Shown here: piece by piece, positions 1 to 64,000 of the stretch
Position numbering within the stretch: position 1 is the stretch's first letter
How the letters are laid out: every line of letters starts with the position of its first letter
Source of the DNA: a virus
Length of the DNA: 64,000 nucleotides
Virus record (IMG/VR): IMGVR_UViG_3300045988_116681
Span: 48,632-112,631 of that record
Direction: 5' to 3' (one strand)
The notes under the pieces: generated by a model
What the model was told of the DNA's origin: nothing
Seen by the model: the letters and a program-made list of their open reading frames with translations, nothing else
Database searches by the model: none
Program-made: the position numbers and the translations under genes

Positions 1-923
1 ACTGTTTTAAGCGGAACTTCATACTTTTTTGCAATTTCTGCTGGCATTAGCCCCTTGTTATGGTCGTAGCGAATAGCCAATCTGGTTTCAATATCAGTAG
101 TCATTGTGCGCTTCCAGTTGTCATAACCATTATACAAGAAACTGTCATCATACAATCCATCTTGAAAGCCTTTGCTAATGTTTTCTTCACGAGAACACCA
201 TTCAAGGTTTTCAATATTGTTTTGATGCTTTTTACCATTGATGTGATTTACGGTAAGGCTTTGCCAATTTTCTACTGGAATCCACACATAAGCCATAAGA
301 CGGTGTAACTGCCATTTTTCTGTTCCGCAACGTCCGCCAAGATTCAGTTCAAAATAACCTCGTGGATTTTTGTGTGGTTTTAATTCCTTTTCTGCAAAAT
401 GGCGAGTACGTCCGCTTTTATAATTATCATTTACTTCAAAAGCACAAGAGAACACTCTGCCATTTTTATATACTTTGTATTGTCTACCGTTTTCACAAGT
501 ATAGATTTTATACTCGTTGGTTTCATAAGGATATTCAATATCTTCCCATTCTTTGTTTCGATTAAGTAACTTTTGCACTTCTGGTGAAGTAGTAAAATCA
601 TCAATCGTAAACGGTTTCGCAAGACCTTTGTGCATGAAGCTACATGAGTTACGAGCAGTGGCGATTTTATAGGTGTCCTGTTCAAAAATAAAATAAGACG
701 GTGCTACAATATCCATCTGAACGTGAATAAAGCGTAGGAACTTACGGTGCTCTGTGCCAGCCTTTACAAGACGCTTTGCAAGGTTAAGGTCAGCTTCACC
801 AAGAGAGAATGTGCCGTCTGGGTAAAAGAAGCTATCTGACTTAGCCCATGAGTTTAGAGGATTTCGCATACCTCTAAAAGCGCCTTCCCAGCCGTAAGTT
901 TGGATGTTATCAATTTTAATCAT
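1..923 (-). CDS. ThyX-like (flavin-dependent thymidylate synthase superfamily) N-terminal region, continuing in frame into a NUMOD4/HNH_3 homing-endonuclease module; the 3' end lies outside the window
   Basis: ATG at 923 follows AAGGAGG. I checked every codon from 923 to 1 and found no stop; the ORF is missing from the track because it has no stop in the window. The N-terminus 'GTEHRKFLRFIHVQMDIVAP..TYKIATARNSCSFMH' fits the ThyX pattern. Later, 'HRLMAYVWIP..VNHINGKKHQNNIENLEWCSREEN' is an HNH_3 motif. Confidence 0.5.
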   Translation of the reverse strand, partial: MIKIDNIQTYGWEGAFRGMRNPLNSWAKSDSFFYPDGTFSLGEADLNLAKRLVKAGTEHRKFLRFIHVQMDIVAPSYFIFEQDTYKIATARNSCSFMHKGLAKPFTIDDFTTSPEVQKLLNRNKEWEDIEYPYETNEYKIYTCENGRQYKVYKNGRVFSCAFEVNDNYKSGRTRHFAEKELKPHKNPRGYFELNLGGRCGTEKWQLHRLMAYVWIPVENWQSLTVNHINGKKHQNNIENLEWCSREENISKGFQDGLYDDSFLYNGYDNWKRTMTTDIETRLAIRYDHNKGLMPAEIAKKYEVPLKT

Positions 924-936
924 TGGGGATTCCTCC

Positions 937-1251
937 TTATAAGTGTTGTACATAGTTTTCTTTATGAATAGTGCTGTGTTTGTCATTGTGACGATTAACC
1001 CAAACAGTGCGAACAACAGCAGTACCATCTGCGTTCAAAACGATAGCGGCACAGGTGTCTTTATCAGGGAACTTATTATTTTGCAAGCGAACAACAACCT
1101 TAGTTACGCTACCGAGTTCAAATTCGGCTTCAATTACTTCGCCGTGCAACATAGCTTTATAGCAATTATGAGGAAGGTGAAGTTCAGAAATGCGCTTGAA
1201 ATAATGCCGTGTAGGGATAATAGTGTATTTCTTTCTCAAGGCGTACTGCAC
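937..1251 (-). CDS. hypothetical protein
   Basis: 104-aa ORF in the track, inside a minus-strand operon. No family recognised. Confidence 0.5.
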   Translation of the reverse strand: MQYALRKKYTIIPTRHYFKRISELHLPHNCYKAMLHGEVIEAEFELGSVTKVVVRLQNNKFPDKDTCAAIVLNADGTAVVRTVWVNRHNDKHSTIHKENYVQHL

Positions 1252-1463
1252 GGCGTATTCAACTTCATCACACCAGAATACATTTTTATTAAATGTGCCG
1301 TTAAGAGAGTAAAGGAAAGTGCTAAAAAGATAACTTTCAAAAGATAACTTTCAAGAGAACGAGATAAACTACTCCAAGTATACTGACCATCTCGAATTTG
1401 ATGCTTCATGCCGTTAATTTCAACATAGTCATTGTGAATGTCCACATCAAAAGTAATCTTCAT
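1236..1463 (-). CDS. hypothetical small protein
   Basis: First ORF downstream of the promoter at 1505..1533. The C-terminal half looks low in complexity, so the true end is uncertain. Confidence 0.35.
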   Translation of the reverse strand: MKITFDVDIHNDYVEINGMKHQIRDGQYTWSSLSRSLESYLLKVIFLALSFTLLTAHLIKMYSGVMKLNTPCSTP

Positions 1464-1504
1464 TTTAATCTCTCAAAAAAACAATACTTCTTGTTCATAT
1501 AGAT

Positions 1505-1533
1505 AGTATATCACAAGAAGTATTGTAAGTCAA
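1505..1533 (-). promoter_or_regulatory. sigma-A-type promoter
   Basis: Minus strand reads TTGACT-17 nt-TATACT. Confidence 0.6.
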
Positions 1534-1553
1534 GGGTTATTTAGTTGTCAGAA

Positions 1554-1781
1554 TTAAAAAAGAGTAACGTTACAGTCAACCATAATAACGCGGTCACTTT
1601 CGCCATAAGTATAAGATACACTGTCTACACGAGCAGTTTCACAAGTGTTGGATGAAGTGTAAATATATTCGCCTACACGCGGAGTAGGTGAACCGAGTGG
1701 CATTTCCCATTGTGCGTATACATAGTCGTTATACTGACCTGATTCTGCGTCAAGGTCAAATAGTCTGATTAGTATGTTCAT
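1554..1781 (-). CDS. hypothetical protein
   Basis: ATG at 1781 (MNILIRL..) follows GGAGGG and overlaps the nrdG stop. The track ORF extends further upstream, inside nrdG. Confidence 0.55.
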   Translation of the reverse strand: MNILIRLFDLDAESGQYNDYVYAQWEMPLGSPTPRVGEYIYTSSNTCETARVDSVSYTYGESDRVIMVDCNVTLF

Positions 1782-2302
1782 TAAGTTCCCTCCATTAGAA
1801 TAGGTTCTTTTTGATTGATAGACATACGAGAAAGGATGACACGTTGGTTGCTTGAGCCACGCCATTTAAGTGTAAGGTCGCGCAGAGAATCAACATATTG
1901 TCCATCTACTACTACGTCACATAATGATATTAGGTTTTGGCGATAGATTCTCATGTCAGATTCATCGTTCCATATATCTTCCCACTTAAAGCCAGTCCAT
2001 AGCCATACTGTTTTGCCAAGGCTACGAGCGGTTAAAGCAAGTTGATTCATAATGTGAAAGCCTGTGTTGTCTTGACATAGTGGGTCGCCACCTGTGAATG
2101 TAATACCACTGCACCAAGGTTGACGAAGCGTGTCACAAACGAAATTAAATTGTTCTTCGCCAAATTCGTCACCATTGTGGCTATCCCATGTTTCTGGGTT
2201 AAAGCAGTTTTTGCAATGATGATTACAGCCAGATACCCAAACTACGCAACGTAAACCGCTACCATTATTCATGTTACAAGAGTCAATTTTAATATAGTTC
2301 AT
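1781..2302 (-). CDS. nrdG: anaerobic ribonucleoside-triphosphate reductase activating protein (radical SAM)
   Basis: CNHHCKNCFN (CxxxCxxC) near the N-terminus; typical size; sits immediately downstream of nrdD. Confidence 0.9.
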   Translation of the reverse strand: MNYIKIDSCNMNNGSGLRCVVWVSGCNHHCKNCFNPETWDSHNGDEFGEEQFNFVCDTLRQPWCSGITFTGGDPLCQDNTGFHIMNQLALTARSLGKTVWLWTGFKWEDIWNDESDMRIYRQNLISLCDVVVDGQYVDSLRDLTLKWRGSSNQRVILSRMSINQKEPILMEGT

Positions 2303-2311
2303 ACTGACACC

Positions 2312-3274
2312 TCACATTGATTTGCGGTCTTTGAACTCTGCGAGTTTGTGGTCTGCATACATGGTTCTGCCTTTGATTTTAGAATATCCCAAATATCCGT
2401 TCATTCTCTCAATACGAGTGATGTTTTTACTGCCACATTTAGGACATTCATCTTTATCAATGAAAGAAGCGCCACAATCTTCACAATAATCAAGCTGTAG
2501 ATTTACGCCTTCGTAGAAGCCCATATCCATTGCTCTACGAATAAGAGTTTTCATTGCTTCAATATTGTAGTCTGTAGTATAACGACAATATTGAATATTA
2601 CCACCATTGCATAGATGGAACATTGGATATTCAATATCTTGCTTTTGAATAGGTGAAATATCTTCCCATACACCACAATGGAATGAATTAGAAGTGTAAG
2701 GACGGTCAGATACGCCCTTAATAATGCCGTATTTCTTGCGGAACTGCTCGACTTGCAAACCGCAAAGGGATTCAGCAGGAGTTCCGTAAAGAGCGTATAG
2801 AATGTTGTCGATTTTCTTATACTTCTCAGCATAATCATTGATAAACTTCAAAACTTCAATGGCAAAAGTATTATCTTCAGCAATGGTTTTACCGTTATAC
2901 AGTACACTGGTTTCATTGAGTGCAGTAATACCAAAACTCATTGTCATAGGACGAAGGAAATCTTCGCCAATTTCTTCTTCTGGGTCAAAGTGACCGTTAA
3001 GGAAACCGCCTTGACAGAAAGCAAGTGGGTTAGTACCAGCTTTCTTGTGAGAAAGATAAGTAAATGTGCGCTTGTGAATAGCACGGCACATATCAAGATA
3101 ATAAGTTAGTACATCATAAAAATCCTTGTTTTCTTGCTTTGCTTTAGCAAGAATCATAGGAAAGTGAAGGGAAATTGCTCCGAGGTTACAACGCCCTTCA
3201 TATACAGGCTTGTCTTGGTCATCTGCGGGGTACATACCGCCACGCTCATACCAAGGTGAAAGATTTGCTCGACA
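2312..3274 (-). CDS. nrdD: anaerobic ribonucleotide reductase NrdD, 3' exon (C-terminal part with the glycyl-radical region)
   Basis: Begins CRANLSPW.., which completes the ..ISRMG|CR.. junction motif. Carries a C-terminal Cys4 cluster and the RMNGYLGY glycyl-radical motif. Confidence 0.85.
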   Translation of the reverse strand, partial: CRANLSPWYERGGMYPADDQDKPVYEGRCNLGAISLHFPMILAKAKQENKDFYDVLTYYLDMCRAIHKRTFTYLSHKKAGTNPLAFCQGGFLNGHFDPEEEIGEDFLRPMTMSFGITALNETSVLYNGKTIAEDNTFAIEVLKFINDYAEKYKKIDNILYALYGTPAESLCGLQVEQFRKKYGIIKGVSDRPYTSNSFHCGVWEDISPIQKQDIEYPMFHLCNGGNIQYCRYTTDYNIEAMKTLIRRAMDMGFYEGVNLQLDYCEDCGASFIDKDECPKCGSKNITRIERMNGYLGYSKIKGRTMYADHKLAEFKDRKSM

Positions 3275-4097
3275 CAAGGGAATTATATCCCTTAGACTAT
3301 ATCATAATTGTTTGGTCAATTCTTCGCGCTTCCATAGCAAGAATTGCACTTGCTATGTACTCTACTTGGTTACTTTCTGATACAACCCAAATTACATATC
3401 AGATACCCTTTTGATAGTCGTTTAACATACATATTCAAATTTGTAATTATCGAAGTAATTAGGACTTAGTTCGCCTTTTAGCACTCGCGCAATTTTGTGC
3501 CTATCCATATGTAAACATCTACCAGCTTCACGAATAGAAGTGAAATTTTGCACATTGCCTTCTTTGTTAATAGCGCGAATAGCCGTGTTGTTTTTGTGTG
3601 TTCTATTGCCACTATCCCAACCATGTTGTACATTATAAGCATTAGTACACCATTCAAGATTTTCAAGACGATTGTCTGTTTTATCAGAATTGATATGATT
3701 AACGTACTTATAATTGTTAGGATTTGGGATGAAACAATGTGCTAAGATAACATGAACTCGTTCATGTACAAAACTGTGGTCAGGTAAACTACGCATTACT
3801 TGCATATATCCATCACTGCCTTTATGTGGGGTGACTTGATTACCTGTGCGAGAGTTATAAAAGTTAAAATTTTCATCTACCAAAAATCCGTTGTATTCTT
3901 TATATTGCATTTTATCACCTTCTTTCATATAAAAAATCATTTGAATATGCTTAGCACAGCGATTATTTCATACTTTTGTATGAACCTTCCCTGTTAGCAG
4001 AGATATTAACAAACCATTTCCTGTTTGAACTTACGTTATCTCCACACCATATATTTATATGTTCACGAAGTTTTACATGGGCTATCGTGTCATTTCA
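3275..4097 (-). other. probable group I intron (823 nt) interrupting nrdD
   Basis: Exon 1 ends ..ATG GGT with T as its last base, followed directly by a stop. The insert ends in G just before TGT CGA (CR..). It carries a free-standing HNH ORF. The joined exons restore the conserved ..SRMGCRANL.. sequence. Confidence 0.65.
3422..3910 (-). CDS. NUMOD4/HNH_3 homing endonuclease (intron-encoded)
   Basis: YKEYNGFLVDENFNFYNSRTG (NUMOD4-like) and HVILAHCFIPNP..VNHINSDKTDNRLENLEWCT (HNH_3). ATG at 3910 follows AAGGTGA. Confidence 0.85.
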   Translation of the reverse strand: MQYKEYNGFLVDENFNFYNSRTGNQVTPHKGSDGYMQVMRSLPDHSFVHERVHVILAHCFIPNPNNYKYVNHINSDKTDNRLENLEWCTNAYNVQHGWDSGNRTHKNNTAIRAINKEGNVQNFTSIREAGRCLHMDRHKIARVLKGELSPNYFDNYKFEYVC

Positions 4098-5285
4098 ACC
4101 CATTCGGCTAATAGTTACACCATACTTTTTATAAATTTCTGGCGCATAACCGTCACCTGTACACGAGATAAAATCAGGGTACATACATTTGCTACTGCAA
4201 TCAATCGCTTCATCAAACAGCCATTCCAGTTCTTTACCTTCGCCGTGAAGTTCTTTATCATAAAGGAAACTTAGTTTAGGAAATAGTACAGGATGCTTGA
4301 AACCTTTCTTACCTTGTCCTTCCTTGCGTACCCTTAGGCAAACAGAAGATAGCATAGATTCCATACGGTCAGTGCCAAGACCAAAAGAAACAGCAGTAAA
4401 CGGATAATCGCCACGACTTGAAGCCACAGAATTAAACTTCATTTCCCATGCTTGGAAACCTTGCTCTGCTTCACGAGCAACTTTATTAAAAGCATAGGTA
4501 TCTGCCGCTTGTTCAAATGCCCTACTGTTTGTATTGCCTTGCCAATTATCTACGATTTCAAAATAATCTTGGTAATATTTTTCATAACTCTTTTGAGCGT
4601 AAGGAGCAAGTAGTTTATCAATTTCGCTGATTGTATAGCCACCATACTGAGCCGCCGCCATATTCATTGCAACATCAGCTACAAGGTCAAAAGCTACATC
4701 AAGGCTATGTGGTTCTTCATAATCGAGATTACCCATAGTAAAACCGCCAGTAAGGATTGACTTCATATCAGCAAGACAACAGTTTACGCTATCAAGTCTT
4801 GAGCCACGGTCGTGAATATAAATATAGCCTTCAGACATGGCTTGTTCTTCTTCGATAGTAAGGAAGAATTTCTTGTAAAGTTCGCTGTTTAATTCATTGT
4901 ACACAATAGCCTTTTGTGTGGTTACAAGAGCACTATCAGCATTAGCGTTGCTTCTATCTCCGATAAAAGATAGGGACAGCTTCTTGCTATATACCTTATC
5001 CAGCATTGAAGCAAAGGCACTCTTATTGTCACGATATTCACGATAAGATTTTGCTACTGCTGAATTAACCGAATCAAGAGCAACTTCTACCATATTGTGA
5101 ATAGTGCTGACAGGAACAGGAGTTTCATTGTACTGTAACTTGCCACGAACGGTTGATACAACCTTATCTTCATCATTCTTAGATAAAGGCATACATACAC
5201 GTTCTGCGCTTTTTTGGATAGCTTTGCGAATCTTGTTTCCGTCAAAATTTACGATAGCCCCATTCTTTTTAAGGACTTTAATCAT
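4098..5285 (-). CDS. nrdD: anaerobic ribonucleotide reductase NrdD, 5' exon (ATP-cone plus N-terminal barrel)
   Basis: MIKVLKKNGAIVNFDGNKIRKAIQ is an ATP-cone. The ORF stops one codon after ..ISRMG. Confidence 0.85.
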
Positions 5286-5339
5286 AAATTATCACACTCC
5301 CTTGTATATAAATTTTTATAACCTACAATATCTTGTAGA

Positions 5340-5373
5340 ATACCATAGTAACATAAAAATGTTACTATGGTAT
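5340..5373. repeat. perfect 15-bp inverted repeat (hairpin with an AAAA loop)
   Basis: ATACCATAGTAACAT-aaaa-ATGTTACTATGGTAT, between the 5405 gene and the nrdD start. Confidence 0.8.
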
Positions 5374-5404
5374 GAACAAATTGTAAACAAATTATGAACA
5401 ATTA

Positions 5405-5737
5405 TTACGATGCTCTACACTTTGCTTCACGTTCGATTTGTGCAATCTTCGGCAACAGAACTTCAAATAGAATATCAAGTTCTTCGGCATAACTGAAATT
5501 ACTGCCACGAGCAGGTGGTGCATCTATAATATCACGATAAGTCTGAATCAGCCAATGGTATAATAGTTTATCTCGTTCATAGAAGAATTGCGTATTAAAA
5601 TAGTTATTTACATCTTCAAAAGTATCAAAAGTGATAAGAAAACTTCTTTTTCCAAATTCATCAAAACTTTTTTCATCACCAAAATTGACTTCATCAAAGT
5701 TTACAAATCCTCTGGTTGTACGGTCATCAATATACAT
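5405..5737 (-). CDS. hypothetical protein
   Basis: 110-aa ORF with a TAATG overlap to the upstream gene. Confidence 0.6.
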   Translation of the reverse strand: MYIDDRTTRGFVNFDEVNFGDEKSFDEFGKRSFLITFDTFEDVNNYFNTQFFYERDKLLYHWLIQTYRDIIDAPPARGSNFSYAEELDILFEVLLPKIAQIEREAKCRAS

Positions 5738-5931
5738 TACTTTAAGTCCTCATCAAAACCGATAACGGTAACTTCTTCAGCCCTGACAAAGACATGACTG
5801 TTGTTGACTCTTTCGATAACCCAATAATCTCCATCATATGGTAGTCTAAATTCTACCACATCGTAAAGAAATAATGAACTACCATTCTTCATGATAATTC
5901 TAAGTTTTTGTGGCTTATCCATCATTTTCAC
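5737..5931 (-). CDS. hypothetical protein
   Basis: 64-aa ORF behind a GAGGTGA SD. Confidence 0.55.
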   Translation of the reverse strand: MKMMDKPQKLRIIMKNGSSLFLYDVVEFRLPYDGDYWVIERVNNSHVFVRAEEVTVIGFDEDLK

Positions 5932-5932
5932 C

Positions 5933-6421
5933 TCACTTCACGCTAATGCTCTTGTTCTCCACCAGCTTAACGCCATGTAGCGGAGTACCGCTCTGTACCA
6001 TCTTCTTGAGGTCAGTCTTACTATACTTATAGGTTTCAACCTTAGTACATAGGTCTTTGTGGAACTTGAAAAATTCTTCTTCGTTGACTTCGGTGCTTGT
6101 AGACTTACGGAAAGAAATCTTGCAACGTGCAGTTTCAAACTTGCTACCTTGCAGGTCATCAGACAGCATAACCTTTAGGCGATTGATAAGATTTTCCTTG
6201 ACCTTTCTACGCTTTGCAAGGTTGACTTCTTCCTTCTTGATAGCATCACACTCAGCTTCAACAGACTTGATGTAGCAAGCGATGTTTTCAATCTTTTCGT
6301 CATGCGCTACTTGAAGCTGGTCAAGTAGTGACATATCGGTAAGAATTTCGCCAGTTTCTTCGTCAATCTCGATGTTGTTCATAAAGTCAAGAATTTGAGA
6401 ATTAATATCATATAGTGTCAT
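5933..6421 (-). CDS. Gp157-family protein (Sipho_Gp157)
   Basis: MTLYDINSQ..IDEETGEI..NIACYIK..AIKKEE..LAKRRK..ENL..RLK matches the siphovirus Gp157 family pattern. Confidence 0.75.
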   Translation of the reverse strand: MTLYDINSQILDFMNNIEIDEETGEILTDMSLLDQLQVAHDEKIENIACYIKSVEAECDAIKKEEVNLAKRRKVKENLINRLKVMLSDDLQGSKFETARCKISFRKSTSTEVNEEEFFKFHKDLCTKVETYKYSKTDLKKMVQSGTPLHGVKLVENKSISVK

Positions 6422-6445
6422 TTTGATTCCTCCATTAAAAATGGT

Positions 6446-6904
6446 TTATAGTTCTACGTTTTCGATTTCAGCGCGTACTTCAAGGATATGCAGATACTCG
6501 CCCATTACGTTAGCTTGATGCTCAAGAAGTTCAATAGGACAAGTCGGCTCAAAGTCAAGTGTGCCAGCTTCATGCTTCACGAGCATACGATGTAGCTTGG
6601 TGTACTTATCCTTGAGTTCGTGATACTCGTTAATCATACGGTTTACATAAGCAGGAGCTTCTTCGGTGGGTTCATTTTCAGTAGACTCGTTCTTGCAATC
6701 ACAAGAGTTATCACAAGGAACAATCTCAAACCCAAAGTCGCCGTTTCCGTTTTCTGGGTAATCATCTGGCTTGAAGTTATACATAGTGAATTTCGGCATA
6801 CATACAATAATATTGTTAATCTTACCGCTGTATGGTATGTCACTTGCGTTGAGTCGTTCAATCAGGTCGTCAACATCAATTAGTTTCTTCATCTGTGCTT
6901 TCAT
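6446..6904 (-). CDS. hypothetical protein
   Basis: ATG at 6904 follows AAAGGAGAA. The C-terminal helical region is of a type common in phage proteins. Confidence 0.55.
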   Translation of the reverse strand: MKAQMKKLIDVDDLIERLNASDIPYSGKINNIIVCMPKFTMYNFKPDDYPENGNGDFGFEIVPCDNSCDCKNESTENEPTEEAPAYVNRMINEYHELKDKYTKLHRMLVKHEAGTLDFEPTCPIELLEHQANVMGEYLHILEVRAEIENVEL

Positions 6905-7091
6905 AGTGTTTTCTCCTTTTACTAATCTTAATACACTTGTGTCCACCATGTCGTGTGCCGTTGATTTTTACTTGCTTTTCAGTTACCTTTTCGATAACGC
7001 CTTCTTCAAAGTTGGCTGAAGTCTGAATCTCGCAAATATAAACAACGGTATCTCCGACACGAAGTTCCTTACCAAAGTAATCTCGTGCCAT
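6876..7091 (-). CDS. hypothetical protein
   Basis: 71-aa ORF within the operon. Confidence 0.45.
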   Translation of the reverse strand: MARDYFGKELRVGDTVVYICEIQTSANFEEGVIEKVTEKQVKINGTRHGGHKCIKISKRRKHYESTDEETN

Positions 7092-7096
7092 AAAAG

Positions 7097-7339
7097 TTAT
7101 ACCTTTTCGTATGTTTTCTCGAAAATGTCTGGCTTGCAGGGGTAGAACTCACCGTTTACACCCTTGATGATGTAGTCACCAACAGATGCCAGCATAGTTC
7201 CTTCAAGAGTTAAAACAAGGAACATTTTCTTGTTCTCACTCCACACGACATTCATTCCACAAAACTTGTCGATTTCCGTTTGGTTCTTGCTTGTCCATTG
7301 GACAGCTTCGATAACTACGGGTTTCTTACGATATTTCAT
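7097..7339 (-). CDS. hypothetical protein
   Basis: ATG at 7339 lies 8 nt after GGAGAG, just past the upstream TGA. Confidence 0.55.
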   Translation of the reverse strand: MKYRKKPVVIEAVQWTSKNQTEIDKFCGMNVVWSENKKMFLVLTLEGTMLASVGDYIIKGVNGEFYPCKPDIFEKTYEKV

Positions 7340-7344
7340 AATCT

Positions 7345-7542
7345 TCACTCTCCGAAAATCATAATATATTTAGTCCCGCTCTCAGGGTCATGCTTGCGTA
7401 ACCAATCCTTAAATTCCTTTTCAGTAGAACAGCGATATAGCATATTCTGCATTTCATTTAAGTTCTGACGAATAATTTCAAGGTCTTTACGAACACCGTT
7501 GATTGACTCGATAACATCTTGTCGTACTTCTTTACTAATCAT
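7345..7542 (-). CDS. hypothetical protein
   Basis: ATG at 7542 follows AAAGGAGAA. Confidence 0.5.
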   Translation of the reverse strand: MISKEVRQDVIESINGVRKDLEIIRQNLNEMQNMLYRCSTEKEFKDWLRKHDPESGTKYIMIFGE

Positions 7543-7771
7543 TGTAGTTCTCCTTTCTAATACCAACACCAGCAAATCTTAGAATATCATCCAATTCGTT
7601 GTTGAAATTGCCTACATAATCGCCATTTTCATCATAAAGACTGTATGCAACATAAGGCTTTGCTGTAATACCAGTAGCTTCATGCAGTTTGGTGAGAAAC
7701 TCTTCGTCAACGCCATCATATTCGAGATAGTCATTTAATTCATTGAATTGCTTTTGAGAGATTGTTCTCAT
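7535..7771 (-). CDS. hypothetical protein
   Basis: ATG at 7771 follows GGAGGAA. Confidence 0.5.
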   Translation of the reverse strand: MRTISQKQFNELNDYLEYDGVDEEFLTKLHEATGITAKPYVAYSLYDENGDYVGNFNNELDDILRFAGVGIRKENYND

Positions 7772-8013
7772 TCTAATTCCTCCTGCAAGTCCATATTCAC
7801 TGTTTCGGTACCACAAGCGTTCGGCTGTACCTTGTACTCAAAGCCATACTGCTTCTCATACCCTTGTAGCACACCTTCAATAGCTTCATAACCTGTGTCG
7901 AATCTATGGACATCATGATTTGCCTTGTCGATTAACTGCTCTGGGTCAATTTCATCTTCACATTCAATAATGTGATAGTGCTTGGTTAGTTCAACGATTA
8001 GGTACTTAGCCAT
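7768..8013 (-). CDS. hypothetical protein
   Basis: ATG at 8013 follows GAAGGTGA. Confidence 0.5.
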   Translation of the reverse strand: MAKYLIVELTKHYHIIECEDEIDPEQLIDKANHDVHRFDTGYEAIEGVLQGYEKQYGFEYKVQPNACGTETVNMDLQEELE

Positions 8014-8206
8014 TGGTTTCACCTTCATTTGAAGAATTTTGTAAGTCGTTAATAAACGTCATAATCTTATTATAGCACTCGTTACATACGCAACTGTACA
8101 CCTTGTCAACAAAACCTTCGTGTTTTTTCGTCATGATATTCCAACTCATGCACATCGTTCTCGCATTCATTTCCTTGCTACATACATCGCAAAATGTTTT
8201 AGTCAT
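8006..8206 (-). CDS. hypothetical zinc-ribbon protein
   Basis: ATG at 8206 follows AAAGGAGAA. Contains CDVC..CVCNEC. Confidence 0.5.
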   Translation of the reverse strand: MTKTFCDVCSKEMNARTMCMSWNIMTKKHEGFVDKVYSCVCNECYNKIMTFINDLQNSSNEGETNG

Positions 8207-8465
8207 TTTTATTCTCCTTTCCATCTTTAATTGGATATTTTCGGAACAACTTACTATATTGCCAAAACTCATGAACTGGGTACAGATACATTAGTGTTTT
8301 GAAGATATAATACATTTCACCAGTATTTTCATCTAAAGCAAAATGACTATGTCCATTCCAAATTAACTTAAATTGTTGACCGAATTGTTCTTTCAACCAT
8401 TCTTCTTTAATCTTATTTTCGCCACGATTTTCGCCTACTCGTGGTTGATATTTAAGCCTTTTCAT
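8199..8465 (-). CDS. hypothetical protein
   Basis: ATG at 8465 follows GGAGGAA. Confidence 0.5.
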   Translation of the reverse strand: MKRLKYQPRVGENRGENKIKEEWLKEQFGQQFKLIWNGHSHFALDENTGEMYYIFKTLMYLYPVHEFWQYSKLFRKYPIKDGKENKND

Positions 8466-8466
8466 T

Positions 8467-8718
8467 TTATTCCTCCATGCCACTATCCATCCGTTTGCAA
8501 TAGTTCTCGCAAAGGCGTGCAAGTTCTTCTATTGAATGCTTTTGCCAATCTATGTCAAGTTCGCACACCACGAATTTATCTTCTCTATCTTCCCCGATGA
8601 CATTATTGCCCGCTTCACATAGTTGTTTAATTTTCTCTCTTGTCCTCCATTGAGGAATGTCGAGTCCACAACAATAAACCATATTACAAACTTTACGAAA
8701 TAGGATAAGTGATTTCAT
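8467..8718 (-). CDS. hypothetical protein
   Basis: 83-aa ORF from the track. Confidence 0.45.
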   Translation of the reverse strand: MKSLILFRKVCNMVYCCGLDIPQWRTREKIKQLCEAGNNVIGEDREDKFVVCELDIDWQKHSIEELARLCENYCKRMDSGMEE

Positions 8719-8776
8719 TCTTTATAATACCTCATTTATTTATTGTAATATTGAGTCTACAATTTTTTCAATCGGC

Positions 8777-9025
8777 TTAAACCAATAAATCTTTTATTTC
8801 TTTGCCATCAATAGATTTAACAAAATAAAGCATAATATTAGACGAAGAAGGACTTCCCAGTAAAATTGAAGTTGTCATATTTGTGTTAGTGCAATATACT
8901 GTGATAACATCATTTTCGATAGATTTAACATACCCAGTTGTGTTATCTTTGAATAAAATAAGCATATTAGGTTCAATCCAGCCAAATACTTGTTTTAAGT
9001 ATGTGCTTGAAAATTTCGTTTTCAT
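8777..9025 (-). CDS. hypothetical protein
   Basis: 82-aa ORF from the track. Confidence 0.45.
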   Translation of the reverse strand: MKTKFSSTYLKQVFGWIEPNMLILFKDNTTGYVKSIENDVITVYCTNTNMTTSILLGSPSSSNIMLYFVKSIDGKEIKDLLV

Positions 9026-9081
9026 TGAACGCCAACCGCCTTTCTTAGCTTTTTATAATTGCTTATACACCACAAAATGTT

Positions 9082-9854
9082 TTAATCATTATTATATTTT
9101 CCTCTCCACCTAAACAACTTCTCTGTTTTCTTAGGCTGATTATTCTTATTATAGTCAAGCGTTCTTCTCAATTCCTTTTCCCAGACAACTTCAAAATCGT
9201 CTGGCGCTTCTTGCTCGGAAATAAATACAATACATCTCTTAGAAAGTTCACGCATATATTCCCAAAATTCTTCGTGGTTAAAATCGCCAGTTGTATAACC
9301 AGTGGTTTTAGCATAAGGCGGGTCACAATATACAACCGCTCCATCTGGAATATCGACTTCACGATAATCAAGACAAGTAAAGTTGGCGTTTTGCACACCT
9401 TGTAAGTCACGAAGTAAGCTACGTTCCGCTCGGGCACAATAATTGTCACCTCGTTTATTACTTGCCAATCCACCAAACCACTTACCACCAAACGAACAGC
9501 CAAAACCAACAAAACCAGCTAACGCCTTATTCTCGTCTTTGTGCTCTTTGACGTAATAGTATTCTTCTTTAGTGATAATAGAAGGTGGTGTCCAGCCAGA
9601 TTGTAAGCCTTTCCACATTTCAATCAAATATGGATGTTTGTCATTAAGAATTTTGGTTTCTGCTTTTACTTTCGCTTCAACTGCACAAGACCCACAAAAC
9701 AGACTTACGAATGTCTGCCCCCCCCAAGTTCAAGGTGTGGTTGATAACTTGTGCAATCTGAGTTGAGATACGAGATTTTCCGCCCATGTATTGCATTGTT
9801 AATTACCTCCGAAATTTGTTTAGAAATACGAGATTTACCGCCTAAGTAACGCAT
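9082..9854 (-). CDS. Dam-like (D12 class) N6-adenine DNA methyltransferase, out of frame at a G8 tract in this assembly (candidate phase-variable gene)
   Basis: The body 9082..9627 carries DPPY. Upstream there are two ATGs (9854 and 9796), each encoding M(R/Q)Y(L/M)GGKSRIS... Motif I (FVSLFCGSCAV) is reached only with G7/G10 from ATG2 or G9 from ATG1. With G8 both reading frames stop. Confidence 0.8.
9718..9725 (-). repeat. G8 homopolymer in the 5' coding region of the Dam-like methyltransferase
   Basis: Counted C8 on the plus strand. Flanks read AACTT-G8-CAGACA on the sense strand. Confidence 0.95.
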
Positions 9855-9885
9855 ATAATCATCCTTTCATGTTGATGATTATATC

Positions 9886-10605
9886 TTATCTCATTTTAGT
9901 CGCTTTGTCAATACGCTCTTTGGCGATTTCAAAATAATTTTCATCAAGTTCCATACCGATAAAATTACGATTTGTATTGGCGCAAGCTACGCCTGTACTG
10001 CCAGACCCCATACAGTTGTCGAGAACGGTCATTCCTTCATTGGTATAGGTCTTAATTAGCCATTCAAGTAGGGCTACTGGCTTCTGTGTAGGATGAACAC
10101 GACTTGCGTCACGATTGAAAGAAAGAATAGACAACGGATTTCTTTCGCCGTTCTTGCTTTCGCTCCATGCTTGTTTTCTATCACCATAATTATCTGATAG
10201 CGAACCGTTCTTTGTACGAGTATAAGGCGTACTATACCAGAATTGCTTATTATATACTGGCTTTTTCTTATAGAAGATTGCAATTTCTTCATGAGACTTT
10301 AGTGGTTTTACATTGGCGTTAAGAAAATCACAGCCACGATTTTTATTCCAGACAAGATTATAACGCCACATCTTTGTGTTAGACAGCATAAGATTAGCCA
10401 TAAACAAGCCATCACAGAATAGAGCAATTACGCCATTGTTGGTGATGATACGATTGTACTGTTCCCACAACTTATCAAATGGAACAATCGTATCCCACTT
10501 ATTTTTGGTCGAGCCATAAGGCAAATCACATAGAATCATATCCACCGACTGGGGGGGGATATGGGGCATAAGTTCAAGGCAATCGCCATTCTTAATATCA
10601 ATCAT
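9886..10605 (-). CDS. DNA methyltransferase (N6_N4_Mtase family, beta class)
   Basis: DLPY follows the N-terminal domain. The C-terminus has VLDNCMGSGSTGVA (FxGxG-like) and IGMELDENY. Confidence 0.85.
   Translation of the reverse strand: MIDIKNGDCLELMPHIPPQSVDMILCDLPYGSTKNKWDTIVPFDKLWEQYNRIITNNGVIALFCDGLFMANLMLSNTKMWRYNLVWNKNRGCDFLNANVKPLKSHEEIAIFYKKKPVYNKQFWYSTPYTRTKNGSLSDNYGDRKQAWSESKNGERNPLSILSFNRDASRVHPTQKPVALLEWLIKTYTNEGMTVLDNCMGSGSTGVACANTNRNFIGMELDENYFEIAKERIDKATKMR
10551..10558 (+). repeat. G8 (C8 on the coding strand) homopolymer in codons 15-18 of the methyltransferase
   Basis: The coding strand reads CAT ATC CCC CCC CAG. The gene is in frame (ON) as assembled. Confidence 0.95.
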
Positions 10606-10633
10606 TGTTTGTTCTCCTATTTAACTTAAATGT

Positions 10634-11155
10634 TTACTTCTTTTGAATTTCTTCAAAGACAATCTGCTTTGGTAGCATCTTATGGCATACATACACACTA
10701 CTGAAAGGTGGGTTAAGGCTGGGCTTCTGGTCTGCGTAGTCCTTGAAGTAAGCCACTCTGCGGTTAAGATACATGATTTCAAACTCATTGTTCTTAAACA
10801 TATCGAATCTTCGCTGAGATTCAAACAAGCCTACAACACCCACCAACATTGCGAACGGCTTGCCAATTTCAAACAGTCGTTCCAACACTTCTGTCTTGAC
10901 GCTATAAGGCGGATTGCTGATAATCATGTCGCACTGTGGTACTGGCGTTGTGAAAAAGTCCTGACCATTATCAATGTGCGTACAGATTACCTTGTTGCCC
11001 TGTGCTTTAAGCATTTTAACAAAGTGTGATTCTTCTGTGTCAAAAGGACACCATACTGTCAGTTGGGGGGGGGCGTAAACCAAGATAGGCTTGACCGCAT
11101 AGGGCGGTGTATAGAAGTTATCATTGCCAGAGCCAGCTACTTTATCCATTTTCAT
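10634..11155 (-). CDS. N6-adenine DNA methyltransferase (NPPY motif)
   Basis: Contains ISNPPYS and an N-terminal YTPP motif. ATG at 11155 follows GGAGAG. Confidence 0.75.
   Translation of the reverse strand: MKMDKVAGSGNDNFYTPPYAVKPILVYAPPQLTVWCPFDTEESHFVKMLKAQGNKVICTHIDNGQDFFTTPVPQCDMIISNPPYSVKTEVLERLFEIGKPFAMLVGVVGLFESQRRFDMFKNNEFEIMYLNRRVAYFKDYADQKPSLNPPFSSVYVCHKMLPKQIVFEEIQKK
11065..11073 (+). repeat. G9 (C9 on the coding strand) homopolymer in the 5' part of the NPPY methyltransferase
   Basis: The coding strand reads TAC GCC CCC CCC CAA. In frame as assembled. The plus-strand flanks GTCAGTT-G9-CGTAAAC resemble those of the tract at 25553. Confidence 0.95.
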
Positions 11156-11168
11156 GATTGCTCTCTCC

Positions 11169-11624
11169 TTACTTAATCTCAATAATTTTTTCTGCGTTCC
11201 CAATTATCATATCATTGGAAACGCTTTTAACATAAAAGAAATACTTCTTTACTCCGTCCCTTACTTTGTAGATGATAAAGATATAGTCTTGTCCAAGAAC
11301 AAATGGCTCATCGTCTGTGTATTGAATGGTTTGGCTAACAACTTGTTCGTCAATGATTTCAGCGTGAGCGTCTAACCACGCTGAATCAATTTCTTCTACG
11401 CAACAAGCGGGATAAGAAAAATTTTCTGTACCGTTATAATAAGTGGTATAGTAGTCAAATTTACCGTTATTGCTCTTCTTGGCTTCTACAATATGCCCCC
11501 AATCTCCACATCGAGGAAGGATACCGAAAATAAAATCAATGCCGTCTACAGTGTCTACGAGTCTTTCGTCAAATTCTTTAGCACTTTTCAGCGCTTCTTC
11601 CCAAGGCTTAATATAAACTTTCAT
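11169..11624 (-). CDS. hypothetical protein (tandem paralog 1)
   Basis: MKVYIKPWEEALKSAKEF..; a paralog of the next gene upstream. Confidence 0.6.
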   Translation of the reverse strand: MKVYIKPWEEALKSAKEFDERLVDTVDGIDFIFGILPRCGDWGHIVEAKKSNNGKFDYYTTYYNGTENFSYPACCVEEIDSAWLDAHAEIIDEQVVSQTIQYTDDEPFVLGQDYIFIIYKVRDGVKKYFFYVKSVSNDMIIGNAEKIIEIK

Positions 11625-11636
11625 AGCATTTTCTCC

Positions 11637-12095
11637 TTAGTTAATTTCTCTAAAATCTTCTACAGTTTCTTCGCAACCGTTATACGAAATACAATAAACA
11701 TAAAAGAAATAAGCGTGTCTTGCGTCCATAGCCTTGTAAATCGTGATGTGGTGGGTTTCGTAACTTTCAAAGTTATCGTCCCATGCATCTGTGGTGAATA
11801 CTTCTTCGCTAAACTTACTTGCGTGCTCTTCAAGCCAATTTGGTGTGATTTCTTCTACGCAACAAGCATCATAACTAAAACCTATATCTTTAGACCGAGA
11901 ATGCACTACGGTATAAGAAGTATGTTCATCATCACTGTTTTTCGTAACCGTGCAAATATATCCCCAATCGCCCATGCGGCGAGAAACGCCCAAAATTTCC
12001 GCACGGTCAGGAAAGAATTTTACAAACCCTTCATGCTTCTTGGCTTCTTTCAGTGCTTCAACCCACGGTTTGATGTATACTTTCATAGTTTCCAT
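11637..12095 (-). CDS. hypothetical protein (tandem paralog 2)
   Basis: ATG at 12095 follows AAGGAGG. METMKVYIKPWVEALKEAKKH.. parallels the 11169..11624 protein. Confidence 0.6.
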   Translation of the reverse strand: METMKVYIKPWVEALKEAKKHEGFVKFFPDRAEILGVSRRMGDWGYICTVTKNSDDEHTSYTVVHSRSKDIGFSYDACCVEEITPNWLEEHASKFSEEVFTTDAWDDNFESYETHHITIYKAMDARHAYFFYVYCISYNGCEETVEDFREIN

Positions 12096-12120
12096 AATAA
12101 AACCTCCTTGATTTGATACT

Positions 12121-12149
12121 ATTGTACCATTCTCAAGGAGGTCTGTCAA
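12121..12149 (-). promoter_or_regulatory. sigma-A-type promoter
   Basis: TTGACA-17-TACAAT on the minus strand. Confidence 0.7.
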
Positions 12150-12166
12150 GCATTTATTTTAAGTTT

Positions 12167-12523
12167 TTAGAGAGAATTATAGCCAGAATTTTGTTTAACT
12201 AAATCTTGGAGGCCTTCTGACAGCACTTTATACATCAACTCTGCGTCATCAGTTGTCCAATATTCATCACGAATCCTGTATTTAACTACACAATTTACGC
12301 CATAATTTGTTAGAGCATCTTTGAATAGCTTTGCTAATTCTCTACCATACACCACTGGTTCGCCCATAATGGTTTTCACGCCATCTTTAGGTACAGAAAC
12401 ATAGTATGTTCCAGACAGTGAAGCAGTATAGTTGCTGGGTTCTTGCTGTATATAAAGCCCCATTATATACGTTTTTACGATAGTGGAAATAAGTTCTAAA
12501 TCTTTTTGTTGCTTTTCGTTCAT
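12167..12523 (-). CDS. hypothetical protein
   Basis: 118-aa ORF behind GAAGGAGGG. Confidence 0.6.
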   Translation of the reverse strand: MNEKQQKDLELISTIVKTYIMGLYIQQEPSNYTASLSGTYYVSVPKDGVKTIMGEPVVYGRELAKLFKDALTNYGVNCVVKYRIRDEYWTTDDAELMYKVLSEGLQDLVKQNSGYNSL

Positions 12524-12526
12524 TGC

Positions 12527-14761
12527 TTAGCCCTCCTTCAGCATATCTTTCAGCCAAGTATCTCGTGTAGTTTCTTCTTGTACTTCTAACGCATCTCTCA
12601 ACACATCTACATTGCTAATAACAATTAACTTATCACGAGAACGTGTCATAGCTACATAGCATAAGTTGCGAGATAGTAGACGCTTATGTGCTTGGTCGGC
12701 AAGGAAAATTACCGCCTTTGCGCTCGACCCTTGGCTCTTATGTGTAGAAATACAATAGCCCAAAATCAAGTTTCTAAGGTCAGCACCTTCATATACACCG
12801 TAGCCATTCTCAAATTCAACAATAAGAGCATAACCCTTATCAGTTTCCATAACTTCGCGCACATAACCAATATCACCATTCATTACTTCGATAGGGAAAG
12901 AAGGGCTAAAAGAGCCTTCGTCATTCAACGCAACAGCAGTCATGCGATAATTGTTCTTGGTATTTAGTACCTTATCGCCCCACTTAAACTGAATCTTACC
13001 ACCCTTATTGTTATCTTCATATTCAACAGGCGTATAGTCTCTATCATTGAAATGCGTTTGGATAGCACGATTGATTGCCACTGAGCCAGCTTCACCCTTG
13101 TTAAACGGCGAAAGAATCATAATATCGTCCTTAGTATATCCTTCATCGAGCAAATGCTGATATTCTGTCATCACTTGCTTAATAGGATTTGAAATCGGCT
13201 CAAATTCATAATCGTCATACTTTTCTGCTATATGGTCAATATTACCGTTATGAGTATCAGTTGCAATCGTGATTAGACCGCTTGTAGAATAGCGAAAAAT
13301 CTTATTTAGACTTGCCACTGGCACAATTCCACTATTGATAACATCAACGATAAAATTGCCACATTGAATAGATGCTAACTGTGCAGGGTCGCATACAAAT
13401 ACAAGTTTGCATTTATAGCCGACCTTCTTGAGAAGTTGTGCCATAAGGTGTACGCTTACCATTGAACTCTCGTCCACAATAACAACACCACGATACTGCA
13501 TACATTGCCCTTCTTGCTCATCCATACTATGCTGTGCAAGAAAACGATGAATAGTAGAAGCCTTACGTCCTGTGCTATTAGCCAATACTTTACTTGCAAT
13601 ACCAGTAGGTGCTAATAACATATAGTCTACACACATATCTTCTAACATACGAACAAGCGCTTTGGTAGACGCTGACTTACCCGAACCACTATAACCACGA
13701 AGGACGCAAATATTCTGCTCCCAAGTATTATAAAGCACTTGCATCTGCTCATCGGTACACTTAAAGCCGTCAACTTCTCTGAACTTTTCAAAGTCTGGCT
13801 TGCTCATAGTGTATTCTGTTTCAAAGATATTACCTTGTAGTAGTCTATCCTTAATATGTTTTGCAATCGTTTCTTCGGCTTCATAAGTATCAATCAACGC
13901 CGAATAACCAGTAGTTTCATCGTGATGAATAAAACGGCAACCGTTTACTACTTCTGGAATGTACTCTTTGCACTCTGGAATCATTTCTTCTGCCATATAA
14001 CCGAGAACTTCTGCTTCAATGCGCGTATCGCCTTCAAGTTCGTTCTCATGTAGAATATTAACACAGCCATATTCACAGCGAAGTTTGCTGTTTTTTAGGT
14101 CAGGATAGCGCTTCAACACCTCTCTATCGCTCTTAGCAAACGACCAGTTAATAACATCGTGATAAATACGGTAAGGATTTTCTTCAAAGTCTTGCTGAAG
14201 CAGTTCTGGACTTGCGTATTTGTCCGAAAGTTTCTGTACATCTTTGTCTTGTGTGATACCCAATTCAGCGCAAACGGGGAAGAAAAGGATGGATTCAAGG
14301 TTCTTCTTAATTTTATCAATATACATTTCAACGCGAACCTTGCCTACGTTATAAATGTTATGATAATCAATATCTTCTTCTTCACCGCGCAACACCATCT
14401 GAACAAAGTGAGGATATGCTTCATGCACACGTTCGGCTTGAATATATTCCATCATCGTGCTAAGAATAGATATTTCTTTTTCTTCTTCGACTACAATCTC
14501 ATCTTTTTCCATCTTTAGACCCGGATAACCGACAAGAATATAACTTGCTGGACGTTTGGCGTTCTGATTAGGGCGAATAGTAATTTCAACTTCATCGCCT
14601 TCCTTAAAACCAAATAGATTGCTACCAGAGATAGAGAAACCACCCCACTTATCAAGTTCCATATTATAGTTTCCAATGGGTTTACAGCCCAAAATACGGA
14701 ACTCATCAAGATAATTGACGAATACTTGCTTTCTAATTTTGCATTTAACGTCTAATGCCAT
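12527..14761 (-). CDS. RecD-like SF1 DNA helicase
   Basis: GYSGSGKS (Walker A), VVIVDESSMV (Walker B) and ISTHKSQGS. ATG at 14761 follows GGAGGT, downstream of the promoter. Confidence 0.85.
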   Translation of the reverse strand: MALDVKCKIRKQVFVNYLDEFRILGCKPIGNYNMELDKWGGFSISGSNLFGFKEGDEVEITIRPNQNAKRPASYILVGYPGLKMEKDEIVVEEEKEISILSTMMEYIQAERVHEAYPHFVQMVLRGEEEDIDYHNIYNVGKVRVEMYIDKIKKNLESILFFPVCAELGITQDKDVQKLSDKYASPELLQQDFEENPYRIYHDVINWSFAKSDREVLKRYPDLKNSKLRCEYGCVNILHENELEGDTRIEAEVLGYMAEEMIPECKEYIPEVVNGCRFIHHDETTGYSALIDTYEAEETIAKHIKDRLLQGNIFETEYTMSKPDFEKFREVDGFKCTDEQMQVLYNTWEQNICVLRGYSGSGKSASTKALVRMLEDMCVDYMLLAPTGIASKVLANSTGRKASTIHRFLAQHSMDEQEGQCMQYRGVVIVDESSMVSVHLMAQLLKKVGYKCKLVFVCDPAQLASIQCGNFIVDVINSGIVPVASLNKIFRYSTSGLITIATDTHNGNIDHIAEKYDDYEFEPISNPIKQVMTEYQHLLDEGYTKDDIMILSPFNKGEAGSVAINRAIQTHFNDRDYTPVEYEDNNKGGKIQFKWGDKVLNTKNNYRMTAVALNDEGSFSPSFPIEVMNGDIGYVREVMETDKGYALIVEFENGYGVYEGADLRNLILGYCISTHKSQGSSAKAVIFLADQAHKRLLSRNLCYVAMTRSRDKLIVISNVDVLRDALEVQEETTRDTWLKDMLKEG

Positions 14762-14786
14762 AAGTAAGACCTCCGTTCTTGCGATT

Positions 14787-14815
14787 ATTGTACCACAGAA
14801 CGAAGGTCTTGTCAA
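14787..14815 (-). promoter_or_regulatory. sigma-A-type promoter
   Basis: TTGACA-17-TACAAT. Confidence 0.7.
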
Positions 14816-14830
14816 GCATTTTGTTTAATT

Positions 14831-15016
14831 TTATTCTTCTTCTCGTCTAAATTGTTCAATCCAATCAATGTAATTCTTCCAGCCACACCGAGGGCAATAA
14901 ACTACACGATAATCTATAAGAGAGAACCAGTTATCTTTAACCTTCCAATCAATCATATCATCATCGACTTCAAAGGTTTTATGACAACCTTGACAGTTTA
15001 CCTTTAGAATAGCCAT
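14831..15016 (-). CDS. hypothetical zinc-ribbon protein
   Basis: CQGC..CPRC in 61 aa. Confidence 0.5.
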   Translation of the reverse strand: MAILKVNCQGCHKTFEVDDDMIDWKVKDNWFSLIDYRVVYCPRCGWKNYIDWIEQFRREEE

Positions 15017-15018
15017 AA

Positions 15019-15342
15019 TTATACCTCTTGGTCTACAATCTCGACAATCTCTTGCAAAGCGTCTAAAGCAGTTTGAGATTGACGTACTCTCCCCAGTCCA
15101 GAAATACGCTGAACAATTTCCTTAATGTCCATAAGAGCACGTTGAGCCGATTCAAGGGTTGCTTCATAGGATTCAAGTTCATACTTGGTAGCGTCTAAAT
15201 CGTCTTGAACGTTAATAGGTTCTATGTAATTCTTGAGTTCTCTAAGAAAATCGCCACCCATATATTGATGGATATAATAGTAGCAATCTTCAAGGTCGTC
15301 AATAATTGCTTGACCACCATTCTTAATTGGCGTTACTGTCAT
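15019..15342 (-). CDS. hypothetical protein
   Basis: ATG at 15342 follows GGAGGTGA. Confidence 0.5.
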   Translation of the reverse strand: MTVTPIKNGGQAIIDDLEDCYYYIHQYMGGDFLRELKNYIEPINVQDDLDATKYELESYEATLESAQRALMDIKEIVQRISGLGRVRQSQTALDALQEIVEIVDQEV

Positions 15343-15527
15343 TCTTTCACCTCCGCTCTCCTGTTCCATGCTTCAATCACTTTTTCAACAGCCATAGTTT
15401 CGTAACATTCACTGTCTACCAAAATCTTTGAAGAAGCGCGACATTTAGTACAAAGCACTCTTACGCCGTCATCTACAAACAACCTCGCTTCTCCACCGCA
15501 GAAGGGACACGGTTTCAGTTCAGTCAT
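15339..15527 (-). CDS. Lar-family restriction alleviation protein
   Basis: MTELKPCPFCGGEARLF..VLCTKCRAS is the Lar-type zinc ribbon. ATG at 15527 follows GGAGGTGA. Confidence 0.7.
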   Translation of the reverse strand: MTELKPCPFCGGEARLFVDDGVRVLCTKCRASSKILVDSECYETMAVEKVIEAWNRRAEVKE

Positions 15528-15891
15528 TGTCTTCACCTCCGTCCATCTTCGCGCCGCATCGCCAGCAATAATAACCTTTAATTGCTGTATGTTTGTTTTC
15601 GTGTGCGCCACAATTAGAGCATTCAAAATATCTACACCCTTCAGGAACGGTTTTCTCAATCCACCGCCCATGTGCCACCGGAGCAACATCAGAAACATTT
15701 TGGCATTCCTCCAAACACTTCAAAGCCTTACGAATACCTCCACGCATCGCCATACCCTGTGTATATGGTTTTTCGCGCATAAGTTCATACGTTGCGGCAG
15801 GAACAGTCAGTGGAATGCTATTTCTGACTTCCAGTAACTTGTTCTTATATTCCTCGTAGTTAATCAATCTCAATATCCGCACCTCCGTCAT
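15520..15891 (-). CDS. hypothetical zinc-finger protein
   Basis: C-terminal CSNCG..CWRCG. The start is uncertain: ATG 15891 or TTG 15873. Confidence 0.45.
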   Translation of the reverse strand: MTEVRILRLINYEEYKNKLLEVRNSIPLTVPAATYELMREKPYTQGMAMRGGIRKALKCLEECQNVSDVAPVAHGRWIEKTVPEGCRYFECSNCGAHENKHTAIKGYYCWRCGAKMDGGEDND

Positions 15892-16147
15892 TTCTGTCAC
15901 CAGCGTCACAAAAACCATCTTGCTTCTTCATCTGCATACTTACAGAACAAAGTATAGCACCTGATGGGTTAATATATGCGTACTTGCAATCCTTGCATCG
16001 TATTACAGGTGTAACATCAGCGGTAGGAATTTTCTTCAACGCTCTCGCTGATTTCCATATAGCTTCATAAGCCGAGCGTGTCGGGGCTTTCCCTGCAAGG
16101 TCGGTTATAGTATCAAACGCAACTGCACGCTCAATGTATTCAGGCAT
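15860..16147 (-). CDS. hypothetical protein
   Basis: 95-aa ORF behind an AGGAGGAA SD. Confidence 0.5.
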   Translation of the reverse strand: MPEYIERAVAFDTITDLAGKAPTRSAYEAIWKSARALKKIPTADVTPVIRCKDCKYAYINPSGAILCSVSMQMKKQDGFCDAGDRNDGGADIEID

Positions 16148-16149
16148 AC

Positions 16150-19100
16150 TTATTCCTCCTTCGGCTCATAACCATATCTGTAACTTTGTAACTCCATTGT
16201 ACCATCATCTTCATTGATTGTCAAGATTTTTTGTAGCTTGTGTGGGAAGATACTATTCTTATAAGACTTAACGCGGAATGTATCTTCACTACGATAACCA
16301 GTAAGAACAAGACCTTGACCGCGAGTAAACCAGCTTGTGTCCATTACAGTTTTTGTGCCGTCTGCGTGTTGTTCGCTAATCTGTTGCTTGTAAAATGGAT
16401 AAGAGTGATTGTCGAAACGAGCTTGTACTACATTGTTATTAGAATCAAGCACAGTAATAGTTGAATGAGCGTCATTTCTTGCTATCACCGTACCCATAAT
16501 TCGACTAAGCTGATACTGTCGCCATTCACGCTTGCCGTACTTCTTAGTAACAAATACTGGTTCAGTAGGCAACTTATCAAACGTAGTAACATTGTATCTA
16601 TCAGCGTCAATGCAAGCCAATTCATGCTCATTAGAATAATAGGATAGTGCTTCAAAACTCCAATGATTGACGTTCATGTTAGGCAACTTATCACGCATAC
16701 GAGCCTTGATAGATTGTTCGTTATACATCTTTAGGAACTCTGGCTGGTTAATATAAGCCTTTAGTTCTTCAGTAACGTTCTTGAATAGTTTCTCAAGCGA
16801 CTTATCAACAACAAGCGTTCTGCCTTCCTCATCATACCACCAATCTACGTTCTCTTCAAGTTGACTACGGCACATTGAATCGAAGAAAACTAATGCTCGT
16901 TCGTCAAGCCAATAGATTTTCTTTGACTTGAACTTGGGGTGTGTGCCATAGAGGAATTGCTTTGAGCAAACGTATTTTTTGAAGGCGAGTGGCATGGTAA
17001 GGGTGTTGGGTAGCTTACAGCCAATGCGTTGTAATTCAGCCAAATTAGCAGTGGTAAGCGTTTGTTTGCGAGGTGTAGAAAGAGCGAAGTACGCTTGCAT
17101 GACGCGCATACGGTCAGGACAGAACTCATCAAAACAGCCAGCCTTGATTAGTTGGATAAACTTGGATGGTGTGATAAGTGTGCCTTGATATGAGTTGCGT
17201 GAATAGAAGTCGCGGAAAGAAGAGTAGGGGCGGTTAGTGATAATTTGTTGAGCAATTTCTGCGTTAATGGAAGAGATGCCACCTAAACCGAAAAGAATAG
17301 TGTTATTTGCTTCATCAACGCCAAAAGACATTTCTGCATGATTAGCTGGTGGTGGGGCAACGGAAATACCATTTTCTTTAGCCTTATATACAGAGCCAGC
17401 AATCTTACCGTAGTCCGTAGTATTAGCCACGTTATCACGTTCATCTTCTACGCCAGCTTGGGTAATTACGACAGCGGCGTTCCAATAAATCTTAGGGAAC
17501 TTGTAGTAAAGATTTAGTTCTTGCAGACATTCAGTGCTGTACTCGTTAGAGTGGCTAAAGTCGAAGGCGTAAGATTTGGACATTTCAATTTGTACTTTCC
17601 ATAGATAGTCAAGAAAAGCCTTAGTTCTACCACATTCTGCGCCCTTACGGTACAATCTTTCTTCGGTTTCTGCAAGTGCTTCGGCGTTTTTCTTTGCAAC
17701 CGCCTTCCTCGCCTTATCCGATTCCTTTAGATTGAAGTTGCACACACGCTCATCCATTAGCACGCTCATCATGGTACTTTGAGCAATCATAAGACCACAA
17801 TAGTTGCCAAGTAGTTCTTTAAGGATTTCTTGCTCTTCTTGTGGAATGCCATAATTGGTCATATCTTGATACCATTCATTGATATTCTTACGATAGCGAA
17901 CATACATATCCATAGGTTGTTCACCATCAGCAACAGCAAGACGCATTAGACCATTGGCAAGCGTAAGTTCGGTAAGATTCTGAGCGCCGATTTTACGCAA
18001 TGCTTCTTTACCCGCCTTAGAATCATACTGAAACGCAGAAGCCATAGTAGGTAACAAGTCCCACATTTCTTTTGTTGTCTTATCAAGTTTGTCGTAAGAC
18101 AAGTAATAATTGTAAGTATCTCTGAGCGAACCCTTATCTTCAATTTTACCGTTCTTTAATAGTAGTTCCATGCATGTTCTAATGGTTTGTAGACAGTCGA
18201 TAGACAACAGGTCGAACTTGAGGTCGCCCGCATATTCAGCGTCATGCAAGTTAAATTGACTGCATACAGCACCATTAGAAGATACCATGTAACTACCTGT
18301 TTCTGTGTAATCGCCTTGAAGCACGTTAAGTGCGCCAGCGTGAACGCCAGAAGAAACAATCATACCTTCAAAAGCAAGTGCAGTTTCAAGCAAGTCGCCA
18401 TACTTTTTTACTTCTGCGACAAATTCTGGCACGGGTGCTCTGCCCTTCTTTTCATTACCATACAAGCAATCTTTAAGAGAATAGATAGAGCCACGGACAG
18501 TAGGAATCAAAGACTTGATATATCCCACAGTATCAGAAGAGATACCCAGTCCAGTTGCGGCACGTTCAAGTGCTGTCTTTGCAGACAACCTGCCCCATGT
18601 TACGCATTGACAAGTTCTGCGCCAACCAAAATAGTCTTTAATAGCTTGAATAATTCGCTCTTTCTTAAAACTTTGAATATCAATATCACAATCGAAAATG
18701 CTTTCCGAACGAGCAATAGAACAGAAACGCCACCAAGGGTAAAATTCTTTCGTTTCTGGGAGCATAGGGTCAATACCAGTGATGTTCAATAACTTATTAG
18801 TAAGATAGCAACCAGCCGAACCACGACCAATGCCAACATAGCTATCGCCTTCAGTCCAAATAAGGTCTACTACCTTTTGCACAACAGTAAAATAATCTGC
18901 CATACATTCACCATCAAATGCTTCACCCAATCCTTTAACTTGCTCCATTTCAATGTTAATCTGAGCAAGATATTCTTCAATATTCACTGGATGAATATTA
19001 TTGTATTCGTATAGTCCTTTTTCTACTTGATAATAGTAGTACCGTTCATTAAGCGTACCTTCAGTAGCATAATATTTTACAAAAGGAAATTTATCATAAT

Positions 19101-20079
19101 AGTCCTTATAGTAATGCTTAATTTCAAATTCTGGAATCTTAGGCAATGCGGGTACACGAGTGGTCTTTTTAATGGTAATAGGCTGAACCTTGTCAGCAAT
19201 CTGATTAGTCGTGTCAAATAATACGTCAATCATTTCGTCATTAAAGCCACTTACATACATTTGTTCTCTAAGTTCTTGCGGAGTAAACAGATAGGTGGTC
19301 TGATAGAACTTCTCAGGTTCACGAGAATCACCGCCGTCTTTAGACTTTAGAAAAGCTGTATGAATCTTTCTATCTTCTGGACGCATGAAATGAGAATCAG
19401 TAGTAACAATAATAGGAATGTTTAACTGTTCATGCAACTTCCACAATGAATTGTTGACCTTAATCTGTTCTTCGTTATCTTCCCAGCAAGGCTGACATTC
19501 AAGATAGAAATTATCCTTGCCAAACGTTCGCCAATTCCACTGAATAAATTCTTTGGCTTTAGCCGTATCGCCAGTAAGAATGCACTTAGGCAAGAACCCG
19601 CCGATACATCCTGTGCTAACCGCCAAATGACCCTTGTCTTTACCTACGACTTCTTCAAAGTCTGAATAAAAACTTGGTCTGCGCAACTGACCTTTGTAAG
19701 TATAGCTTCTAAGCCATGCTCTTGCGGATAATTCATACATTTGCTTTAGACCAATCTCATCCAATACAATTACCAAATAATGCCAATAGTATGGACGGTC
19801 GTTTTCGCTAAAGCGCAGATTATCTTCTTCTTCTGACAGCAAATAAAACTCATTGGCAAAGATATGTTGGAACGGACGCTGTTTGTCCAAAGCATTGTAT
19901 GCTTTTTCAAGTTCTACATATCCGCTTACAGTTTGGTGGTCTGAAATAGCATAACCTCTCAGACCATTTTCATAGCACCAGTTTACACATTTAGGGATAT
20001 TGCAAATAGCGTCAGCAAAACGAAGAACAGCGGAACTGTATTCACTGTGATTGTGTAGTGAAGTATATGTGTTAATCAT
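16150..20079 (-). CDS. dnaE: DNA polymerase III alpha subunit (DnaE-type, PHP domain)
   Basis: 1309 aa. N-terminal PHP motif HNHSEYS, then polymerase core motifs. Confidence 0.9.
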   Translation of the reverse strand: MINTYTSLHNHSEYSSAVLRFADAICNIPKCVNWCYENGLRGYAISDHQTVSGYVELEKAYNALDKQRPFQHIFANEFYLLSEEEDNLRFSENDRPYYWHYLVIVLDEIGLKQMYELSARAWLRSYTYKGQLRRPSFYSDFEEVVGKDKGHLAVSTGCIGGFLPKCILTGDTAKAKEFIQWNWRTFGKDNFYLECQPCWEDNEEQIKVNNSLWKLHEQLNIPIIVTTDSHFMRPEDRKIHTAFLKSKDGGDSREPEKFYQTTYLFTPQELREQMYVSGFNDEMIDVLFDTTNQIADKVQPITIKKTTRVPALPKIPEFEIKHYYKDYYDKFPFVKYYATEGTLNERYYYYQVEKGLYEYNNIHPVNIEEYLAQINIEMEQVKGLGEAFDGECMADYFTVVQKVVDLIWTEGDSYVGIGRGSAGCYLTNKLLNITGIDPMLPETKEFYPWWRFCSIARSESIFDCDIDIQSFKKERIIQAIKDYFGWRRTCQCVTWGRLSAKTALERAATGLGISSDTVGYIKSLIPTVRGSIYSLKDCLYGNEKKGRAPVPEFVAEVKKYGDLLETALAFEGMIVSSGVHAGALNVLQGDYTETGSYMVSSNGAVCSQFNLHDAEYAGDLKFDLLSIDCLQTIRTCMELLLKNGKIEDKGSLRDTYNYYLSYDKLDKTTKEMWDLLPTMASAFQYDSKAGKEALRKIGAQNLTELTLANGLMRLAVADGEQPMDMYVRYRKNINEWYQDMTNYGIPQEEQEILKELLGNYCGLMIAQSTMMSVLMDERVCNFNLKESDKARKAVAKKNAEALAETEERLYRKGAECGRTKAFLDYLWKVQIEMSKSYAFDFSHSNEYSTECLQELNLYYKFPKIYWNAAVVITQAGVEDERDNVANTTDYGKIAGSVYKAKENGISVAPPPANHAEMSFGVDEANNTILFGLGGISSINAEIAQQIITNRPYSSFRDFYSRNSYQGTLITPSKFIQLIKAGCFDEFCPDRMRVMQAYFALSTPRKQTLTTANLAELQRIGCKLPNTLTMPLAFKKYVCSKQFLYGTHPKFKSKKIYWLDERALVFFDSMCRSQLEENVDWWYDEEGRTLVVDKSLEKLFKNVTEELKAYINQPEFLKMYNEQSIKARMRDKLPNMNVNHWSFEALSYYSNEHELACIDADRYNVTTFDKLPTEPVFVTKKYGKREWRQYQLSRIMGTVIARNDAHSTITVLDSNNNVVQARFDNHSYPFYKQQISEQHADGTKTVMDTSWFTRGQGLVLTGYRSEDTFRVKSYKNSIFPHKLQKILTINEDDGTMELQSYRYGYEPKEE

Positions 20080-20596
20080 AATATTTTAGTCCTCTTTCTT
20101 GCCATTCTTTAGGCATTTTAGTAACCCTGTTAAGCCAACGCCAAACTGTTGGTGGATTCATATTGTTGTGTTGTTGACAAAATTCTGGCAGTGAATGATA
20201 AATTATACCGTCACAAACAATGGATTTTTGAACATGAGTTGTTTTAACGTTCTTTCGACCTTTTGCGATACGATGGCAATGCTGTGGTGTATTGTTATTT
20301 TCTGTGCTGGTTGTCCAATACAAATTATCAGCACGATTGTTTGTCCTTATTTCGTCTTTATGCCCTACCTGTGGAAGATGGTCAGGGTTAGGGATAAACG
20401 CTTCAGCAACAATACGATGCAACAAACAAAGTTTCGTTTTTCCGTAATTGCAACGTGCCAATCTTAAACTTACATACTGATTATTTCCAATATAGGTAGA
20501 CATAATTTTGTTTGTAAATAAACTTTTAACTCTACCAAGATTGCTCACTTGATAGAATCCTTCATAACCTACAACGTCTTTCCAAATTTCTTCCAA
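20072..20596 (-). CDS. NUMOD4/HNH_3 homing endonuclease (free-standing; overlaps the dnaE start)
   Basis: EEIWKDVVGYEGFYQVSNLGRVKS (NUMOD4) and HRIVAEAFIPNP..VGHKDEIRTNNRADNLYW (HNH_3). Probable TTG start at 20596, 8 nt after AAGGAGG. Confidence 0.8.
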   Translation of the reverse strand: MEEIWKDVVGYEGFYQVSNLGRVKSLFTNKIMSTYIGNNQYVSLRLARCNYGKTKLCLLHRIVAEAFIPNPDHLPQVGHKDEIRTNNRADNLYWTTSTENNNTPQHCHRIAKGRKNVKTTHVQKSIVCDGIIYHSLPEFCQQHNNMNPPTVWRWLNRVTKMPKEWQERGLKYYD

Positions 20597-20645
20597 TATC
20601 AACCCCTCCTTAAAACAAAAATGGGAATAGCTTTTCACTACTCCC

Positions 20646-20674
20646 ATTCTATCACATATCTATTTACTTGTCAA
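20646..20674 (-). promoter_or_regulatory. sigma-A-type promoter
   Basis: TTGACA-17-TAGAAT with TGTGA upstream of the -10. Confidence 0.6.
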
Positions 20675-21053
20675 GAAGTTCTAACATCATTTTTCTAAGT
20701 TTTCTGAGTTCGTCACCGCAAGCGTTCAATGCACAAAAAGCACTGTTAACTTTACGAGCAACTTTTTCATACTGCTCCAACATAGCGCTCTTGTCTGGAT
20801 TCAATGTATTCTCTCCAATCTTATCAAAAGTTTTGTTTAGATTGTCAATCTGTCCCACCCACGCATAATCGGTATATGAATAAATAGTTTCAGAATCATT
20901 TTTATTTGCAACATTAACAGTAAAATCAAGGGGCTGTAAATCAAGCCGAATTTCTCCAAATTTTCTATAAGTGTAATAAAAATTTACAATTCTATATCTA
21001 ACGCCTTCTTTAGTAACAACAATATCACCAACGTGAATATCATTAAGATTCAT
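20664..21053 (-). CDS. hypothetical protein
   Basis: ATG at 21053 follows AAGGAGAA. Confidence 0.55.
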   Translation of the reverse strand: MNLNDIHVGDIVVTKEGVRYRIVNFYYTYRKFGEIRLDLQPLDFTVNVANKNDSETIYSYTDYAWVGQIDNLNKTFDKIGENTLNPDKSAMLEQYEKVARKVNSAFCALNACGDELRKLRKMMLELLDK

Positions 21054-21066
21054 TATAATATTCTCC

Positions 21067-21411
21067 TTAAAATTTACTGTGCGCCATGTTATAAGCATTT
21101 ACTTGTCTTTCCAAGTAATTAACACATTCAGTTAAATTAGCGACTTGTTCCTGCAAAGCCTTGAAATCGCTCATACTAACCGTCTGTAGATTTTCGCCAC
21201 CAACAGACTCAAAATACTTATACATATCTTTTTCAAGACCGTGCCATTCAATGCGCTTGCCAATATAATCACCAAATCTATCGCCAGTATCGTCTGGCTT
21301 AATACGAAGGTCGTACCAAACTTCACCGTGATGACTCTGCATCTCAACCTTGGTAACTGTTCCTTTTGCGCCTTCGATAGTCTTAATTCCCATGCCTTCA
21401 CGAATATTCAT
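21067..21411 (-). CDS. hypothetical protein
   Basis: 114-aa ORF behind GGAGGC. Confidence 0.55.
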   Translation of the reverse strand: MNIREGMGIKTIEGAKGTVTKVEMQSHHGEVWYDLRIKPDDTGDRFGDYIGKRIEWHGLEKDMYKYFESVGGENLQTVSMSDFKALQEQVANLTECVNYLERQVNAYNMAHSKF

Positions 21412-21414
21412 TGA

Positions 21415-22284
21415 TTATGCCTCCAACAGCTTATGTGTTAACGTCCAATTATAACGTCTTACTTCAGCACACTTCTTGTTATATTCTTCTCGCGCTTTCT
21501 TGCTACGAGCATAATTGTCTGGATATTTAGGTCTGTCCATCAGCATTTTCTTATTACAGCACTCGCTATCTACATATACCTTGCCGTCACGCACCCACAA
21601 TTCCTTATCAGCAATGTTATCTACCTCTTTGAAAGCGTCCAGATACTTCTTTCTATCTATTGCACTAAAACCTTTACACTTCAAATATTGACACGCTTCA
21701 CACACAGAATATTCTTCATCGGACAGTGCTAACCTTTGTTCAGCGCAAAACTGCCTATAAGCAATATACTTTTCACACGCTTCATAGGTAGAGAACATCT
21801 CGTTCTCATAGCATTTAATGCTATCAGCAAGGCTCTTGCCAAAGAATCCAGTATCATGTGCTTGAAACTTCTCAGTGAGGATATAACCATTACCGTCTTT
21901 TTTAGCGTCATGGTCAACATAGAATACGTTCTTATAAGAAATCGGCACAAGCCAACCTTTAACAAGATACTGATATACAGCTTCTTCGTCACGCCAATAA
22001 ATGACAATTTTCATGCTCTCAGGGTAAGCCCAATGCTCTTCGCGCTCATAGGGACAATGCGACTTGTAGGTAAATTCCTTTGCACTGACCTTACAAGATA
22101 CTTGTCCAATTTCATACCAAGGCTTACCATTGATGTAAGTTTCGATGTTAGGCACAATACGCTTTAGACCTTCGTCAGTTAAGTAAACGCACATTGGTTT
22201 AACATTGCCACGAATATAACTGTAATTCATTGCATCATTACAAATATTAGGGATATAATAGATGTTCTTTTTTACGATTTCCAT
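21415..22284 (-). CDS. hypothetical protein
   Basis: ATG at 22284 lies 8 nt after AAGGAGAG and is the first gene after the promoter. Confidence 0.6.
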   Translation of the reverse strand: MEIVKKNIYYIPNICNDAMNYSYIRGNVKPMCVYLTDEGLKRIVPNIETYINGKPWYEIGQVSCKVSAKEFTYKSHCPYEREEHWAYPESMKIVIYWRDEEAVYQYLVKGWLVPISYKNVFYVDHDAKKDGNGYILTEKFQAHDTGFFGKSLADSIKCYENEMFSTYEACEKYIAYRQFCAEQRLALSDEEYSVCEACQYLKCKGFSAIDRKKYLDAFKEVDNIADKELWVRDGKVYVDSECCNKKMLMDRPKYPDNYARSKKAREEYNKKCAEVRRYNWTLTHKLLEA

Positions 22285-22308
22285 AGTTTTCACTCTCCTT
22301 GTGTGATT

Positions 22309-22337
22309 ATTGTATCACATAGCGTGCACGGTGTCAA
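22309..22337 (-). promoter_or_regulatory. sigma-A-type promoter
   Basis: TTGACA-17-TACAAT. Confidence 0.7.
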
Positions 22338-22345
22338 GACTTTTC

Positions 22346-22555
22346 TTAGTCAATATAAATTTTGAAAATAGGTCGAGTCCACCAATCTGTATTTAGACCC
22401 ACACGTTCTACAAAATGGTTGGCAAACAATGCTCGGTAGTCTACACTCTCAAGAATTTTTTCTTTTGTACCGTCAAATAAAAGTCCACTTTCCCCGTAAA
22501 TTTCAATATTGTGAATATCTTCGGACAATGCAAGCAATTCACTTAATCTAAGCAT
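22346..22555 (-). CDS. hypothetical protein
   Basis: ATG at 22555 lies 2 nt after the deaminase TGA. Confidence 0.45.
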   Translation of the reverse strand: MLRLSELLALSEDIHNIEIYGESGLLFDGTKEKILESVDYRALFANHFVERVGLNTDWWTRPIFKIYID

Positions 22556-22556
22556 A

Positions 22557-22979
22557 TCAATCAATCCTTTCTTCAGCCGTGCCAAAGTTAGTAGTATAAA
22601 CTACTCTTTTAACACCTAAACTCTTAATCATCTTCATACACCCAGCACACGGTCTTGCCATGCCATTCTCACCATCACATTTTCTCTTACGAGCAATGTA
22701 GACCGTTACTTTAGACCATTCAATTTCTTCGTTAAGCAGTGGGGCGAGTGCGTGTATCTCTGCGTGAAGATAATGCGGTTTATCATCTTCTGGGAAACGC
22801 TCTCTATTATATTTCTTCTGCAAGGGGTGTGTCTTGCAAGTATTGAACGCTGTGTTAAGCACTGTGTTCTTCTGTGCCACTACACATCCCATATGGTATC
22901 TGCCATAGTCACTGCATTCAGCAATAGACAAGGCATGAGCCAGCATTTTCTTATCGTTCTTGTTCATAAAATTAGCCAC
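22557..22979 (-). CDS. dCMP deaminase (ComEB/cytidine-deaminase fold)
   Basis: Zinc motifs HAEIHAL and PCAGCMKMI. Confidence 0.85.
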   Translation of the reverse strand: MANFMNKNDKKMLAHALSIAECSDYGRYHMGCVVAQKNTVLNTAFNTCKTHPLQKKYNRERFPEDDKPHYLHAEIHALAPLLNEEIEWSKVTVYIARKRKCDGENGMARPCAGCMKMIKSLGVKRVVYTTNFGTAEERID

Positions 22980-23155
22980 TTAATTATACTACACCAATAA
23001 AAAATCCAGAGAATGATGATAGATAAAGAAGCAAAGATAATAATACTCCAACTTCTATCACGGCAATAATACTCCCATTCATCACGGATTGTCCATATTG
23101 CATTTACAGTCATAAAAATCAATGCAAATAAAGGGAAAGAAAAAAGAACAAACAT
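22964..23155 (-). CDS. small membrane protein
   Basis: 63 aa with two hydrophobic helices, behind GAGGTGA. Confidence 0.5.
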   Translation of the reverse strand: MFVLFSFPLFALIFMTVNAIWTIRDEWEYYCRDRSWSIIIFASLSIIILWIFYWCSIIKWLIL

Positions 23156-23174
23156 TTATAATTTCACCTCACAA

Positions 23175-23387
23175 TTAACATACCCAAAGAATAACCCATG
23201 CAACCATGCACAACAGAACAATATACCATTCAATCCAATTTCCCCAGAACAGTACGGGTGTTTGGTGCTTTCTAAGCCAATACTTCATATCTTTCCATAC
23301 ATTATATGAACTAAGACCAAAAGCAAGCAAGAGAATTGGAACAACAGCCCAACGAATAAACTCTACAAAAATACCATCATTCATCAT
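23175..23387 (-). CDS. small membrane protein
   Basis: Hydrophobic. ATG at 23387 directly follows the upstream TGA. Confidence 0.5.
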   Translation of the reverse strand: MMNDGIFVEFIRWAVVPILLLAFGLSSYNVWKDMKYWLRKHQTPVLFWGNWIEWYIVLLCMVAWVILWVC

Positions 23388-23389
23388 TA

Positions 23390-23734
23390 TCACTCCCAAT
23401 CAATCAGCACTTCGATATATCTCATTCTACACTGGTCATTCGGCACATCACCAGACACGACCCTATATCCCTTTTGCTCAAGCGCTCTCATAAGCCGCTG
23501 TTCAGCCAGTACAGAAATGAGGTTAGCATTGTACACGATACGAGGATTGACCGCTTGAGCATCGTTAATGCGCTTCATCATTTCAATGTGCATAGTGCTC
23601 TTGAGATAAGAATAACCGCTTACATCCTTAAAGCCCTGCTTACCCTTAGATAGATTGTTAAAGATACCGATATTCTTACGAATCATCTTCATATATTCTT
23701 CCTTAGTTGGAAGTACGTTATAACTGTTTGCCAT
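23390..23734 (-). CDS. hypothetical protein
   Basis: 114-aa ORF behind GGAGAT. Confidence 0.55.
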   Translation of the reverse strand: MANSYNVLPTKEEYMKMIRKNIGIFNNLSKGKQGFKDVSGYSYLKSTMHIEMMKRINDAQAVNPRIVYNANLISVLAEQRLMRALEQKGYRVVSGDVPNDQCRMRYIEVLIDWE

Positions 23735-23744
23735 GATTATCTCC

Positions 23745-23909
23745 TTATCCCTTAAAATAAATAAATGTAAATACCATACCTAAGAATGAAATAGCAAAAG
23801 GAACAACGCATACTGCAACTTCTTCACGGCTGAGTCCTACCGCTTTAAGTATGGTCATATAAACAAAGATAACGCCCATAGCCATCATTCCAATAATCAC
23901 ATTTGCCAT
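23745..23909 (-). CDS. small membrane protein (54 aa; below the track cutoff)
   Basis: My own translation gives MANVIIGMMAMGVIFVYMTILK.. behind GGAGGAA. Its stop lies inside the next gene's SD. Confidence 0.45.
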   Translation of the reverse strand: MANVIIGMMAMGVIFVYMTILKAVGLSREEVAVCVVPFAISFLGMVFTFIYFKG

Positions 23910-23911
23910 GT

Positions 23912-24130
23912 TTATTCCTCCGCCTTTACAATAAAACTTTTCTCAACAAGCCATGTATGATTATCCGAAGTGCCGCTATCTTCACCCCAATTTACGAGAA
24001 CCATTTTTTTATCCACCGTTGTCACTACCTTACCAATTACTGTACAATCGGGATAGAACTCAGGAAAAGCAATGTGCGCTACATCGTCCTTCATACGCAC
24101 TTTATCGCCAACACAAAACCAAGTTTCCAT
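23912..24130 (-). CDS. hypothetical protein (SH3-like DUF4314-type fold suspected)
   Basis: The GDKVRMKDD..GKVV..VNWGEDSG pattern is repeated in the 28244 protein. Confidence 0.5.
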   Translation of the reverse strand: METWFCVGDKVRMKDDVAHIAFPEFYPDCTVIGKVVTTVDKKMVLVNWGEDSGTSDNHTWLVEKSFIVKAEE

Positions 24131-24142
24131 ATTTATTCTCCT

Positions 24143-24469
24143 TTATTCACGTTCAACATGATAGTTCATACCTGCTCTAAAAGATTCAATCAACAAATCC
24201 TTAATGATTTCTTGTTCTTTTGCGCTGAAATTCTTTAGGACATTATCGTTAATGTTCTTTTCAATATAGTCCCATGACTCTGCTTTAGGTAATAAAACAT
24301 AAGGCTTTAATTTCTCTTCATCACACCAATGATTAAACTTTTCTCCTGTGACGAAATAATCATATCCACGACCATCATAGCTTACTTGGGTAACAATTCC
24401 CAGCGGAATTTTTGAGCGTTCTGACACTTCTTTGGTTACTTTATCGCCAATCTTAAACTTCGCTTTCAT
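24143..24469 (-). CDS. hypothetical protein
   Basis: 108-aa ORF behind GGAGGTTG. Confidence 0.55.
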   Translation of the reverse strand: MKAKFKIGDKVTKEVSERSKIPLGIVTQVSYDGRGYDYFVTGEKFNHWCDEEKLKPYVLLPKAESWDYIEKNINDNVLKNFSAKEQEIIKDLLIESFRAGMNYHVERE

Positions 24470-24487
24470 AAAAACAACCTCCTTAAA

Positions 24488-24655
24488 TTAACCAAAAAGA
24501 TAGTACACAGTAACAAGAGAAGTTACAAAATACATAATTAAAACACATCCAAAAATAAGTGCGTATTCTGAAGTAATAGCTAAATATAACAGCACTGCAA
24601 AAATAATAGTCCACAGCGAAATACCTAACGAAACCATAATAATTGTACCTACCAT
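24488..24655 (-). CDS. small membrane protein (55 aa)
   Basis: GGAGG, then 8 nt, then ATG 24655. It translates to MVGTIIMVSLGISLWTIIFAVLLYL... I prefer it over the overlapping Y/F/C-rich track ORF 24483..24695, which begins inside the promoter. Confidence 0.45.
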   Translation of the reverse strand: MVGTIIMVSLGISLWTIIFAVLLYLAITSEYALIFGCVLIMYFVTSLVTVYYLFG

Positions 24656-24685
24656 AAAAAAATAACCTCCTTTGTTTATGTATCA

Positions 24686-24714
24686 ATGATACCACAAAGG
24701 AAGTTGTCTGTCAA
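24686..24714 (-). promoter_or_regulatory. sigma-A-type promoter with a conserved upstream A/T module
   Basis: TTGACA-17-TATCAT, preceded by ATAAAATTTCATAAAA. The same module occurs at 29856 and 40471. Confidence 0.6.
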
Positions 24715-24730
24715 GGGATTTTATGAAATT

Positions 24731-25216
24731 TTATCTCAATCCGTAGATTGTTTGAATTACTGGTGCGGGGAAATGCTCTGTATCATATTGGGATAAATAT
24801 ACTTCGTCAAGTTTAACTGAAGAATCAAGCCTTGAAGTCGAATCACTGTAAATATTTCCTTGAGCATCATAAGCAAGACCTTGAATCACTGTGTTCCACC
24901 ATCTCCAAGAGGTCGTTCCAACACATTGTGTACATCTATTAAATGTCATACAAAAACTATTATCTTCAGTAAACAAATGATTGCCACGATACGAGTAAAT
25001 AAACAAATAATATGAGTTTGAAGTAAGAGCGACATATTGTAAAGCCACGCCCTTAGGTACAGTAACAACATTCATTACAGAAGCGTAAGAATCATAGTCA
25101 ACAAAATGTGAATAAGTGCCTGTGCTTGTGATTTCTCGCTGACCAATAATATTCCAACCCAATCCATTAGAAGCGGGTGGAGTATAAGCATCTGAAAGCA
25201 TTACTTTTGCGTTCAT
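24731..25216 (-). CDS. hypothetical 161-aa protein, downstream partner of B4
   Basis: ATG at 25216 (MNAKVML..) sits in an ATGA context. It is the end point of the stop-free -1 frame that runs across B4. Confidence 0.6.
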   Translation of the reverse strand: MNAKVMLSDAYTPPASNGLGWNIIGQREITSTGTYSHFVDYDSYASVMNVVTVPKGVALQYVALTSNSYYLFIYSYRGNHLFTEDNSFCMTFNRCTQCVGTTSWRWWNTVIQGLAYDAQGNIYSDSTSRLDSSVKLDEVYLSQYDTEHFPAPVIQTIYGLR

Positions 25217-25238
25217 GCTACCACCCCGCTTTCGGAGT

Positions 25239-25544
25239 TTAGTGGAATAATAGCACTTGGATTCCATACCAATTTGTGAGACAATTCAAAGTAATATCGT
25301 GTTCTGTTATGCTGACAACCATCCGATTTGCGTTTTGAGTATAAAAATAGCCTGATTGCACAAAGGTTTCTGCAACGTATTCTGTTGATAAAGAAGGATA
25401 CAAACTTCCGCTTACCACAATCATTTTCACAGGAGCGTTGAGAGGAATCACTTTGTTGATACCCTGCTCTAATTCCCCTATTTCGACTGTTGTTACTTGA
25501 AGTGCTGTACCTTCCAACATTTCCTTCATTACTTTTGCATCCAT
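25239..25544 (-). CDS. family B small protein (B4)
   Basis: MDAKVMKEMLEG... It is a paralog of the proteins at 32610, 34998 and 40870. Confidence 0.6.
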   Translation of the reverse strand: MDAKVMKEMLEGTALQVTTVEIGELEQGINKVIPLNAPVKMIVVSGSLYPSLSTEYVAETFVQSGYFYTQNANRMVVSITEHDITLNCLTNWYGIQVLLFH

Positions 25545-25552
25545 TACTTACG

Positions 25553-25559
25553 CCCCCCC
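25553..25559 (-). repeat. G7 homopolymer 8 nt upstream of the B4 ATG
   Basis: Sense strand reads TTCAGTT-G7-CGTAAGTA-ATG. Confidence 0.95.
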
Positions 25560-25611
25560 AACTGAACGAGAAGTTTGTAAGTTGTGAGCGTCAGGAGGAT
25601 TGCTTACGCGC

Positions 25612-25656
25612 TCAACGTAAGCCCCCCCCCAGTGAAACAATGGTTTGGTTCTTCAT
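25612..25656 (-). CDS. leader ORF L6 (14 aa as assembled) containing a G9 tract
   Basis: AAGGAGG, 9 nt, then ATG. It translates to MKNQTIVSLGGGLR*, and the stop lies inside the hairpin GCTTACG-ttgagcg-CGTAAGC. Confidence 0.45.
   Translation of the reverse strand: MKNQTIVSLGGGLR
25622..25630 (-). repeat. G9 homopolymer in leader ORF L6
   Basis: Counted C9 on the plus strand. Confidence 0.95.
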
Positions 25657-25689
25657 AGACCAAATCCTCCTTTATAAAATATATTAACC

Positions 25690-26547
25690 TCACATAAAAG
25701 CAGAGGTTTGAATCTTAGTAACCATGTTGCTTAGAGCAACAGCAAGTTCTTGCCTTGTTACTTGCTTAGTAGGATTGAACTTACCGTGATTATCGCCCTG
25801 CATAACGCCATACTTTGTTACGATTTCAACAGCGTCACGCGCCCAATCGTCAACATTATCCTTATCTTCGTACATCGCCAAAGGGTCTTTCTTTAGGTAA
25901 ACGCAAAATGCGCTATCAACCTTGCGATTCTCAGAAGGATTGTTTACAACCTTGCCGTTGTGTAGCTTTCTTACGCTACCACCGCCATCAAGGTTCATAG
26001 CATAAACTGCATGATATTGTAGAAAAATTGCAGTCATTTGCTCAAAAGTCATACCGGGCTTATCTACGGTCAGCACAAGAACATTACCAGTCTCAGTAAT
26101 GCCAATAGCGGTACGAGCCGTTCTGTAATTCAGTGTCTTAGCATTGCCATATTCCTTGTTTGCCTTGCCGTCAATAACCAGCATAGGATAAGCGGTCATA
26201 AAGTCGCGCCATTCCTTTTCGTTATCCTTGCCATACTGTAGCGTCTGCGCCTTATAGCAAGTAGTACCCATGCCTACAAAGCCGTTCTTATAGTTTTGCT
26301 CAGTGTACATAGACACGAACGACATGACATTGTGCCCTGTTTTCATATCAAACAAACCGCCATTTACCATGATGTTCGGCTTGTTCTCGGCACGATTATA
26401 GTAATGCTCAAGCATCTCTGTCGGCTCTGCCAACTTACAGAACCTTACTTCTTGAATGCTGTCAAAAGGGATAATATCAAGCTGTGTGTATTCATTTACA
26501 CGCACAGTCTGAAAAGACATATATTCATTCAAAACAAATCTCTCCAA
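25690..26547 (-). CDS. phosphodiester glycosidase (NAGPA-like) with a C-terminal SLH domain
   Basis: AMNLDGGGS is the phosphodiester glycosidase signature. The C-terminal DDWARDAVEIVTKYGVMQG..FNPTKQVTRQELAVAL is SLH-like. The start is uncertain: TTG 26547 or 26532. Confidence 0.65.
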   Translation of the reverse strand: MERFVLNEYMSFQTVRVNEYTQLDIIPFDSIQEVRFCKLAEPTEMLEHYYNRAENKPNIMVNGGLFDMKTGHNVMSFVSMYTEQNYKNGFVGMGTTCYKAQTLQYGKDNEKEWRDFMTAYPMLVIDGKANKEYGNAKTLNYRTARTAIGITETGNVLVLTVDKPGMTFEQMTAIFLQYHAVYAMNLDGGGSVRKLHNGKVVNNPSENRKVDSAFCVYLKKDPLAMYEDKDNVDDWARDAVEIVTKYGVMQGDNHGKFNPTKQVTRQELAVALSNMVTKIQTSAFM

Positions 26548-28247
26548 TCGTCATCGTCAGCAAGCGACTTAACCTTGCTCTTAGGCGCAATCTCGTACTG
26601 TTGAATCATAGCTTGAGGATAGTAGCGACCGTTCCATTCGTTTGTGCAAAGGGTTACTATTGCTTCAAACGTGAATTTGTCATACTTTTCCCATTCAGCG
26701 GATTGTTCTTCGCTTAATCTAAACTTGATAAAATCTACGCCGTAAGCACTGATTTTACCTGTTGTTGTTTTCTTTCTGAATAAACGAACCCAGTTTTGAT
26801 AGCAAGTAAACTTGACATAAAACGTAGGTTCAACAACACCGCTACCTGCGCTACCCCACATATCTTTGTATTCTTCACAGTTCATACAGAGTGGAAGATT
26901 GATTTGCTGTGGAGTCAACCTTGCTGTAACATCTATTGTATCACAAATTACATCATTTGTCAAGTGCGAATCAAGATATTTTAGAAGTTTTTTTAGATTG
27001 GCTTTAGGCATGATTAAGCCAGAAGCACACTCGTGACCTTCAGCCTTGGCAAGTCGTGATTCATTGATGATACTTGCAATGGGGAAAGGTGAGCGCATAC
27101 TACCAGAGTATTGTGTTGGATTGACTGGACGCAGGATGAAAGACGGCTTATTCACAAGTGATAACATCTTATTCGCTACCAGTCCAGTATAGTTAGCTTG
27201 CTCATTCTCGATAAATCCAACAGCGGCTTTATGCTCGTTATCCATATCTTCTGTAATTGTAGACATAATCTCGTCTACAGTTTTGCGTTGTTCGTTTACA
27301 GCCTTGCGAAGAACGGCAATACCACCTGCCATATCACATTTGCCAACAAGCGACTCAAAGAAAATCCGCTTGCCTTCTTGGTCATTACTGCGACATAGAG
27401 CGTTGATTGGTGGAATACAACCAAAGGAAAAGCCGTGTGGGTCTGTTTCACCCTTGTAATTTAACGTCTGCACAAGTTCATTTAGTTCTGGCGCGTAGGC
27501 AAGATTCTTAATTCCGTCTATAAAATATGTTCGGTTTTCAAGACTTGTCATATCACATACATCGCTAATTAGACTAACGGCGATAAAAGGGGTATATTCT
27601 TGATAATTTCTAATCTCGGTAATTGGGTCTAAATAAAGTTCGCCATATCGCTCAATCAGCTTAAAGGTAACACCTGTACCTGACAAAGCTGTATTTAGTC
27701 CATTACCAAGATGATGATTGACCACTGTGGCATAGTTATTGCTTGTGGGCGTGGTTTCATGGTGGTCACATACGATGGTCTGCACGCCATTTTCCTTCAG
27801 CGTCATACAAGGTTCATTGTCGGAACTGCCAGCGTCAGGAATGATTAGTAGCTTTGCACCAGAATCAATGACTTGTTGTACCATATTTTCTTCTGGTGCT
27901 CTCAAGCCATGTTGCTTCGCGGTATGGAATAGAACTTGAATTTTGTCTTGAGGAACGTCAAGATACTCTTTTAGAAATTTGTACATGATTGCGCTTGAAA
28001 GATTGCCGTCAGTATCGCTGTCAACGCAAATCGCAACTTTTTCGCCCTTTTCAACCGCTGTCTTAATCTCAGCACAAGCATCATCAATGTTAGGATAATC
28101 GCCAGCGTAATCATAGCAATAAGCCACATCGCCATTGCCAGAGAGGTCGATATAACGCTCGACCTCATCTGCCTTCACGCCACAAGCTACCAGATATTCA
28201 CGAATGAAATCTCCTGTGACTTTATTTAAGAGTGGGCGTACCTTCAT
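26529..28247 (-). CDS. DHH-family phosphoesterase (RecJ-like ssDNA exonuclease)
   Basis: VDSDTDGNLS, IIPDAGSSD and VCDHH (DHH motifs I-III). Confidence 0.75.
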   Translation of the reverse strand: MKVRPLLNKVTGDFIREYLVACGVKADEVERYIDLSGNGDVAYCYDYAGDYPNIDDACAEIKTAVEKGEKVAICVDSDTDGNLSSAIMYKFLKEYLDVPQDKIQVLFHTAKQHGLRAPEENMVQQVIDSGAKLLIIPDAGSSDNEPCMTLKENGVQTIVCDHHETTPTSNNYATVVNHHLGNGLNTALSGTGVTFKLIERYGELYLDPITEIRNYQEYTPFIAVSLISDVCDMTSLENRTYFIDGIKNLAYAPELNELVQTLNYKGETDPHGFSFGCIPPINALCRSNDQEGKRIFFESLVGKCDMAGGIAVLRKAVNEQRKTVDEIMSTITEDMDNEHKAAVGFIENEQANYTGLVANKMLSLVNKPSFILRPVNPTQYSGSMRSPFPIASIINESRLAKAEGHECASGLIMPKANLKKLLKYLDSHLTNDVICDTIDVTARLTPQQINLPLCMNCEEYKDMWGSAGSGVVEPTFYVKFTCYQNWVRLFRKKTTTGKISAYGVDFIKFRLSEEQSAEWEKYDKFTFEAIVTLCTNEWNGRYYPQAMIQQYEIAPKSKVKSLADDDDWRDLF

Positions 28248-29398
28248 ACGTTCACACCTTCGTGTTTGAGATAATCACAAATTGGGACAAGAGCCTTGAA
28301 GTCGGGGCTGTGAATTGCTGGATAGCACTCTGGCATACCCCATTCGGGCTTGAACGTCAGAGACACACACGTTTGATTACCAAAGTGCGTCATTTTATTA
28401 TACTCACCAATCGCCCACTGTTTAATATGGCACAGACCCACTGGCTTGTTTCCACAATATAGTGCCTTAATAGACTTACTGTCAAACTGCTCTACCGCTT
28501 CGTTAAACGGAATAGCTACATACATTTCACAATCTGGGTTATTGAGAACGTCAAATCCAAAAGACCATGAATCACCTGCGGAACTGTAAGCAATATCAGC
28601 ATAAATTTCTGTCTTTCTACCGTTTTCACGAGAATAGGCGAAATTAGCTACATTATAGCTATTGTCATCCTTGTAGAAAGTGACAATCGTCTTACCGCCA
28701 AGCACATCATCAATCGACTTTTTGCTCGGCTTCTTGCTTACCTTCGGCTTAATCATAAAGCTACGACCCTTGGTAGCACGACCATAACCAGAGCGATATG
28801 CGGCGACAACCATCTTCTTGACAACAGAAGAATACATATCAATATCTCCAACACGGATTGGAACAAACTGGTTTAGTTTTGGCTTCAGCATTTCCCATAC
28901 TTCGTCATCGGTGTAATCATATTCTTCGCAAGTGAACGACGGCTTAACATCGTCCTCACTGCACCACCATGACATTGTGGCATCTCCCCAATCAACTAAT
29001 AGGGTATTCTCGCCAAGCGCTCCCGTGCCAATCGTTTTTACAGTACCAACAGTGCCAACTGCGGGATAGAATCGACTTATCGTTTCATGCTTTTGTGAAT
29101 TAGTGAAAACAACCTTATCGCCAACCTTAAACTTGCTCATATTACAAACTTCCTTTTGTGTATTTACTTGCGTATTTGCGTTGACTTTTGCCAATCTCTT
29201 CTCGCTACACCACCAAGCATATTCACCATGAAGATTAGGGTCTACTCCCGAATCTTGACCCCAATCAACAAGAGCATTTTCATCACGGAGTGAATACTTA
29301 ACTACAACACCAATACTACCCTTCATAGGATAATACTCTGGATTGTACGCATGAGGTTCTTTTTCCATCATCATTACTTCATCGCCAACATTAAACAT
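28244..29398 (-). CDS. hypothetical protein with two SH3-like repeats
   Basis: ATG at 29398 in a TAATG overlap. The module GD.V....YP..G..G.V..LVDWG...WWCSE occurs twice. Confidence 0.6.
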   Translation of the reverse strand: MFNVGDEVMMMEKEPHAYNPEYYPMKGSIGVVVKYSLRDENALVDWGQDSGVDPNLHGEYAWWCSEKRLAKVNANTQVNTQKEVCNMSKFKVGDKVVFTNSQKHETISRFYPAVGTVGTVKTIGTGALGENTLLVDWGDATMSWWCSEDDVKPSFTCEEYDYTDDEVWEMLKPKLNQFVPIRVGDIDMYSSVVKKMVVAAYRSGYGRATKGRSFMIKPKVSKKPSKKSIDDVLGGKTIVTFYKDDNSYNVANFAYSRENGRKTEIYADIAYSSAGDSWSFGFDVLNNPDCEMYVAIPFNEAVEQFDSKSIKALYCGNKPVGLCHIKQWAIGEYNKMTHFGNQTCVSLTFKPEWGMPECYPAIHSPDFKALVPICDYLKHEGVNV

Positions 29399-29793
29399 TA
29401 TCTTACACGCTCCTTCATCTTGTTGCAAAAGCCCTGAAAACTATCGTGAACATAGTCCTTAACGAGACACATAACAGGATGGTCTACATCATTAATCGCA
29501 ATCCATGACTCGCACTCGTCATCTTCAAATGGACACCAATACTTGTCCTTGGTGTAAATTTTAAGAATCATATCTTCTTCGTCATACTCAATGTAATCGA
29601 AGCGAGATTCACTACTATGTTCACGAAACTTTTTGCTTGTGTCCTTCTCACGGCGGAACAGTGACGCTTCTTTAAGCATCTCACTCGCAAACAGAATGAA
29701 ATTGTCAACAGGAATAAATGATTCTGTTCCGTCAATCATGCCGACATACACCAGTGGCTCACCTTCGTGCTTCAACACTTTACCAAAAAACAT
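29398..29793 (-). CDS. hypothetical protein
   Basis: 131-aa ORF, the first gene after the promoter at 29827. Confidence 0.6.
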   Translation of the reverse strand: MFFGKVLKHEGEPLVYVGMIDGTESFIPVDNFILFASEMLKEASLFRREKDTSKKFREHSSESRFDYIEYDEEDMILKIYTKDKYWCPFEDDECESWIAINDVDHPVMCLVKDYVHDSFQGFCNKMKERVR

Positions 29794-29826
29794 ATTAAAT
29801 AACCTCCTTGGTTTGTTTGTGAGTAC

Positions 29827-29855
29827 ATTGTATCACATACCAAGGAGGTTGTCAA
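29827..29855 (-). promoter_or_regulatory. sigma-A-type promoter with a conserved upstream A/T module
   Basis: TTGACA-17-TACAAT, preceded by ATAAAATTTCATAAT. Confidence 0.7.
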
Positions 29856-29874
29856 TAGAAATTATGAAATTTTA

Positions 29875-30144
29875 TTAGTCTTTCTTTGGAACAGTATAAG
29901 ACTTAGCATTAGTGCTATCGCCCAACCCTGCTGTGGTAGGGTCATTGAGCGCGTTCCAAATATTTGATGCAACAAGGAATAGGCAGTAAGGATTTGATAC
30001 AGTGCCCTTAATCACGTTCCATACGCCCATCCAAGTTGTGAGGTCTGCCGCTGTCAGACCTGCATAAGCAAGTGCAGTGGCAAAAGCACCAATAATGATT
30101 TGTACCCAAAAGGTCGGGTTCTTAATTCTCACTTTTAGATTCAT
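29875..30144 (-). CDS. holin (Phage_holin_1 / LL-H type)
   Basis: KNPTFWVQIIIG..TWMGVWNV..NPYCL..DPTTAGLGDS pattern, directly downstream of the endolysin. Confidence 0.8.
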   Translation of the reverse strand: MNLKVRIKNPTFWVQIIIGAFATALAYAGLTAADLTTWMGVWNVIKGTVSNPYCLFLVASNIWNALNDPTTAGLGDSTNAKSYTVPKKD

Positions 30145-30147
30145 ACT

Positions 30148-31878
30148 TTATTCCTCCCCATACATACCCGCTCTATCGTTAATAACAAGAACTCGTAGCA
30201 AATCTTCACTCAAGTCAAGACCCTTGCCATTGCCCTTGAGATAGCCCTTGTCTACCAACTTCTTAATAGTTGCCTTGCCCCAGTCTGGAACTTCAGCAAC
30301 ACTATTATATACCTTATTATACTTGTCGTATACTTGTTCAGCAATCTTACCAGCCACTTGATTAGCAATCTTCTTTGCTTCGGACTGAGCAATAGCTGTA
30401 GTTTCTGCCTTAGTCATGTCATCAACCTTTCTAACCATTTGTAAAAATTCTGTCCATTGTTCATAGTGTTTTACAAAAGGTTCAGGACAGTTACCAACAA
30501 TAAAAGTTCTTCCCTTTTGACGAATAAGAATATATCCTGTTGGCACACTTACACACGAAACTCGTGCATTTCTTTTTTCAACACTATATTGTTTATCACC
30601 TATTGTATAATTACAAGTGGCAATATCTACACTATCATAATGATATTTTTTATAATGATTTTTAGCATGAAGAGCCTTTTTTGCCCTCATTCCATGCGTA
30701 GCACAAATAGCTTGAACAACGTCTAAATTTTTTTCAATAACGGAGCAATAATTATTTTTTGCTACGCATCCATCAACTTGTAACAATTCTTCCCAAAAAA
30801 CTTCAAATTGATTTTGTGTCATTTCAATCCAATCATAGGTAAATTGTTTATCAGATAACCATTTGCAACACCAATCATAAGTAATTTTGTCAAATTTTAC
30901 ATAAATTAGAGTACTTCCATCATTTTTATAAGAAATCTGAGGAACAATTTCCATTTCATTTAACAAAGACAGTAATCTATCAATTTTTCTTTGTCTTTTA
31001 AAATGGAACTCGATACCATAAATTGAATTAGAAGGTTTCCATCTTCTATAATGACCATCACCTTGAAGCCATACTAAAAAACGAATTTCATTGTCTGAAA
31101 GAGGTAGACCTTTATTTTCATAAAAACCGTTGGTTTTTATCATGGTTGTTCTGCCTTTGTCAAGAATCTCTTGATAAGATTTTTCTTCCCATCTCTCGTT
31201 AGCGTGATAAAAACGCGCCCACATACGGTGATTAGCAGTAGCTTCAAAATTATGGTTCTTTAGAACTTCAGCTTCGTAAGGCTCAACCACGCTACTAACA
31301 GCGCCAAAAGATAGTCTATCAGTATTAGTGTCATACTGCATAACTTCTTCTCCAACCTTAATATCTCCAAGAGCCTTCCAACCTTCTCGTGTTAGAAGTT
31401 CGGTTGAATCCAAAGGTAAACAATACTTATGCGTAACATGATAGTGCATACACACATGGTTAATATCAATACCATACTGTTCCATTAGCCACTGTACCAG
31501 CTTTACAGTGCGCTTCTGGGTTTCCATAGTAATTACATATTCACCGTTCTTCCAGTCGCTACACATTTCAATACCAATGGAATTAACGTTGCGACAGCTA
31601 TTGTAATAATAGCCTGTTTCACTACCACAATGCCATGCTGTGTTAGCAAGGTTTACAGTCTGCCAAATTTCATTCTCGTCAACAAAGAAATGTGCGCTTG
31701 CATTAAGCCCACCGCAACGAGCAAAATAATCTGCATTGTTCTTTGCAGTATCGCCCTTGCCAGCAGTAAAGTGAATAACAATCCATTGAATCTTATGCTT
31801 TACGCCATTCTTAGTTCGACCATACATGAAATTAGATTCATTACATTGCTTAAATTGAAAATAAGGTTTTTCTGCCAT
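30148..31878 (-). CDS. N-acetylmuramoyl-L-alanine amidase endolysin (Amidase_2) interrupted by an intein
   Basis: The exteins join as ..HVTHKY|CPEPF.., restoring the K.CP zinc-ligand motif. The N-extein carries the AHFFVD and GIEMC motifs. The C-terminal tail is a putative wall-binding region. Confidence 0.85.
   Translation of the reverse strand: MAEKPYFQFKQCNESNFMYGRTKNGVKHKIQWIVIHFTAGKGDTAKNNADYFARCGGLNASAHFFVDENEIWQTVNLANTAWHCGSETGYYYNSCRNVNSIGIEMCSDWKNGEYVITMETQKRTVKLVQWLMEQYGIDINHVCMHYHVTHKYCLPLDSTELLTREGWKALGDIKVGEEVMQYDTNTDRLSFGAVSSVVEPYEAEVLKNHNFEATANHRMWARFYHANERWEEKSYQEILDKGRTTMIKTNGFYENKGLPLSDNEIRFLVWLQGDGHYRRWKPSNSIYGIEFHFKRQRKIDRLLSLLNEMEIVPQISYKNDGSTLIYVKFDKITYDWCCKWLSDKQFTYDWIEMTQNQFEVFWEELLQVDGCVAKNNYCSVIEKNLDVVQAICATHGMRAKKALHAKNHYKKYHYDSVDIATCNYTIGDKQYSVEKRNARVSCVSVPTGYILIRQKGRTFIVGNCPEPFVKHYEQWTEFLQMVRKVDDMTKAETTAIAQSEAKKIANQVAGKIAEQVYDKYNKVYNSVAEVPDWGKATIKKLVDKGYLKGNGKGLDLSEDLLRVLVINDRAGMYGEE
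30490..31422 (-). mobile_element. intein (311 aa) with a LAGLIDADG homing endonuclease, inside the endolysin
   Basis: Starts CLPLDSTELLT..GDIKVGEEV (Hint N-terminus) and ends ..ILIRQKGRTFIVGN|C (Asn plus Cys+1). Two LAGLIDADG-like motifs: LVWLQGDGH and LLQVDGCV. Confidence 0.8.
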
Positions 31879-31892
31879 TATATCACTTCCTT

Positions 31893-31921
31893 TAGAGAAA
31901 GGGGAGAGACGAACTCTCCCC
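31893..31921 (-). terminator. candidate intrinsic terminator upstream of the endolysin
   Basis: GGGGAGAG-ttcgt-CTCTCCCC followed by TTTCTCT on the minus strand. Confidence 0.45.
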
Positions 31922-31928
31922 TTGATAA

Positions 31929-32144
31929 TTACTTATGAAGCAGACCGTTTTCTTCCAGTAGCTTACGATAAGGAATGCTTAGAAGTTCTGGTACACCAGT
32001 CTTTTCAGCACGCCACTGAATGTAAACAGCACGAGCGAGGTCGTCATGCTCGATGTTGTGAGCGTTATCCCACTTATCAAGTTGAACCCCAATATCTCCT
32101 TCAAGTTTTGCAATGTGTCGATGTTGTAGTTTGTAGTTGTACAT
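31929..32144 (-). CDS. hypothetical protein
   Basis: ATG at 32144 (MYNYKLQHRH..). Confidence 0.5.
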   Translation of the reverse strand: MYNYKLQHRHIAKLEGDIGVQLDKWDNAHNIEHDDLARAVYIQWRAEKTGVPELLSIPYRKLLEENGLLHK

Positions 32145-32167
32145 AATTTTTTCTTCCTTTCTTTTTG

Positions 32168-32590
32168 TTATGCGACTTTTATCCATTCTGTAGGATAACC
32201 AATAATTATTTTTGCAGTCGAAGAAGCAAAATAATCTTTTGCGATTTCTCCTTGCTTTTTAACATATATAATTTTATATTTAATTGTAAAATTATATGTT
32301 CGAGTAAGCGGAGTGCGAGAATAAATTTGTATACCAAATCCAACTTCTTTAGAATTGAGATATAGAGAATTATCGTCAGTAGTATAATAACCCGGTGGTT
32401 CTACATCTACTGTACCGCTTACCCACTGTAAGCCCACAGCAGTGTCTATTCCTAATAATTGAAGTGAAGCAGACGTACCATTTATGAAAGTATTGTTTAT
32501 TGCTAATTCAAAAGTTCCTTCATATACGCCCAACTCCGCAATGCCAGTATCAATTCCTTTACTTCCAAGGTGATTGACGATACTATTCAT
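32168..32590 (-). CDS. family A small protein (A, partner of B1)
   Basis: MNSIVNHLG... Own SD GAGGTGA. The start sits in an ATGA context. Confidence 0.65.
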   Translation of the reverse strand: MNSIVNHLGSKGIDTGIAELGVYEGTFELAINNTFINGTSASLQLLGIDTAVGLQWVSGTVDVEPPGYYTTDDNSLYLNSKEVGFGIQIYSRTPLTRTYNFTIKYKIIYVKKQGEIAKDYFASSTAKIIIGYPTEWIKVA

Positions 32591-32976
32591 GCAATCACCT
32601 CGTTTCTATTTAATAGAACGCTACTGCATAAGCCGAGTCTTTCCCTTGTAAATGGTCTATGGTCATTGTTTTGCCAGCGAATGTTACATCTATATAATCG
32701 TTTTCTGAGTTGGAGTCGGCATAATGGTAAGTTGTTGTTTGTTCGGAATAATAAATGCTTACTGAATATCCGTAATTGTATCCACTGGCAGAATAATACA
32801 TACTTAAAGAAACAAATTTCGGGACGTGAGAGAAAGTAAATTTTATTTCTTCGTTGTAGGCTTCTGCTTCTTTGTATTCCGCAGTTAAGCCTTGCACTTG
32901 TAAAGGCTCTCCCATAATCTTTCCGTTCATCTACTCTGCCCCCCCCAAGTCTCATTGAGGTTTGCATATTATACAT
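32587..32976 (-). CDS. leader ORF L2, which as assembled (G8) continues through all of B1 in the -1 frame and stops on the start codon of the A gene
   Basis: This is the same frame as track ORF 32587..33030. ATG at 32976 follows AAAGGA. Its TGA (32587-32589) overlaps ATG 32588-32590. Confidence 0.4.
   Translation of the reverse strand: MYNMQTSMRLGGGRVDERKDYGRAFTSARLNCGIQRSRSLQRRNKIYFLSRPEICFFKYVLFCQWIQLRIFSKHLLFRTNNNLPLCRLQLRKRLYRCNIRWQNNDHRPFTRERLGLCSSVLLNRNEVIA
32610..32930 (-). CDS. family B small protein (B1)
   Basis: MNGKIMGEPLQVQGLTAEYKE... A paralog of the 40870 protein (shared ..GLTAEY.. and ..VTF(A/S)GK.. segments). Confidence 0.65.
   Translation of the reverse strand: MNGKIMGEPLQVQGLTAEYKEAEAYNEEIKFTFSHVPKFVSLSMYYSASGYNYGYSVSIYYSEQTTTYHYADSNSENDYIDVTFAGKTMTIDHLQGKDSAYAVAFY
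32939..32946 (-). repeat. G8 homopolymer 8 nt upstream of the B1 ATG
   Basis: Sense strand reads GAGACTT-G8-CAGAGTAG-ATG. Confidence 0.95.
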
Positions 32977-33002
32977 ATTGCTCAAATTCCTTTCTGAGCA
33001 AT
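32977..33002. repeat. inverted repeat ATTGCTCA-10 nt-TGAGCAAT
   Basis: The TTGAGCAA motif in both orientations. The loop contains the leader SD. Confidence 0.8.
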
Positions 33003-33026
33003 GAGAAGGAGATGAAGGATAAAAAG

Positions 33027-33356
33027 TCAAGACAAAGTGCCTAATTCAAGATACTTAAAATAGGGTGAAATTGAATTATTATAATAGTTTTCAACCTTGA
33101 AATGCCCCTCCCCGAAATAGAACCACACCGCAGGACTATTTTCGCCAAAGGCACCATACGAGAACTCTATTACTTCCTTAAAAACACTCACTTTACCAAT
33201 CATTACGCTGTTGTCGGTCATCATCAACTTAAAATATAAACTCGCATCTGTTGTTGCAATTTTTACAACTGAGCTACCTTCTGCTACATCTTGATGAATA
33301 GCACTCTTAAAATGAATTGTTCCTTCTACACCCTTACCTGTTACAATCCCATCCAT
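33027..33356 (-). CDS. family A small protein
   Basis: MDGIVTGKG....LELGTLS. Confidence 0.65.
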   Translation of the reverse strand: MDGIVTGKGVEGTIHFKSAIHQDVAEGSSVVKIATTDASLYFKLMMTDNSVMIGKVSVFKEVIEFSYGAFGENSPAVWFYFGEGHFKVENYYNNSISPYFKYLELGTLS

Positions 33357-33406
33357 CAGCCGACACTTCCCTTCATGCCAGCCATCTCATTGCTCATATT
33401 AAATTT

Positions 33407-33469
33407 TAGGAGAATGCTAACGCATTGCCCCCCCCAACCGAAGTCAGGGTTGACTGAATGTTAAACATA
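33407..33469 (-). CDS. leader ORF L1 (20 aa as assembled)
   Basis: AAGGAGAA, 4 nt, then ATG. It translates to MFNIQSTLTSVGGGNALAFS*. Confidence 0.45.
33429..33436 (-). repeat. G8 homopolymer in L1
   Basis: Counted C8 on the plus strand. Confidence 0.95.
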
Positions 33470-33514
33470 ATGTTCTCCTTTTTGTGTAGTTATATTTGAG
33501 CAATGAGTAGAGGG

Positions 33515-33859
33515 TTATTCTAACAACCCAAAATCCACCGAGGAAATATACAAAGACAAATTATTATTGTTAAAACCAAAACCAACATATTCTATTCCTT
33601 CAGTATTAGTATAATCTATGCTAAACGAAGGAGAGTAGTCGCCTGAACTATTTCTAAAAGTAAAATAATTAGTACCTCTTAAAGTTTCATACTTAAAAAT
33701 GCTAATTTGTCCATATAAATCAACGATTTTAACATATGGCGCAATTCTGTCTACAAGAAAGTTAATATGGAACGTATTTAACGCATCGTCTTTATATGAT
33801 TTTTTACTCATGAATGTCAAAGCATTAGCAGTAAATGGCTTATTAACAATCCCATTCAT
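33515..33859 (-). CDS. family A small protein
   Basis: MNGIVNKPF....VDFGLLE. Confidence 0.65.
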   Translation of the reverse strand: MNGIVNKPFTANALTFMSKKSYKDDALNTFHINFLVDRIAPYVKIVDLYGQISIFKYETLRGTNYFTFRNSSGDYSPSFSIDYTNTEGIEYVGFGFNNNNLSLYISSVDFGLLE

Positions 33860-33969
33860 ACAGTCACCTGCTTTCGGTGACTCACATTGCTCAAATATTC
33901 AGTTGTTAGGGAGTTATTGCCCCCCCCCAAGTGAAGCATAAGTTCACTCAGAGAAAACTTGATACGCAT
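33856..33969 (-). CDS. leader ORF L3 (37 aa), terminating in ATGA on the start of the A gene
   Basis: AAGGAGTG SD. It translates to MRIKFSLSELMLHLGGGNNSLTTEYLSNVSHRKQVTV*. Its TGA overlaps ATG 33859. Confidence 0.5.
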   Translation of the reverse strand: MRIKFSLSELMLHLGGGNNSLTTEYLSNVSHRKQVTV

Positions 33970-34003
33970 GGTATCACTCCTTGTTGTTTAATTGAGCAAC
34001 GTG
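33883..34003. repeat. 12-bp inverted repeats (1 mismatch) CACATTGCTCAA / TTGAGCAACGTG flanking leader L3
   Basis: Arms at 33883-33894 and 33992-34003. Confidence 0.8.
33920..33928 (-). repeat. G9 homopolymer in L3
   Basis: Counted C9 on the plus strand. Confidence 0.95.
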
Positions 34004-34013
34004 TGTGATGTGA

Positions 34014-34415
34014 TTAGGATTTTAAGGCAAGCGCTAAATAGAAGCGAGTACCATCTTGGACATTATTTTTGAACAATCGGCATATTATACCAGTATTGAT
34101 AATGTTAAAATCACAATAATAAATATCGCTTGTTCCATTTGTAGTACCCGTTTTATATATTTTAGAACTTAATAAAACATGATTGCTTGTACTGCCACCT
34201 ATAACATCAGCCTTATACTCATATATAGATAGACACGGTGAAGCATAGTACCACGCATTGTCACAACCAATAAGCAAAAGCTTGCAACTATTGTGCGATT
34301 CTTCGTACCAATATAGTATCTGAAATTGTTCACTGGTAGCTTCTGCGGTGATAATATCATCAACATTGATACTTATGTCAGCCAGTTCAGCCAGCTTATT
34401 CACAATCCCATTCAT
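34014..34415 (-). CDS. family A small protein
   Basis: MNGIVNKLAEL... ATG at 34415; the track ORF begins at the GTG one codon earlier. Confidence 0.65.
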   Translation of the reverse strand: MNGIVNKLAELADISINVDDIITAEATSEQFQILYWYEESHNSCKLLLIGCDNAWYYASPCLSIYEYKADVIGGSTSNHVLLSSKIYKTGTTNGTSDIYYCDFNIINTGIICRLFKNNVQDGTRFYLALALKS

Positions 34416-34493
34416 CACATGACCCCCTTACTTGCGTATAGGAGGTTGCCAATCCTGTTGCTCAAAGGAAAGGCGTTAATGACCATTAGAAGG

Positions 34494-34532
34494 TCAGAAG
34501 AACGCCCCCCCCAAGTTAAAGCGAAGGTTCAT
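34494..34532 (-). CDS. leader ORF L4 (12 aa as assembled)
   Basis: AAAGGAGAA SD. It translates to MNLRFNLGGAFF*. Confidence 0.4.
   Translation of the reverse strand: MNLRFNLGGAFF
34505..34512 (-). repeat. G8 homopolymer in L4
   Basis: Counted C8 on the plus strand. Confidence 0.95.
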
Positions 34533-34588
34533 AATTTTGTTCTCCTTTGTTTAATTTTGAGCAACATTAGATGGGTGGTTAGATTGAT

Positions 34589-34978
34589 TTATCCAAACAC
34601 ATAATAATGAACGTTTTTTATTTTGCCACTTTGATTATTCAAATGAAAAGTTATTTTATTGTTTGAATAATCATAGTTCAAATTTTCTATGTCTATAGAA
34701 GAATATCGCACATAAGTTGGGTTGTCACCATCATATTCATAAAGTCTATATGAAAACCCCGAAGTTGAGTTGAGTGGAATCATTTGAACAAATTGCGCTC
34801 TAATTAACATAGATGACGGATTTGGAATAACCACTACTGCCATCGCTTGTGCGTCTATTGGCAATGATTGAAAATCAAAAATAGGAAGTGATACTTCATG
34901 AATGTTACTTGAATAACTACCTTCAAATGAAAAACACTTGTTTTGATTTACAAGTACAGGATTCACGATACCATTCAT
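34589..34978 (-). CDS. family A small protein (partner of B3)
   Basis: MNGIVNPVL... ATG at 34978 in a TGATG context. Confidence 0.65.
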   Translation of the reverse strand: MNGIVNPVLVNQNKCFSFEGSYSSNIHEVSLPIFDFQSLPIDAQAMAVVVIPNPSSMLIRAQFVQMIPLNSTSGFSYRLYEYDGDNPTYVRYSSIDIENLNYDYSNNKITFHLNNQSGKIKNVHYYVFG

Positions 34979-34997
34979 CAAGCCACCCCCTTGAGGG

Positions 34998-35309
34998 TCA
35001 GCCTAAGAATGTCACCAATAAGGGGTCGCTTACGTTGTTGTATTCTATCCGAACAGTGCCAACAGAATAACGAACTATCTGCACTCTTGCTGAAGTAACA
35101 CTTTGGTCTATTAAATATAATTTGTCTGCCGAAAGTAAAGGTAAATAAATCATTGCACCTATCAACGCACTTATGTTGTCTACACTTATTGTGCAAAATA
35201 AAGGTGTTACATCGAAGCCAAAAGTTAGCCCTCTGGTAATGGATTTTGCTTGCAATACTTTTAACCCGCTCATGGATTTTTCTACTTCTTGAATAATCTT
35301 TCCATCCAT
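34998..35309 (-). CDS. family B small protein (B3)
   Basis: MDGKIIQEVEKSM... ATG at 35309 in a TAATG overlap with leader L5. Confidence 0.6.
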   Translation of the reverse strand: MDGKIIQEVEKSMSGLKVLQAKSITRGLTFGFDVTPLFCTISVDNISALIGAMIYLPLLSADKLYLIDQSVTSARVQIVRYSVGTVRIEYNNVSDPLLVTFLG

Positions 35310-35410
35310 TAGTACGCCCACCTCTCTTGTTGCTCAACCGAGAGGTAATCATCGGTGGGCTTACTTGGCGTATGCCCCCCCCAGTGACGGGGAGTTTTAG
35401 TCTTAATCAT
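35309..35410 (-). CDS. leader ORF L5 (33 aa), terminating TAATG on the B3 start
   Basis: GGAGAA SD. It translates to MIKTKTPRHWGGHTPSKPTDDYLSVEQQERWAY*. Confidence 0.45.
   Translation of the reverse strand: MIKTKTPRHWGGHTPSKPTDDYLSVEQQERWAY
35375..35382 (-). repeat. G8 homopolymer in L5
   Basis: Counted C8 on the plus strand. Confidence 0.95.
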
Positions 35411-35422
35411 ATGTATTTCTCC

Positions 35423-35830
35423 TTACATATTGTCTACAATTTCATGCATCTTATCTTCTAAATGAATTGCAATGAACGATAGTAACGCCCATGCAAAGCA
35501 GAAGAATAGATTGCACTGTCCAAAAAAGAAGGTAAATGGTAAGTGGCTGTAGTCCCACACACCCATGTGTAAGATATTATTCAGCACTACACCAGTCAAT
35601 CCTTCAAGAACCGTGATAACCACAGTTCCAATTACTACTTGTTGCCATTGCTTGTATTGGTGTTTTCCTTCATTTAGCAATCCTACAATGACGAAACATA
35701 AGCCGCCGAGAACTGCCATAGTCCAGTTGGTTGGTTTACCCTTCCAAATGGTTTCGATGGCGAAGTAAATCCCGCCACCCATCACACCAAATAGCGCATG
35801 AACAAGTATTGAATTTAGTTTATGCTTCAT
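35423..35830 (-). CDS. polytopic membrane protein
   Basis: Four or more hydrophobic helices. ATG at 35830 lies just after the upstream stop. Confidence 0.55.
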   Translation of the reverse strand: MKHKLNSILVHALFGVMGGGIYFAIETIWKGKPTNWTMAVLGGLCFVIVGLLNEGKHQYKQWQQVVIGTVVITVLEGLTGVVLNNILHMGVWDYSHLPFTFFFGQCNLFFCFAWALLSFIAIHLEDKMHEIVDNM

Positions 35831-35834
35831 AGCT

Positions 35835-36521
35835 TTAAGCCAACTTAGCAAGCATAGCGTCCATCTGAGCCTTTGCAGAAGCCAATACCTTAACTTCTTG
35901 CTCTGCTAACTTACCAGTTAGTTCAGTTGCAAGGGTAATCGCTTTAACAGTTTCCTTATCCTCACAGCTATTAGCAAACTGCCGCAAAAGATTGCAATGT
36001 GTGGTCAGTTTAGTAATGAGCGTTTGCATTGCTACATACAAACTAACAATATCAGCCTTTGGATAAATCACACATTCCTTGCCGTCAGCGTGATAAGGAA
36101 ATTCCTCAACGCCCATAACAACTGCATTGAAGATGTTGCCAATGTTGGCTTGGTCGTTTGCTGTTAGGCTGAAATGTTCATCGCCGTAAGAAGTCTTAAC
36201 GTCAACGCCAGCGTAAATAGTCTGCTCAGTAGTATCATTGAGTGACTTAATAGCTTCTGCACGAACTTCTTCAATGGTCGGCTCGTATGGTGTCGGCTTA
36301 ACTTCTTCGTCTACATTGATATGAACAGCATTACCAGTACACTTCCATACCTTGTAATCAGCCTTTTCGTATGCTACCAGTAGCTTGCCATCATCAGAAG
36401 TGAACATTAGTTCATCGCCAAGTTCAATATCGTGATTGCCGTTAAGATACATAGTACATACCTTATCGTTCAGCATACCAGTAACATTGTTATATGTCTT
36501 GCCATTAGTTAGTAGTTTCAT
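35835..36521 (-). CDS. hypothetical protein (tail-fibre-associated, DUF4376-like)
   Basis: 228 aa, coupled by ATGA to the tail-fibre-like gene. The family call comes from recalled sequence patterns only. Confidence 0.5.
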   Translation of the reverse strand: MKLLTNGKTYNNVTGMLNDKVCTMYLNGNHDIELGDELMFTSDDGKLLVAYEKADYKVWKCTGNAVHINVDEEVKPTPYEPTIEEVRAEAIKSLNDTTEQTIYAGVDVKTSYGDEHFSLTANDQANIGNIFNAVVMGVEEFPYHADGKECVIYPKADIVSLYVAMQTLITKLTTHCNLLRQFANSCEDKETVKAITLATELTGKLAEQEVKVLASAKAQMDAMLAKLA

Positions 36522-36919
36522 TACTGCACCTCACCTACAACTTGAACAACAAACCCTGATTGTGGAGCAGAATTACCGCTTGTAGTAAGAGTTAGTGTGT
36601 TATTACCTGTCTGACCATAGTCTGCAAGCAGAGCGAACGCAGCTTTTTCATTTGCCGCTGTTGCCGAGTCAGAAGATGGTAGAAGATAAATGATTGGCTG
36701 ATAGCGCATTGTTTCAGCAAGACCTTGAATAGTCTGTGTCTGCTTGTAAACGCCGCCCTGTAGTGTCCAGCCAGCTTTCGTAAAGGTTGCAGTACCGAAC
36801 ACTGTTTTGCCAACTTCAAGGTTGGTTCGTGCTCCCAGCGCCGTAGTAGCGCCAGTACCGCCATCGGGGATTGAAACTGGGGTGGAAATACCCTGTCCCA
36901 GTATACCGCCAAAACCCAT
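36521..36919 (-). CDS. tail-fibre-like protein
   Basis: VSIPDGGTGATTALGARTNL matches the GGTGATTAxxAR.NLG motif that recurs at the N-termini of phage tail-fibre proteins. Confidence 0.6.
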   Translation of the reverse strand: MGFGGILGQGISTPVSIPDGGTGATTALGARTNLEVGKTVFGTATFTKAGWTLQGGVYKQTQTIQGLAETMRYQPIIYLLPSSDSATAANEKAAFALLADYGQTGNNTLTLTTSGNSAPQSGFVVQVVGEVQ

Positions 36920-36975
36920 ACTTTGTCACTTCCTTTTCTATAAATTTAGGCGAATCTCTCGCCTTTGATATTAGC

Positions 36976-37004
36976 ATTATACCACATCCTTATACACTTG
37001 TCAA
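36976..37004 (-). promoter_or_regulatory. sigma-A-type promoter
   Basis: TTGACA-17-TATAAT. Confidence 0.7.
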
Positions 37005-37026
37005 GGGGTAAATTGTAAATAATTTG

Positions 37027-38118
37027 TTAATTATTCAGAATATCAATCGTCCGCGCTTCATACAGCTTTTGCCATGTCTGAAAGTCGCGGTCTACTGCAT
37101 TTTCTTTACGCTCAAGTAGACCCAAGCTATCCCACACAACATCAACTTGTGCAAGACCAGACCATAGTTCAGCTTGCTTCATAATCTTGTTGTTCCATTG
37201 CTCAAACTCTGCGTCTGTACCGCCAGTAGCATCATTATCTACAATAAGGACAACATGGTTAACGCCCAACTTCAGCAGTTGATTCCTGCGCTGTAAGCCA
37301 AGCTGTGAGCCAAACATAGCGACTGCCGTTGATTGTGAGCCAAGAAAACTATGCAATTTGAGCACCGCTTTCTCGCTTTCGGCAATCATTACAGTACCAG
37401 TACGCTCTATTTCATATTGATTCTGCGCCAATCCGTATAGAACTGCATTAGTAGGGAACTTATAGATAGTGCCATCCAACAGTTGCAAAGGTCGATATTT
37501 ACCATTTATTGCATTTTCACCCCAATACCTACAGCGAATCCCTACCAAGTCATAATTTTCATTAAACACAGGAATGGTCGTTCCCCATTCTCGCCCATAC
37601 CAACCGATACGAAACAAGGCTTGCGTTTCTTCGCTTATACCTTCATTTACCCATGCTTGACACGGCATATTGGGTATAGTGTCAAGAATAGATGCGTCAT
37701 AAGTCGGCAATAAGCTACCGCCATTTCGTACTGTAATGAACTTCTCAAGTCCAGACCAATCCGTAATATTGGGGTTGGCTACACGCTGAACTTGAGAAGA
37801 TTCAATACCAGTAACATCAAGAATGTAATTTACCGCGTCTATGAAAGAGCAAGGTTGCTTTAGTAGAGATAATCGTGTTTGTGTTAGTGAGATAATGTCG
37901 TATGAACGCCCAGCGGTTAGACCAAGGTAAACGCTTGTGTCTGGATAAAATAGTAATTTTGCTGAACCATCTAAAGCATTAACATTCTTATCGCCAGTAA
38001 AATAAATAATTTCATTTGGGCGTTCCATAAAGATAGGAATACCCAACGACTTCATTATCTTCTTGTGGTCATCAATAGTTAATCGGGCTTTCAGAGCCTT
38101 AGTATTTATCTTAGCCAT
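37027..38118 (-). CDS. DNA primase (Toprim domain)
   Basis: MIAESEKAV (Toprim Glu) and LIVDNDATGG (DxD). Confidence 0.65.
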   Translation of the reverse strand: MAKINTKALKARLTIDDHKKIMKSLGIPIFMERPNEIIYFTGDKNVNALDGSAKLLFYPDTSVYLGLTAGRSYDIISLTQTRLSLLKQPCSFIDAVNYILDVTGIESSQVQRVANPNITDWSGLEKFITVRNGGSLLPTYDASILDTIPNMPCQAWVNEGISEETQALFRIGWYGREWGTTIPVFNENYDLVGIRCRYWGENAINGKYRPLQLLDGTIYKFPTNAVLYGLAQNQYEIERTGTVMIAESEKAVLKLHSFLGSQSTAVAMFGSQLGLQRRNQLLKLGVNHVVLIVDNDATGGTDAEFEQWNNKIMKQAELWSGLAQVDVVWDSLGLLERKENAVDRDFQTWQKLYEARTIDILNN

Positions 38119-38136
38119 TTCCAGCCCGTCCTTTAC

Positions 38137-38553
38137 TTACTCAATATCTGCTACATAATATCCTTTAGCTACATAAAGATGAACCCCATCGTCCGCGTTA
38201 AGCGCAAACAAAATAGAATTGCCACAAGCGACAAACTTTAGCGATTCATCTGGGTGAGCAAGGAAATAATCAATGGCTTCACGAATCCAATCGTTAATCT
38301 CTTGGTCACTCTGCTGAACACCGCCATTAAAATCATAAAAATCTTCTGGAAAACGCGGTGGGTTGCTTAGTGAGAATGTTTCTGCACAAAAACCATTACA
38401 TTCAGGGCAAATCACATATGCGTTATTGTGAATATCGCGCTGTACGTCATCACTATCGTACTCAAATTCACAACCACAAATAGGGCAAGTTACACGCTTT
38501 GTTACAATTTCGCGTGCGGTACTCTTAGTATCACCGTGCTTAATTACCTTCAT
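38137..38553 (-). CDS. hypothetical zinc-ribbon protein
   Basis: CPICG..CPECNG. ATG at 38553 lies 6 nt after AGGAGG. Confidence 0.5.
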   Translation of the reverse strand: MKVIKHGDTKSTAREIVTKRVTCPICGCEFEYDSDDVQRDIHNNAYVICPECNGFCAETFSLSNPPRFPEDFYDFNGGVQQSDQEINDWIREAIDYFLAHPDESLKFVACGNSILFALNADDGVHLYVAKGYYVADIE

Positions 38554-39667
38554 TTTCATCCTCCTGCTCTTCTTGTGAAATGCCATAAGTTACAATAAAT
38601 TCCTTTACTGCCTTGGCAAATTCATCAATTTCGGCTTGTGTGGTGGGAGTAACACCGCCGTCAAAACTTAGCCGAATACATTCGCTTGCTTCTTTTTCGG
38701 AATAACCAGCGTGCATTAGTACGCGATAACGCTCCTTACCATCTTCACATGAACTGTGCCCTACGCCAATGTAAATCTTCTTACTTGCGAGGAAAACCTG
38801 CAATGCGTCAGCGTACACACCATTGATACGAAGGCACACAATATCAGTGATGTAATCTTCTGCGCCAGATAGAGCCATTGTACTGTACTTAACGCCTTGC
38901 TCAAACAGCGCATTTCTAACAGCATTATCCCATTCTTCTGTACAGCGATGATTATAATGCACTACACTACGCATAAGCGCATAAGCTGTACTTGTTGCAC
39001 TGTCAACGTCAGGTGTACCGATATAATCAATACCATTCAGCCATTCATTAAATCGGTCGCTTACCCAAATAAAGCCTTGACCCTTTTCACCGTGGAATTT
39101 ATGAGCACTGGCAATAACGCAATCACAGAAATCTTCAAGGTGCTCTGGAATATCATACTTGCCAATGCTTGCGGTCATGTCACACACAAAAAAGCCGTTA
39201 AGTTCTCGCGTCACAGTGCCAATGTCAACAACAGGGAAAACTTCACCAGTGATATTGGAAACAAGCTGACAAAATGTAATAGGTGTCCTATTAAGACAGC
39301 AGTCTTTTACCACTTTTTTATCGCATAGTTCTTCAATATTATAAGCAAACACTGGATTGCTGGCAATACATTCATGCTCATAGGGTGAACTCATCATACG
39401 ATAATTCTTGTCTGGAACATCGTCATCGTCAAAGGCTTCAACCCATGCTTCACTGATTTTGTTAAACAAATAGTCAAACATCTTGCTTGCTGTACCGCCA
39501 AACACAACCTTGCCAGAACTTACGCCAAGCGAATGCTTTACGCTGTTTTCTGCATTAAATAGTGCTTCACGGCTCTCAGCACCATAAGGCGTGTTAGCGT
39601 TCAACCAAGTACAACTATAAGACGTGTACTTAGGGAAAGTGGTAGCCGCACTATCAAGATAAATCAT
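38540..39667 (-). CDS. class V aminotransferase / cysteine desulfurase-like (NifS/IscS/DndA-type)
   Basis: MIYLDSAATT at the N-terminus and SAHKFHG (the PLP-binding lysine). Confidence 0.7.
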   Translation of the reverse strand: MIYLDSAATTFPKYTSYSCTWLNANTPYGAESREALFNAENSVKHSLGVSSGKVVFGGTASKMFDYLFNKISEAWVEAFDDDDVPDKNYRMMSSPYEHECIASNPVFAYNIEELCDKKVVKDCCLNRTPITFCQLVSNITGEVFPVVDIGTVTRELNGFFVCDMTASIGKYDIPEHLEDFCDCVIASAHKFHGEKGQGFIWVSDRFNEWLNGIDYIGTPDVDSATSTAYALMRSVVHYNHRCTEEWDNAVRNALFEQGVKYSTMALSGAEDYITDIVCLRINGVYADALQVFLASKKIYIGVGHSSCEDGKERYRVLMHAGYSEKEASECIRLSFDGGVTPTTQAEIDEFAKAVKEFIVTYGISQEEQEDENEGN

Positions 39668-39873
39668 TCATTATCACCCCATGTATTCAGTTCAATAAAC
39701 AAATCAGCAAGAACCATAACTACAATGTTAACGCCCCAGAAAATAACGCTGAAGCCCATTTCTATGGAAGAAATATTAACAGACAAACTTTCTGTTTGCA
39801 TTGCCATATCAGCCAATTGGTACGCTGTTCTAATACAGCCTATAAGCAGATAAATTAAAACAAAAAACCACAT
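39664..39873 (-). CDS. small membrane protein
   Basis: 69 aa with two helices and ATGA coupling. Confidence 0.5.
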   Translation of the reverse strand: MWFFVLIYLLIGCIRTAYQLADMAMQTESLSVNISSIEMGFSVIFWGVNIVVMVLADLFIELNTWGDNE

Positions 39874-40229
39874 TATTCGTTTTCTCCTAAATCCTTAATC
39901 ATGCAAAGTTGCTTGATATGCTTTACACCATGTCCATCAATAAAATAAGAATAGAACCAAATCTGGTGATTGTATTCGTAAGTGTACAAGAAGTGAATAC
40001 TACCGTTTGCGGCAGTTACGCTTTCACTTGCCAGTAGCTTGCCGTTTCTATCCAGAACTTCGGGTGGCATGATAAGGTGAATCTGCTGTTCAGTGTAAAC
40101 ACGAGTTTCGCCATTATCATATGCAATGGTATACTTAATAACAGGCGAACTCATGTAATCAATATCAACAACCTTGCCGATACCGCGTGGCGTAGCTACA
40201 CTACAATAATTCTCATAACGAACGTTCAT
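39873..40229 (-). CDS. hypothetical protein
   Basis: 118-aa ORF. Confidence 0.55.
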   Translation of the reverse strand: MNVRYENYCSVATPRGIGKVVDIDYMSSPVIKYTIAYDNGETRVYTEQQIHLIMPPEVLDRNGKLLASESVTAANGSIHFLYTYEYNHQIWFYSYFIDGHGVKHIKQLCMIKDLGENE

Positions 40230-40230
40230 A

Positions 40231-40395
40231 TTACTGCTCCTTTCTCCAATTAAACCAAGTTACATATCCCCAGCCACACGTTGCAATACCCCATAGAGCA
40301 CCAAGTAGAATTTGGTTTAGTTGAAACTTCATGATTGCTTCTAACAGTGTGGCAATGAAGCCAGCTAATGATAGAACTCTTAGTGCGATTTTCAT
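40231..40395 (-). CDS. small membrane protein (54 aa; below the track cutoff)
   Basis: GGAGGT, 6 nt, then ATG. It translates to MKIALRVLSLAGFIATLLEAIM... Confidence 0.45.
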   Translation of the reverse strand: MKIALRVLSLAGFIATLLEAIMKFQLNQILLGALWGIATCGWGYVTWFNWRKEQ

Positions 40396-40441
40396 AATTA
40401 GACCTCCTTAATATAATAGGAAACGCTGTTCCTTTGTGATT

Positions 40442-40470
40442 ATTGTATCACAGGAACAGCGTTTTGTCAA
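40442..40470 (-). promoter_or_regulatory. sigma-A-type promoter embedded in a 13-bp inverted repeat
   Basis: TTGACA-17-TACAAT. The arms AAACGCTGTTCCT..AGGAACAGCGTTT enclose the -10. The upstream ATAAAATTTCATAAT module is present. Confidence 0.7.
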
Positions 40471-40487
40471 TAAGGAATTATGAAATT

Positions 40488-40847
40488 TTATTGTAAAGTT
40501 CCAACTGCGATTTTGGAAAGTATACTATTTATTTGTATATTGGCATTGATTTGTACAAAATTAGCATTTATATAATATTGTGTGCCTACATAAATTTCTG
40601 CTATACCTCCCCAATTATCACTGTAAAAACGAATTGTGGTATAATTTGAAGATTGCAGTGTGCTAAGTTGTAACATAACACTACTATCATAAATTCCATA
40701 AATTATTATATATTTTTCTTTATGGTTTTCTTCTTGCATAATAGAAGTGGTATAACGACTTGAAGTTACTTCAGACAAATCATAATATTCTTCAGCCACA
40801 AAAGAAACATCAGACAGAACAGGCGATTGCGCGATAATTGCATTCAT
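40488..40847 (-). CDS. family A small protein (partner of B2)
   Basis: MNAIIAQSP....IAVGTLQ. SD GAGGTGA. ATGA context. Confidence 0.65.
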   Translation of the reverse strand: MNAIIAQSPVLSDVSFVAEEYYDLSEVTSSRYTTSIMQEENHKEKYIIIYGIYDSSVMLQLSTLQSSNYTTIRFYSDNWGGIAEIYVGTQYYINANFVQINANIQINSILSKIAVGTLQ

Positions 40848-40869
40848 GCAATCACCTCATTTCTGGCGG

Positions 40870-41193
40870 TTAGAAGAAGCCTACTGCAAAAACCTTGCTT
40901 GCACTGACTGAAGATAATTCTATATTTTTCCCAGAAAATGTTACATAAAATGAATTGGTTTGTGAACCTTCCAAAGCGTAATACACATAGCAATTGTCTG
41001 GAAACCATGCTATATTCACGCTGTATGCTGCGTTTGAAGTGTACCTTTGAGGACTCCAAAGTGTTAGGCTTACAAAACTCGGCGCTTGGGAAAAAGAAAG
41101 CGTGACTTCTTGTTGATGGACTTCTTCTTCGAGATACTCTGCCGTCAGCCCGTTTTCCTGCTCCACAAATTCCTTCATTACTTTTGCGTTCAT
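40870..41193 (-). CDS. family B small protein (B2)
   Basis: MNAKVMKEFVEQENGLTAEY... Confidence 0.65.
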   Translation of the reverse strand: MNAKVMKEFVEQENGLTAEYLEEEVHQQEVTLSFSQAPSFVSLTLWSPQRYTSNAAYSVNIAWFPDNCYVYYALEGSQTNSFYVTFSGKNIELSSVSASKVFAVGFF

Positions 41194-41201
41194 TTAATCT
41201 G

Positions 41202-41209
41202 CCCCCCCC
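41202..41209 (-). repeat. G8 homopolymer 8 nt upstream of the B2 ATG
   Basis: Sense strand reads GCGAGTT-G8-CAGATTAA-ATG. Confidence 0.95.
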
Positions 41210-41243
41210 AACTCGCGCCAAGGTTGACAGATTACAGCTTACA

Positions 41244-41294
41244 TCACCGTGTAAGCCCCCCCCAAGTGAAACGGAGGTTTGGTAAATTGAACAT
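41244..41294 (-). CDS. leader ORF L7 (16 aa as assembled)
   Basis: AAAGGAGGA SD. It translates to MFNLPNLRFTWGGLTR*. Confidence 0.45.
   Translation of the reverse strand: MFNLPNLRFTWGGLTR
41256..41263 (-). repeat. G8 homopolymer in L7
   Basis: Counted C8. Followed by the hairpin GCTTAC-acggtgat-GTAAGC. Confidence 0.95.
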
Positions 41295-41332
41295 AAAAAT
41301 GTCCTCCTTTAATTATATTATGAGGAAAATCC

Positions 41333-42856
41333 TCACTTTAACTTAGGTTTTGGAATTGATACAAATTTATTGTAAGAATCGCATACAAAAAAATCAGTAT
41401 TACGCATAGTACCCATGTCAAAATAATGGAATATTTTGAGTTTACGGTCTTGATATTCGCCAAATCGTGACTTGTGAATATATGTAATACGGTTAGGAAC
41501 AAGCGTGTTATTTAGCCCCTTTTCTCTTTGGTGCTTAATAAACGGCTCTACCAGCTTCATTTCTTTCGGTCTGTCTTTAGCGGCTAATACAACACAGCCA
41601 AAGTCAACCTTGGTTCGTGAAGCCTTAGAGGAAGAAATACAGCTTTCGTCAGGGAAGTCTAATTGCTTCTCATTACCGTTGGTCTGCGTCATTGTAAGCA
41701 AGCCAACATTATACTTCTCTGCATATGCTTTAAGGTCTGTTGCCAGTCCTCTTAAAGCCATATCTTCACGCGCTTGTACGCCTGTATTGGCACGATACTC
41801 CATAGACAATGCGCTGTTAAGCATCATATAGTCGAAACAGCCGTACACTGCGCCATAGCCTTCTACACATTCCTTAATCTTACGGTCGATATTAGCTGAA
41901 GTAAAATCAGGCATATCAATCAATCTAAGGTTGCAGTTCTTAATAATCTCTGCGGCTTTGATAACTCGCTTGCGTTCTTCGTCAGTACAGTTACCCATAG
42001 TAATTGTATTTGATGGCACATTGGCTATGCAAGCAAGAAACATAGGTTGCATCTCTGTACGCTGTGCCAACTCAGTATGGATAAAGAATCCTGCGCCTTG
42101 ATAATTGGGATTGGGGATAAAATCTTGCGCTTCATCGTCCCAATATTGGTCTACACAAAGACCACAAATATCAGCTACAGCCATACGAGTTTTACCCACG
42201 GAACTCGGGCAAGACCGCATAAACAAGTGTCCACGGTTAAATCCATGCGCTAATTCTGTTTGATAAGGTGAATACAAGAACGCGCCATAAGACGGCTTCT
42301 CGTCAAATTCAGCAAGCAATCCTTCAATATCTTCGCCTACCGTCATTTCTTCACGCACATACTTACTATCGTACTTTGTTCTTAGGCTGTTCGCCTTATA
42401 CTCAACAGCATTAAGAATCTGCTCAATAGTCAGCTTTTCCAGCTTTGCGCGTTCATCGGATTCATTGCCAAGCGTATCATAAAATTCTTTAATATCCACA
42501 CCTTGCTCGTCAAGTTCTCTTAACAGAGCAAACTTGCGGATAACAGAATAATAATATTCGTAGTTATCTGGGTTCGCCAATTCCTTTACTGTGTAAATAA
42601 AGTCAAGGTAATTGTTATCTCGGCAAACTTCCATTTGTGGAACATGATTCTGAAGCACAGATTCAATTTCAACTTCTGTAACTTCGCCTACACCACTTCT
42701 TGCCAGCTTTGCAATACATACAAAGATAACTTGATGAAAGTTTGAAGGAGCAAATGTGGCTTTATCCAATGGATATTCTGGTAATGATAGCAACTGTGGT
42801 CGTTTCATTAAACTGCCAAGCATCAGTGATGCAAGGTTTACATCATAAAGTTCCAT
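41333..42856 (-). CDS. DnaB-like replicative helicase
   Basis: DnaB-type N-terminal domain (ELYDVNLASLMLGSLM) and a RecA-like core (SCPSSVGKTRMAV). Confidence 0.75.
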   Translation of the reverse strand: MELYDVNLASLMLGSLMKRPQLLSLPEYPLDKATFAPSNFHQVIFVCIAKLARSGVGEVTEVEIESVLQNHVPQMEVCRDNNYLDFIYTVKELANPDNYEYYYSVIRKFALLRELDEQGVDIKEFYDTLGNESDERAKLEKLTIEQILNAVEYKANSLRTKYDSKYVREEMTVGEDIEGLLAEFDEKPSYGAFLYSPYQTELAHGFNRGHLFMRSCPSSVGKTRMAVADICGLCVDQYWDDEAQDFIPNPNYQGAGFFIHTELAQRTEMQPMFLACIANVPSNTITMGNCTDEERKRVIKAAEIIKNCNLRLIDMPDFTSANIDRKIKECVEGYGAVYGCFDYMMLNSALSMEYRANTGVQAREDMALRGLATDLKAYAEKYNVGLLTMTQTNGNEKQLDFPDESCISSSKASRTKVDFGCVVLAAKDRPKEMKLVEPFIKHQREKGLNNTLVPNRITYIHKSRFGEYQDRKLKIFHYFDMGTMRNTDFFVCDSYNKFVSIPKPKLK

Positions 42857-42944
42857 CGGAATCAACCCCAATCTGCTTTGTCATTTACTGCTATCAAAAA
42901 AGCAATAGCAATGATTAAAATAAACCATTTTGCCATTTCTGTCA

Positions 42945-43514
42945 TTAAAAATCAACTGCCTTCACATTGTAGTTAGTTCGGTTTCCATCTCGCTCGATTT
43001 CTACAGTTTCTTCTTCGGGTAGAACAAACGTCTTATTTGCCTTTAGCTTTTCCATGAACTGATAAAACGGCTCAATATATCGAGGAAAAAACTGTGTTAA
43101 GCTAATCTTCGGGTCGAACTGGTGATTATCATACATCAGTGCATATACTATTATACCACGAAGCTGAGAATAGTCAAGACCAAATTTCTCCATATAGTTG
43201 CTGGCTTGGCGTTGCCACAATGGGAAGTTACGGCAATCTTCTGGATATGTTACGTTAAGCAAATCCAAGAACTTGCGATATTCGCCATCACCATTATCTC
43301 GCATATCTTTTTGGCGTTGCTTTTCTTCACGCTTTTGTCGTGCTTTTCCTTCACGCGCTCTTGCTTTGGTTTCGTCTTGAATTTGACGTTCTTCTGCCTT
43401 GGCAAGTAAGTATGCGTCATAGCAATCTTGACTGCAAAAATGGTTCGTTTTATAACGCTTACCATTATATCGCTGACCTCTGGGGATGTCTGCCCCACAT
43501 ACGTCACAAGTCAT
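42945..43514 (-). CDS. hypothetical zinc-finger protein
   Basis: ATG at 43514 follows GGAGGTGA. Contains CDVCG..HFCSQDC. Confidence 0.55.
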   Translation of the reverse strand: MTCDVCGADIPRGQRYNGKRYKTNHFCSQDCYDAYLLAKAEERQIQDETKARAREGKARQKREEKQRQKDMRDNGDGEYRKFLDLLNVTYPEDCRNFPLWQRQASNYMEKFGLDYSQLRGIIVYALMYDNHQFDPKISLTQFFPRYIEPFYQFMEKLKANKTFVLPEEETVEIERDGNRTNYNVKAVDF

Positions 43515-43562
43515 TTGTTCACCTCCAATACAAAGACCGCAGTTATTTCTAACCACGGTCTA

Positions 43563-43591
43563 ATTGTATCACATATTTATTGGTTTGTCAA
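43563..43591 (-). promoter_or_regulatory. sigma-A-type promoter
   Basis: TTGACA-17-TACAAT. Confidence 0.7.
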
Positions 43592-43600
43592 GAAAAATTT

Positions 43601-44629
43601 TTAATCTTCTACAACAATTCCTCGGTCACAACAGAAAGATGTGAAATCAGAATAGATGTTCGCCAGTTCTTGAATCTCATCATCAGTAGCGGTAGATACC
43701 TTACGACCTTCGCCCAGATTATCGGCTACAACCTGCTGAACATAATCAGGATATAGCTTGTGTAGCTTGATAAAATATGGCTGAATCATAGAGATATAAT
43801 CTTCCTTGGTGAAGTTGAAGTCTACATTCTTGTAATCTACCAGACCAGCGCCTTCGTTCTCTGCTTCCTTCTTGATAGCGGTTTCAATCGCTTCAATTAG
43901 ATTTTCCGCAGTGAACTTTTCAATATAAGTCTGCATCTGCGTAAAGCGAGAACGTGCAAATACTGTGTGCGTTTCCTTACAGATTGCCTTAGAGTAAATG
44001 GTCTTTTGCGTTTCTGGGTCAACACCCATTGGCACAGTAGTCACAACAAAGTCACACAAATTGATAACAAAACGTGTACTGCCCTTTTCCTTAGAATAGT
44101 TATAAGGATAAGTCTTAGTATACTTTTCGCCAGTAAAGGGGTCGGTAACTTCCACCTGCTCAACGTGAGTAATGAAAATAACCGTTAGACCAATAGAAGT
44201 CAGTAGGTTAATCTGTTGCTTAAACATTGCACGAGCGACAGAATAACCATTTGGGTTGTTCTTTGGGTCGGCAGACTGTACCATACCAACCTCGGTAACG
44301 CCAAAACGTCTTGCTACGGCTTCTTCAGCGCGTGCTACAAGTTCTTCAGTGGTGTCAATGATAATAGTCTGGTAAACTTCCAGTGTCTTAGCTGGGTCTG
44401 CTACCAGTTGCTTGACAATAGTGGTAAACGTCTGCCAATCTGGAACAGGGAACTTCGGCACAGGACGAGCCGCACCGCCTGATTCAGCCATTAGTAGCAG
44501 TGGCTTTGGGAAACGTGTTGCTTGGAACGTCTTACCGCCATCGCTACTACCTGCAATAGTAATCTTAACACCAGCAAGAGAAGAAACCATGCTCTTCTCT
44601 TGTGGCGCGAAAATGTCAATCTTAGCCAT
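43601..44629 (-). CDS. Sak4-like AAA_24 ATPase (recombination mediator)
   Basis: IAGSSDGGKT (Walker A) and IIIDTTEE (Walker B), positioned next to an SSB-like gene. Confidence 0.6.
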   Translation of the reverse strand: MAKIDIFAPQEKSMVSSLAGVKITIAGSSDGGKTFQATRFPKPLLLMAESGGAARPVPKFPVPDWQTFTTIVKQLVADPAKTLEVYQTIIIDTTEELVARAEEAVARRFGVTEVGMVQSADPKNNPNGYSVARAMFKQQINLLTSIGLTVIFITHVEQVEVTDPFTGEKYTKTYPYNYSKEKGSTRFVINLCDFVVTTVPMGVDPETQKTIYSKAICKETHTVFARSRFTQMQTYIEKFTAENLIEAIETAIKKEAENEGAGLVDYKNVDFNFTKEDYISMIQPYFIKLHKLYPDYVQQVVADNLGEGRKVSTATDDEIQELANIYSDFTSFCCDRGIVVED

Positions 44630-44646
44630 TGGATTTCACCCCTTGA

Positions 44647-45762
44647 TTAAAAGTCAATGTTGTCAATATCGTATGGGTCGCCATCTGGTACTGGGTCAGC
44701 AATCGGCTTCTTCTTCTGAGCGGACGCAGTTGCCTTTGCCTTGGCACGAGCCTTGTTACTGTTGAATGCAGAGTTACCAGAGGTAGGTGCGCTATTCTGC
44801 TGTGGCTTACCCTTAATTGCTTCAGCTTCAAGTGCTTCAACCTTTTCCTTACGAACCTTTAGAGCCGCCTTAATGGTTTCTGGGTCAAGCCACATGGTAT
44901 CAATAGCGACTTCATTGCCCTCTTCATCAGTATAGGTCTTTTCTTCTGGTTCTTCGACCTGCATTGGGTCAATCTCACGCAGAACCATAATGCTACGATA
45001 CATAGAGTTATTGTTCTCGGACGGGTCATCGCCAGTACGAGCCTTCTTACCAATAACACGACCCTTAGTAGGCTTCTTAACTTCGACCTGCTGACCCATA
45101 GCATTAACAAGTTCCATCTTTAGATTAGAACGAGTCTGCGCTGGCTCAAAAGCATCAAAATCGCTGTCGCCTTCAAGGATAAGTTCACCAGCGTCTTCAT
45201 CGGTGGTAATCTCAATCGGGAATACTTCACCATTGTAGGTAACGCCAAGCATCTTAATCAGTGCACGACCAGTTTCTTCATCGTTTACAATCTCAGGAGC
45301 AACCTTAGTTACAAAACCGTTCTTTAGATTGATATTGAAGAAATCTTCTACATCGTCTGGTACGTTAGTAGATGCAGAACGAATGCTGTAACGCAGAGAA
45401 TAACCTGCCTTCTTTTCCTTGTAAGAAGGATAATCGTTCGGCTGAATCTCGCCCTTAATACGGACACGAGTAGCAGGAATGTTGGAATTGCCGTTAATCA
45501 TCGGATTCCACTCAAGCATAGACTGTGCCATGCTCCACTGACGCGCTTCACCACCATCGTAACCAACAGAAGGGAAGTATGCGCGAAGGGTGGTAATCAG
45601 ATTATTGGTCTTAATTGCTACAGTGCCACGGACTACCTGACATGGTACGGTTTCCTGACCGTGGTTAATCTTCTGCTGACCATCGACCAGTTCAAGTTTT
45701 AACTCGCTTACAGTTCCCACACAAGCAAATACAAAATCGGTCTTATTTAGTGTCGTTTCCAT
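44647..45762 (-). CDS. putative ssDNA-binding protein
   Basis: Acidic C-terminal tip ..DPYDIDNIDF resembles SSB tails, preceded by a low-complexity linker. The gene context is replication. Confidence 0.45.
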   Translation of the reverse strand: METTLNKTDFVFACVGTVSELKLELVDGQQKINHGQETVPCQVVRGTVAIKTNNLITTLRAYFPSVGYDGGEARQWSMAQSMLEWNPMINGNSNIPATRVRIKGEIQPNDYPSYKEKKAGYSLRYSIRSASTNVPDDVEDFFNINLKNGFVTKVAPEIVNDEETGRALIKMLGVTYNGEVFPIEITTDEDAGELILEGDSDFDAFEPAQTRSNLKMELVNAMGQQVEVKKPTKGRVIGKKARTGDDPSENNNSMYRSIMVLREIDPMQVEEPEEKTYTDEEGNEVAIDTMWLDPETIKAALKVRKEKVEALEAEAIKGKPQQNSAPTSGNSAFNSNKARAKAKATASAQKKKPIADPVPDGDPYDIDNIDF

Positions 45763-45819
45763 AAATAAATCTCCTTATTAAATAAATGAAAATAAATATT
45801 ATAAGCGGGTTAAACCCGA

Positions 45820-46071
45820 TTATTTCTTGTTTGCGATAATATCTTCAATAGAATCCATCGCTTCAAGCGTCTTGCTATCCATGCTTAGCTTCTTCTGAAT
45901 ACGTTCAGCTTCAACGTTGAAATACTCAATAGCGTCCTTCTTATTCATCTTGTTGGCGATGCGCTTAGAAGCAATCATCGCCGCACAATAGCCAATAAGA
46001 ATACCAATGTTACGGTGTTCGGTGAAACGCTTGGTCAGTTCTTCCTTTAGTACGGTCTGAAAATCGTCCAT
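45820..46071 (-). CDS. hypothetical protein
   Basis: 83-aa ORF. Confidence 0.5.
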   Translation of the reverse strand: MDDFQTVLKEELTKRFTEHRNIGILIGYCAAMIASKRIANKMNKKDAIEYFNVEAERIQKKLSMDSKTLEAMDSIEDIIANKK

Positions 46072-46568
46072 TACTGCACCTTCTTTAGACCCTTTCGGTC
46101 AATAAGAAAATACTTCTTGTTCTGTTCATTAACAATTAGATAGACTTCCTTAGTCTGTTCAAAAACAGCGGAATCAACAACACGAAATGTGCCAGAATCA
46201 TAATTTGACAGTCTCCTGCCCCAGTCAAGAAGAATATCATTTGCCAACTTTGTATTACCTAAGTCGCGCTGTGCATTGGCAAACGTAACAATCCAATCAC
46301 AAGCCGTTGGGTAACACCAACCGTGGTCTGCTACTGTTACCTCATCAGTAACCAGAATTTCATCCTTATGCTCAAGATAATTGTTCAGTACCCAACCAGC
46401 GTCAAACTTATCGTCTGGATGGCACTTGTAACTCTTAGTCTTATCGCGGTTTTTCCCATAGAAATGCACTGCATCTTCAAAACCAACAGGAGTGATAGCG
46501 GTTTCATTGCCGTTAATCATCACCATGTAAGTGCCTTCAATTTCACAAGGTGCTTTGTTCTTGTCCAT
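46071..46568 (-). CDS. hypothetical protein
   Basis: ATG at 46568 follows GGAGGT. The track ORF extends up to 46682. Confidence 0.55.
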   Translation of the reverse strand: MDKNKAPCEIEGTYMVMINGNETAITPVGFEDAVHFYGKNRDKTKSYKCHPDDKFDAGWVLNNYLEHKDEILVTDEVTVADHGWCYPTACDWIVTFANAQRDLGNTKLANDILLDWGRRLSNYDSGTFRVVDSAVFEQTKEVYLIVNEQNKKYFLIDRKGLKKVQ

Positions 46569-46681
46569 TGTTTTTACCTCCGTTTTGTTGTTTGTGTTAT
46601 TTTTGCGTGGATAAACTCTAAGCAACGTATCGTCACACCATGATTCACACCATTCTTCGTAAAGTTTCATCCATTCTTTCA

Positions 46682-47518
46682 TTAGAACACCAGTCCCTTC
46701 ATAGCTTCGTTAATCTGAGCCTGTTCATGCTTAATGTAACGAGTGGTAGTAGCGATAGAATTATGCCCCAACATTGCACTAATAGTTGCTACACCTACGC
46801 CATTAGCATTAGCAATAGTAGCCGCTCCCGCTCTAAGCGCATGATTAGTAATTTCATTCCAGAACGGAATGCCAGCACGCTTTGCAGTCAACTTCAGCAT
46901 CTTGTTAAGATTGCTATTATCAAGATGTTCACCACGTTCAGAAGTGAACAAATACTCACCATCTGCACGCTCAAACTTGATGTAGTTATCAATGCTTTCC
47001 TTTGCCTGTTCATTGACATAAATCGTGCGTTCCTTCGCGCCCTTGCCGAGAATAACAATCTGATTATCAATCATGTTATTGTAGTCCTCAAAAGTGATGG
47101 AAGTTAACTCGCTGAAACGAAGTCCAGTAGAGCAATACAGAGCAATAACTGCAATATCTCTGAACTTTTTGCAGTTGTGAAGCATCTTGCGTACATCTTC
47201 TGCGGAGATATAATGCTTTTCCTTGTTCTTAATCTTAGGAGAAGTAAGGTCAAGAGCAGGATTCTCATTGATAACCTTGGCAGAAGTCAGAAACTTGAAG
47301 TAATTCCTAACTGCACTAATCTGGATGTTCATGGATGCGGTAGACAGATTGCTGATAGACGCTTTCCACGCGGTCAAGTCGAGGAAAGAAATTTCTTCGA
47401 CAGGCTTATTAACGAATGCCAGCATCTTATCTACATAAAGCAAATAGTTCTTGATGGTGTTTTCGGACTTCTTATCTGCTACCAGAGAAGCCTTGTAATA
47501 CTCGTTAATGTTAGTCAT
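46682..47518 (-). CDS. tyrosine recombinase (phage integrase / XerC-D family)
   Basis: ..TGLRFSEL.., HALRAGAAT, LGHNSIATTTRYIK (R..H.R..Y). ATG at 47518 follows AAGGAGAG. Confidence 0.85.
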   Translation of the reverse strand: MTNINEYYKASLVADKKSENTIKNYLLYVDKMLAFVNKPVEEISFLDLTAWKASISNLSTASMNIQISAVRNYFKFLTSAKVINENPALDLTSPKIKNKEKHYISAEDVRKMLHNCKKFRDIAVIALYCSTGLRFSELTSITFEDYNNMIDNQIVILGKGAKERTIYVNEQAKESIDNYIKFERADGEYLFTSERGEHLDNSNLNKMLKLTAKRAGIPFWNEITNHALRAGAATIANANGVGVATISAMLGHNSIATTTRYIKHEQAQINEAMKGLVF

Positions 47519-47549
47519 TGAAATCTCTCCTTCGTTTCTTGATGTGCTT

Positions 47550-47578
47550 ATTGTAACATGGCACAAGCCAAAAGTCAA
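47550..47578 (-). promoter_or_regulatory. sigma-A-type promoter
   Basis: TTGACT-17-TACAAT. Confidence 0.65.
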
Positions 47579-47584
47579 TAGGTT

Positions 47585-47638
47585 TTTTCAAAAAATCAGA
47601 AAAGAATTTCCCACCCTCGGCAGGTATGAGGGTGGGAA
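47585..47638 (-). terminator. intrinsic terminator / right-end hairpin of the IscB element
   Basis: TTCCCACCCTC-atacctgcc-GAGGGTGGGAA followed by a T-rich run on the minus strand. Confidence 0.6.
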
Positions 47639-47652
47639 TTAAAATGGAGGTT

Positions 47653-48912
47653 TTACATTTTTATTGTTTGAATCATTTGCGTAGTTCTTGCTGTAATTCT
47701 TTTACATCTTTGGAGTTTTGGTGTTTTATATCCTCTTGGCAAATAAGAAAAATTAAGACGGTTTCCTTCAAAATCCATTAAAACGACTTGCCCTTGTATA
47801 CCTCTACCTTTAATATAACATTCTACTCCAAAATATCTGACTTTATCAAATTTTCTGAACCCGTTAATTTTTGTTGTGGTTATACGCCTTTCAGACCGAA
47901 CACCTTTTGTTTGCTGAAAGTCGCCTTCGGGAACACATTTCTTTTTATAAAGATTGGTATTTATTGTAAAATTTTTACCTTGTGTCGCTATTACGCAAGC
48001 ATCATAATAATGTTCTTTATCCACTTTTAATTGCAAACGATTAAACTTAGTAATATATCCATAAGTCTCTATTGCTTGCGGATATAATCTAAAAAGCTGT
48101 GTTCGTATACTATTCATTTGAGTGGCAAATTTGAGAACACCTTTCGCTTTTCCTTCTTGCTTGAGAATTATTTTCCCATTGTGTAATTTTTTATGACAAG
48201 TATGACAGAGAGTTATCAGATTGTTTTCTTCGTCAGACCCACCTTGGCTACGAAAAATTATATGATGAACTTCCAATCTTTTATCTTTATGTTTATTTTT
48301 ACAATATTGACAAGTATAGTTATCACGATTAAGCACCTTTGCTTTTGTGTTTTCAAACCCATAATTGACTCCTTTTTGATACCCCCAATGTCGAATTTCA
48401 GCGTTAGCAAGCAAAGGGTTTTTCAACAAATGAGTATCAAATTGGCTTGTTTCAAATACTATTTCAGAAATAGGCAAAATACTTTTAATAAATTCTATTT
48501 CTTTCACATGACTATACAATTTACTTACCATTGTTGGGCTAAACCGATTTTTTCTAAAAGAGTTAGCACGATTTAACCATCTTGGTTTTCTATAACGAGT
48601 TTTACGACTTCTTCTGTTTCTACGATAAGAAGCTCTACGAGTCATTTTATTAGTAATATTATTTCTTACTATTACTTCTGACATATATACTATCTTTCCC
48701 TTATCCGTAGCCACAGCCGTACCAAAAGTTCCGCTTCCAGTATCAACACCCAAAGTCAATTTTTGAATATAATTTGTAGAATCGTTAAGCAGTTTAATCG
48801 TAAAAGGTTCACGCCTTTTTACTTTTGCTTTACCTTGTTTAAGTAATAATCTTGCAATTACATTTGTGCAAGGCATTAAGGGCTTGTTGTTTTTAGAAAC
48901 TACATAAACCAT
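47653..48912 (-). CDS. iscB: IscB RNA-guided nuclease (PLMP, split RuvC, HNH)
   Basis: KPLMPC (PLMP), LGVDTGSGTFG (RuvC-I), Arg-rich bridge helix RRASYRRNRRSRKTRYRKPRW, EIVFETSQFD (RuvC-II), CQYC..HHIIFRSQGGSDEENNLITLCHTCH (HNH), HYYDACVIA (RuvC-III). Confidence 0.9.
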   Translation of the reverse strand: MVYVVSKNNKPLMPCTNVIARLLLKQGKAKVKRREPFTIKLLNDSTNYIQKLTLGVDTGSGTFGTAVATDKGKIVYMSEVIVRNNITNKMTRRASYRRNRRSRKTRYRKPRWLNRANSFRKNRFSPTMVSKLYSHVKEIEFIKSILPISEIVFETSQFDTHLLKNPLLANAEIRHWGYQKGVNYGFENTKAKVLNRDNYTCQYCKNKHKDKRLEVHHIIFRSQGGSDEENNLITLCHTCHKKLHNGKIILKQEGKAKGVLKFATQMNSIRTQLFRLYPQAIETYGYITKFNRLQLKVDKEHYYDACVIATQGKNFTINTNLYKKKCVPEGDFQQTKGVRSERRITTTKINGFRKFDKVRYFGVECYIKGRGIQGQVVLMDFEGNRLNFSYLPRGYKTPKLQRCKRITARTTQMIQTIKM

Positions 48913-49169
48913 GATAAGTCTCCTTATAAATACTCTGTCTTATGACAGGTGATGCGTACTTTGTCTCACTATTACCATGAGATTGTTCCGACTTCAACTC
49001 GACAATGATATAAAGGCTTTTAAGTATATATCACAAGGCTATGCTTACTCTGACCTAACTTAAATATATACGATAGAGCGATGGTCTGTTGCGTCAACCA
49101 AAGGTATCATGACCTAAATATCGTAGCTATTATTTCTAATAACTAAGTCTGGCAGACTGTTTAACAGAA
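48913..49169 (-). ncRNA. candidate omegaRNA of IscB
   Basis: A structured non-coding stretch lying directly upstream of iscB, the position where omegaRNAs are encoded. I cannot confirm the fold by eye. Confidence 0.45.
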
Positions 49170-49254
49170 GCCCACCACTCTTAATTGAGAGGTGGGCGGT
49201 CTGCGGAGGTGAAAACCATGAAAAGCAAACGCCTTTCTTATGGCACGATATGGG

Positions 49255-49329
49255 TGGAGCGCTATGGCGTAATCGAAACGCCATCTTCAGTTTGGAAAAC
49301 TGAGGTTCTTACCATTAAACTAATAGCGC
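49255..49329 (-). tRNA. tRNA-Gly(UCC)
   Basis: Manual fold: acceptor GCGCTAT/ATAGCGC, anticodon arm TCAGT-ttTCCaa-ACTGA, T arm GGCGT-ttcgatt-ACGCC, discriminator U, encoded CCA. Confidence 0.8.
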
Positions 49330-49445
49330 AAATCGCCCCGCGACCTAAAGGTACATCATGCGCGCTTGACTTGTTTTCCACTGGGAATCGCAGTACAGTC
49401 ATGGGCTAAACCGCAATAAGCGTGAACTTAACAAACGGGGAACAC

Positions 49446-49519
49446 TGGTGGGAACGGAAAGAATCGAACTTTCAATTTCTGAGTCAAAGTCAGAAGTTAT
49501 ACCATTTAACTACGCTCCT
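49446..49519 (-). tRNA. tRNA-Gln(UUG)
   Basis: Anticodon arm TCTGA-ctTTGac-TCAGA, T arm GAAAG-ttcgatt-CTTTC, 1:72 mismatch, encoded CCA. Confidence 0.75.
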
Positions 49520-49675
49520 ATATTTCTCCTACGATGACGGGTCGCAGGAGAGAAATTAAATTGTATGCCGACACGTTTGAGCGTGTCTATTAAATTGTTT
49601 GTCTGCCGTACCAGACGATGTGTGTGAGTGGAGTTTTTGCTCACGGACATAAAATTTACCTTGTACGGAAGGCAT

Positions 49676-49751
49676 TGGTCTACCATCGCAGGCTCGAACT
49701 GCGGACTTCTTGATTAAAAGTCAAGTGCTCTACCAACTGAGCTAATGGTAG
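49676..49751 (-). tRNA. tRNA-Lys(UUU)
   Basis: Acceptor CTACCAT/ATGGTAG, D arm GCTC..GAGC, anticodon arm CTTGA-ctTTTaa-TCAAG, T arm CGCAG-ttcgagc-CTGCG, encoded CCA. Confidence 0.85.
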
Positions 49752-49778
49752 ATTTGATTGGGGCATATGCCCCATCAT

Positions 49779-49883
49779 TTATCGCAGATTGTAACGGTCT
49801 ACACCGCGCATATTCTTCTGCATCTCAAGGTTTGCTTCATACAAACCTCTGAAAAAATGCTTGATATTGTTCTTAACGCCCAT
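49779..49883 (-). CDS. small ORF (34 aa) at the head of the tRNA operon
   Basis: AAAGGAAGTGA SD. It translates to MGVKNNIKHFFRGLYEANLEMQKNMRGVDRYNLR*, followed by the hairpin GGGGCATATGCCCC. Confidence 0.35.
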   Translation of the reverse strand: MGVKNNIKHFFRGLYEANLEMQKNMRGVDRYNLR

Positions 49884-49913
49884 TGGTTTCACTTCCTTTC
49901 TGATTACTTTAGT

Positions 49914-49942
49914 ATTATATCACATAACAACTAAGTTGTCAA
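49914..49942 (-). promoter_or_regulatory. sigma-A-type promoter (tRNA operon)
   Basis: TTGACA-17-TATAAT. Confidence 0.7.
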
Positions 49943-50549
49943 GTGCTTTTTTAACTTTATTTTTCATTTCTTCTCGCTCTTTCTTGGAGTCATATCTCAT
50001 ACGACAATAAGGGCGAGTGCCTTCTCTGTAGTGTTTCTGCAAAATTCGTATTTGCTTATTTACCATTTCTTTAGAAACATCTAACTTATCAGCCACTTCT
50101 TGACACGTTTTACATTCTGTCAGCTTTGCGTATATGACTTTAAGCATAGCAGTTGAAGCGTACTCAATAAACCAATAAGCCCAATCTTTGCCAACGATAT
50201 ATTCTTCATTCTTTGCGCCACTGTCAATAACAGCTTCAAGCGGTACATCTTCATTATAGACGGTTTTAACTTCGCTGTTCAATGAAATAACACGACTGTC
50301 ATTGCGCTTCTTTGCTGATTGAGTTCGTTTTGCTTTTTTTACTTCATTGTGCATACAGTAATAAGCAAATGTACTAAAGCGGTTACTGCCATCATAAGCC
50401 ATACCAGCCTTGCACAAACCAATAGCACAAACATCATACCATGTGCTGAAGTCAAGTTTATACTTTGTCAAGAAGCCGTAGATTAAATCGTGATTATCTT
50501 CGACTAATTTCTTCTGCTCAGTATTTAATTTGATAATTGGCTTGCTCAT
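49920..50549 (-). CDS. phage-encoded sigma-70-family sigma factor
   Basis: Region 2-like LVEDNHDLIYGFL..FSTFAYYCMHNEV and a region 4 HTH, CQEVADKLDVSKEMVNKQI. ATG at 50549 lies below the tRNA gene. Confidence 0.75.
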   Translation of the reverse strand: MSKPIIKLNTEQKKLVEDNHDLIYGFLTKYKLDFSTWYDVCAIGLCKAGMAYDGSNRFSTFAYYCMHNEVKKAKRTQSAKKRNDSRVISLNSEVKTVYNEDVPLEAVIDSGAKNEEYIVGKDWAYWFIEYASTAMLKVIYAKLTECKTCQEVADKLDVSKEMVNKQIRILQKHYREGTRPYCRMRYDSKKEREEMKNKVKKALDNLVVM

Positions 50550-50577
50550 AACAGTTGTTTCCTTTAGTTTGAAATAA

Positions 50578-50652
50578 TGGAGCGCCACATCAGAATCGAA
50601 CTGACGTTTCCAGTTTGGGAAACTGGTGTACTAACCACTGTACGAGTGGCGC
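50578..50652 (-). tRNA. tRNA-Gly(CCC)
   Basis: Acceptor GCGCCAC/GTGGCGC, anticodon arm CCAGT-ttCCCaa-ACTGG, T arm GTCAG-ttcgatt-CTGAT, discriminator U, encoded CCA. Confidence 0.8.
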
Positions 50653-50657
50653 ATATG

Positions 50658-50723
50658 ATAACAGGGAATGAGTTAGAAAGAAGGTATGTCAAAAGAAGGA
50701 GAAAAAATCTCATTCCCTGTTAT
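50658..50723. repeat. perfect 15-bp inverted repeat with a 36-nt loop, abutting the 5' end of the tRNA
   Basis: ATAACAGGGAATGAG...CTCATTCCCTGTTAT. Confidence 0.8.
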
Positions 50724-50749
50724 TTACTTATGTTTATTATGCTTAGAAG

Positions 50750-50887
50750 TTATCGCTTAAACTTCGGCAGAAGATTATGATTTGCGTCCTCAAGCATATT
50801 CTGCACTGCAAGGTCGTACTTCTGCTTCTCGGTCATAGGCTTGTTCTTCTTTTCATTTTCCTTTGCTCGGCGGTTATTCTTTGCCAT
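50750..50887 (-). CDS. small basic protein (45 aa)
   Basis: My own translation gives MAKNNRRAKENEKKNKPMTEKQKYDL.., directly downstream of the 3D-domain gene. Confidence 0.4.
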   Translation of the reverse strand: MAKNNRRAKENEKKNKPMTEKQKYDLAVQNMLEDANHNLLPKFKR

Positions 50888-50909
50888 TTTCGTTTCGTTC
50901 CTTTCAAAA

Positions 50910-51563
50910 TCAGTTTACAAGGTATACATTTCTATATTGAACTCCCCAACTATCTGCTTGACCATAGCCAACCAGTAAGTCGAAGCGATTCGACCCTTTA
51001 ATTGCCCCTCCACAATCCTGCGCCGACACATATCCTACACCTTCGATATAGAACTTTGTGCCATATCGCCAATAGGATGGGTCAATAGCTACAATAGACC
51101 ACTCATTACCAGCAAGGCTACGACCTGTTGCTGTCAATGTGCTACCGCCATTCTCTGACGGACTTGGCGTATATGCAGTAATTTTGAACTTCCCAAGTGG
51201 AGTCATAGACGGCTTTTGAGCCTTCTTCTTAGCTTCTTCTTCAGCCTTACGCTTTGCTTCAGCTTCGCGTTCAGCCTTGAGAGCCTTGTTATAATCTTCT
51301 GTTAGTGCTACTACGGTTTCATTATGTTCATCCCACTTATCCTTGGCATGAAGAATAATGTAATCGTCCTCTTCTGCTCCCAAAGTTCTTGCACATTCAG
51401 CAAGCTGGTGAGCAGTGTTTCGCATTGTGATTGCTTCATCGAGATTGGATTTAATCTCCGCACTTGTTTGCGTCTGGCTTGAAGCAAAAGCCGATGTAGA
51501 AAGACATACACCAACCATCACTACGGTAGCGAAACTTTTTGTTAGTTTGTTTCCAAACTGCAT
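50910..51563 (-). CDS. secreted 3D-domain (RlpA-like double-psi barrel) cell-wall hydrolase
   Basis: Signal peptide, a coiled linker, and a C-terminal ITAYTPSPSENGG..TATG..VAIDP..GTKFYIEGVGY..AQDCGGAIKG 3D-domain pattern. Confidence 0.75.
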   Translation of the reverse strand: MQFGNKLTKSFATVVMVGVCLSTSAFASSQTQTSAEIKSNLDEAITMRNTAHQLAECARTLGAEEDDYIILHAKDKWDEHNETVVALTEDYNKALKAEREAEAKRKAEEEAKKKAQKPSMTPLGKFKITAYTPSPSENGGSTLTATGRSLAGNEWSIVAIDPSYWRYGTKFYIEGVGYVSAQDCGGAIKGSNRFDLLVGYGQADSWGVQYRNVYLVN

Positions 51564-51718
51564 TGGTATCGCGTCCTTTCGCTTATTTTGGTTTTTGTTT
51601 TAGCCCTTTTGGGCTGGTGGTTCGGGTGAATCCTGACATCACAATCTGCGGTTATGAGCCGCATCGTTTTCCTTTAGCGTACCGAACCATATATCGAGGG
51701 CGTATTGCCCTCAGTATT
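51564..51718 (-). promoter_or_regulatory. structured 5' leader; candidate (variant) c-di-AMP ydaO-type riboswitch
   Basis: Long-range stem GGUUCGG..CCGAACC. GGUACG and AUUCACCCGAACCACCAGC...CUAA..AAUAAGCG resemble the conserved 3' half of ydaO. The downstream gene class fits the known ydaO regulon. The 5'-half motifs were not found. Confidence 0.3.
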
Positions 51719-51796
51719 TTACTTGGTGCTGTGACGCTTGGTGCAGTCACCATAGCACCATTCTTCAAAGTCTACTGACTTATCATACTGATACAT
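51719..51796 (-). CDS. upstream small ORF (25 aa) in the leader
   Basis: GAAGGAGGT, 6 nt, then ATG. It translates to MYQYDKSVDFEEWCYGDCTKRHSTK*. Confidence 0.4.
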   Translation of the reverse strand: MYQYDKSVDFEEWCYGDCTKRHSTK

Positions 51797-51824
51797 AACC
51801 TTACCTCCTTCGTTTCACTTAAAC

Positions 51825-51853
51825 ATTGTATCGCAACCTTTCGCCGTTGTCAA
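51825..51853 (-). promoter_or_regulatory. sigma-A-type promoter
   Basis: TTGACA-17-TACAAT. Confidence 0.7.
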
Positions 51854-52129
51854 GTATGATTTTTAATTTGATATTGCGTACTACTGCAAGAAGCGAAACG
51901 AAATTTGTTCTTGTCTCTGTTTATACGCCGCCCATTTCATACGCTATATCATTAACGTGCCCTAAAACCGTATCACTCAGGCACTTTGAATTTCCCCACA
52001 CATCCGTTCACGCACTCTGGCGTTACAGAACTTACCATTGCACCTCGGATAGTACAACTACGACTATCAGTTCCGATGCTGACAGTATGAAATTCGTTAC
52101 CGTTTTTTTCTGCGAGTAAATCGCTGTGT

Positions 52130-52201
52130 TTGACTTCGCAGGACTCGAACCTGTAATTCACTTGCTTTCGCAAAGCGTGTTCCCTATTACACCATCAGTC
52201 A
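52130..52201 (-). ncRNA. tRNA-like element without a canonical anticodon loop
   Basis: It has a T arm (ACAGG-ttcgagt-CCTGC), a D arm (GTGT..ACAC with GG) and a 5-bp acceptor plus tandem G.A pairs. The anticodon position is an extended hairpin with a 3-4 nt loop (GCUUU-gcg-AAAGC). No CCA is encoded. Confidence 0.4.
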
Positions 52202-52321
52202 ATATAAACCGTCTTTATTCATCAAACCTGAAGCCACAGGTAACGGTTATGATGATTATTTTTGAAAGGAGTCGTGCTTCTGGTAGTAATAGAAGCACAT
52301 GAAAAATGAAAAAGATGTGGT

Positions 52322-52407
52322 TGGTCGCCCAACTGGGGGTCGAACCCAGACGCTTTTCAGCAACGGATTTTGAATCCGCATCGTATACCAAATTCCGGCA
52401 TTGGGCG
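52322..52407 (-). tRNA. tRNA-Leu(CAA), type II with a long variable arm
   Basis: Acceptor CGCCCAA/TTGGGCG, anticodon arm GCGGA-ttCAAaa-TCCGT, variable arm GCTGAAAAGC, T arm CTGGG-ttcgacc-CCCAG, encoded CCA. Confidence 0.75.
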
Positions 52408-52630
52408 TTATATTTTCCACGGCATAGCCCATCACCGTGGTAGGGGTCTATTGGCTATCAAAATACCCTTTGTGTAATTCTCTTGATTACCAGTCATCCC
52501 AATTCTTCATCTCAAAGAGAGTCAAGCATTATGGGATTAGCTTGATTTAATTTCAAATTCTTATTTTTTGAAGAGTACGCTGACCAACTAACAAAGAACT
52601 TGAAGTGCTGTTCATCTCTGAACTGTTTAT

Positions 52631-52659
52631 ATTGTACCACACATTTTACTGTGTGTCAA
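52631..52659 (-). promoter_or_regulatory. sigma-A-type promoter (tRNA-Leu operon, proximal)
   Basis: TTGACA-17-TACAAT. Confidence 0.7.
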
Positions 52660-52735
52660 TACCTTTTTGAAAAATTTCTTTTTCAATTTTCCAGACGATG
52701 TGTCCAGACCTATATGTTCGACAATCATATCATAT

Positions 52736-52764
52736 ATTATACCATACAATTATCAATTTGTCAA
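52736..52764 (-). promoter_or_regulatory. sigma-A-type promoter (distal, in tandem)
   Basis: TTGACA-17-TATAAT. Confidence 0.7.
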
Positions 52765-53029
52765 CCCTAAATTTGAATTTTGGATGAAAAATTTTGAATT
52801 TGAATTTTCCTGCTCGTTTTTCGATTTCGATTATCTAATTCATTTCTGCAATAAGAATCTCGATTTTGATTTTCCAAACACAAATTTCAATTTGAAATCT
52901 AAAACTCAAATCTCGATTTCAATTTTGCAATTATTTGTTTTTTGAAACAGAACCAAATAGCGTAAATAGTGATAACCATGCAAGTAATAAAACAAGCAAA
53001 ACACAGTCCTTTAAGAAACATTAACTCCG

Positions 53030-53368
53030 TCATGTTGCTTCCTCCTCTGGAAAGATGACTTGAACCGTGACGTAAGAATCCAAAACTTTGAGCGTTGTTG
53101 ATTCAACGACATGGCGTTCCTCCAAATCGTTTATGGTTTCAACTATTTTATAAAACTCATGTACAATATCTTGTTCTTTAGAAATTGCAAAAGGAATTAT
53201 TCCTTCACGATATTGCGCGATACTTCCTGCTAACCAACGCTGAATCCATTCAGTTGCTTCTTCAGCGGTCATGCCATCGTATCGTTTAATAAACAAATTG
53301 TGGACGTTAGTTGCGTCTGTGTTTTGCCCTACAAGGAATCTTCTCACCGTAATATCGTATTCAGCCAT
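53030..53368 (-). CDS. hypothetical protein
   Basis: 112-aa ORF behind GGAGGTGA. Confidence 0.6.
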   Translation of the reverse strand: MAEYDITVRRFLVGQNTDATNVHNLFIKRYDGMTAEEATEWIQRWLAGSIAQYREGIIPFAISKEQDIVHEFYKIVETINDLEERHVVESTTLKVLDSYVTVQVIFPEEEAT

Positions 53369-53392
53369 CTCGTCACCTCCTTGACTGTGACT

Positions 53393-53421
53393 ATTGTATC
53401 ACGCTGTCACCAGTTTGTCAA
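53393..53421 (-). promoter_or_regulatory. sigma-A-type promoter
   Basis: TTGACA-17-TACAAT. Confidence 0.7.
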
Positions 53422-53430
53422 CAACTTTTT

Positions 53431-53580
53431 TCAAAAGAAAACAATCTTCAGCCACATCACTTTATCCACAACATTAGCTATCGCCAGTATCAGCATAGAC
53501 GCTACAATAAACGATGATACAATCAGTCGTGCTACGTCCGTAGTATACATATCTTTCAGCGTTCTTAACTTTCTTCTCAT
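53431..53580 (-). CDS. small membrane protein (49 aa)
   Basis: AAAGGAGAA SD. It translates to MRRKLRTLKDMYTTDVARLIVSSFIVASMLILAIANVV... Confidence 0.35.
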   Translation of the reverse strand: MRRKLRTLKDMYTTDVARLIVSSFIVASMLILAIANVVDKVMWLKIVFF

Positions 53581-53966
53581 GCGCTACATTCTCCTTTCAT
53601 TCTATCCTATCAGCCGTGAAATTGCTAACCATCCCACACGCGATTCTGCCGTCTATCACACAAGGAATAACCGTAGTGCGAATCGAAGTATCGACTATTA
53701 TACGAATAATATATATAATCGGAATTAAATTACTAATTAACTGGTAACAATACCATCTATTATTCATATGTATAACGGGGGATTTTTCGCGTTCGCATAA
53801 TGCGCGTGACCGCCACCATATATAGGTGTGTATATGTGGGGAAAATTTTAATCTCGCGTAATGCGCGAAGGCTCTCCCCACCTTGCGGGAAAATTCCAAA
53901 TCCTGTAAACTCTGGGGATTTTTGGAAAAACTTTAGCAATTTAACGCTTTAACACGTTAAAACCCT

Positions 53967-54049
53967 GTATTCCTATCGGAATTTCCTCAATCCCCTGCAC
54001 TCCTATAGGAATTATCGGAAAACTTTAATTTCCTGTATTCCTATAGGAA
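53967..54049. repeat. cluster of palindromic boxes (GTA)TTCCTATMGGAA(T)
   Basis: Copies at 53967-53982, 54001-54013 and 54035-54049. The same box recurs at 59281, 59351, 61668 and 61710. Confidence 0.8.
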
Positions 54050-54070
54050 ACGCACCATACAGAACCAGCG

Positions 54071-54193
54071 ACAAAAAGAAAAAGCGCAAAACCTAAACAC
54101 TGAATAATCAGTGAATAAAGTTTTGCGCTTGCTGTCTCTTTTCCCTTGCGGGCAAGTGTTGCTTGTGCTGGGATTTAACCTTGTTTAATTTAC
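54071..54193 (-). ncRNA. candidate small non-coding RNA (about 120 nt) bounded by a consensus promoter and a strong terminator
   Basis: Promoter at 54200..54229. Terminator GCGCAAAAC..GTTTTGCGC plus TTTTTCTTTTT. There is no ATG anywhere in the transcript. Confidence 0.5.
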
Positions 54194-54199
54194 TTGTCT

Positions 54200-54229
54200 A
54201 TTGTACCACAAAAAAAGAGCGCTTGTCAA
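54200..54229 (-). promoter_or_regulatory. sigma-A-type promoter overlapping a terminator hairpin
   Basis: TTGACA-18-TACAAT. The -35 lies in the loop and stem of AGAGCGCTTG-a-CAAGCGCTCT. Confidence 0.65.
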
Positions 54230-54236
54230 GCGCTCT
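54209..54236 (-). terminator. intrinsic terminator of the 54247 gene
   Basis: 10-bp perfect stem followed by T7 on the minus strand. Confidence 0.7.
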
Positions 54237-54246
54237 CTTTGAATTT

Positions 54247-54414
54247 TTATCGGTATTCAATAACGAGTGTTTCGCCGTTATCTTCTACCAATAACACCGG
54301 AAGATTTTCCAGTGCTTGCACTTGCGATTTTGCCATATAACGCAAATCGCTTTTCAGAATCGCCCTATCTTCAAAAATAAGGCGTTTCCAATTCGGGAAA
54401 TCTTTTACTTTCAT
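54247..54414 (-). CDS. small protein (55 aa)
   Basis: GGAGGTGA SD. It translates to MKVKDFPNWKRLIFEDRAILKSDLRYMAK... Confidence 0.5.
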   Translation of the reverse strand: MKVKDFPNWKRLIFEDRAILKSDLRYMAKSQVQALENLPVLLVEDNGETLVIEYR

Positions 54415-54435
54415 TTTGTTTCACCTCCTATATAT

Positions 54436-54464
54436 AATATATCACACTCAATAACATTTGTCAA
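54436..54464 (-). promoter_or_regulatory. sigma-A-type promoter
   Basis: TTGACA-17-TATATT. Confidence 0.6.
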
Positions 54465-55079
54465 AACATTTATTAAAATATATTGCACAAAAACTTTTTC
54501 AAATTTTGTTCATTTTACCATTGACTTTTTCATACTTTAGCAGACTAAAGCAAAATGAGTATCCTCCCCCTCCTCTCACTTTAGCTTTCTCGGTACTACT
54601 TTGTCACTTCATATTCTTTATTGTACTTATATTATAGCACTTTCACAAGGTTTTGCAATAGGCAAACTGCACAAATTATTGTTTTCTTTTTGTGCGTTTT
54701 CCGTCCGTTCCTTTTCCTGCTCATGTTCCTATTCCGCTATACATCCATAACATAACGATAAGCGCACGAGAACGCGCCTAAAATCGTTTTTCGTCTGTTA
54801 GCCGTATAACTTGACCTTATACACCTAAAACGCAATACAGCGCATTTTCAGCCGATTGCACTATATACTCCTATAATCGGCTCAGAACGCGCCGCAAGCG
54901 CACGAGCAAACAAAACCTATAAACATACGTCAGACCAACTAAAAACGATTATAGCGCATCCTCGCGCTAAAGAAAGCAATAAACAGCAGACCACACGACC
55001 ACACGGACAGACCAGACCAGCAGAAACAGAGAAGCGGACAAAAAGAAAGAGCCGTTTAATAACGACTCTTTTTCTTTGC

Positions 55080-55283
55080 TTATTTGGTTTTAGCCTCTTT
55101 AAATGCGTAATGCTCCGCGTTTACTATCATTTCCATCGCTTCATCTATTGTTATAAATCCCTCTTCACACTTTTCAACTGCTTTATTTATGCGATAGATA
55201 TAAAGCTGATTCTTAACATTATCATAATAAAACGGATTGCGCGAAAGTTTATAGTTCGCGTATTCCTTTATAAATCTTTTCAT
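55080..55283 (-). CDS. hypothetical protein
   Basis: 67-aa ORF behind GAGGAGGT. Confidence 0.55.
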   Translation of the reverse strand: MKRFIKEYANYKLSRNPFYYDNVKNQLYIYRINKAVEKCEEGFITIDEAMEMIVNAEHYAFKEAKTK

Positions 55284-55286
55284 TTT

Positions 55287-55415
55287 TCAAACCTCCTCGA
55301 CAAGTAAAATCGTGATTTCGGGATTCCAAACAAAATCAAAGTATTCTTCCCACGAATTAAAAAAACCGTTACCAAAAACGCCTTTCTTAGTCCATTCCGC
55401 ATAAACTTTATTCAT
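55287..55415 (-). CDS. small protein (42 aa)
   Basis: GGGAGA SD. It translates to MNKVYAEWTKKGVFGNGFFNSWEEYFDFVWNPEITILLVEEV*. Confidence 0.4.
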   Translation of the reverse strand: MNKVYAEWTKKGVFGNGFFNSWEEYFDFVWNPEITILLVEEV

Positions 55416-55462
55416 CTTGAAAATCTCCCTTCAAAAGTGGCTTGCTTTTGTTTACGTCTATA

Positions 55463-55490
55463 ATTATATCACCTGTCCGCATAAAGTCAA
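55463..55490 (-). promoter_or_regulatory. sigma-A-type promoter
   Basis: TTGACT-16-TATAAT. Confidence 0.55.
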
Positions 55491-55624
55491 GAATTATTTA
55501 CTAAAAATCTTCCGTCAAATTACACAAATAAAAACTTTAATTTTGTTTATTTTGACGTTGAATTTTCTTGACTTTAGCGTTATAATTATGTTAGTCTGGA
55601 AGAGCACTATATAAAAAAAGAAAA

Positions 55625-55666
55625 CAGAAATAGAAAAAGCTGGAAGTCATGCGCTCCCAGCTTTTT
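55625..55666 (-). terminator. intrinsic (bidirectional) terminator
   Basis: AAAAGCTGG..CCAGCTTTT with T runs on both strands. Confidence 0.65.
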
Positions 55667-55669
55667 TAT

Positions 55670-56224
55670 TTACTTGTTCATAAGTCTTGCCAACTTTGTA
55701 AACTGTTCGTGATTAGTATTAGGCAAAATTGCGATAGAAACATCTAAATTCATATAAACACACATTGTAAAAATAGTGTTTCTTAAATACGCTTTGCCGA
55801 ACGTACACCAGCGAATAGGCTTAATGTATTTTTCATCATATGCAAATAATTGTTCGCCGTCCGTAAATGCGTAAACCGTGCGCCATGTATCTTCTGCACT
55901 AACGCCTGTATAGTGCAGTAAGCCACTTTCTAACGTTGTCGGCATAAATGCCGCTATTGTCTGGTCACTCTTAACGCAATAATCGCCCAAACACCTAACA
56001 CAAAAATTACCGCCAGCCGTAAAATTGAATGTTTCTTGTAGAAAATCAATCATATTTTCGCGGACAGCGGCGAAACTTGCAATAAATTCCCCATTGGAAA
56101 AATAAACAGTTGCATCTTTCCGCTGAATATATACTTTTCTAACCTTTGTCTCCTTCTTCGCCAGCTTGATATAATATTCAAGCACTTTTTCAGCACTCAT
56201 CTTTTTCATTTTCAACAACTCCAT
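55670..56224 (-). CDS. hypothetical protein
   Basis: 184-aa ORF. Confidence 0.6.
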   Translation of the reverse strand: MELLKMKKMSAEKVLEYYIKLAKKETKVRKVYIQRKDATVYFSNGEFIASFAAVRENMIDFLQETFNFTAGGNFCVRCLGDYCVKSDQTIAAFMPTTLESGLLHYTGVSAEDTWRTVYAFTDGEQLFAYDEKYIKPIRWCTFGKAYLRNTIFTMCVYMNLDVSIAILPNTNHEQFTKLARLMNK

Positions 56225-56247
56225 TTCAAATTTGTTCCCGTGTCGGG

Positions 56248-56283
56248 ATGGTGGAAGGCTTTAGGGGTAAACCTTCCAGAACC
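56248..56283 (-). repeat. 36-nt intergenic hairpin repeat, copy 1
   Basis: ATGGTGGAAGGCTTTAGGGGTAAACCTTCCAGAACC; differs from copy 2 at one base. Confidence 0.85.
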
Positions 56284-56286
56284 TTT

Positions 56287-56634
56287 TCACAGTGCGTCAA
56301 CCTCTGCCAGCATTTCACAAATTAACTTGTAGTTTCTGCGCTTTACGGTTTCCCACTTTTTAATTTTATTTTTTTGAAATGCAATATAATTTTTTTCCGC
56401 TTTGTTGTCATATTTTTTGATAACTTCATACGGAACAGCCTTACCGATAGGCGCATAACCTGTACTAATGCAAGTTACGCCACAATCGTAAAAATCAGCC
56501 TTCCAGCCTTCACGCCCGCAAGTGTAAGCAAACGGATTTTCGCAGATTAAAAGATTTTGTGCATTGCAATATCCAATTCTTACCACATCGGAAAAGCTGT
56601 TGCGGATTTCCTTTTCAGTTACACGACATTTCAT
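56287..56634 (-). CDS. hypothetical protein
   Basis: 115-aa ORF behind GGAGGT. Confidence 0.6.
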   Translation of the reverse strand: MKCRVTEKEIRNSFSDVVRIGYCNAQNLLICENPFAYTCGREGWKADFYDCGVTCISTGYAPIGKAVPYEVIKKYDNKAEKNYIAFQKNKIKKWETVKRRNYKLICEMLAEVDAL

Positions 56635-56680
56635 TTTTCATACCTCCAAAATTCAAAGCCTTAACGCTTTCGACAATACT

Positions 56681-56709
56681 AATATATCATATCCGCGTTA
56701 TCTTGTCAA
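56681..56709 (-). promoter_or_regulatory. sigma-A-type promoter
   Basis: TTGACA-17-TATATT. Confidence 0.6.
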
Positions 56710-56851
56710 GCTAAAACTTCAACAATTTAAATATTTTTTTCGATGGTTTCCGCGCCATCGAAAAAATCAAAATAAACCGTATCGTCCAGCACTTGAAAAT
56801 GCTTCACACCTTCAAGTTGAACCGAGCCGAGCGCATCCCGAAAAATAACAG

Positions 56852-57091
56852 TCATTCTTCTACTACCTCCATTTTATCTACCTGTTTCTCTGTCCATAGC
56901 CAGCAACTAACTAAACCGTTGCGCGTCCATAACTTGCAATTATGCTTTGCTGGTTCGCCCTTGCGCGGTCTGTAGCCTGTAGCAATCCAATATCCATAAG
57001 TTCCCAATTTGAGGGAAGAGGGAATTTTGTTTTCCCTCTTGTACTCCTCAAGCAAAAGCGTGTTTAACATTGTTTTCGTTTGTCTTGTCAT
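56852..57091 (-). CDS. hypothetical protein
   Basis: ATG at 57091 lies 8 nt after AGAGG, just past the upstream TAA. Confidence 0.5.
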   Translation of the reverse strand: MTRQTKTMLNTLLLEEYKRENKIPSSLKLGTYGYWIATGYRPRKGEPAKHNCKLWTRNGLVSCWLWTEKQVDKMEVVEE

Positions 57092-57102
57092 GTCGATACC
57101 TC

Positions 57103-57540
57103 TTAACCGTAGCATTCGACAAGATAAATCTTTGCGCCCTCAGGCTTGAGATATTCGCCAGCGACAAGCAAACAATCGCGCATCGCGCTTTCACCCATGC
57201 CCGAACATCCAATACTAAAACGCATACCAGCACGGCAAAAAGCACTTTCAAGCGCGGCGCTCGCTCTATGGTATCCCCATCCGCCAGCCTTGCCAGCGCC
57301 ACAAGCAGAACCACAAGTATTATAATAATCATTATCATAATATCTCATGTTCAGCCAAACCGAAGCATAATGGCAACTATCCGTTACACCAAGTCGAGCA
57401 TCTACCAACTCGACCATCTCACCATTCACAATGGTTACGACCTTGTAACCGTTGTAAAAGTGCTTTGCTTGTCTCTCTCTGTAGCTTGCGGGCATATCCT
57501 GCGCGGGATTGAATGCAATAACCTTGTTTTCCATTTCCAT
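57103..57540 (-). CDS. hypothetical protein
   Basis: 145-aa ORF. Confidence 0.6.
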   Translation of the reverse strand: MEMENKVIAFNPAQDMPASYRERQAKHFYNGYKVVTIVNGEMVELVDARLGVTDSCHYASVWLNMRYYDNDYYNTCGSACGAGKAGGWGYHRASAALESAFCRAGMRFSIGCSGMGESAMRDCLLVAGEYLKPEGAKIYLVECYG

Positions 57541-57586
57541 TTTTCAACACTCCATTTTTCAAAATTTTTATTTACGCTTTGCGCGT

Positions 57587-57622
57587 ATGGTGGAAGGCTT
57601 TAGGGGCAAACCTTCCAGAACC
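57587..57622 (-). repeat. 36-nt intergenic hairpin repeat, copy 2
   Basis: ATGGTGGAAGGCTTTAGGGGCAAACCTTCCAGAACC. Confidence 0.85.
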
Positions 57623-57626
57623 GAAT

Positions 57627-57869
57627 TTATAATGCGGAATATTCTTTTTTATTCATCCCGCAAAACGCTTTAATATGTCTGCCTGTTGTAGCTGTCCAGC
57701 CGTTTCAATGCTTTACAAGTTCGCCGTTTGGCTTTCTCGAAACGATTTTCGTATTGTACGAAAACAGCGTTTCCGTGCCGTCATCGCTAACTTCGACTAC
57801 AGCTTTACAGCCGAAAGACTTTTGATTCTGTTTTTCTGTTGGCATAAGATAATATTTTTTCATTTTCAT
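57627..57869 (-). pseudogene. small gene with an in-frame TGA (57705-57707) at a position where Trp is expected
   Basis: AAAGGAGCA SD. It translates to MKMKKYYLMPTEKQNQKSFGCKAV..NGELVKH[TGA]NGWTATTGRHIKAFCGMNKKEYSAL*. As I recall them, homologous small proteins read ..W.G.SATT.RH..AF at this point. Confidence 0.45.
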
Positions 57870-57908
57870 TTGCTCCTTTCAAAAGCGCGTTGTTTTGTTT
57901 GTGTAACT

Positions 57909-57937
57909 AATATATCATACCAGAAACACAAAGTCAA
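57909..57937 (-). promoter_or_regulatory. sigma-A-type promoter
   Basis: TTGACT-17-TATATT. Confidence 0.55.
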
Positions 57938-57953
57938 GCATTGTTTTTATTTT

Positions 57954-58223
57954 TTATTCGCTGATTGAATAATCATCAATTATTTTGTAGAAAAATTTTT
58001 CATCCTTCAATAGTTTTAGTATATCGGAATATGCAATTTCTTTTCCCTTAAATTTCATCATTGCTTCATGTATAAATAAATCTCCGTAATTGTTTTTTAT
58101 CATTTCGCGCGTTGCTTTAGCATTTGTTTCTGCGTTTTTGCGCAAGACTTCTAACAATTTAATTTGTATATATTGTTTAATTTTCGATTTCAATTTTCCA
58201 GATGGTATATACATATTGCACAA
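57954..58223 (-). CDS. hypothetical protein (start uncertain)
   Basis: 89-aa track ORF with a TTG start. Its 5' part overlaps an A/T repeat block. Confidence 0.35.
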   Translation of the reverse strand: MCNMYIPSGKLKSKIKQYIQIKLLEVLRKNAETNAKATREMIKNNYGDLFIHEAMMKFKGKEIAYSDILKLLKDEKFFYKIIDDYSISE

Positions 58224-58339
58224 TACAAGCGTGATTTTGGATTTCGATTTTCTAAATCGTTTTGTATATATCCATACAAAAAAATTCTGTTTTCCGTTGA
58301 TTTCTGCATATATACAGCGTTTAGGCGTGAAAATTGTTT

Positions 58340-59260
58340 AATTTTTGGATGTGGCATTTCATCCGATAGATACACACAAGCGCAAAACACAAGCAGAACC
58401 ACCATTATATATATCTATCCATATACGCGCAAGCAGACCACCACCACCACCATACAAGCCACAAGCGCATTATATAGATACATATATACACCACCACACC
58501 AACACCACACGACACGGAATAAACCTTGATACATCCATACACAAGCAAACCACCAGCCAGCGCCACAACCACCACACAAGCACGAGAACGCGCCACAATC
58601 ACGCGCCACATCATCAGTATATAAATTATATATCTATAGCACTAAAGCCAGTACGCGCCATCCTCACGTCAAAAGCAGATAACAGCGCAAACCAGCACGG
58701 CACAAGCCACACCAACACCAACACCAACAGCACGACACGAACGCGCAAACCGTCCTATCATCAGCCGACAACATGGTAAACACTTATAAAACGCGCCACA
58801 ATCGCACGATAACGCACAAGGTAAAACTACACTACCGAGCACGGAAAAGCGATTACAGCGCATTGTAACACGAGTACACCATATATCAACAGACAACAGC
58901 GCACAACACAACACAAACGACACGAGCAGACCGAACCGAAAGCAGACCGACAAGCAGACCGAACCAACAGCACGAGAACGCCACAAGCCAACACAGCACA
59001 AGCCACAAGCGGAACACAATATCTATATATCTATATACATACAATAGCGCACGCACGACAAGCCAGCACGCGCCAGCACAAGCGCATTATCGCGGGGAAA
59101 ATGCGCCACACTAACGCGCACGCAATATATACATATATATAATAGCTATCGCCCGCGCTCCGTCCGTCCGTCTGCGTTTCGTCCGTCCGCGCCCGCCCGC
59201 GCAAGTGTATGTATATGATATTACGGGGAATTTTTGATGCGCTAATACGCGCACGCTACA
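58340..59260. repeat. A+C-rich, strand-asymmetric degenerate repeat island punctuated by (TA)n blocks
   Basis: The plus strand is almost free of G and T outside its TATATA islands. Recurring units include CACGAGAACGCGCC, ACAAGCGCATTAT and CCACCACC. The only ORFs are low-complexity artefacts. Confidence 0.8.
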
Positions 59261-59280
59261 CGCGCACGCCCATATAATGA

Positions 59281-59366
59281 GTATTCCTATCGGAATAGTA
59301 GGAATTTAACGCTTTATCACTTTAGCACGATAAAACGATGAAATAACCCAGTATTCATATAGGAAT
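59281..59366. repeat. palindromic boxes GTATTCCTATCGGAAT / GTATTCATATAGGAAT, each followed by AGTAGGAATT
   Basis: Two copies 70 bp apart; homologous to the module at 53940-54050. Confidence 0.8.
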
Positions 59367-59704
59367 AGTAGGAATTGAAGTTAGTCGCTGTTAACTCCTA
59401 CCTGTTCACTATGAGTTACCTCTTACTAACTCCCACCTTCACAATAGGAATTAAAATCATACTAAACCAATAGGAATACAGGGCAAAAAGCAATCCCTAT
59501 AAACACAATAGGAATATAGAGATATACAAGCGATTGCATAAAGTTAAACCGTCTTGTGATACCAGACAACAACGGCATAGCAAGACGGCGTAAACAGCGC
59601 GTGAGAATACGCTATAATCGCGTTTTATGGGTATGGGTATATAACTATATACCCACAAGCTAAAATGCAGTACGGCGCATCCTGACGCGAAATAGCGATA
59701 GACA

Positions 59705-59732
59705 CGAAAAAAAGAGGGCTTTAGCGCCCTCT
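59705..59732 (-). terminator. intrinsic terminator
   Basis: AGAGGGC-gctaaa-GCCCTCT followed by T7 on the minus strand. Confidence 0.65.
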
Positions 59733-59897
59733 TCTCCCATTGTATCGTGCTCGCGCTTTGCGGACTCTTGCCAGCCTTGCGTGCTCCTCTGCCTTGCACA
59801 TCAACAGTACGCAAGCAATCACTCCCAACATAACGGGCGCGCCTACAATGAGTCTGTCAGCCAAATTAAACCAGTCAAACACTGTAAATCCCTCCCA

Positions 59898-60185
59898 TCA
59901 GTCCATAGCGACAGCGAGTAAAACGCGGTCATCCTCGATGTTATCCGTGCCGTTAGTGTCAAATACGACAGCATACAGCCGCGATGCATCCAGAGCGCCA
60001 TACACGCCCCAGATATTACCATCTTCAGTCTGAATGTACATCAGGCCGCGGTCACTGGAAACGATTTCGGCGGCGTGCGATACTCGGATGCAGTCATCAC
60101 TCCACACAACGGGAGCGGTAGAAGCTGGAATATTGCCAGCCAAAAGAGCGGATACGATAGATGCACAGATACCAAAATTTAACAT
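59898..60185 (-). CDS. hypothetical secreted or membrane-anchored protein
   Basis: N-terminal hydrophobic segment, GAGGAGGT SD, and locally elevated GC. Confidence 0.55.
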   Translation of the reverse strand: MLNFGICASIVSALLAGNIPASTAPVVWSDDCIRVSHAAEIVSSDRGLMYIQTEDGNIWGVYGALDASRLYAVVFDTNGTDNIEDDRVLLAVAMD

Positions 60186-60188
60186 TTT

Positions 60189-60404
60189 TCAGACCTCCTC
60201 AGAATTGACCATTTCAGCGACTTCTTCGAGCGCGCCGATTGCTCCGCTTGCGCGTGTAATCTGGTCACGCCAGTAATCGGCGTTCGCACTGTTATCCATT
60301 GCAATAGCCGCATCAAGTTCACAATTTGCCAGTGCCAGCCATTCGCGCTTTTCTCCCAGCACATAACCGAGCGCATATACTGCATTTTTTTCCATTTTAG
60401 TCAT
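60189..60404 (-). CDS. hypothetical protein
   Basis: ATG at 60404 follows GAAGGGAG. Confidence 0.5.
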   Translation of the reverse strand: MTKMEKNAVYALGYVLGEKREWLALANCELDAAIAMDNSANADYWRDQITRASGAIGALEEVAEMVNSEEV

Positions 60405-60453
60405 TTCAAAAACTCCCTTCAAAATTTCGGTATTGTTTTCTTTCGATGTTTTA

Positions 60454-60482
60454 ATTATAGCGACTCATTGCTATAATTGCAA
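60454..60482 (-). promoter_or_regulatory. sigma-A-type promoter (leftward member of a divergent pair)
   Basis: TTGCAA-17-TATAAT. Confidence 0.6.
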
Positions 60483-60551
60483 GACTTTTTTATTCGTCAA
60501 TTTATACAAAAAGACTTCATATATTTTTACACTTATAAATATAACTTTATC

Positions 60552-60580
60552 TTGACTTTTATTATAAACTATGATATAAT
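60552..60580 (+). promoter_or_regulatory. sigma-A-type promoter on the plus strand
   Basis: TTGACT-17-TATAAT. It is the only strong plus-strand promoter I found. Confidence 0.6.
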
Positions 60581-61402
60581 CGCGCGCGCCCGTTTCCATA
60601 TCATTACAAGAAGTTATTATTGATACTTTATATCAATAGGTATTCCAATTCCTGTAAATAACTTGTCAATAGCAATTCTACACAATATCACGTCATCAAT
60701 CTTGTGTACTTTACCTATTGACGGAAAATTACTGATAACTCATATCATTAAGAGTATAGATAGCCGTATTTGGCGCGAGAATCACTCAGAATCGTTTCTA
60801 AACCTCAAACGTGAAATTATATTCGGATTTTCTGAAAAGCGACCGTGACGCGATTCGTCAAAATCAGCGCTTCATTTTTGTATACTTTGCCTATTGAATG
60901 TGCAAATTCCGTGCTATTTAGTAATGTTATACAAAAGCAGGACTTTATATTTGTTACTATTGCACAAGCAACTGAAGATAAAGAACATCATGAATGATAA
61001 TAAACATTTGAATATATGAATGTACAATATGATATTCGATATTCAATATCATACACGATATGCAATAACTACAGGAAAGCAATAGATACTAAATGGATAC
61101 ACTTTATCAAACTAAAACATACAATTAAAGTATACAATTCTAATAATGAATACTGTTTTAGTATATGATTATTGTATGTTATGCAGTGATGGTATATGTT
61201 TACTGATATAGTATATGTTGCTTTACTATGATACTATGCTATTGCTATACTTAACTAAAGTATACTATAGTTGTATACGTTCATATGCTGACGCTATACT
61301 ATACTATATCAGTACACATTAAACATATACTAAATGAGTATACAATGAATGAATACTATCATAGTACACATTCATTAAACGTATACAATATAAGTACACA
61401 TT

Positions 61403-61995
61403 GAAGGGAGGAAGGGAGGCGATGGATATATATACAATATGATGAATAAAGAGAAGGTGACAAGGTGATAGAAGGGAAGGATGGTTGAAGGTGGTTTGCG
61501 ATGTGATGAGATGTAGAGATGGAAGCTATATAACAGGGAGAAGATGATACACACGGGTACGTTGTTAGGTGAAAAGTGAGGGATTTATACCAGAAAAGAA
61601 AAAAATCGTAATATACACGCGCGAGAAGTTGCAAAACACGACATTTTCAACAGTTACCATATTCCTTGTATTCCGATAGGTTTAGTAGGAATTGCTTTAT
61701 ATCCCAGCTTTCCGATAGGAATATAGGGGGAGGGTATTAGATTTACCATATAATCACAATTAGTCGGTGCTGATTGGTAACATTTTCCATTCTGTAGAGG
61801 GGGTAAATTCTGGATGAAGAACCATTTTTTGGAACTTTTTTCGGCATTAGTCCTCACCATCACACCACCCCTAATCACTCCCATTTCCACCATATTTTAC
61901 CACCCCTTTCCCTCCTCTTTCCCCTTCCATTCATCCCTCTTCCTCACCCATTCCCACACCCATCCACCAGCCTTCCCTTTCTCTATCCCAATCGG
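61403..61995. repeat. purine-rich arm (61403-61590) and pyrimidine-rich arm (61851-61995) forming a long imperfect inverted repeat around a box-containing core
   Basis: For example, GATAGAAGGGAAGGATGG.. compared with the reverse complement GATAGAGAAAGGGAAGGCTGG... The core carries TTCCGATAGGAAT boxes. Confidence 0.6.
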
Positions 61996-62292
61996 TCATT
62001 TTCGCCATTTTTAACCCTTCAAATTTCCCCTTAAAATTCCGTCACATTTTTATAGGGAGTTTTCACCTATATTCACACATTTTTATAGCGACTTTCAAAA
62101 AGTTAATAAAATGTTTACAATTTATTCATATTGTTATAATAAGTTTGTGATAGTGTTATAATGTGCGTCAAAGTATACCAAAATAGTATATATTCAGATT
62201 ACGTTAATTTGCGTTGTTCAGACAACAAAAATATACCTAAAATTATCCGTGGTTTTCCGTGAGTTTTAAGGAGTGGTAGAACCGTTAAGAAT

Positions 62293-62413
62293 TTTTGGAC
62301 AAAAAATGTATATATAACAAGGGCTATGATATATATACAAAAAATGTCCAAAAATTAAAATGGCTTTAGCCAGTATAGGTAATACGACATATTTTGTCTT
62401 ATGTCCAAAAATT
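62293..62413 (+). promoter_or_regulatory. three copies of TGTCCAAAAA(TT) (one inverted) around the start of the plus-strand gene; candidate operator sites
   Basis: Copies at 62293-62302 (inverted), 62345-62356 and 62402-62413. Confidence 0.5.
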
Positions 62414-63528
62414 TAGAAGGGGGTTTCTATGTGAGAGAACCAAAAAAGAATCCAATAGAAAGTATGAAAGGAGAAGAATTAGAAAAGTTTATTAGTAACT
62501 TGAGAAAGATACAAGGTCAGCCGTTATCTTATTCTAAACTATGTGAAGCATTGAATTTGCCGAAGAAGTCCAGTAATTCTAAAACAGCGCAATTAAATGA
62601 CCTAAAGGTTATCTGTAATTTTGATATTAGTTCCAGCCCAACTCGATATACTATTACAGAAGTATTTAGCTATTTGCAACCGTGTATGGATTTCTTAAAT
62701 TCTAATGTCATGCGGATTCAGTTGTCTATGGAATCAGCGCTCTTTCAAGCGTTCTTAAATAACAATGGTAAGAGTTTGTATCTATCTAACATGGAATTGC
62801 TAAAGACTGTTGGAGCAGTTAATGAGAATTTCGCTTACTGTATTGATTATAAGGCATTAAACAAAATTGATAAGAACCTGCTTTATATGTCAGATATGGT
62901 TATGCCAGTTTATCGTTTGCTATCGGTTTGGGTTAAAAGAAAGATTGAAAAGATGGTTATTCGTGGAACGTTCCATACAGGGTTCGGCTTTAGGTTATAT
63001 CGTTATCATAGAGGACAGTATGGTATGTATATAACCAAACATGATGTGCCGAGAGAAACCGAACTAAATAAAGAATGTATGGCGCTGTTCAATCAAGCTG
63101 TTAATCATTGTTTGCCAAGAAGCTGGGGAGGAGAATGGGTTTCAATCAAGACCTGGGAGAACTTTGAAAAGTACCTTGATGAAATTACCAGTGAATATTT
63201 TGAAGGTAAGGGCGATTATTATAAACTTCGGCGCATCACTATCTATGAACCATCTAAAGATGAATGGATTCTACAACAACTAAAGAATGTAAATGAGCAA
63301 CTTAATGCCTTACAAGAAGTTAATAGCAAGTCTAAGTCGAAAATTCTTACAGGTAAACATATTGGTATTACTTATGATAAGCAAGGTGACGAAGTTATTG
63401 ATAGCGACTTTACTATTATGCAACGTGATAAATTTGTAGATTATAATATTGATTTGCACCCACCAGTTATTTTCAAAGAAGTGTTAAAGCAAATTAACTA
63501 TTTAGAGTCGCTAAAAGAAAAGGAATAA
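62401..63528 (+). CDS. hypothetical protein (the only plus-strand gene)
   Basis: 375-aa ORF. An alternative GTG start at 62431 lies 7 nt after GAAGGGGG. No family recognised. Confidence 0.65.
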   Translation: MSKNLEGGFYVREPKKNPIESMKGEELEKFISNLRKIQGQPLSYSKLCEALNLPKKSSNSKTAQLNDLKVICNFDISSSPTRYTITEVFSYLQPCMDFLNSNVMRIQLSMESALFQAFLNNNGKSLYLSNMELLKTVGAVNENFAYCIDYKALNKIDKNLLYMSDMVMPVYRLLSVWVKRKIEKMVIRGTFHTGFGFRLYRYHRGQYGMYITKHDVPRETELNKECMALFNQAVNHCLPRSWGGEWVSIKTWENFEKYLDEITSEYFEGKGDYYKLRRITIYEPSKDEWILQQLKNVNEQLNALQEVNSKSKSKILTGKHIGITYDKQGDEVIDSDFTIMQRDKFVDYNIDLHPPVIFKEVLKQINYLESLKEKE

Positions 63529-63535
63529 GCAAAAG

Positions 63536-63568
63536 AAAAAGACCTTGAATAATATCAAGGTCTTTAAC
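63536..63568. terminator. bidirectional intrinsic terminator between convergent genes
   Basis: AGACCTTGA-ataata-TCAAGGTCT flanked by an A run and a T run. Confidence 0.7.
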
Positions 63569-63591
63569 ATTAGTCCGTCATCGTTATTTAT

Positions 63592-63951
63592 TTATTCGAG
63601 CGTTCCTATTTCAATAGATGTATAATAATCATTTAGATTTAAGCGATTTTGGTCATTATCGTACATTGTTATATTTACATAACTATTATCGGTAGATCTC
63701 TTGAATCGCGTCCAAACCGTATTATTATAAGGCTCTGGATAGAAGCAAAACCAATACTTATTAGCAGTTGGGTCAGTACAGAAAGCGCAAATAATAGAAA
63801 TTAAATTGTTTTTTGTCACAACTTTAATATACTTATTAATTATGTTTGTATAAAAAGTATAATCTGTATTATATAAATCTGCTGTTTGTTCAGTCTTAAA
63901 CACCAAACTTCCCTCTGGCTTTTCAATCTTACCAACAACAATAGCATTCAT
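63592..63951 (-). CDS. family A small protein
   Basis: MNAIVVGKIEKPEG....IEIGTLE. ATG at 63951 in a TGATG context. Confidence 0.65.
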   Translation of the reverse strand: MNAIVVGKIEKPEGSLVFKTEQTADLYNTDYTFYTNIINKYIKVVTKNNLISIICAFCTDPTANKYWFCFYPEPYNNTVWTRFKRSTDNSYVNITMYDNDQNRLNLNDYYTSIEIGTLE

Positions 63952-63992
63952 CAATAATCACCACCTTTCGGCAGTTGATTACTTAACCAATG

Positions 63993-64000
63993 CCCCCCCC
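63993..64000 (-). repeat. G homopolymer of at least 8 nt, cut by the window edge
   Basis: The plus strand ends ..AATGCCCCCCCC. Confidence 0.9.

Follow-up and report, generated by a model that had tools for sequence, protein, structure and literature searches.

Here we describe an array of small genes in a ~113-kb human-gut phage in which a hypermutable run of G residues, placed in a short upstream ORF, probably acts as a translational frame selector that decides through translational coupling whether the following gene is expressed; from the sequence comparisons below we put the probability of this reading at roughly three in four. The array lies entirely on the minus strand of the window (the whole 64,000-nt stretch of DNA that was analysed) and comprises five A-type and two B-type genes. 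The original prediction, which described two families of small genes gated by leader ORFs with G8-G9 tracts, is confirmed overall, all seven genes being genuine ORFs, and the system reaches beyond the coordinates first given. Its central proposal, that the frame of the leader depends on the tract and that this gates the next cistron by coupling without breaking the gene, is supported by all of the comparative tests that we ran (leader layout, OFF-frame stops, hairpins, a stop-free frame in the B genes and tract-length variation).

In each module, the one ribosome-binding site that is both strong and exposed belongs to the leader. In the mechanism that we propose, with a tract of one length class (modulo 3), ribosomes would run 44-96 nt past the tract, through the 3′ arm of a long-range stem and the hairpin burying the SD of the gene, and would stop on an ATGA, TGATG or TAATG overlap, the gene then being translated by RNA unfolding and/or re-initiation. 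With the other classes they would stop 2-19 nt past the tract, so that the hairpin stays shut and the gene silent. In B-then-A modules, one class would instead enter a stop-free +2 frame across the B gene and end on the A start, so that the module could make B, probably together with A, or only A, or neither. At two loci a gate tract and a selector tract would act in series. With at least eight modules per half-genome, replication slippage would give rise to progeny making different subsets of hypervariable small beta-sandwich proteins, which have a flexible N-terminal peptide in common.

Organisation of the array and its G tracts

The membrane protein gene next to the first leader (Table 1) was used as the anchor for fetching related loci. 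The array is bracketed by one promoter-like site of consensus strength and one terminator-like site, which are the probable start and end of the operon that bears it. Promoter-like matches within the array were only weaker ones, no more frequent than in shuffled sequences, and no promoter hexamers were found flanking the G tracts.

The window has 12 G8-G9 runs, where shuffles predict 0.19 (G8 itself is present 15 times, in these 12 tracts), and five of them sit in short leader ORFs of the array that have an SD and an ATG. The array tracts appear as C on the plus strand, and across all related loci the coding strand bears the G's in every run. An (A/C)(A/C)CTT flank, thought to be shared by all five leaders, is found in two of them (AACTT at 34505-34512 and CACTT at 33920-33928), the rest having GACTT, CGGTT and TCACT.

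Table 1. Features of the array and of the further loci in the window
Feature	Position	Strand	Details
Promoter-like site	36976..37004	-	sigma-70-like consensus, TTGACA-17-TATAAT with TG; 5′ of the fibre-like genes
Two tail-fibre-like genes	35835..36919	-	132 aa and 228 aa; immediately 5′ of the array; PHROG tail-fibre families
Membrane protein gene	35423..35851	-	3′ end abuts L5; PF06541, phrog_20274
Leader L5	35309..35410	-	SD; ATG 35410; G8/G11 gives TAATG on B3 start (ON); G9 gives early stop; G7/G10 gives +2-frame read through B3
L5 tract	35375-35382	-	G8
B3 gene	34998-35309	-	103 aa
A1 gene	34589-34978	-	129 aa; without its own leader
Leader L4	34415..34566	-	5′ arm core 34558-34564; ATG 34532; 3′ arm core 34458-34464; SD hairpin 34424-34448; G7/G10 gives TGATG on A2 start
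L4 tract	34505-34512	-	G8
A2 gene	34014-34415	-	133 aa
Leader L3	33856..34001	-	5′ arm core 33993-33999; ATG 33969; 3′ arm core 33887-33893; SD hairpin 33862-33882; G9/G6 gives ATGA on A3 start
L3 tract	33920-33928	-	G9
A3 gene	33515-33859	-	114 aa
Leader L2	33354..33505	-	5′ arm core 33497-33503; ATG 33468; 3′ arm core 33390-33396; SD hairpin 33358-33383; G9/G6 gives TGATG on A4 start
L2 tract	33428-33435	-	G8
A4 gene	33027-33356	-	109 aa; AlphaFold2 model
Leader L1 (selector type)	32928..33003	-	arms 32995-33001 and 32978-32984, adjacent; ATG 32976; G9/G6 gives ATGA on B1; G7 gives TAG against ATG; G8 gives +2-frame read through B1
L1 tract	32939-32946	-	G8
B1 gene	32610-32930	-	106 aa; AlphaFold2 model
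A5 gene	32168-32590	-	140 aa
Terminator-like site	31903..31921	-	hairpin then T run; 3′ of 85-aa gene (31929-32186)
Two-tract leader	41193..41294	-	ATG 41294; gate tract 41256-41263 (G8); selector tract 41202-41209 (G8); 5′ of B-type 40870-41193 and A-type 40488-40847
Two-tract leader	25544..25656	-	ATG 25656; tracts 25622-25630 (G9) and 25553-25559 (G7); 5′ of B-type 25239-25544; next gene starts 25216
A-type gene and G8 tract	63592..64000	-	gene 63592-63951; tract 63993-64000; leader cut by window edge
In-ORF tracts in three DNA methyltransferase genes	9718..11073	-	9718-9725, 10551-10558 and 11065-11073

Frames, stops and hairpins of the leaders

Each array tract lies within an ORF whose ATG stands 6-9 nt past an AAGGAG-like SD. 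The layout of SD, ATG and tract foreseen for the five leaders is present throughout, but the SD, expected to be strong in each, is weaker in L1 than in the others. It had also been predicted that one of the three tract classes would make a stop/start overlap, and in all five leaders exactly one class does yield TAATG, TGATG or ATGA on the ATG of the gene; no class fuses a leader in frame to its gene. In L1, whose tract is only 8 nt ahead of the B1 ATG and whose arms pair into a hairpin that loops out the leader SD, an additional class ends in a stop directly against that ATG. Assigned from sequence alone, the states of the assembled leaders differ: L5 (G8) is coupled and L3 (G9) coupled (ON), L4 (G8) stops early after 12 codons (OFF), L2 (G8) also stops early (OFF), and L1 (G8) crosses B1 out of frame to end in ATGA on the A5 start. 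Each of the states originally listed is true of one leader, but the labels L1 and L2 had been swapped with respect to map order.

A comparison of leaders in related phage genomes, proposed as a check, found the same layout in the window and at 18 related loci of gut phages despite diverging leader sequences. In this set of 80 leaders, the ATG with its SD is always open as far as the tract; 72 have exactly one overlap class, and in the remaining eight, which carry two tracts, one of nine length combinations couples. Both OFF frames close 2-19 nt past the tract (median 11 nt), and 102 of 112 OFF-frame stops precede the 3′ arm. All 11 clusters of leaders (<80% alike) have an open frame that ends in an overlap, for which a shuffle control gives a chance of 0.11-0.45 per cluster and a product of 3e-7 over the 11. 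The ON class accounts for 19 of the 80 assembled leaders, a proportion that is compatible with stochastic switching but would also fit with coupling not being the productive state.

Every leader type has a hairpin over the SD of the gated gene, with a predicted energy of -9 to -16 kcal/mol and widely varying stem sequences; the three hairpins quoted originally are present, each as the structure of minimum free energy. Around their translation starts, gated genes have a predicted mean fold of -12.7 kcal/mol versus -6.2 for 72 other genes (p = 2e-11), and the start region of A1 lies inside a predicted -13.8 kcal/mol hairpin spanning the B3 stop. The leaders are also flanked by 11-14-bp inverted repeats, TTGCTCAA...TTGAGCAA, that co-vary, the long-range stem being 92% paired with two compensatory positions. 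In the first leader (L5), which has one arm only, TTGAGCAA persists without a partner at 35330-35337, where the SD hairpin (about 35314-35352) has its loop.

Read-through of B genes, further loci and the gated proteins

A finding that goes beyond the earlier description is that in B-type modules the third tract class keeps reading for ~125-150 codons, crossing the entire B gene in the +2 frame, and that this ORF ends in a stop/start overlap exactly on the start of the next A gene in 20/20 cases. The +2 frame is stop-free in 24 of 28 B genes, covering 95-110 codons of divergent sequences, and the +1 frame has 7-18 stops; a stop-free alternative frame is present in one of 77 A genes. Within the array the stop-free ORFs are 34978-35352 across B3, ending TGATG on the A1 start, and 32587-33030 across B1, ending ATGA on the A5 start. 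Frame 0 of the B genes behaves as the real protein, and the only explanation that we see for a frame-specific lack of stops over >100 codons is that the +2 frame is translated.

The system also exceeds the first description in its three-state modules, its two-tract leaders, its additional loci (at 25.5, 41.2 and 64.0 kb) and its in-ORF tracts in three methyltransferases, which have the classical contingency layout within the same genome. Of the nine combinations of tract-length classes at the 41.2-kb leader, one makes an overlap with the start of the B-type gene, and one continues across that gene to an ATGA at the start of the A-type gene.

AlphaFold2 models A4 as an all-beta sandwich (pLDDT 88) with its first 11 residues disordered, and B1 as all-beta (pLDDT 88.6). 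Searches of the A and B proteins against Pfam and PHROGs gave no match, and Foldseek nothing at E <= 0.001. On these models, the hypervariable proteins are small beta-sandwiches with only a faint resemblance to fibre tips. Their tentative designation as virion or host-interaction proteins derives only from gene neighbourhood and weak fold resemblance; receptor binding, or a role as injected or packaged effectors, would be a guess.

Tract-length variation, alternative explanations and known systems

Alignment of the window with a related locus (L079) revealed one substitution versus four indels in 3.8 kb, all four indels being in tracts (G8 to G12, G8 to G9, G9 to G8 and G8 to G6), with 99.97% identity outside them; three more loci (L080, L086 and L087) have a similar pattern. 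Among orthologous tract pairs with identical 120-nt flanks, 40% differ in length. Lengths span G6-G12 among related loci, although the consensus lengths of G8-G12 come from metagenomes and could be affected in part by assembly of mixed populations. Invariant tract lengths across related phages would have refuted the original prediction, but the lengths differ between otherwise identical genomes.

Homopolymers are error-prone, and consensus calling of mixed metagenome populations is arbitrary, which could make the length differences sequencing or assembly errors and the leaders functionless remnants of frame-shifted N-terminal extensions. However, several projects have independently yielded assemblies with this architecture, indels are confined to the tracts, the leaders have no class that would restore an extension in frame, and selection is indicated by the SDs, overlap stops, hairpins and +2 conduit frame that diverged paralogues have kept; we consider this the least credible of the explanations. 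Long homopolymers are also slippery for polymerases and ribosomes, and slippage or frameshifting on the run might sample all frames in every cell and give fixed product ratios, with DNA variation a by-product. Such a ratio-setting device would also be suited by the three-outcome B-A design and by the tRNA-Gly(CCC) and tRNA-Leu(CAA) genes of the phage, which match the tract codons, but it would be expected to keep one length, whereas lengths differ between near-identical genomes, and the leader types have no conserved stimulatory structure in common at the spacing of 5-9 nt that is usual for one. We therefore regard it as unlikely, although slippage of RNA polymerase or the ribosome could blur the ON and OFF states of a frame selector.

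Tract length might also act irrespective of frame, by RNA pairing (with a C/U-rich motif in cis or a small RNA in trans) or by promoter/operator spacing, the leader ORFs being incidental. For H. pylori RepG/tlpB, targeting of a variable G repeat in an mRNA leader by a small RNA rich in C/U has been documented (PMC8295292), and most tracts here are followed on their 3′ side by a CUCC-like motif that RNAfold pairs with the G run or the leader SD. That the constraints are codon-periodic (an open SD and ATG in 80 leaders, one overlap frame, two closed frames, a stop-free +2 frame), and that the tracts have no promoter hexamers beside them, makes such an effect improbable as the explanation. The co-varying TTGCTCAA...TTGAGCAA repeats, together with a tyrosine recombinase encoded at 46682-47578, could suggest that the repeats are recombinase sites and the ~100-bp leaders invertible switches, with polyG secondary; yet none of about 80 repeat-flanked leaders in about 30 loci is inverted, all tracts having G on the coding strand, the arms of L1-type leaders are 9-11 nt apart, too short for inversion, and the first leader has a single arm. 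Mismatches at the stem edges are G.U rather than A.C (7 versus 1), consistent with pairing in the transcript, and we think inversion very improbable.

Inversion by Gin of Mu or Cin of P1 and diversity-generating retroelements are phage host-range diversifiers. By analogy, a population of this phage would present alternative variable proteins beside its fibre genes; unlike in Mu and P1, no inversion was seen here, and the array region yielded neither a reverse transcriptase nor a template repeat. In Campylobacter phages, receptor-binding genes contain polyG tracts that are hypermutable (Sorensen et al. 2021, Cell Rep 35:109214; cited in PMC12823448). As far as that account goes, they too have several G-run contingency loci near tail-fibre genes, with length changes producing phenotypic subpopulations, but their tracts lie inside the regulated ORF and truncate the protein, a layout matched in the window by the three methyltransferase tracts only; in the array the tract is in a separate leader ORF, never fused to the gene, and control would be exerted via stop/start overlap and SD-hairpin release. 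The contingency loci of T2/T4 and other coliphages (Gomez, Barrick and Waters, bioRxiv 2025, PMC12633550) likewise use polymerase slippage at short phage-genome repeats as bet-hedging, but they shift the frame inside the ORF itself, for the most part at short A/T runs, without a dedicated leader, coupling architecture or multi-state routing.

MS2 coat-lysis and rpmI-rplT are known cases of translational coupling in which the ribosome-binding site of the downstream gene is inhibited by a structure (review PMC12548453); they have similar NTGA and TGATG/TAATG overlaps and a downstream SD in a hairpin opened by the upstream ribosome; the array overlap motifs are canonical coupling spacings of that review. 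The upstream ORF is a fixed gene in the known cases but a ~12-40-codon leader in the array, and a mutable tract would set the frame of this leader and with it access to the hairpin. As in H. pylori RepG/tlpB (PMC8295292), a variable-length G run in an mRNA leader would tune expression post-transcriptionally, but the H. pylori repeat is untranslated, pairs with a small RNA and gives graded output, and the run described here is within an ORF under frame-periodic constraints. If the frame-selector reading is true, it would represent a new means by which a virus randomises its gene expression, in which one G gained or lost decides which proteins are made.

Leader tracts and their reading frames

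All genes of the array region lie on the minus strand, and its seven small ORFs belong to two families, A-type (starting MNGIV, MDGIV or MNSIV) and B-type (starting MNGKI or MDGKI), with five G8-G9 runs between them. The window holds 12 tracts of G8-G9 and one of G7, against 0.19 G8 matches expected from dinucleotide-preserving shuffles, and since further tracts lie outside the array, the array finding is one part of a genome-wide feature. Gene-associated homopolymers of at least 7 nt, long enough to slip, are one mark of a contingency locus, and the tracts are of this kind. G is on the coding strand in 11 of the 13 runs, eight of them within the same type of short leader; the other two have C on the coding strand and lie, with one G run, inside three DNA methyltransferase genes. 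These genes look like classical phase-variable methyltransferases, here in a phage.

When leaders were rebuilt in silico with tract lengths from G6 to G11 and translated, every array leader had an ATG behind an AAGGAG-type Shine-Dalgarno sequence (SD) and a frame open as far as the tract, and one length class only (modulo 3) reached a stop overlapping the start of the next gene as TAATG, TGATG or ATGA, a state we call coupled. The original prediction that one of three tract classes would produce this overlap held for 72 of the 80 leaders scored in the window and 18 related loci; each of the remaining eight has two serial tracts and overlaps in one of nine length combinations. In all 80 the repeat is contained in an ORF with an SD and ATG, and the overlaps have the -4 (NTGA) or -1 (TGATG/TAATG) spacing of translational coupling. 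The leaders form at least 11 clusters less than 80% alike, and a shuffled leader gives an overlap-ending open frame with a probability of 0.11-0.45; the product across 11 clusters is 3e-7, which overstates independence because the clusters are paralogues.

Rebuilding also reproduced the states first assigned to L5, L4 and L3, three of the five array leaders (see table). No class in frame with the gene occurs among the G6 to G11 rebuilds, so the leaders are not frame-shifted N-terminal extensions, a possibility we rejected on this ground, and the tract, as had been proposed, does not disrupt the gene itself. Exactly one array module holds the coupled class in 9 of the 14 genomes with at least three scored modules (related loci L001-L019), a sample too small to distinguish one-at-a-time selection from chance.

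Runs of A or T of at least 8 nt are nearly absent from these same loci (3 in about 300 kb of 61% A+T DNA), unlike G runs, which are strongly enriched. Two tRNAs encoded by the phage, tRNA-Gly(CCC) and tRNA-Leu(CAA), read the tract codons GGG and UUG (UUG GGG GGG); in 33 long ORFs, only 5% of Gly codons are GGG.

Array leaders, flanking sites and other features of the window
Feature	Window position	Strand	Tract	Observation
L5 leader	35410 (ATG)	-	G8	Coupled
L4 leader	34532 (ATG)	-	G8	Early stop
L3 leader	33969 (ATG)	-	G9	Coupled
L2 leader	33468 (ATG)	-	G8	Early stop
L1 leader	32976 (ATG)	-	G8	Out-of-frame reading across B1
Promoter-like site	37004-36976			Consensus
Terminator-like site	31921-31903
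DNA methyltransferase genes	9082-11203	-	G8, C8 or C9 in each ORF	D12/Dam-like, N6_N4 and EcoRI-methylase-like; Dam-like gene split at G8, G7 would give a single 237-aa ORF
Methyltransferase G run	9718-25
Methyltransferase C runs	10551-58, 11065-73			C on coding strand
tRNA-Gly(CCC) and tRNA-Leu(CAA)	50578-50652 and 52322-52407	-
NrdD (anaerobic ribonucleotide reductase)	2312-5285	-		Two ORFs (4095-5285, 2312-3277), interrupted by an HNH/NUMOD homing-endonuclease ORF (3422-3940)
DnaE-type Pol III alpha, then HNH/NUMOD4 ORF; DnaB, Toprim primase, RecD-like, RecJ-like and sigma-factor-like proteins	16150-20647 and 49920-50588	-
Endolysin	30148-31878	-		Amidase_2 at residues 28-153, then an insertion of about 310 residues (starts CLPLD, ends IVGN|C, LAGLIDADG-like FLVWLQGDGHY inside) that by eye looks like an intein; no Pfam match to the insertion
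Tyrosine recombinase (PF00589) and adjoining protein	46682-48912	-		Recombinase at 46682-47578; neighbour a 419-aa RRXRR+HNH protein, may be IscB-like

Predicted RNA structure and tract variation among relatives

A hairpin of -9 to -16 kcal/mol is predicted directly 5' of each gated start codon in all leader types, its 3' arm being the gated gene's own SD-like G-rich stretch and many of its loops GAAA-type. The hairpins initially noted over downstream SDs stood up as predicted folds, and stem sequences vary widely between leader types (AGUCACC/GGUGACU, ACAGCAC/GUGCUGU, GCUGGCA/UGUCGGC, UGCACC/GGUGCA, ACCUCC/GGAGGU). Windows of 46 nt at gated starts fold at a predicted mean of -12.7 kcal/mol, against -6.2 for 72 other genes of the window (p = 2e-11). 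The SD-hairpin half of our pair-count test was built from each sequence's own fold, and shows that stems differ rather than independent covariation. A second element, a 12-bp long-range stem pairing CATTGCUCAAA with UUUGAGCAAUG, surrounds the leader SD, ATG, tract and early stops; it is 92% paired across 20 distinct leaders, with compensatory changes at two positions. The two non-coupled classes stop 2-19 nt past the tract (median 11 nt), ahead of the 3' arm of this stem in 102 of 112 cases, and only a ribosome in the coupled frame would reach that arm.

The promoter-like and terminator-like sites flank the fibre-like genes and the array together, and between them we found no internal promoters or terminators between modules beyond chance, so that, judging from sequence, control of individual array genes must act after transcription starts. 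A permissive Rfam search over 24-43 kb gave no match.

Using the neighbouring fibre-like and membrane-protein genes as anchors, we found two contigs in IMG/VR, each about 114 kb long, and 17 close relatives in metagenomes of the human gut, to which identical-protein look-ups added nine loci. Tract lengths in these related loci span G6 to G12. Over 3.8 kb, one of them (L079) differs from the window by one substitution and four indels, every indel inside a tract (G8 to G12, G8 to G9, G9 to G8 and G8 to G6); the pattern is repeated in L080, L086 and L087, and a further four contigs match the window exactly. Length differs in 40% of orthologous tracts with identical 120-nt flanks, and this share does not rise with flank divergence, so tract length appears to be at mutational equilibrium. 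The tracts thus vary among related phages, and the invariance that the original prediction had named as evidence against itself was not what we saw. Interruptions or shortening affect some orthologous tracts, such as GAGGGGGTG and cacttgaGGGGGG (L007 at about 3.7 kb, L014 at 10469, L016 at 10470), which may be locked switches.

No blastn match to 30000-37900 was obtained among INPHARED phages, and a search for related loci with the A-family alignment returned the same contig only, because the protein middles are too variable for tblastn. Scanning IMG/VR for ATTGCTCAA-N85-112-TTGAGCAAT gave 55 loci, which we set aside as chance except for the known contig, the only one with a G run between the arms. 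The sole match in a scan of genome contigs was a 2.6-kb contig (L078, CAKVMU010000225.1), a piece of this phage binned in a 'Candidatus Melainabacteria' MAG, which does not suffice to name a host; the phage's holin and amidase belong to the Gram-positive type.

The second frame of the B genes and the encoded proteins

In all 20 scored B-type modules the read-through class opens an ORF of 125-150 codons in the B gene's +2 frame, whose stop forms an ATGA or TGATG overlap with the start codon of the gene that follows; this gene has an A-type-like start in 19 cases and a B-type-like start in one. The +2 frame is stop-free in 24 of 28 distinct B genes, the +1 frame there having 7-18 stops, and a stop-free alternative frame occurs in only one of 77 A genes, one that occupies a B position. 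The B sequences are highly diverged yet stop-free in this frame, which points to selection on the reading frame, and such selection would be explained only by translation; the read-through class is not noise. Frame 0 nevertheless still behaves as the real protein: compared with the +2 frame, it has more changes at third positions and fewer at the amino-acid level in the two ortholog groups that are most informative, with little or no difference in the other groups, and the B1 model is a confident beta sandwich (pLDDT 88.6).

We therefore predict three outputs from a B-A module: coupling to B (probably with A), a conduit to A alone, and an early stop. In the coupled state ribosomes would pass from the leader to B and then probably to A, since the A start region lies within a hairpin that spans the B stop. 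The tracts 8 nt before a B start (the 32939 leader and the second tract of two-tract leaders) would act as selectors, and the upstream tract of two-tract leaders as a gate.

The loci encode 76 distinct A and 28 distinct B proteins, with conserved termini (in A, a start MNGIVTGKxEK and an end LExGTLE) and hypervariable middles. The A family is small: a set of 1.84 billion proteins contains about 30 A clusters at 90% identity and 44 at 50%, none of them named. Treating A and B as one family was rejected, their hhalign likeness being limited to the first 13 residues. The third codon positions of this N-terminal peptide vary, so it is conserved as protein, and the sharing of it is consistent with a docking or packaging signal. 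The models of A4 (pLDDT 88) and B1 are both small all-beta sandwiches in which the conserved first 11-15 residues are disordered. No match came from Pfam or PHROGs for the seven small proteins, or from PDB sequences for the A-family profile. Foldseek with the A4 and B1 models returned nothing at E <= 0.001, and we do not therefore call these receptor-binding proteins; weak matches (E = 0.01-0.1, TM-score 0.36-0.53) were mostly to fibre tips, adenovirus fibre heads and tailspike ends. The fibre-like genes next to the array make receptor binding a reasonable guess; effectors that are packaged or injected are just as open a possibility, and copies at 25, 41 and 64 kb sit among replication genes.

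A candidate routing switch and its alternatives

We give a probability of roughly 55% to a reading in which hypermutable G tracts in upstream ORFs gate or select cistrons by directing ribosomes to alternative ones, the B-family genes staying stop-free in a second frame solely to carry ribosomes on to the next start codon. A module would have up to three heritable outputs and a genome thousands of expression combinations, of hypervariable proteins with a common N-terminal peptide for docking or packaging. Apart from the sequence facts and the polymorphism between genomes, the mechanistic steps are ones that we infer.

Frame-independent pairing of the G run with RNA, as at the variable G repeat in the RepG mechanism (PMC8295292), is very unlikely: a CUCC motif is present in cis, but such pairing leaves the codon-periodic constraints unexplained, Rfam found no match over 24-43 kb, and the repeat is not in an untranslated leader of the RepG-tlpB type, lying inside an SD/ATG ORF in 80/80 leaders. 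The inverted-repeat arms CATTGCTCAAA and TTTGAGCAATG, which flank the leaders about 100 nt apart, could instead suggest an invertible DNA switch with these repeats as recombinase sites, and a tyrosine recombinase is encoded 11 kb away, with nothing tying it to the leader repeats. We regard inversion as highly improbable, as none of about 80 leaders is inverted, the related loci contain no C runs of at least 6, the arms of one leader type are separated by only 9-11 nt, and in the first leader just one arm is present; edge mismatches in the long-range stem (seven G.U, one A.C) fit pairing in the transcript. Slippage of RNA polymerase or the ribosome on the tract may add noise but does not account for the DNA polymorphism. 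That the length differences are assembly errors is hardly credible, for error would not explain a conserved, selected architecture.

As the original prediction had noted, polyG contingency loci occur in Campylobacter phages, where the repeat lies inside the regulated ORF (PMC12823448), as it does in the repeat-based contingency loci of T-even phages (PMC12633550). A length change in the Campylobacter-phage tract truncates the regulated coding sequence, whereas in the array no class is in frame; within the window only the methyltransferase tracts at 9.7-11.1 kb match that layout. Translational coupling with a masked ribosome-binding site is classical (PMC12548453), and the array has both the stop/start overlap and a predicted inhibitory structure at the downstream SD. 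Full-text searches returned no description of a mutable tract in a leader ORF gating a cistron by coupling, or of a gene whose second frame stays open to serve as a conduit.

Classical accounts of slippage-driven phase variation have it breaking a gene or re-spacing a promoter. Placing the mutable run in a dedicated leader means that the regulated protein is never altered, and the same device would permit routing among several states (B with A, A alone, or off), AND-gating by two tracts in series, and the use of a full-length overlapping frame as a ribosome conduit. The finding is also relevant to genome annotation, as such leaders and 'frameshifted' states are easily mistaken for errors, and the compact design might be reused as a synthetic stochastic switch. 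If confirmed, the array would represent a contingency locus of a new class, as well as a natural dual-frame constraint existing solely for translational control, and it would mean that an uncultured lineage of human-gut phages bet-hedges with a large, fast-evolving set of variable proteins, of relevance to host range or counter-defence in the gut.

Follow-up and report, generated by a model that had tools for sequence, protein, structure and literature searches.

Poly-G leader ORFs followed by stop-free -1 frames in a human-gut phage: a candidate translational switch between adjacent genes

The CAAT repeats of Haemophilus lic1/licA, combined with alternative in-frame start codons, produce three-state translational phase variation; there the repeat lies in the 5' coding region and selects among the start codons of one gene. 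In eukaryotes, uORF2 of ATF4 is an out-of-frame upstream ORF that overlaps the main ORF and bypasses it. A bacterial counterpart, ribosome-mediated RBS occlusion, has been described in which ribosomes translating an upstream ORF block initiation at the start codon that the ORF overlaps (PMC13285730). Phages also carry contingency loci of the hypermutable type, such as the poly-G loci in the receptor-binding protein genes of Campylobacter Fletchervirus (Sorensen et al. 2021, as cited in PMC12823448 and PMC11959909) and the loci of T2 and T4 (PMC12633550). In the phage poly-G loci the gene under control itself contains the tract, which truncates the encoded protein. Coupling of adjacent cistrons by termination-reinitiation or RNA unfolding is known from the trp genes, the coat-lysis pairs of RNA phages and rpmI-rplT, and depends on a short distance between stop and start and on structure around the downstream ribosome-binding site (reviewed in PMC12548453). 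The upstream partner in such pairs is a protein gene.

We analyzed a 64,000-nucleotide window of a phage of roughly 113 kb from the human gut. The phage carries four two-gene modules, each with the order leader ORF, poly-G tract, B gene, A gene. Like the phage poly-G loci, the modules contain length-variable homopolymers that would generate ON/OFF heterogeneity in fast-evolving genes, probably with a role in host interaction. They differ in that the tract belongs to a leader ORF distinct from the regulated genes, whose products keep their reading frame at every tract length, control would be exerted through the site at which the leader terminates, and the third frame is cleared of stops over a whole gene. 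With the trp, coat-lysis and rpmI-rplT pairs they share the overlap of stop and start (ATGA, TGATG), a ribosome-binding site predicted to be sequestered in a hairpin and the short distance, but here a leader extends in a non-coding frame over another gene, and a mutable repeat would set which downstream cistron is coupled. As with ATF4 uORF2 and RBS occlusion, upstream translation in another frame over the main start would prevent initiation. In those cases the overlap is short and finishes within the main ORF, whereas in the modules it covers a full gene of over 100 codons and leads to the next start codon, and the switch would be genetic (repeat length) rather than physiological. Three repeat phases would give three translational outcomes as in lic1/licA, yet the repeat would select termination sites, and hence cistrons, instead of start codons.

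All features of the B1 locus lie on the minus strand. The leader begins at ATG 32976 and its segment before the tract (32947..32976, MYNMQTSMRL) is conserved in relatives, one of which (L009) has a stop codon within the leader. Directly 5' of the ATG, a predicted hairpin (ATTGCTCA-GAAAGGAATT-TGAGCAAT, 32977..33002) presents the leader Shine-Dalgarno sequence AAAGGA in its loop, at a longish spacing of 10-11 nt from the ATG. CCTCAA, a C-rich segment of the leader, is the predicted pairing partner of the start of the G tract. The tract, G8 as assembled (32939..32946), sets the frame of the leader and, because 8 nt separate it from the B1 ATG downstream, may double as an SD-like element for B1. 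Between tract and B1 is an 8-nt spacer (CAGAGTAG, 32931..32938), which reads TAG in one frame and forms a TGA in a second together with the ATGA of B1, so that two of the three leader frames terminate on or against the B1 start. The same spacer design recurs at B3, at B4 and in the locus L027. B1 itself (32610..32930) encodes 106 amino acids plus a stop and is followed by gene A (32168..32590, 140 aa), which has no leader of its own.

The positions given for these features in the original prediction, and every statement it made about the sequence, were correct. With G8, the leader crosses the whole of B1 in the -1 frame and stops at TGA 32589-32587, which overlaps the A ATG at 32590-32588 (ATGA). 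This stop-free frame (32587..32976, 129 codons from the leader ATG) is the proposed translated conduit; the listed ORF (32587..33030) is 147 aa from an upstream TTG and 129 aa from ATG 32976. With G9 (or G6) the leader terminates at TGA 32929-32927, overlapping the B1 ATG, and with G7 or G10 at TAG 32933-32931, abutting it; both placements had been foreseen and were reproduced from the sequence. That one homopolymer picks the start of B1 or of A as the end point of the leader likewise follows from the sequence, and an effect on expression would be the expected consequence. No frame joins the leader to B or A as a fusion. The module is compact (about 450 nt).

The other three modules, also on the minus strand, repeat this arrangement. 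In the B2 module (34978..35410) the leader ATG is at 35410, the G8 tract at 35375-35382 and B2 at 35309..34998, and no -1 stop occurs before TGA 34980-34978, which shares bases with the start codon of the following gene (34978..34589). The B3 module (40844..41294; leader ATG 41294, B3 41193..40870) contains two G8 tracts (41256-41263 and 41202-41209), and -1 reading there first meets a stop at TGA 40846-40844, which overlaps the next ATG at 40847. The B4 module (25213..25656; leader ATG 25656, B4 25544..25239) contains a G9 (25622-25630) and a G7 (25553-25559), with a -1 frame that continues as far as TGA 25215-25213, where it overlaps the start (ATG 25216) of the gene that follows (25216..24731). 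B1 to B4 are diverged paralogs (20-39% amino-acid identity). The B-to-A phase was identical in five of five independent modules despite spacers of 19 or 22 nt, and in every leader cassette the ON-frame stop overlaps or abuts the downstream start.

The openness of the -1 frame in B genes is far from chance. Across 67 ORFs of the window, -1 stops occur at 0.118 per codon, or about 12 per B-sized gene; B1, B2, B3 and B4 have none at all. Among the window genes the property is confined to the B genes: the longest open -1 run outside the family was 53 codons, and the A-type neighbors, all of which precede a cassette equipped with its own leader, have 12-20 stops in that frame. None of 20,000 versions of B1 drawn from the phage's own codon usage was stop-free, and the probability of zero stops under genome codon usage was <=5e-5 for each of B1-B4. 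The comparison with synonymous shuffles that had been proposed as a check showed depletion, with a probability of zero stops under within-gene permutation of 5e-5 for B1 and of 5e-5 to 3.4e-3 across B1-B4. The -1 frame is purged of stops specifically, at synonymous sites. T at codon position 3 before AA, AG or GA was seen in 0 of 103 cases in B1-B4 (Fisher p = 1.4e-17) and in 0 of 696 over 28 sequences, compared to 113 of 310 before other dinucleotides and to 36-45% before AA, AG or GA in background genes.

A wider set of relatives gave the same picture. At 20 related loci from gut-metagenome phages, 28 of 31 distinct B-like genes had an open -1 frame, and all 28 open frames ended on the ATGA or TGATG of the next gene, while the +1 frame of the B-like genes averaged 10.9 stops. 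Stops in homologous -1 frames, which the original prediction had counted against itself, were confined to three sequences, two from L011 (a contig of 3.5x coverage) and one from L005, which also has a 3' frameshift. Alleles that look unrelated but occupy the same positions had zero -1 stops too, and in a second IMG/VR phage the gene at the B position, with no detectable similarity to B1, was likewise open. It is hardly credible, then, that B genes are simply poor in T-ending codons or avoid TA and TG dinucleotides. T is indeed less frequent at third positions of B genes (0.26-0.28, vs 0.40 in the phage overall), but the permutation that gave the low probabilities above preserves composition, T3 is normal before dinucleotides that cannot form stops, and the property is common to four paralogs and several unrelated alleles. 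The permutation and dinucleotide-specific tests together rule out compositional bias as the cause of the open frame.

An alternative-frame ORF longer than chance allows might instead encode a protein: the leader plus the -1 frame would make a functional basic, Cys-rich product of 129-149 aa, switched by the tract as an alternative to B. We regard such dual coding as very improbable. With G8 the long ORF is joined to a leader that has an SD and an ATG, gene callers annotated a homologous 143-aa ORF in L012 and L013, and among B1 orthologs a crude Nei-Gojobori dN/dS was 0.56 in the -1 frame, about equal to the 0.59 of the B frame, vs 1.09 in the +1 control. Some constraint on the -1 peptide is conceivable from the ortholog value, although the low ratio may stem from frequent A/G changes at second codon positions of B. 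Between paralogs, identity of the -1 peptide (8-21%) matched that of the non-coding +1 control (8-26%), whereas the B frame was clearly conserved. Purifying selection on the alternative-frame amino acids was thus not seen between paralogs, and the Arg/Cys-rich alternative protein of the original prediction fared poorly. The composition of the -1 product is typical of off-frame translation, and it matched no Pfam family at E <= 0.1; neither PHROGs nor Pfam matched any of the B genes, the A genes or the -1 product. The dS of B1 (0.21) falls within the range of its neighbors (0.16-0.37) and is not strongly depressed, being lowered only to about the extent expected if T is barred from one in four third positions. 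From the sequence comparisons, a functional -1 protein appears unlikely.

The reverse possibility, a genuine gene in the -1 ORF and a spurious B, is ruled out by the lack of conservation of the -1 peptide and by the fold of B1. The AlphaFold2 model of B1 (pLDDT 88, pTM 0.77) is an 8-strand beta-sandwich with weak matches to C-terminal domains of tail fibers in BFVD; a search of the PDB with this fold returned nothing significant. The B family has 93 members, and B1 is fast-evolving (omega 0.60, vs 0.07-0.14 in neighboring genes).

The tracts vary in length. The window contains 13 G/C tracts of 7-9, with none expected for 39% GC as judged by inspection of the other bases. Sixteen loci were scored for the tract at B1, which was G8 in nine and G9 in seven, so both the read-through state and the G9 state assigned to this locus at the outset occur in natural assemblies; the other cassettes had lengths of 7-10 among relatives. 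L012 and L013 differ solely in one tract, and L008 and L009 encode an identical B1 protein behind G9 and G8, respectively. The read-through state of B2 was assembled in L012/L013 and that of B3 in L023. Assemblies represented each of the three states (early stop, termination at the B ATG and read-through), and the deduced termination site of the leader shifted with tract length as predicted. Assembly noise at homopolymers may account for part of the differences in length.

The start of A is predicted to be strongly structured. A hairpin (CGAGGTGATTG...CAATCACCTTG, minus strand, 32566..32602) would sequester both the Shine-Dalgarno sequence and the start codon of A, with the TGA of the -1 frame in its loop. 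The segment containing this hairpin has an MFE of -21.4 kcal/mol (z = -4.2), and starts of A-type genes that follow B averaged -20.9 kcal/mol, while the mean of 30 control starts was -10.5 kcal/mol (p = 3e-10). In the other modules the SD is also predicted to be paired, and different 3' arms or compensatory changes keep the fold, as with the compensatory arm changes in L027. A ribosome-binding site in a strong, conserved predicted hairpin is what would be expected of a gene that needs an upstream ribosome. The SD of A is good in itself (GAGGTGA) and A could be translated from it independently if the hairpin breathes. The B stop is only 17-22 nt upstream of the A ATG, so A may also couple to translation of B, and such coupling may make the conduit less necessary. 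No Rfam match was obtained at E <= 1 over 24000-42000, and A gave an AlphaFold model too poor for use (pLDDT 50).

We think it probable, from the arrangement of these sequences, that the modules are poly-G contingency switches that operate by translational coupling, and that the -1 frame is a conduit selected for its openness and its end point. They would be phase-variable loci that act on translation and not on the protein's own reading frame. Ribosomes would initiate on the short leader from its own ribosome-binding site and enter the G7-G10 tract, the length of which slippage would alter. Since two of three frames terminate on or beside the B start, translation of B would be favored in them by termination-reinitiation. 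In the third frame ribosomes would pass the B start, melt the A hairpin and terminate on the A ATG, so that A is translated and B bypassed. That this frame is stop-free through B and the intergenic spacer and ends on the A ATG suggests a conduit whose product is not under selection. Because four B genes are open in the frame that ends on the next start, poly-G length appears to set the destination of ribosomes that begin at the leader. Four steps of this account are inferred: initiation by ribosomes at the leaders, the need of A for coupling, reduced expression of B during read-through, and the choice of frame by slippage of DNA rather than of RNA polymerase or the ribosome.

Two explanations would keep the open frame but dispense with this routing. 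In one, which we consider unlikely, the only task of an open -1 frame is to let ribosomes stay on the transcript if the leader is out of phase, guarding it against premature termination or decay, and A initiates independently of ribosomes in the -1 frame. Selection would then act on openness and not on a peptide, as observed, polarity from untranslated stretches is well established (PMC12548453), and the cluster is probably one transcript because there is no terminator-like site between 36919 and 31921. (Promoter and terminator scans gave counts equal to those in shuffles, with no terminator within the cluster.) However, 100-135 codons go untranslated and unprotected in other cassettes of the same cluster and when B2, B3 or B4 is in the early-stop state; ribosome coverage alone would call neither for a conserved phase nor for the precise coincidence of frame end and next ATG seen in 28 of 28 open frames; and the SD of A is sequestered in the predicted hairpin. 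A variant in which downstream lysis genes are shielded from polarity was rejected, since a terminator-like hairpin (31921-31903) stands between the cluster and the endolysin gene and since other cassettes are without any such protection. The other explanation, to which we give slightly less credence, is recoding: RNA polymerase or the ribosome would slip on the G run so that one genome feeds three frames at fixed ratios, the open -1 frame serving the slipped fraction with no heritable phase variation. Runs of G8-G9 are slippery by nature, recoding at homopolymers is well documented (for instance in PMC5009743), and predicted hairpins directly follow several tracts, e.g. those at 25622 and 41256. 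Yet lengths of 7-10 differ at the DNA level between otherwise near-identical contigs, and three methyltransferase genes of the same phage have in-gene G/C tracts of the classical contingency type. Recoding would in any case alter how the frame is chosen and not the role of the conduit. A programmed frameshift or transcriptional slippage site may be present, with a slippery run and, at some tracts, a following hairpin, but its trans-frame product is not conserved and would fuse the leader to neither B nor A.

If the routing model is correct, a reading frame can be molded by selection over its full length solely to let ribosomes pass, which would place a third kind of frame next to the coding and the non-coding, and methods that take stop-depleted overlapping frames as hidden genes call for caution. 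Phage contingency loci would extend from frameshifting of a protein to a multi-state translational router built of leader ORF, repeat and hairpins, and the same logic could serve synthetic biology as a stochastic three-state switch. More tentatively, and with some doubt on our part, the modules may represent an undescribed class of contingency locus, in which a repeat in a leader routes ribosomes to B, to A only or to neither, with a frame kept open as a translated but non-coding relay, selected solely for openness and end point, and B and A expressed in a largely mutually exclusive manner while their coding sequences stay the same.

The B family appears to be absent from cultured phages: tblastn of B3 against 50,697 phage records gave no match, nor did megablast of 12 kb against the same records. 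A tail-fiber match, MT835849 (L014), proved to be an unrelated phage without poly-G cassettes, and a weak match to B4 (L017) was a chance match in a high-GC contig. A scan of GTDB genomes with a B profile gave no relative and hence no link to a host or prophage, and a cluster look-up supplied no names. The lineage consists of uncultured human-gut phages of roughly 110-114 kb, the nearest isolates of which infect Enterocloster. Eleven or more leader cassettes were present per genome, beside tail-fiber genes and elsewhere.

The B1 locus lies on the minus strand, as do nearly all genes in this phage DNA (38.8% GC). Its leader begins with ATG 32976, preceded by an AAAGGA Shine-Dalgarno (SD) sequence that occupies the loop of a hairpin with an 8-bp stem (33002-32977, -), and enters a poly-G tract at 32939-32946 (-) that is G8 as assembled. 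B1 (32930..32610, -) and the 140-aa gene A (32590..32168, -), which begins with ATGA, follow. With G8, the leader frame is open for 129 codons, spans the entire B1 gene one base out of register (the -1 frame) and terminates at TGA 32589-32587, the last three bases of the ATGA of gene A. With G9 (or G6) the leader terminates at TGA 32929-32927, overlapping the B1 ATG, and with G7 or G10 at TAG 32933-32931, abutting it. When leader, tract, frames and stops were re-read, the coordinates and sequence statements of the original prediction were all correct.

Eleven G7-G9 tracts are present on the minus strand of the window. Nine belong to leader-type cassettes, of which there are seven (five have a single tract and two have a pair), with the order SD, ATG, about ten codons and G run, and another is located inside a methyltransferase gene. 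The remaining tract, G8 at 63993-64000 (-), is cut by the window end, resembles the beginning of a further cassette and is followed by an SD and an A-type gene beginning MNAIVV (63592-63954, -); the cassette family therefore reaches beyond the two clusters studied. A C-rich segment (CCTC/CCCC) lies 6-10 nt 5' of every G tract, e.g. at 32943-32960 (-), and its predicted pairing with the first G's accounts for the conserved motif that surrounds the tracts; it may act in pausing, in slippage or by masking an SD-like G run. Four cassettes, with tracts at 33428, 33920, 34505 and 35375 (33356-35410, -), have leaders flanked by the inverted repeat GTTGCTCAA ... TTGAGCAA(C/T). In these four, a second hairpin, e.g. 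GTCACC-GAAAGCA-GGTGAC at ~33880-33862, hides the SD of the main gene; of the leader frames, only the one terminating at the main ATG runs through it.

Four of the seven cassettes precede B-type genes, each about 100-107 codons long: B1, B2 (35309..34998, -), B3 (41193..40870, -) and B4 (25544..25239, -), which share only 20-39% pairwise amino-acid identity. Each has a -1 frame that meets no stop between the proximal G tract and the far end of the intergenic spacer, the entire gene included, and that closes with a TGA overlapping the next gene's ATG (B1 32589-87, B2 34980-78, B3 40846-44, B4 25215-13, all -). In every cassette, one leader frame terminates exactly on the start of the main gene (ATGA or TGATG) and others terminate early; in the B modules the third is the open frame to A, the proposed relay. 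An 8-nt spacer puts the stops of both other frames at the B ATG in B1, B3, B4 and the allele of a second IMG/VR phage (L027), while B2 has one frame stopping at the B ATG (B-ON), one early stop and one relay.

The -1 frame of 67 window ORFs contains 0.118 stops per codon, or about 12 expected at the size of a B gene, and the longest open -1 run among non-B genes of the window is 53 codons. We resampled each B gene by drawing codons from phage usage (20,000 draws) and by permuting synonymous codons within the gene. Under phage usage, the mean number of -1 stops was 13.3 for B1, 9.5 for B2, 8.6 for B3 and 8.1 for B4. Zero-stop draws under phage usage numbered 0, 0, 1 and 1 of 20,000, respectively, and within-gene permutation gave P(0) of 5e-5, 2e-4, 1.9e-3 and 3.4e-3; the latter test is conservative because the B genes are already depleted in T-ending codons. 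The depletion of stops in B1 relative to synonymous shuffles, proposed as a sign of purifying selection, was thus evident by both procedures. T was the third base before codons starting AA, AG or GA in 0/103 cases in B1-B4 and in 113/310 other contexts (Fisher p = 1.4e-17 for avoidance in stop-forming contexts); ordinary genes have T at 36-45% of stop-forming contexts. The avoidance in B1-B4 is specific to stops, and in their +1 frame these genes contain a normal 10-18 stops.

Public protein collections contain 93 members of the B family, all encoded on contigs from human-gut metagenomes that reach about 113-114 kb in length; no match came from cultured phages or from the GTDB genomes searched. 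Judged by the helicase (38% identity), the nearest isolates are roughly 100-kb Enterocloster bolteae phages. A survey of 20 related loci gave 31 distinct B-like gene sequences. The absence of -1 stops, on which the original prediction depended, held in 28 of these, and all 28 frames end on the next gene's ATGA or TGATG; their +1 frames contain a mean of 10.9 stops. Among the 28 are alleles from the B2, B3 and B4 positions that are seemingly unrelated past the first eight residues (each P(0) <= 2e-4, genome codon usage). At the B1 position of L027, a gene without detectable B1 similarity has a -1 frame open for 114 codons that finishes at the following ATGA. All five independent modules keep the same B-to-A phase, although their spacers are 19 or 22 nt. 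The three exceptions with -1 stops are two genes on one contig at 3.5x coverage (L011) and the B1 copy of locus L005 (6001-6321). In the latter, the -1 stop arises from a Gly-to-Asp change, and a 1-nt frameshift near the 3' end shifts the B frame into the usual -1 frame; its final residues are ...NRNEVIA, and its stop falls on A's ATGA.

Genes that follow B lack a leader, and their SD lies inside a strong predicted hairpin. At the B1-A junction (32602-32566, -) the arms are CGAGGTGATTG / CAATCACCTTG, and the segment has an MFE of -21.4 kcal/mol (z = -4.2). The mean MFE of the start region was -20.9 kcal/mol for 26 distinct B-to-A junctions compared to -10.5 for 30 control starts (p = 3e-10), and the predicted SD pairing probability was 0.69 compared to 0.50. 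The 3' arms differ between modules, and the L027 stem carries compensatory changes (U-A to C-G, U-A to A-U). The A alleles found behind each B gene are unrelated apart from their first 8-9 codons, and it is these codons that make up the 3' arm of the hairpin. Other A-type genes of the same cluster (33356..33027, 33859..33515, 34418..34014 and others) contain 12-20 -1 stops, and after each comes a further cassette that has an SD and leader of its own. Given the established ribosome footprint and helicase position, a ribosome at B's own stop, 17-22 nt 5', would reach only the base of the A stem; one stopping on the overlapping TGA would already have unwound the entire stem. The predicted hairpin over the SD of A, together with the lack of a leader, is the mark expected of a gene dependent on an upstream ribosome (review of translational coupling, PMC12548453).

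B is a real protein. AlphaFold2 (57-sequence alignment) predicts an eight-strand beta-sandwich (pLDDT 88, pTM 0.77) that weakly resembles C-terminal domains of tail-fibre proteins (BFVD E = 2e-4, TM 0.5-0.6); a fold search of the PDB with this model gave nothing significant. Omega is 0.60 for B1 compared to 0.07-0.14 for six neighbouring genes. Non-synonymous change in B1 is about five times faster than in the neighbours, and variation among B1 and its orthologs clusters in the central part of the beta-sandwich. A position beside tail-fibre genes, fast evolution and the fold suggest a host-recognition role for B and A, but the B3 and B4 modules sit among replication and cell-wall-related genes, counter to this hint.

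The open frame might instead be kept for its product, which had been raised as an Arg/Cys-rich alternative protein. The -1 peptide is indeed Arg/Lys/Cys-rich, and a crude Nei-Gojobori omega of 0.56 (B frame 0.59, +1 frame 1.09) would fit constraint, but this value is ambiguous because frequent A/G changes at second codon positions of B are synonymous in the -1 frame. The peptide has no Pfam match, and its identity between paralogs (8-21%) is no better than that of the non-coding +1 frame (8-26%), compared to 20-39% for the B frame. B1 dS is 0.21, within the range of its neighbours (0.16-0.37), and the modest drop is about the amount predicted if T is barred from a quarter of third positions. 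On balance, these comparisons of sequence argue that selection targets the absence of stops and the end point of the -1 frame rather than the peptide.

In the mechanism that we propose, leaders would be translated, a leader stopping on a start codon would activate that gene, ribosomes reading through would overrun the B start and so repress B, and A would depend on the relay. The frame would be set mainly by DNA slippage, and tract length among relatives does vary from 7 to 10. Two near-identical contigs from sister samples, L012 (5469) and L013 (5467), differ by G8 versus G10 in one tract and by little else over their shared 6.7 kb, which among the available data hints most strongly at rapid change in tract length. 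The same B1 protein lies behind G9 in locus L008 and G8 in L009. RNA-polymerase or ribosome slippage on the same G run may also feed the same conduit. Assembled B1 leaders show read-through seven times and B-ON seven times; read-through is also assembled at B2 (L012, L013) and B3 (locus L023). The window as assembled has B1 in read-through, B2 ON and B3 and B4 stopping early, and of the other cassettes 33920 is ON and 33428 and 34505 are OFF.

Phage poly-G contingency loci are known from receptor-binding genes of Campylobacter Fletchervirus (called exceptional in PMC11959909 and cited in PMC12823448), and homopolymer loci were recently reported in T2 and T4 (PMC12633550). In those systems the repeat is inside the regulated gene, whereas here it is in a leader ORF. 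Translational coupling (PMC12548453) and out-of-frame overlapping upstream ORFs (PMC13285730) are also known. Full-text literature searches and the coupling review yielded neither a leader-ORF repeat selecting among termination sites nor a gene-length frame purged of stops to bring ribosomes to the next cistron.

G or C tracts also occur near the 5' ends of three adjacent DNA methyltransferase genes, one of which is out of frame as assembled. This Dam-like (D12-class) adenine methyltransferase gene (9082-9796, -) is split by G8 at 9718-9725; G7 would restore a 237-aa ORF (MQYMGGKSR...DPPY), and, judged from its sequence, the gene resembles a phage-borne phase-variable methyltransferase of the classical type, with the tract inside the gene. 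The other two, methyltransferase-like genes with a DLPY or NPPY motif at 9886-10605 (-; C8 at 10551-10558) and 10634-11203 (-; C9 at 11065-11073), are in frame as assembled, and their poly-C runs read as Pro-Pro-(Pro).

The phage lineage is rich in mobile insertions. The endolysin (Amidase_2; 30148-31878, -) has 576 aa in the window and 573 aa in locus L003 but 266-267 aa in most relatives, which are without the insertion. The additional stretch of roughly 310 aa has Cys as its first residue, ends in ...GN followed by C and matches PHROGs of intein-bearing proteins; it is probably an intein with a homing endonuclease. An HNH/AP2 homing-endonuclease-like gene takes the place of the B2 module in L008 (3934-4410) and L009 (3377-3853), and a LAGLIDADG-like ORF interrupts a DHH-family gene in L008 (9891-10628).

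Follow-up and report, generated by a model that had tools for sequence, protein, structure and literature searches.

The DNA analysed here (the window) is a stretch of 64,000 nucleotides from the virus record IMGVR_UViG_3300045988_116681, positions 48,632 to 112,631 of that record. It contains a tandem array of A- and B-type genes, all of which lie on the minus strand within one predicted operon. A consensus sigma-70 promoter (TTGACA-17-TATAAT with TG, 12/12 match) at 36976..37004 on the minus strand is the candidate driver of this operon of tail-fibre, membrane-protein and array genes, and a terminator-like hairpin on the same strand (31903..31921) marks the end of the same predicted operon. 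The genes upstream of the array match tail-fibre PHROGs, whereas the A and B proteins do not, and searches of these proteins against PHROGs and Pfam returned no family. The structural model of the A1 protein (pLDDT 81) gave weak fold matches (E about 3e-3, TM 0.3-0.44), the top ones being phage tailspike, tail-fibre and baseplate-connector proteins, which may serve as a hint and not as an assignment.

Three of the A-type genes are preceded by leaders that are bracketed by inverted repeats. On the plus strand, the A3 pair consists of CTCATTGCTCA (33387-33397) and TGAGCAATGAG (33497-33507), which match perfectly across a spacer of 99 bp; the A2 pair, CACATTGCTCAA (33883-33894) and TTGAGCAACGTG (33992-34003), has one mismatch and a spacer of 97 bp; and the A1 pair, TGTTGCTCAAA (34456-34466) and TTTGAGCAACA (34556-34566), is again perfect, with a spacer of 89 bp. 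The initial annotation had described three such pairs enclosing 89-99 bp with a leader SD, ATG and G tract, and our analyses agree with it in position and content: on the minus strand, each of the three spacers carries an SD and an ATG together with a tract of G8-9. The repeat pairs are real and lie far beyond chance expectation: in the window, the pattern TTGCTCA-N80-110-TGAGCAA was found three times, whereas 100 shuffles gave an expectation of 0.01, and the 7-mer was found 28 times against 12.7 expected. Two further arrangements described at that stage, adjacent arms at B1 (32977-33002) and a lone copy at B3 within the loop of a CTCTC/GAGAG hairpin (35330-35337), were likewise recovered.

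On the coding strand, the arms correspond to two boxes, L and R, that occupy fixed places in the leader. In transcript order, an A-type leader comprises box L (TTGCTCAA), an SD, an AUG, a G6-10 tract and two OFF-frame stops, followed by box R (TTGAGCAA), a local hairpin over the main SD and an ON-frame stop overlapping the main start. Box L is located 9-25 nt past the stop codon of the preceding gene, and box R directly after both OFF-frame stops of the short poly-G leader ORF.

In leader A1, box L (34556..34566, minus strand; TGTTGCTCAAA) forms the 5' arm on the mRNA and is conserved in relatives, and box R (34456..34466, minus strand; TTTGAGCAACA) forms the 3' arm, with a predicted pairing probability of about 1. 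The leader ORF (34494..34532, minus strand) is presently in a G8, OFF frame (G tract 34505-34512); in the G7/G10 frame it would end UGAUG on the main start. A local hairpin, ACCUCCU/AGGGGGU (34422..34447, minus strand), is predicted to mask the SD of the A1 main gene (34014-34415). Leader A2 has box L at 33992..34003 (CACGTTGCTCAA) and box R at 33883..33894 (TTGAGCAATGTG), both on the minus strand, on which the single mismatch between them reads as a G.U wobble (column 32/161 of the RNAalifold alignment, GU in 12/12). Its leader ORF of 37 aa (33856..33969, minus strand; G tract 33920-33928) is ON at G9, crosses box R and ends in a stop overlapping the main ATG (AUGA), and a local hairpin, AGUCACC-GAAAGCA-GGUGACU (33862..33882, minus strand), would mask the SD of the A2 main gene (33515-33859). 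This SD hairpin covaries in relatives (alignment columns 165-171/188-194). In leader A3, with box L at 33497..33507 (CTCATTGCTCA) and box R at 33387..33397 (TGAGCAATGAG) on the minus strand, the leader ORF (33406..33468, minus strand; G tract 33428-33435) is in an OFF frame at its present G8, and in the G9 frame it would end UGAUG on the main start of the gene at 33027-33356.

The remaining units of the array depart from this plan. At B1, the adjacent boxes L and R form a hairpin on the minus strand (32977..33002) with an 8-bp stem and a 10-nt loop containing an SD-like AAAGGAA (predicted fold -11.2 kcal/mol, z -2.5), and the G-tract leader (G8, 32939-32946) follows this hairpin, ahead of the gene at 32610-32930. 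First-position leaders carry box R and lack an upstream box L. In the first (B3) leader, the orphan box R (35330..35337, minus strand) is placed in the loop of a hairpin predicted to mask the B3 SD, and the leader ORF (35309-35410, minus strand; G8 tract 35375-35382) is ON, with a UAAUG overlap. The boxes are confined to the tandem array, and solitary poly-G leaders elsewhere in the window (41202/41256 and 25553/25622) are without them. Like the missing box L of first-position leaders, this speaks against a general need for the boxes.

The initial annotation had raised absence of the repeats from homologous loci as a possible objection, and this was not observed: the boxes are conserved in every relative found, comprising about 30 assemblies of ~114-kb human-gut phages. 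In these relatives the inverted repeats measure 9-16 bp and lie 84-113 bp apart, as at the three sites of the window. Across the 52 + 20 A-type leaders (~72) examined, box L precedes box R on the coding strand without exception. Every assembly displays the order G, R, gene, L, G, R, gene and so forth, up to a final L, R, G, and the order of leader types (first, A1, A2, A3, A4, B1) is constant in all genomes. Beyond this clade, A-protein homologues were essentially absent, and thus no distant lineage with different box sequences was found. A comparison of the array DNA with 50,697 phage records gave no match, a pattern scan of IMG/VR returned two relatives and one chance match, and a scan of a genome collection returned one 2.6-kb relative and 65 chance matches. 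No Rfam family was found.

The length of the G tract varies from 6 to 10 at orthologous leaders and differs between near-identical genomes, and one frame in three is productive. In all of the 34 leaders for which the frame logic was examined, exactly one frame terminates on the main start and the other two stop 7-34 nt before box R. As both OFF-frame stops precede box R, only ribosomes in the ON frame would cross it. Judged by sequence, these leaders thus combine the tract length polymorphism and the frame dependence that define a contingency locus. Contingency loci of the homopolymer kind have been described, among them poly-G tracts in Campylobacter phage receptor-binding genes and the T2/T4 loci (PMC10877375, PMC12633550), and the present leaders resemble them in having hypermutable G tracts of 6-10 bases in a phage host-recognition region. 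The described phage tracts, however, lie inside the regulated ORF, whereas here the tract belongs to a separate leader ORF that would act through translational coupling and that is bracketed by conserved complementary boxes. The preprint on these loci mentions neither leaders, nor translational coupling, nor inverted repeats.

An earlier proposal for the repeats was an invertible DNA mini-switch, in which a tyrosine recombinase would recombine the two boxes and, in the manner of fimS or cwpV, flip the ~100-bp leader, so that the downstream gene would be silenced whatever the G length. Well-known switches of this kind are E. coli fimS, C. difficile cwpV/flgB and the Mpi-controlled promoters of Bacteroides, and the array shares with them short inverted repeats that have a common core and enclose a regulatory segment of ~100-300 bp ahead of surface or variable genes, at several sites (at least three here) with one repeat consensus. 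An invariant core is also what would be expected of a recombinase crossover site, the spacing of 84-113 bp is near the minimum for DNA inversion by tyrosine recombinases, and the recombinase gene named in the initial annotation is indeed present (46682..47578, minus strand; Phage_integrase and an N-terminal SAM-like domain). The assemblies nevertheless speak against inversion: among about 30 of them, no inverted copy was found in the 52 + 20 A-type leaders, in consensus assemblies from which a minority orientation could escape, and none of the 57 gene cassettes, from about 30 independent assemblies, was inverted. The recombinase, for which no link to the boxes was found, is of the Xer-like kind and falls below every curated cut-off (XerA, 188 bits versus 220; faint similarity to FimB/E-type tyrosine invertase models, 23-29 bits versus ~221). 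Its gene is 12 kb distant, in a group of replication genes, whereas a dedicated invertase (FimB/E-, RecV-, Mpi- or Hin-like) is usually encoded next to its switch. In addition, the arms measure just 9-16 bp, and each box lacks the pair of inverted binding arms, separated by a spacer, that a tyrosine-recombinase site should show. Unlike the known switches, the three leader segments hold no promoter-like or terminator-like sites, their SD, ATG and leader ORF are on one strand only, and the repeats form part of the transcript, in which they are predicted to pair. No conserved SD/ATG was found on the opposite strand of the leaders; a hand check of the inverted strand showed no consistent SD/ATG or open frame, and inversion would duplicate the function of the G tract. 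Consequently, the invertible-switch hypothesis is unsupported, and we regard such flipping, with its effect on the downstream gene, as extremely improbable.

Several other DNA-level candidates were considered and set aside. Inversion of the segment 34456-34566 would place an SD-ATG ORF in the frame of the main-start overlap, but this was treated as a coincidence because leader 33387-33507, when inverted, has stops in every frame. A reading of the box as a small palindrome was likewise dropped: its symmetry is limited to TTG/CAA, with three bases to either side of a centre of two, which is too weak to suggest a serine-recombinase crossover site. An integron attC site is not matched, as the cores TTGCTCAA/TTGAGCAA differ from RYYYAAC/GTTRRRY and there is only a closing helix of 9-16 bp with separate hairpins in its interior, not a near-continuous imperfect hairpin with extrahelical bases; an IntI-type integrase next to the array was not found (TIGR02249, 63 bits versus a cut-off of 265; gene 12 kb from the array). 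Inversion of the shufflon or Gin/Cin kind does not fit, since the cassettes share a single strand in all assemblies, and every one of them is a full ORF provided with a start of its own. A promoter or terminator role was rejected, consensus sites being absent at the boxes.

The other early proposal, that the arms pair in the mRNA and enclose the leader, stands in part. The array lies on one predicted transcript, and the two complementary 8-base boxes most likely pair in the mRNA, as indicated by several folding analyses. In folds of isolated leaders, the L-R pair probability was 0.9-1.0 for A1, A2, A3 and B1, and the closing helix was present in both the MFE and the centroid structures. Compared with dinucleotide shuffles, the leader domains reached z scores of -4.4 to -5.8, among them that of L134, the relative that diverges most, whose helix measures 16 bp, and the RNAalifold consensus of two leader families includes the L-R helix. 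The boxes are among the few blocks common to leader types whose peptides cannot be aligned. The two pairs flanking the core were each paired in 23/24 unique leaders and occurred as three pair types each (AU/GU/GC and CG/UG/UA), and sliding the partner lowered pairing from 79% to 34-40%. Coding-strand wobbles were seen in all 12 A2 sequences and in L134 at 9012, where TTGGGCAA gives a U.G pair. Similar numbers of G.U and A.C changes were counted, so that their asymmetry was uninformative as a strand test.

The covariation is weak, and which boxes pair with each other is ambiguous. No covariation was found within the 8-nt core in the leader alignments; changes in the core are one-sided, with A.C (L100 2750) and C.A (L017 2660) breaking the pair and one other giving U.G. 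Cognate L x R helices were not significantly longer than non-cognate ones (permutation p 0.09-0.13), either in Watson-Crick pairs (10.2 versus 9.9 bp) or with G.U included (11.4 versus 11.4), and the covariation of the flanking pairs was equally good for the alternative partner as for the partner within the leader. The part of the early proposal that gained no support is that the helix must open for the gene to be switched ON. When the helix was removed in silico from 49 leaders, predicted accessibility remained unchanged at the main RBS (0.37 with the helix versus 0.35 without it) and at the leader RBS (0.54 versus 0.53), so in these models the L-R helix does not appear to mask the downstream RBS. 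Masking of the main AUG by the 5' flank was discarded as well, being seen in one MFE only and involving a flank that is an unconserved part of the variable cassette.

The pairs are also not exclusive, a feature overlooked in the first reading of the sequence: across the intervening gene, the 3' arm of a leader is complementary to the 5' arm of the following leader to an equal or greater extent. Any L box fits any R box, so that a helix spanning a gene is just as good as one spanning a leader. The functional helices might therefore join R of leader n with L of leader n+1 and loop out each cistron, or both schemes might compete, with translation through one box R freeing its box L for the other partner. 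Such gene-bracketing helices are as long or longer (mean 10.9 bp Watson-Crick), as exemplified by 33492-33505/33885-33898 (14 bp, perfect) and 32995-33009/33382-33396 (15 bp, one mismatch), and they reach 15-16 bp in L001. Their -1 pair is Watson-Crick in 29/30 unique pairs, compared with 16/24 for leader pairing; 81% are paired, with a covariation score of 0.188 versus 0.138 for shuffled pairs (a value reached by 2 of 500 shuffles). The exchange unit between G tracts has R and L at its ends, and the MFE structure of the whole array (2.9 kb) pairs R of A2 with L of A3, and also L of A2 with R of A3. On the other hand, co-transcriptional folding gives a partner at ~100 nt an advantage over one at 400-900 nt, a gene-spanning helix would be held apart by the ribosomes translating that gene, and the adjacent L and R of the B1 unit make a plain local hairpin. 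Furthermore, as a single consensus underlies all boxes, the two schemes show no real statistical difference. We consider pairing across genes, alone or in alternation with leader pairing, distinctly unlikely to be the functional arrangement. A related idea, which we rate as highly doubtful, is that the alternating boxes form a reconfigurable RNA scaffold, with each box L free to pair with its own box R or with that of the preceding unit, in which ribosome traffic through an ON leader re-wires the pairing of its neighbours. It is compatible with the data, since any two L and R boxes are complementary and both schemes occur together in the whole-array MFE, and if true it would couple the otherwise independent poly-G switches of a series of alternative tail-fibre-like genes, for example in mutual exclusion or ordered expression of receptor-binding variants.

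The boxes could alternatively be conserved for their sequence as such, as a site for a trans-acting factor or through use at the DNA level, a possibility that we judge rather unlikely. In one form, a phage or host protein would bind the RNA duplex or the DNA at the boxes. The core does not vary between leader types, whereas two other helices of the same leaders, the SD hairpin and the pre-G hairpin, show free covariation, and the restriction of the boxes to the tandem array is in line with such a dedicated site; however, no candidate factor was found. Base pairing would predict the fixed L-then-R order, whereas an orientation-independent DNA site would not give this strict alternation. The L-R spacing (84-113 bp) varies and shifts with G length, and therefore shows none of the helical phasing expected for DNA looping.

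In another form, the boxes would be short homology or recombination linkers for the deletion or swapping of cassettes in co-infecting phages, for which the PeSL cassettes of T4-type phages, with an early promoter and a terminator-like stem-loop, offer a precedent (PMC2839356, PMC4122927). Both systems place conserved short intergenic elements with a stem between small, highly variable ORFs of a hyperplastic region, and in both the elements coincide with the boundaries of swapped or deleted genes. Consistent with this, the arrays show a high degree of mosaicism: the body of the variable gene stops within about 4 nt of box L, and the G tract is a point at which the two halves of leaders are reassorted. 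Hybrid boxes were also found (L127 5438 and L052 1975), in which the outer flank of an A1-type box L is joined to an A2-type leader, suggesting deletion between two direct L boxes. The mosaic junctions, however, lie mostly at the G tract and at the first codons (ATGAAYGGNATTGT), not at the boxes, and the constant order of leader types fits ordinary homologous exchange between collinear genomes and not a site-specific shuffling at identical sites. The present elements further differ from PeSLs in having no predicted promoter or terminator, in encoding a translated poly-G leader and in a stem that spans ~100 nt.

Our preferred reading, whose chances we put at about even, is that the L and R boxes act as a clamp, or insulator, that works over a long range in the mRNA and separates poly-G switches operating independently by translational coupling. 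The repeats would thus be a pair of conserved boxes, complementary to one another, on a late polycistronic mRNA from the minus strand, pairing as a helix of 9-16 bp that closes a domain of ~85-115 nt with the leader SD, the AUG, the hypermutable G tract and the OFF-frame stops inside. The actual switch would be the poly-G leader, in which one of three G lengths gives ON; the ON leader ORF would pass box R and the separate local hairpin hiding the main SD and end on the main start (UGAUG/AUGA), where the overlap of stop and start makes termination-reinitiation possible. The gate on the main RBS would be its own local hairpin and not the L-R helix. The latter, if it forms in vivo, may keep neighbouring switch units independent by acting as a barrier to non-translating or post-termination ribosomes, arriving from the upstream cistron or from an OFF-frame stop, and a translating ON-frame ribosome could unwind it. 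As removal of the helix leaves both RBS accessibilities unchanged, this insulator role is inferred and not derived from a computed effect.

Translational control of a comparable kind is reportedly found in the RNA phage MS2, where work from the van Duin laboratory is said to have established the Min Jou interaction and the reinitiation of the lysis gene after out-of-frame termination. The clamp reading shares with MS2 distant complementary segments on one polycistronic phage mRNA, a structure that would be melted only by a ribosome translating the upstream ORF (here from the sequence logic of 34/34 leaders), and access to the downstream cistron by termination-reinitiation at an overlapping or nearby stop and start. 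In MS2, however, the long-range helix covers the downstream RBS, whereas here a local hairpin would do so and the L-R helix would enclose the leader; moreover, the frame would be heritable here through a hypermutable DNA tract, in contrast to the rare ribosomal frameshifting of MS2. Translational attenuation by leader peptides, as in ermC and cat, is similar in that the position of a ribosome on a short leader ORF sets the availability of a downstream SD hidden in a hairpin. It differs in that the present leaders have no drug-induced stalling and no evident alternative-pairing scheme, and in that the reading frame would decide and the ribosome would physically reach the main start.

The boxes are the least understood part of the switch unit. 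Were they a mere structural accessory, they would be a modest detail of a more interesting switch; once defined, their role as insulator, factor site or means of cross-talk between neighbours would be new for polycistronic mRNAs of bacteria and phages. If the clamp reading is true, these phages possess a compact translational phase switch composed of a poly-G leader ORF, a stop-start overlap, an SD hairpin and a long-range helix serving as a fence, with a copy in front of every one of the four to six hypervariable ORFans that neighbour the tail-fibre genes. One phage population would then hold many combinations of putative host-recognition proteins with its gene content unchanged, and this would represent a route to diversity other than DGRs, Gin/Cin inversion and in-ORF poly-G tracts.

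Taken from the mRNA, the leaders of the array share one order. The stop codon of the previous gene is followed after 9-25 nt by box L (core TTGCTCAA), a strong SD with an AUG, approximately 7-14 codons and a G6-10 tract; 3' of the tract lie stops in two frames, box R (core TTGAGCAA) and a local hairpin that holds the SD of the main gene (the ORF after the leader) in its 3' strand, and the third-frame stop overlaps the main start (UGAUG or AUGA). Thirty-four leaders were parsed, from the window and from relatives; in each, exactly one of three G lengths puts the leader ORF in the frame whose stop lies at the main start (ON), and both remaining frames (OFF) terminate 7-34 nt upstream of box R (34/34). 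In the window, the first leader, B3 (G8), and A2 (G9; 37-aa ORF 33856-33969) are ON, and A1 and A3 (both G8) are OFF. In predicted leader folds (e.g., 33406-33480 and 34470-34512), a CU-rich segment (CUCC, CCUUUCC) just 5' of box R is the partner of the G tract, and in A3 this segment has the SD of the same leader as an alternative predicted partner (GGAGAA/UUCUCC); given these pairings, G-tract length might also tune leader initiation.

All genes of the region lie on the minus strand, and a sigma-70 promoter (37004-36976, minus, 12/12 match) and a terminator-like hairpin (31921-31903, minus) are predicted to bracket one operon. In it lie a pair of tail-fibre-like genes (36521-36919 and 35835-36521; PHROG tail fibre), a membrane protein gene (35423-35851; PF06541), a series of small genes whose products begin MNGIV.. 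or MDGK.., and an 85-aa small ORF; downstream come an amidase endolysin and a phiLC3-type holin. The small array proteins matched no PHROG or Pfam family and have almost no homologues outside the clade of this phage. For one such protein, an AlphaFold model (pLDDT 81) gave weak fold matches only, the top ones (E ~3e-3) being tailspike, tail-fibre and baseplate-connector proteins of phages. Two MNGIV/MNSIV-type genes (34589-34981 and 32168-32590) lack their own poly-G leader and come 16-22 nt after the B3 and B1 genes with an ordinary SD; they would be co-expressed with the switchable gene upstream. The endolysin (30148-31878) is 576 aa long here, compared with 249-262 aa in four relatives (L128, L129, L131 and L134), and its Pfam domain spans residues 28-153 only; the additional ~310 aa, with Cys as first residue, an internal LVWLQGDGHY (LAGLIDADG-like) motif and an end ..VGN followed by C, look like an intein with a homing endonuclease.

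The inverted repeats described in the initial annotation were confirmed: the coordinates of the three pairs (A1, 34456-34566; A2, 33883-34003; A3, 33387-33507) are exact, as are the adjacent arms at B1, the last leader (32977-33002), and the single copy in a hairpin loop at B3 (35330-35337), and on the coding strand the one mismatch of the A2 pair becomes a G.U wobble. Within the 64-kb window there are three occurrences of TTGCTCA-N80-110-TGAGCAA, versus 0.01 expected from dinucleotide shuffles. Overlooked earlier was that the 3' arm of one leader complements the 5' arm of the next, across the gene, at least equally well (33492-33505 with 33885-33898, 14 bp perfect; 32995-33009 with 33382-33396, 15 bp with one mismatch).

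Several observations argue for pairing in RNA. When each leader was folded alone, the L-R helix formed with a pair probability of 0.9-1.0 and was found in both MFE and centroid structures; the leader domains were far more stable than shuffles (z -4.4 to -5.8), and the most divergent relative, with a 16-bp helix, fell within the same range. The RNAalifold consensus of the A2 and A3 families contains the helix, and box L precedes box R on the coding strand in every leader examined, as pairing predicts. Few blocks persist across leader types whose peptides are unrelated, and the boxes are among them. No covariation was seen in the box core in the alignments, and cognate L-R helices were not longer than non-cognate L x R combinations. 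Two core-flanking pairs covary (AU/GU/GC and CG/UG/UA), equally so under the gene-bracketing scheme, and in the MFE structure of the entire 2.9-kb array, L of A2 pairs with R of A3 and R of A2 with L of A3. Since the local SD hairpin and the hairpin before the G tract covary clearly in the same alignments, divergence is sufficient to reveal covariation, and the unvarying box core suggests that something besides pairing constrains its sequence; in box R this may in part be coding, as it specifies (L/M)-S-N in the ON frame of A1-A3.

The alternative proposal, that recombination between boxes L and R inverts the leader segment as a mini-switch, is not supported. Relative to the flanking genes, none of 52 A-type leaders, 57 gene cassettes and 20 further leaders was inverted in consensus assemblies, and no promoter or terminator was predicted inside the segments. 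The recombinase suggested for this role (46682-47578) has Xer architecture (Phage_integrase plus a SAM-like N domain) and scores best on XerA/C/D models, yet under their cut-offs, reaching only 23-29 bits on tyrosine-type invertase models; its neighbours are replication genes (DnaB-like helicase, AAA_24, Pol III alpha and RecD-like). As a minor inverted fraction could escape consensus assemblies, we leave inversion a very slim chance.

The RNA stem is supported as a predicted structure, not as the gate on main-gene expression that was proposed for it. The main SD is masked by its own hairpin, and in silico destruction of box L across 49 leaders left the mean unpaired probability unchanged, with 0.37 vs 0.35 at the main site and 0.54 vs 0.53 at the leader site. 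The boxes are confined to the tandem array, and the solitary poly-G leaders at 41202/41256 and 25553/25622 have none. From its position, right after the stop of the upstream cistron and right after the OFF-frame stops, our best inference is that the L-R helix fences off each switch unit: it would block post-termination or scanning ribosomes and let an elongating ON-frame ribosome pass, with the result that adjacent switches would act independently and the OFF state would stay tight.

Relatives comprised two ~114-kb IMG/VR contigs, approximately 15 metagenome contigs from a pattern scan (mostly with human-gut or ERZ assembly names), and additional ENA and Logan contigs from protein look-ups. 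All carry the array with element order unchanged. G-tract length ranges from 6 to 10 and differs at orthologous leaders of near-identical genomes (e.g., the P0071 set, L203-L208), which indicates hypermutable tracts. The arrays are also mosaics, in which gene bodies have been exchanged with junctions that fall in the opening codons and no more than ~4 nt from box L. The leader halves 5' and 3' of the G tract occur in independent combinations from one genome to another (e.g., L001 6470, L017 672/1188 and L077 1573), making the tract a recurrent mosaic junction and possibly a recombination hot spot. Hybrid L boxes in two genomes (L127 and L052) indicate deletions between direct L boxes. An array fragment with 91% identity (L152, CAKVMU010000225.1, 2596 bp) was binned in a 'Candidatus Melainabacteria' MAG, a weak hint to the host, and SLH-domain proteins encoded in L131 and L134 weakly hint at a host with an S-layer. 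In a distant phage (L135 5764-7699 and L136 236-2171), a homologue (31% identity) of the DUF4376 tail protein (228 aa) lies directly after an RVT_1 reverse-transcriptase gene, an arrangement suggestive of a diversity-generating retroelement that replaces poly-G switches at the corresponding locus.

The window (GC 39%) contains 13 G/C runs of at least 7 bases, including a C8 tract that reaches its end (63993-64000). G/C tracts of 8-9 bases at 9718-9725, 10551-10558 and 11065-11073 lie within or split DNA methyltransferase genes, namely a D12-class fragment (9082-9627, whose N-terminal part lies upstream of the tract), an N6_N4_Mtase (9886-10605) and a weak EcoRI-methylase-like ORF (10634-11203); these methyltransferases of the phage therefore appear to be phase-variable. 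The minus-strand leaders at 41190-41330 and 25540-25660 each have two tandem G tracts (G8+G8 and G9+G7) with a small hairpin between them, precede B-type genes (MNAKVMKE.. and MDAKVMKE..) and lack TTGAGCAA boxes; their tract lengths vary in relatives (G9+G8 in L068).

In function, the nearest systems are leader-peptide attenuation and the RNA phage MS2, with its long-range pairings and its reinitiation after out-of-frame termination. Genetically, the poly-G leader unit is a contingency locus; such loci have been described in phages inside ORFs only (PMC10877375, PMC12633550), and leaders, translational coupling and inverted repeats are absent from PMC12633550. The elements resemble T4-type PeSLs (PMC2839356) as conserved linkers between variable ORFs, but unlike these have no predicted promoter and terminator. 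No Rfam family matches them, and they lack defining features of invertible switches, integron attC sites and shufflons. The element is a predicted long-range mRNA helix joined to a phase-variable translational-coupling switch, a variant not described before of kinds already known, and the array of poly-G leader switches is more notable than the boxes by themselves.
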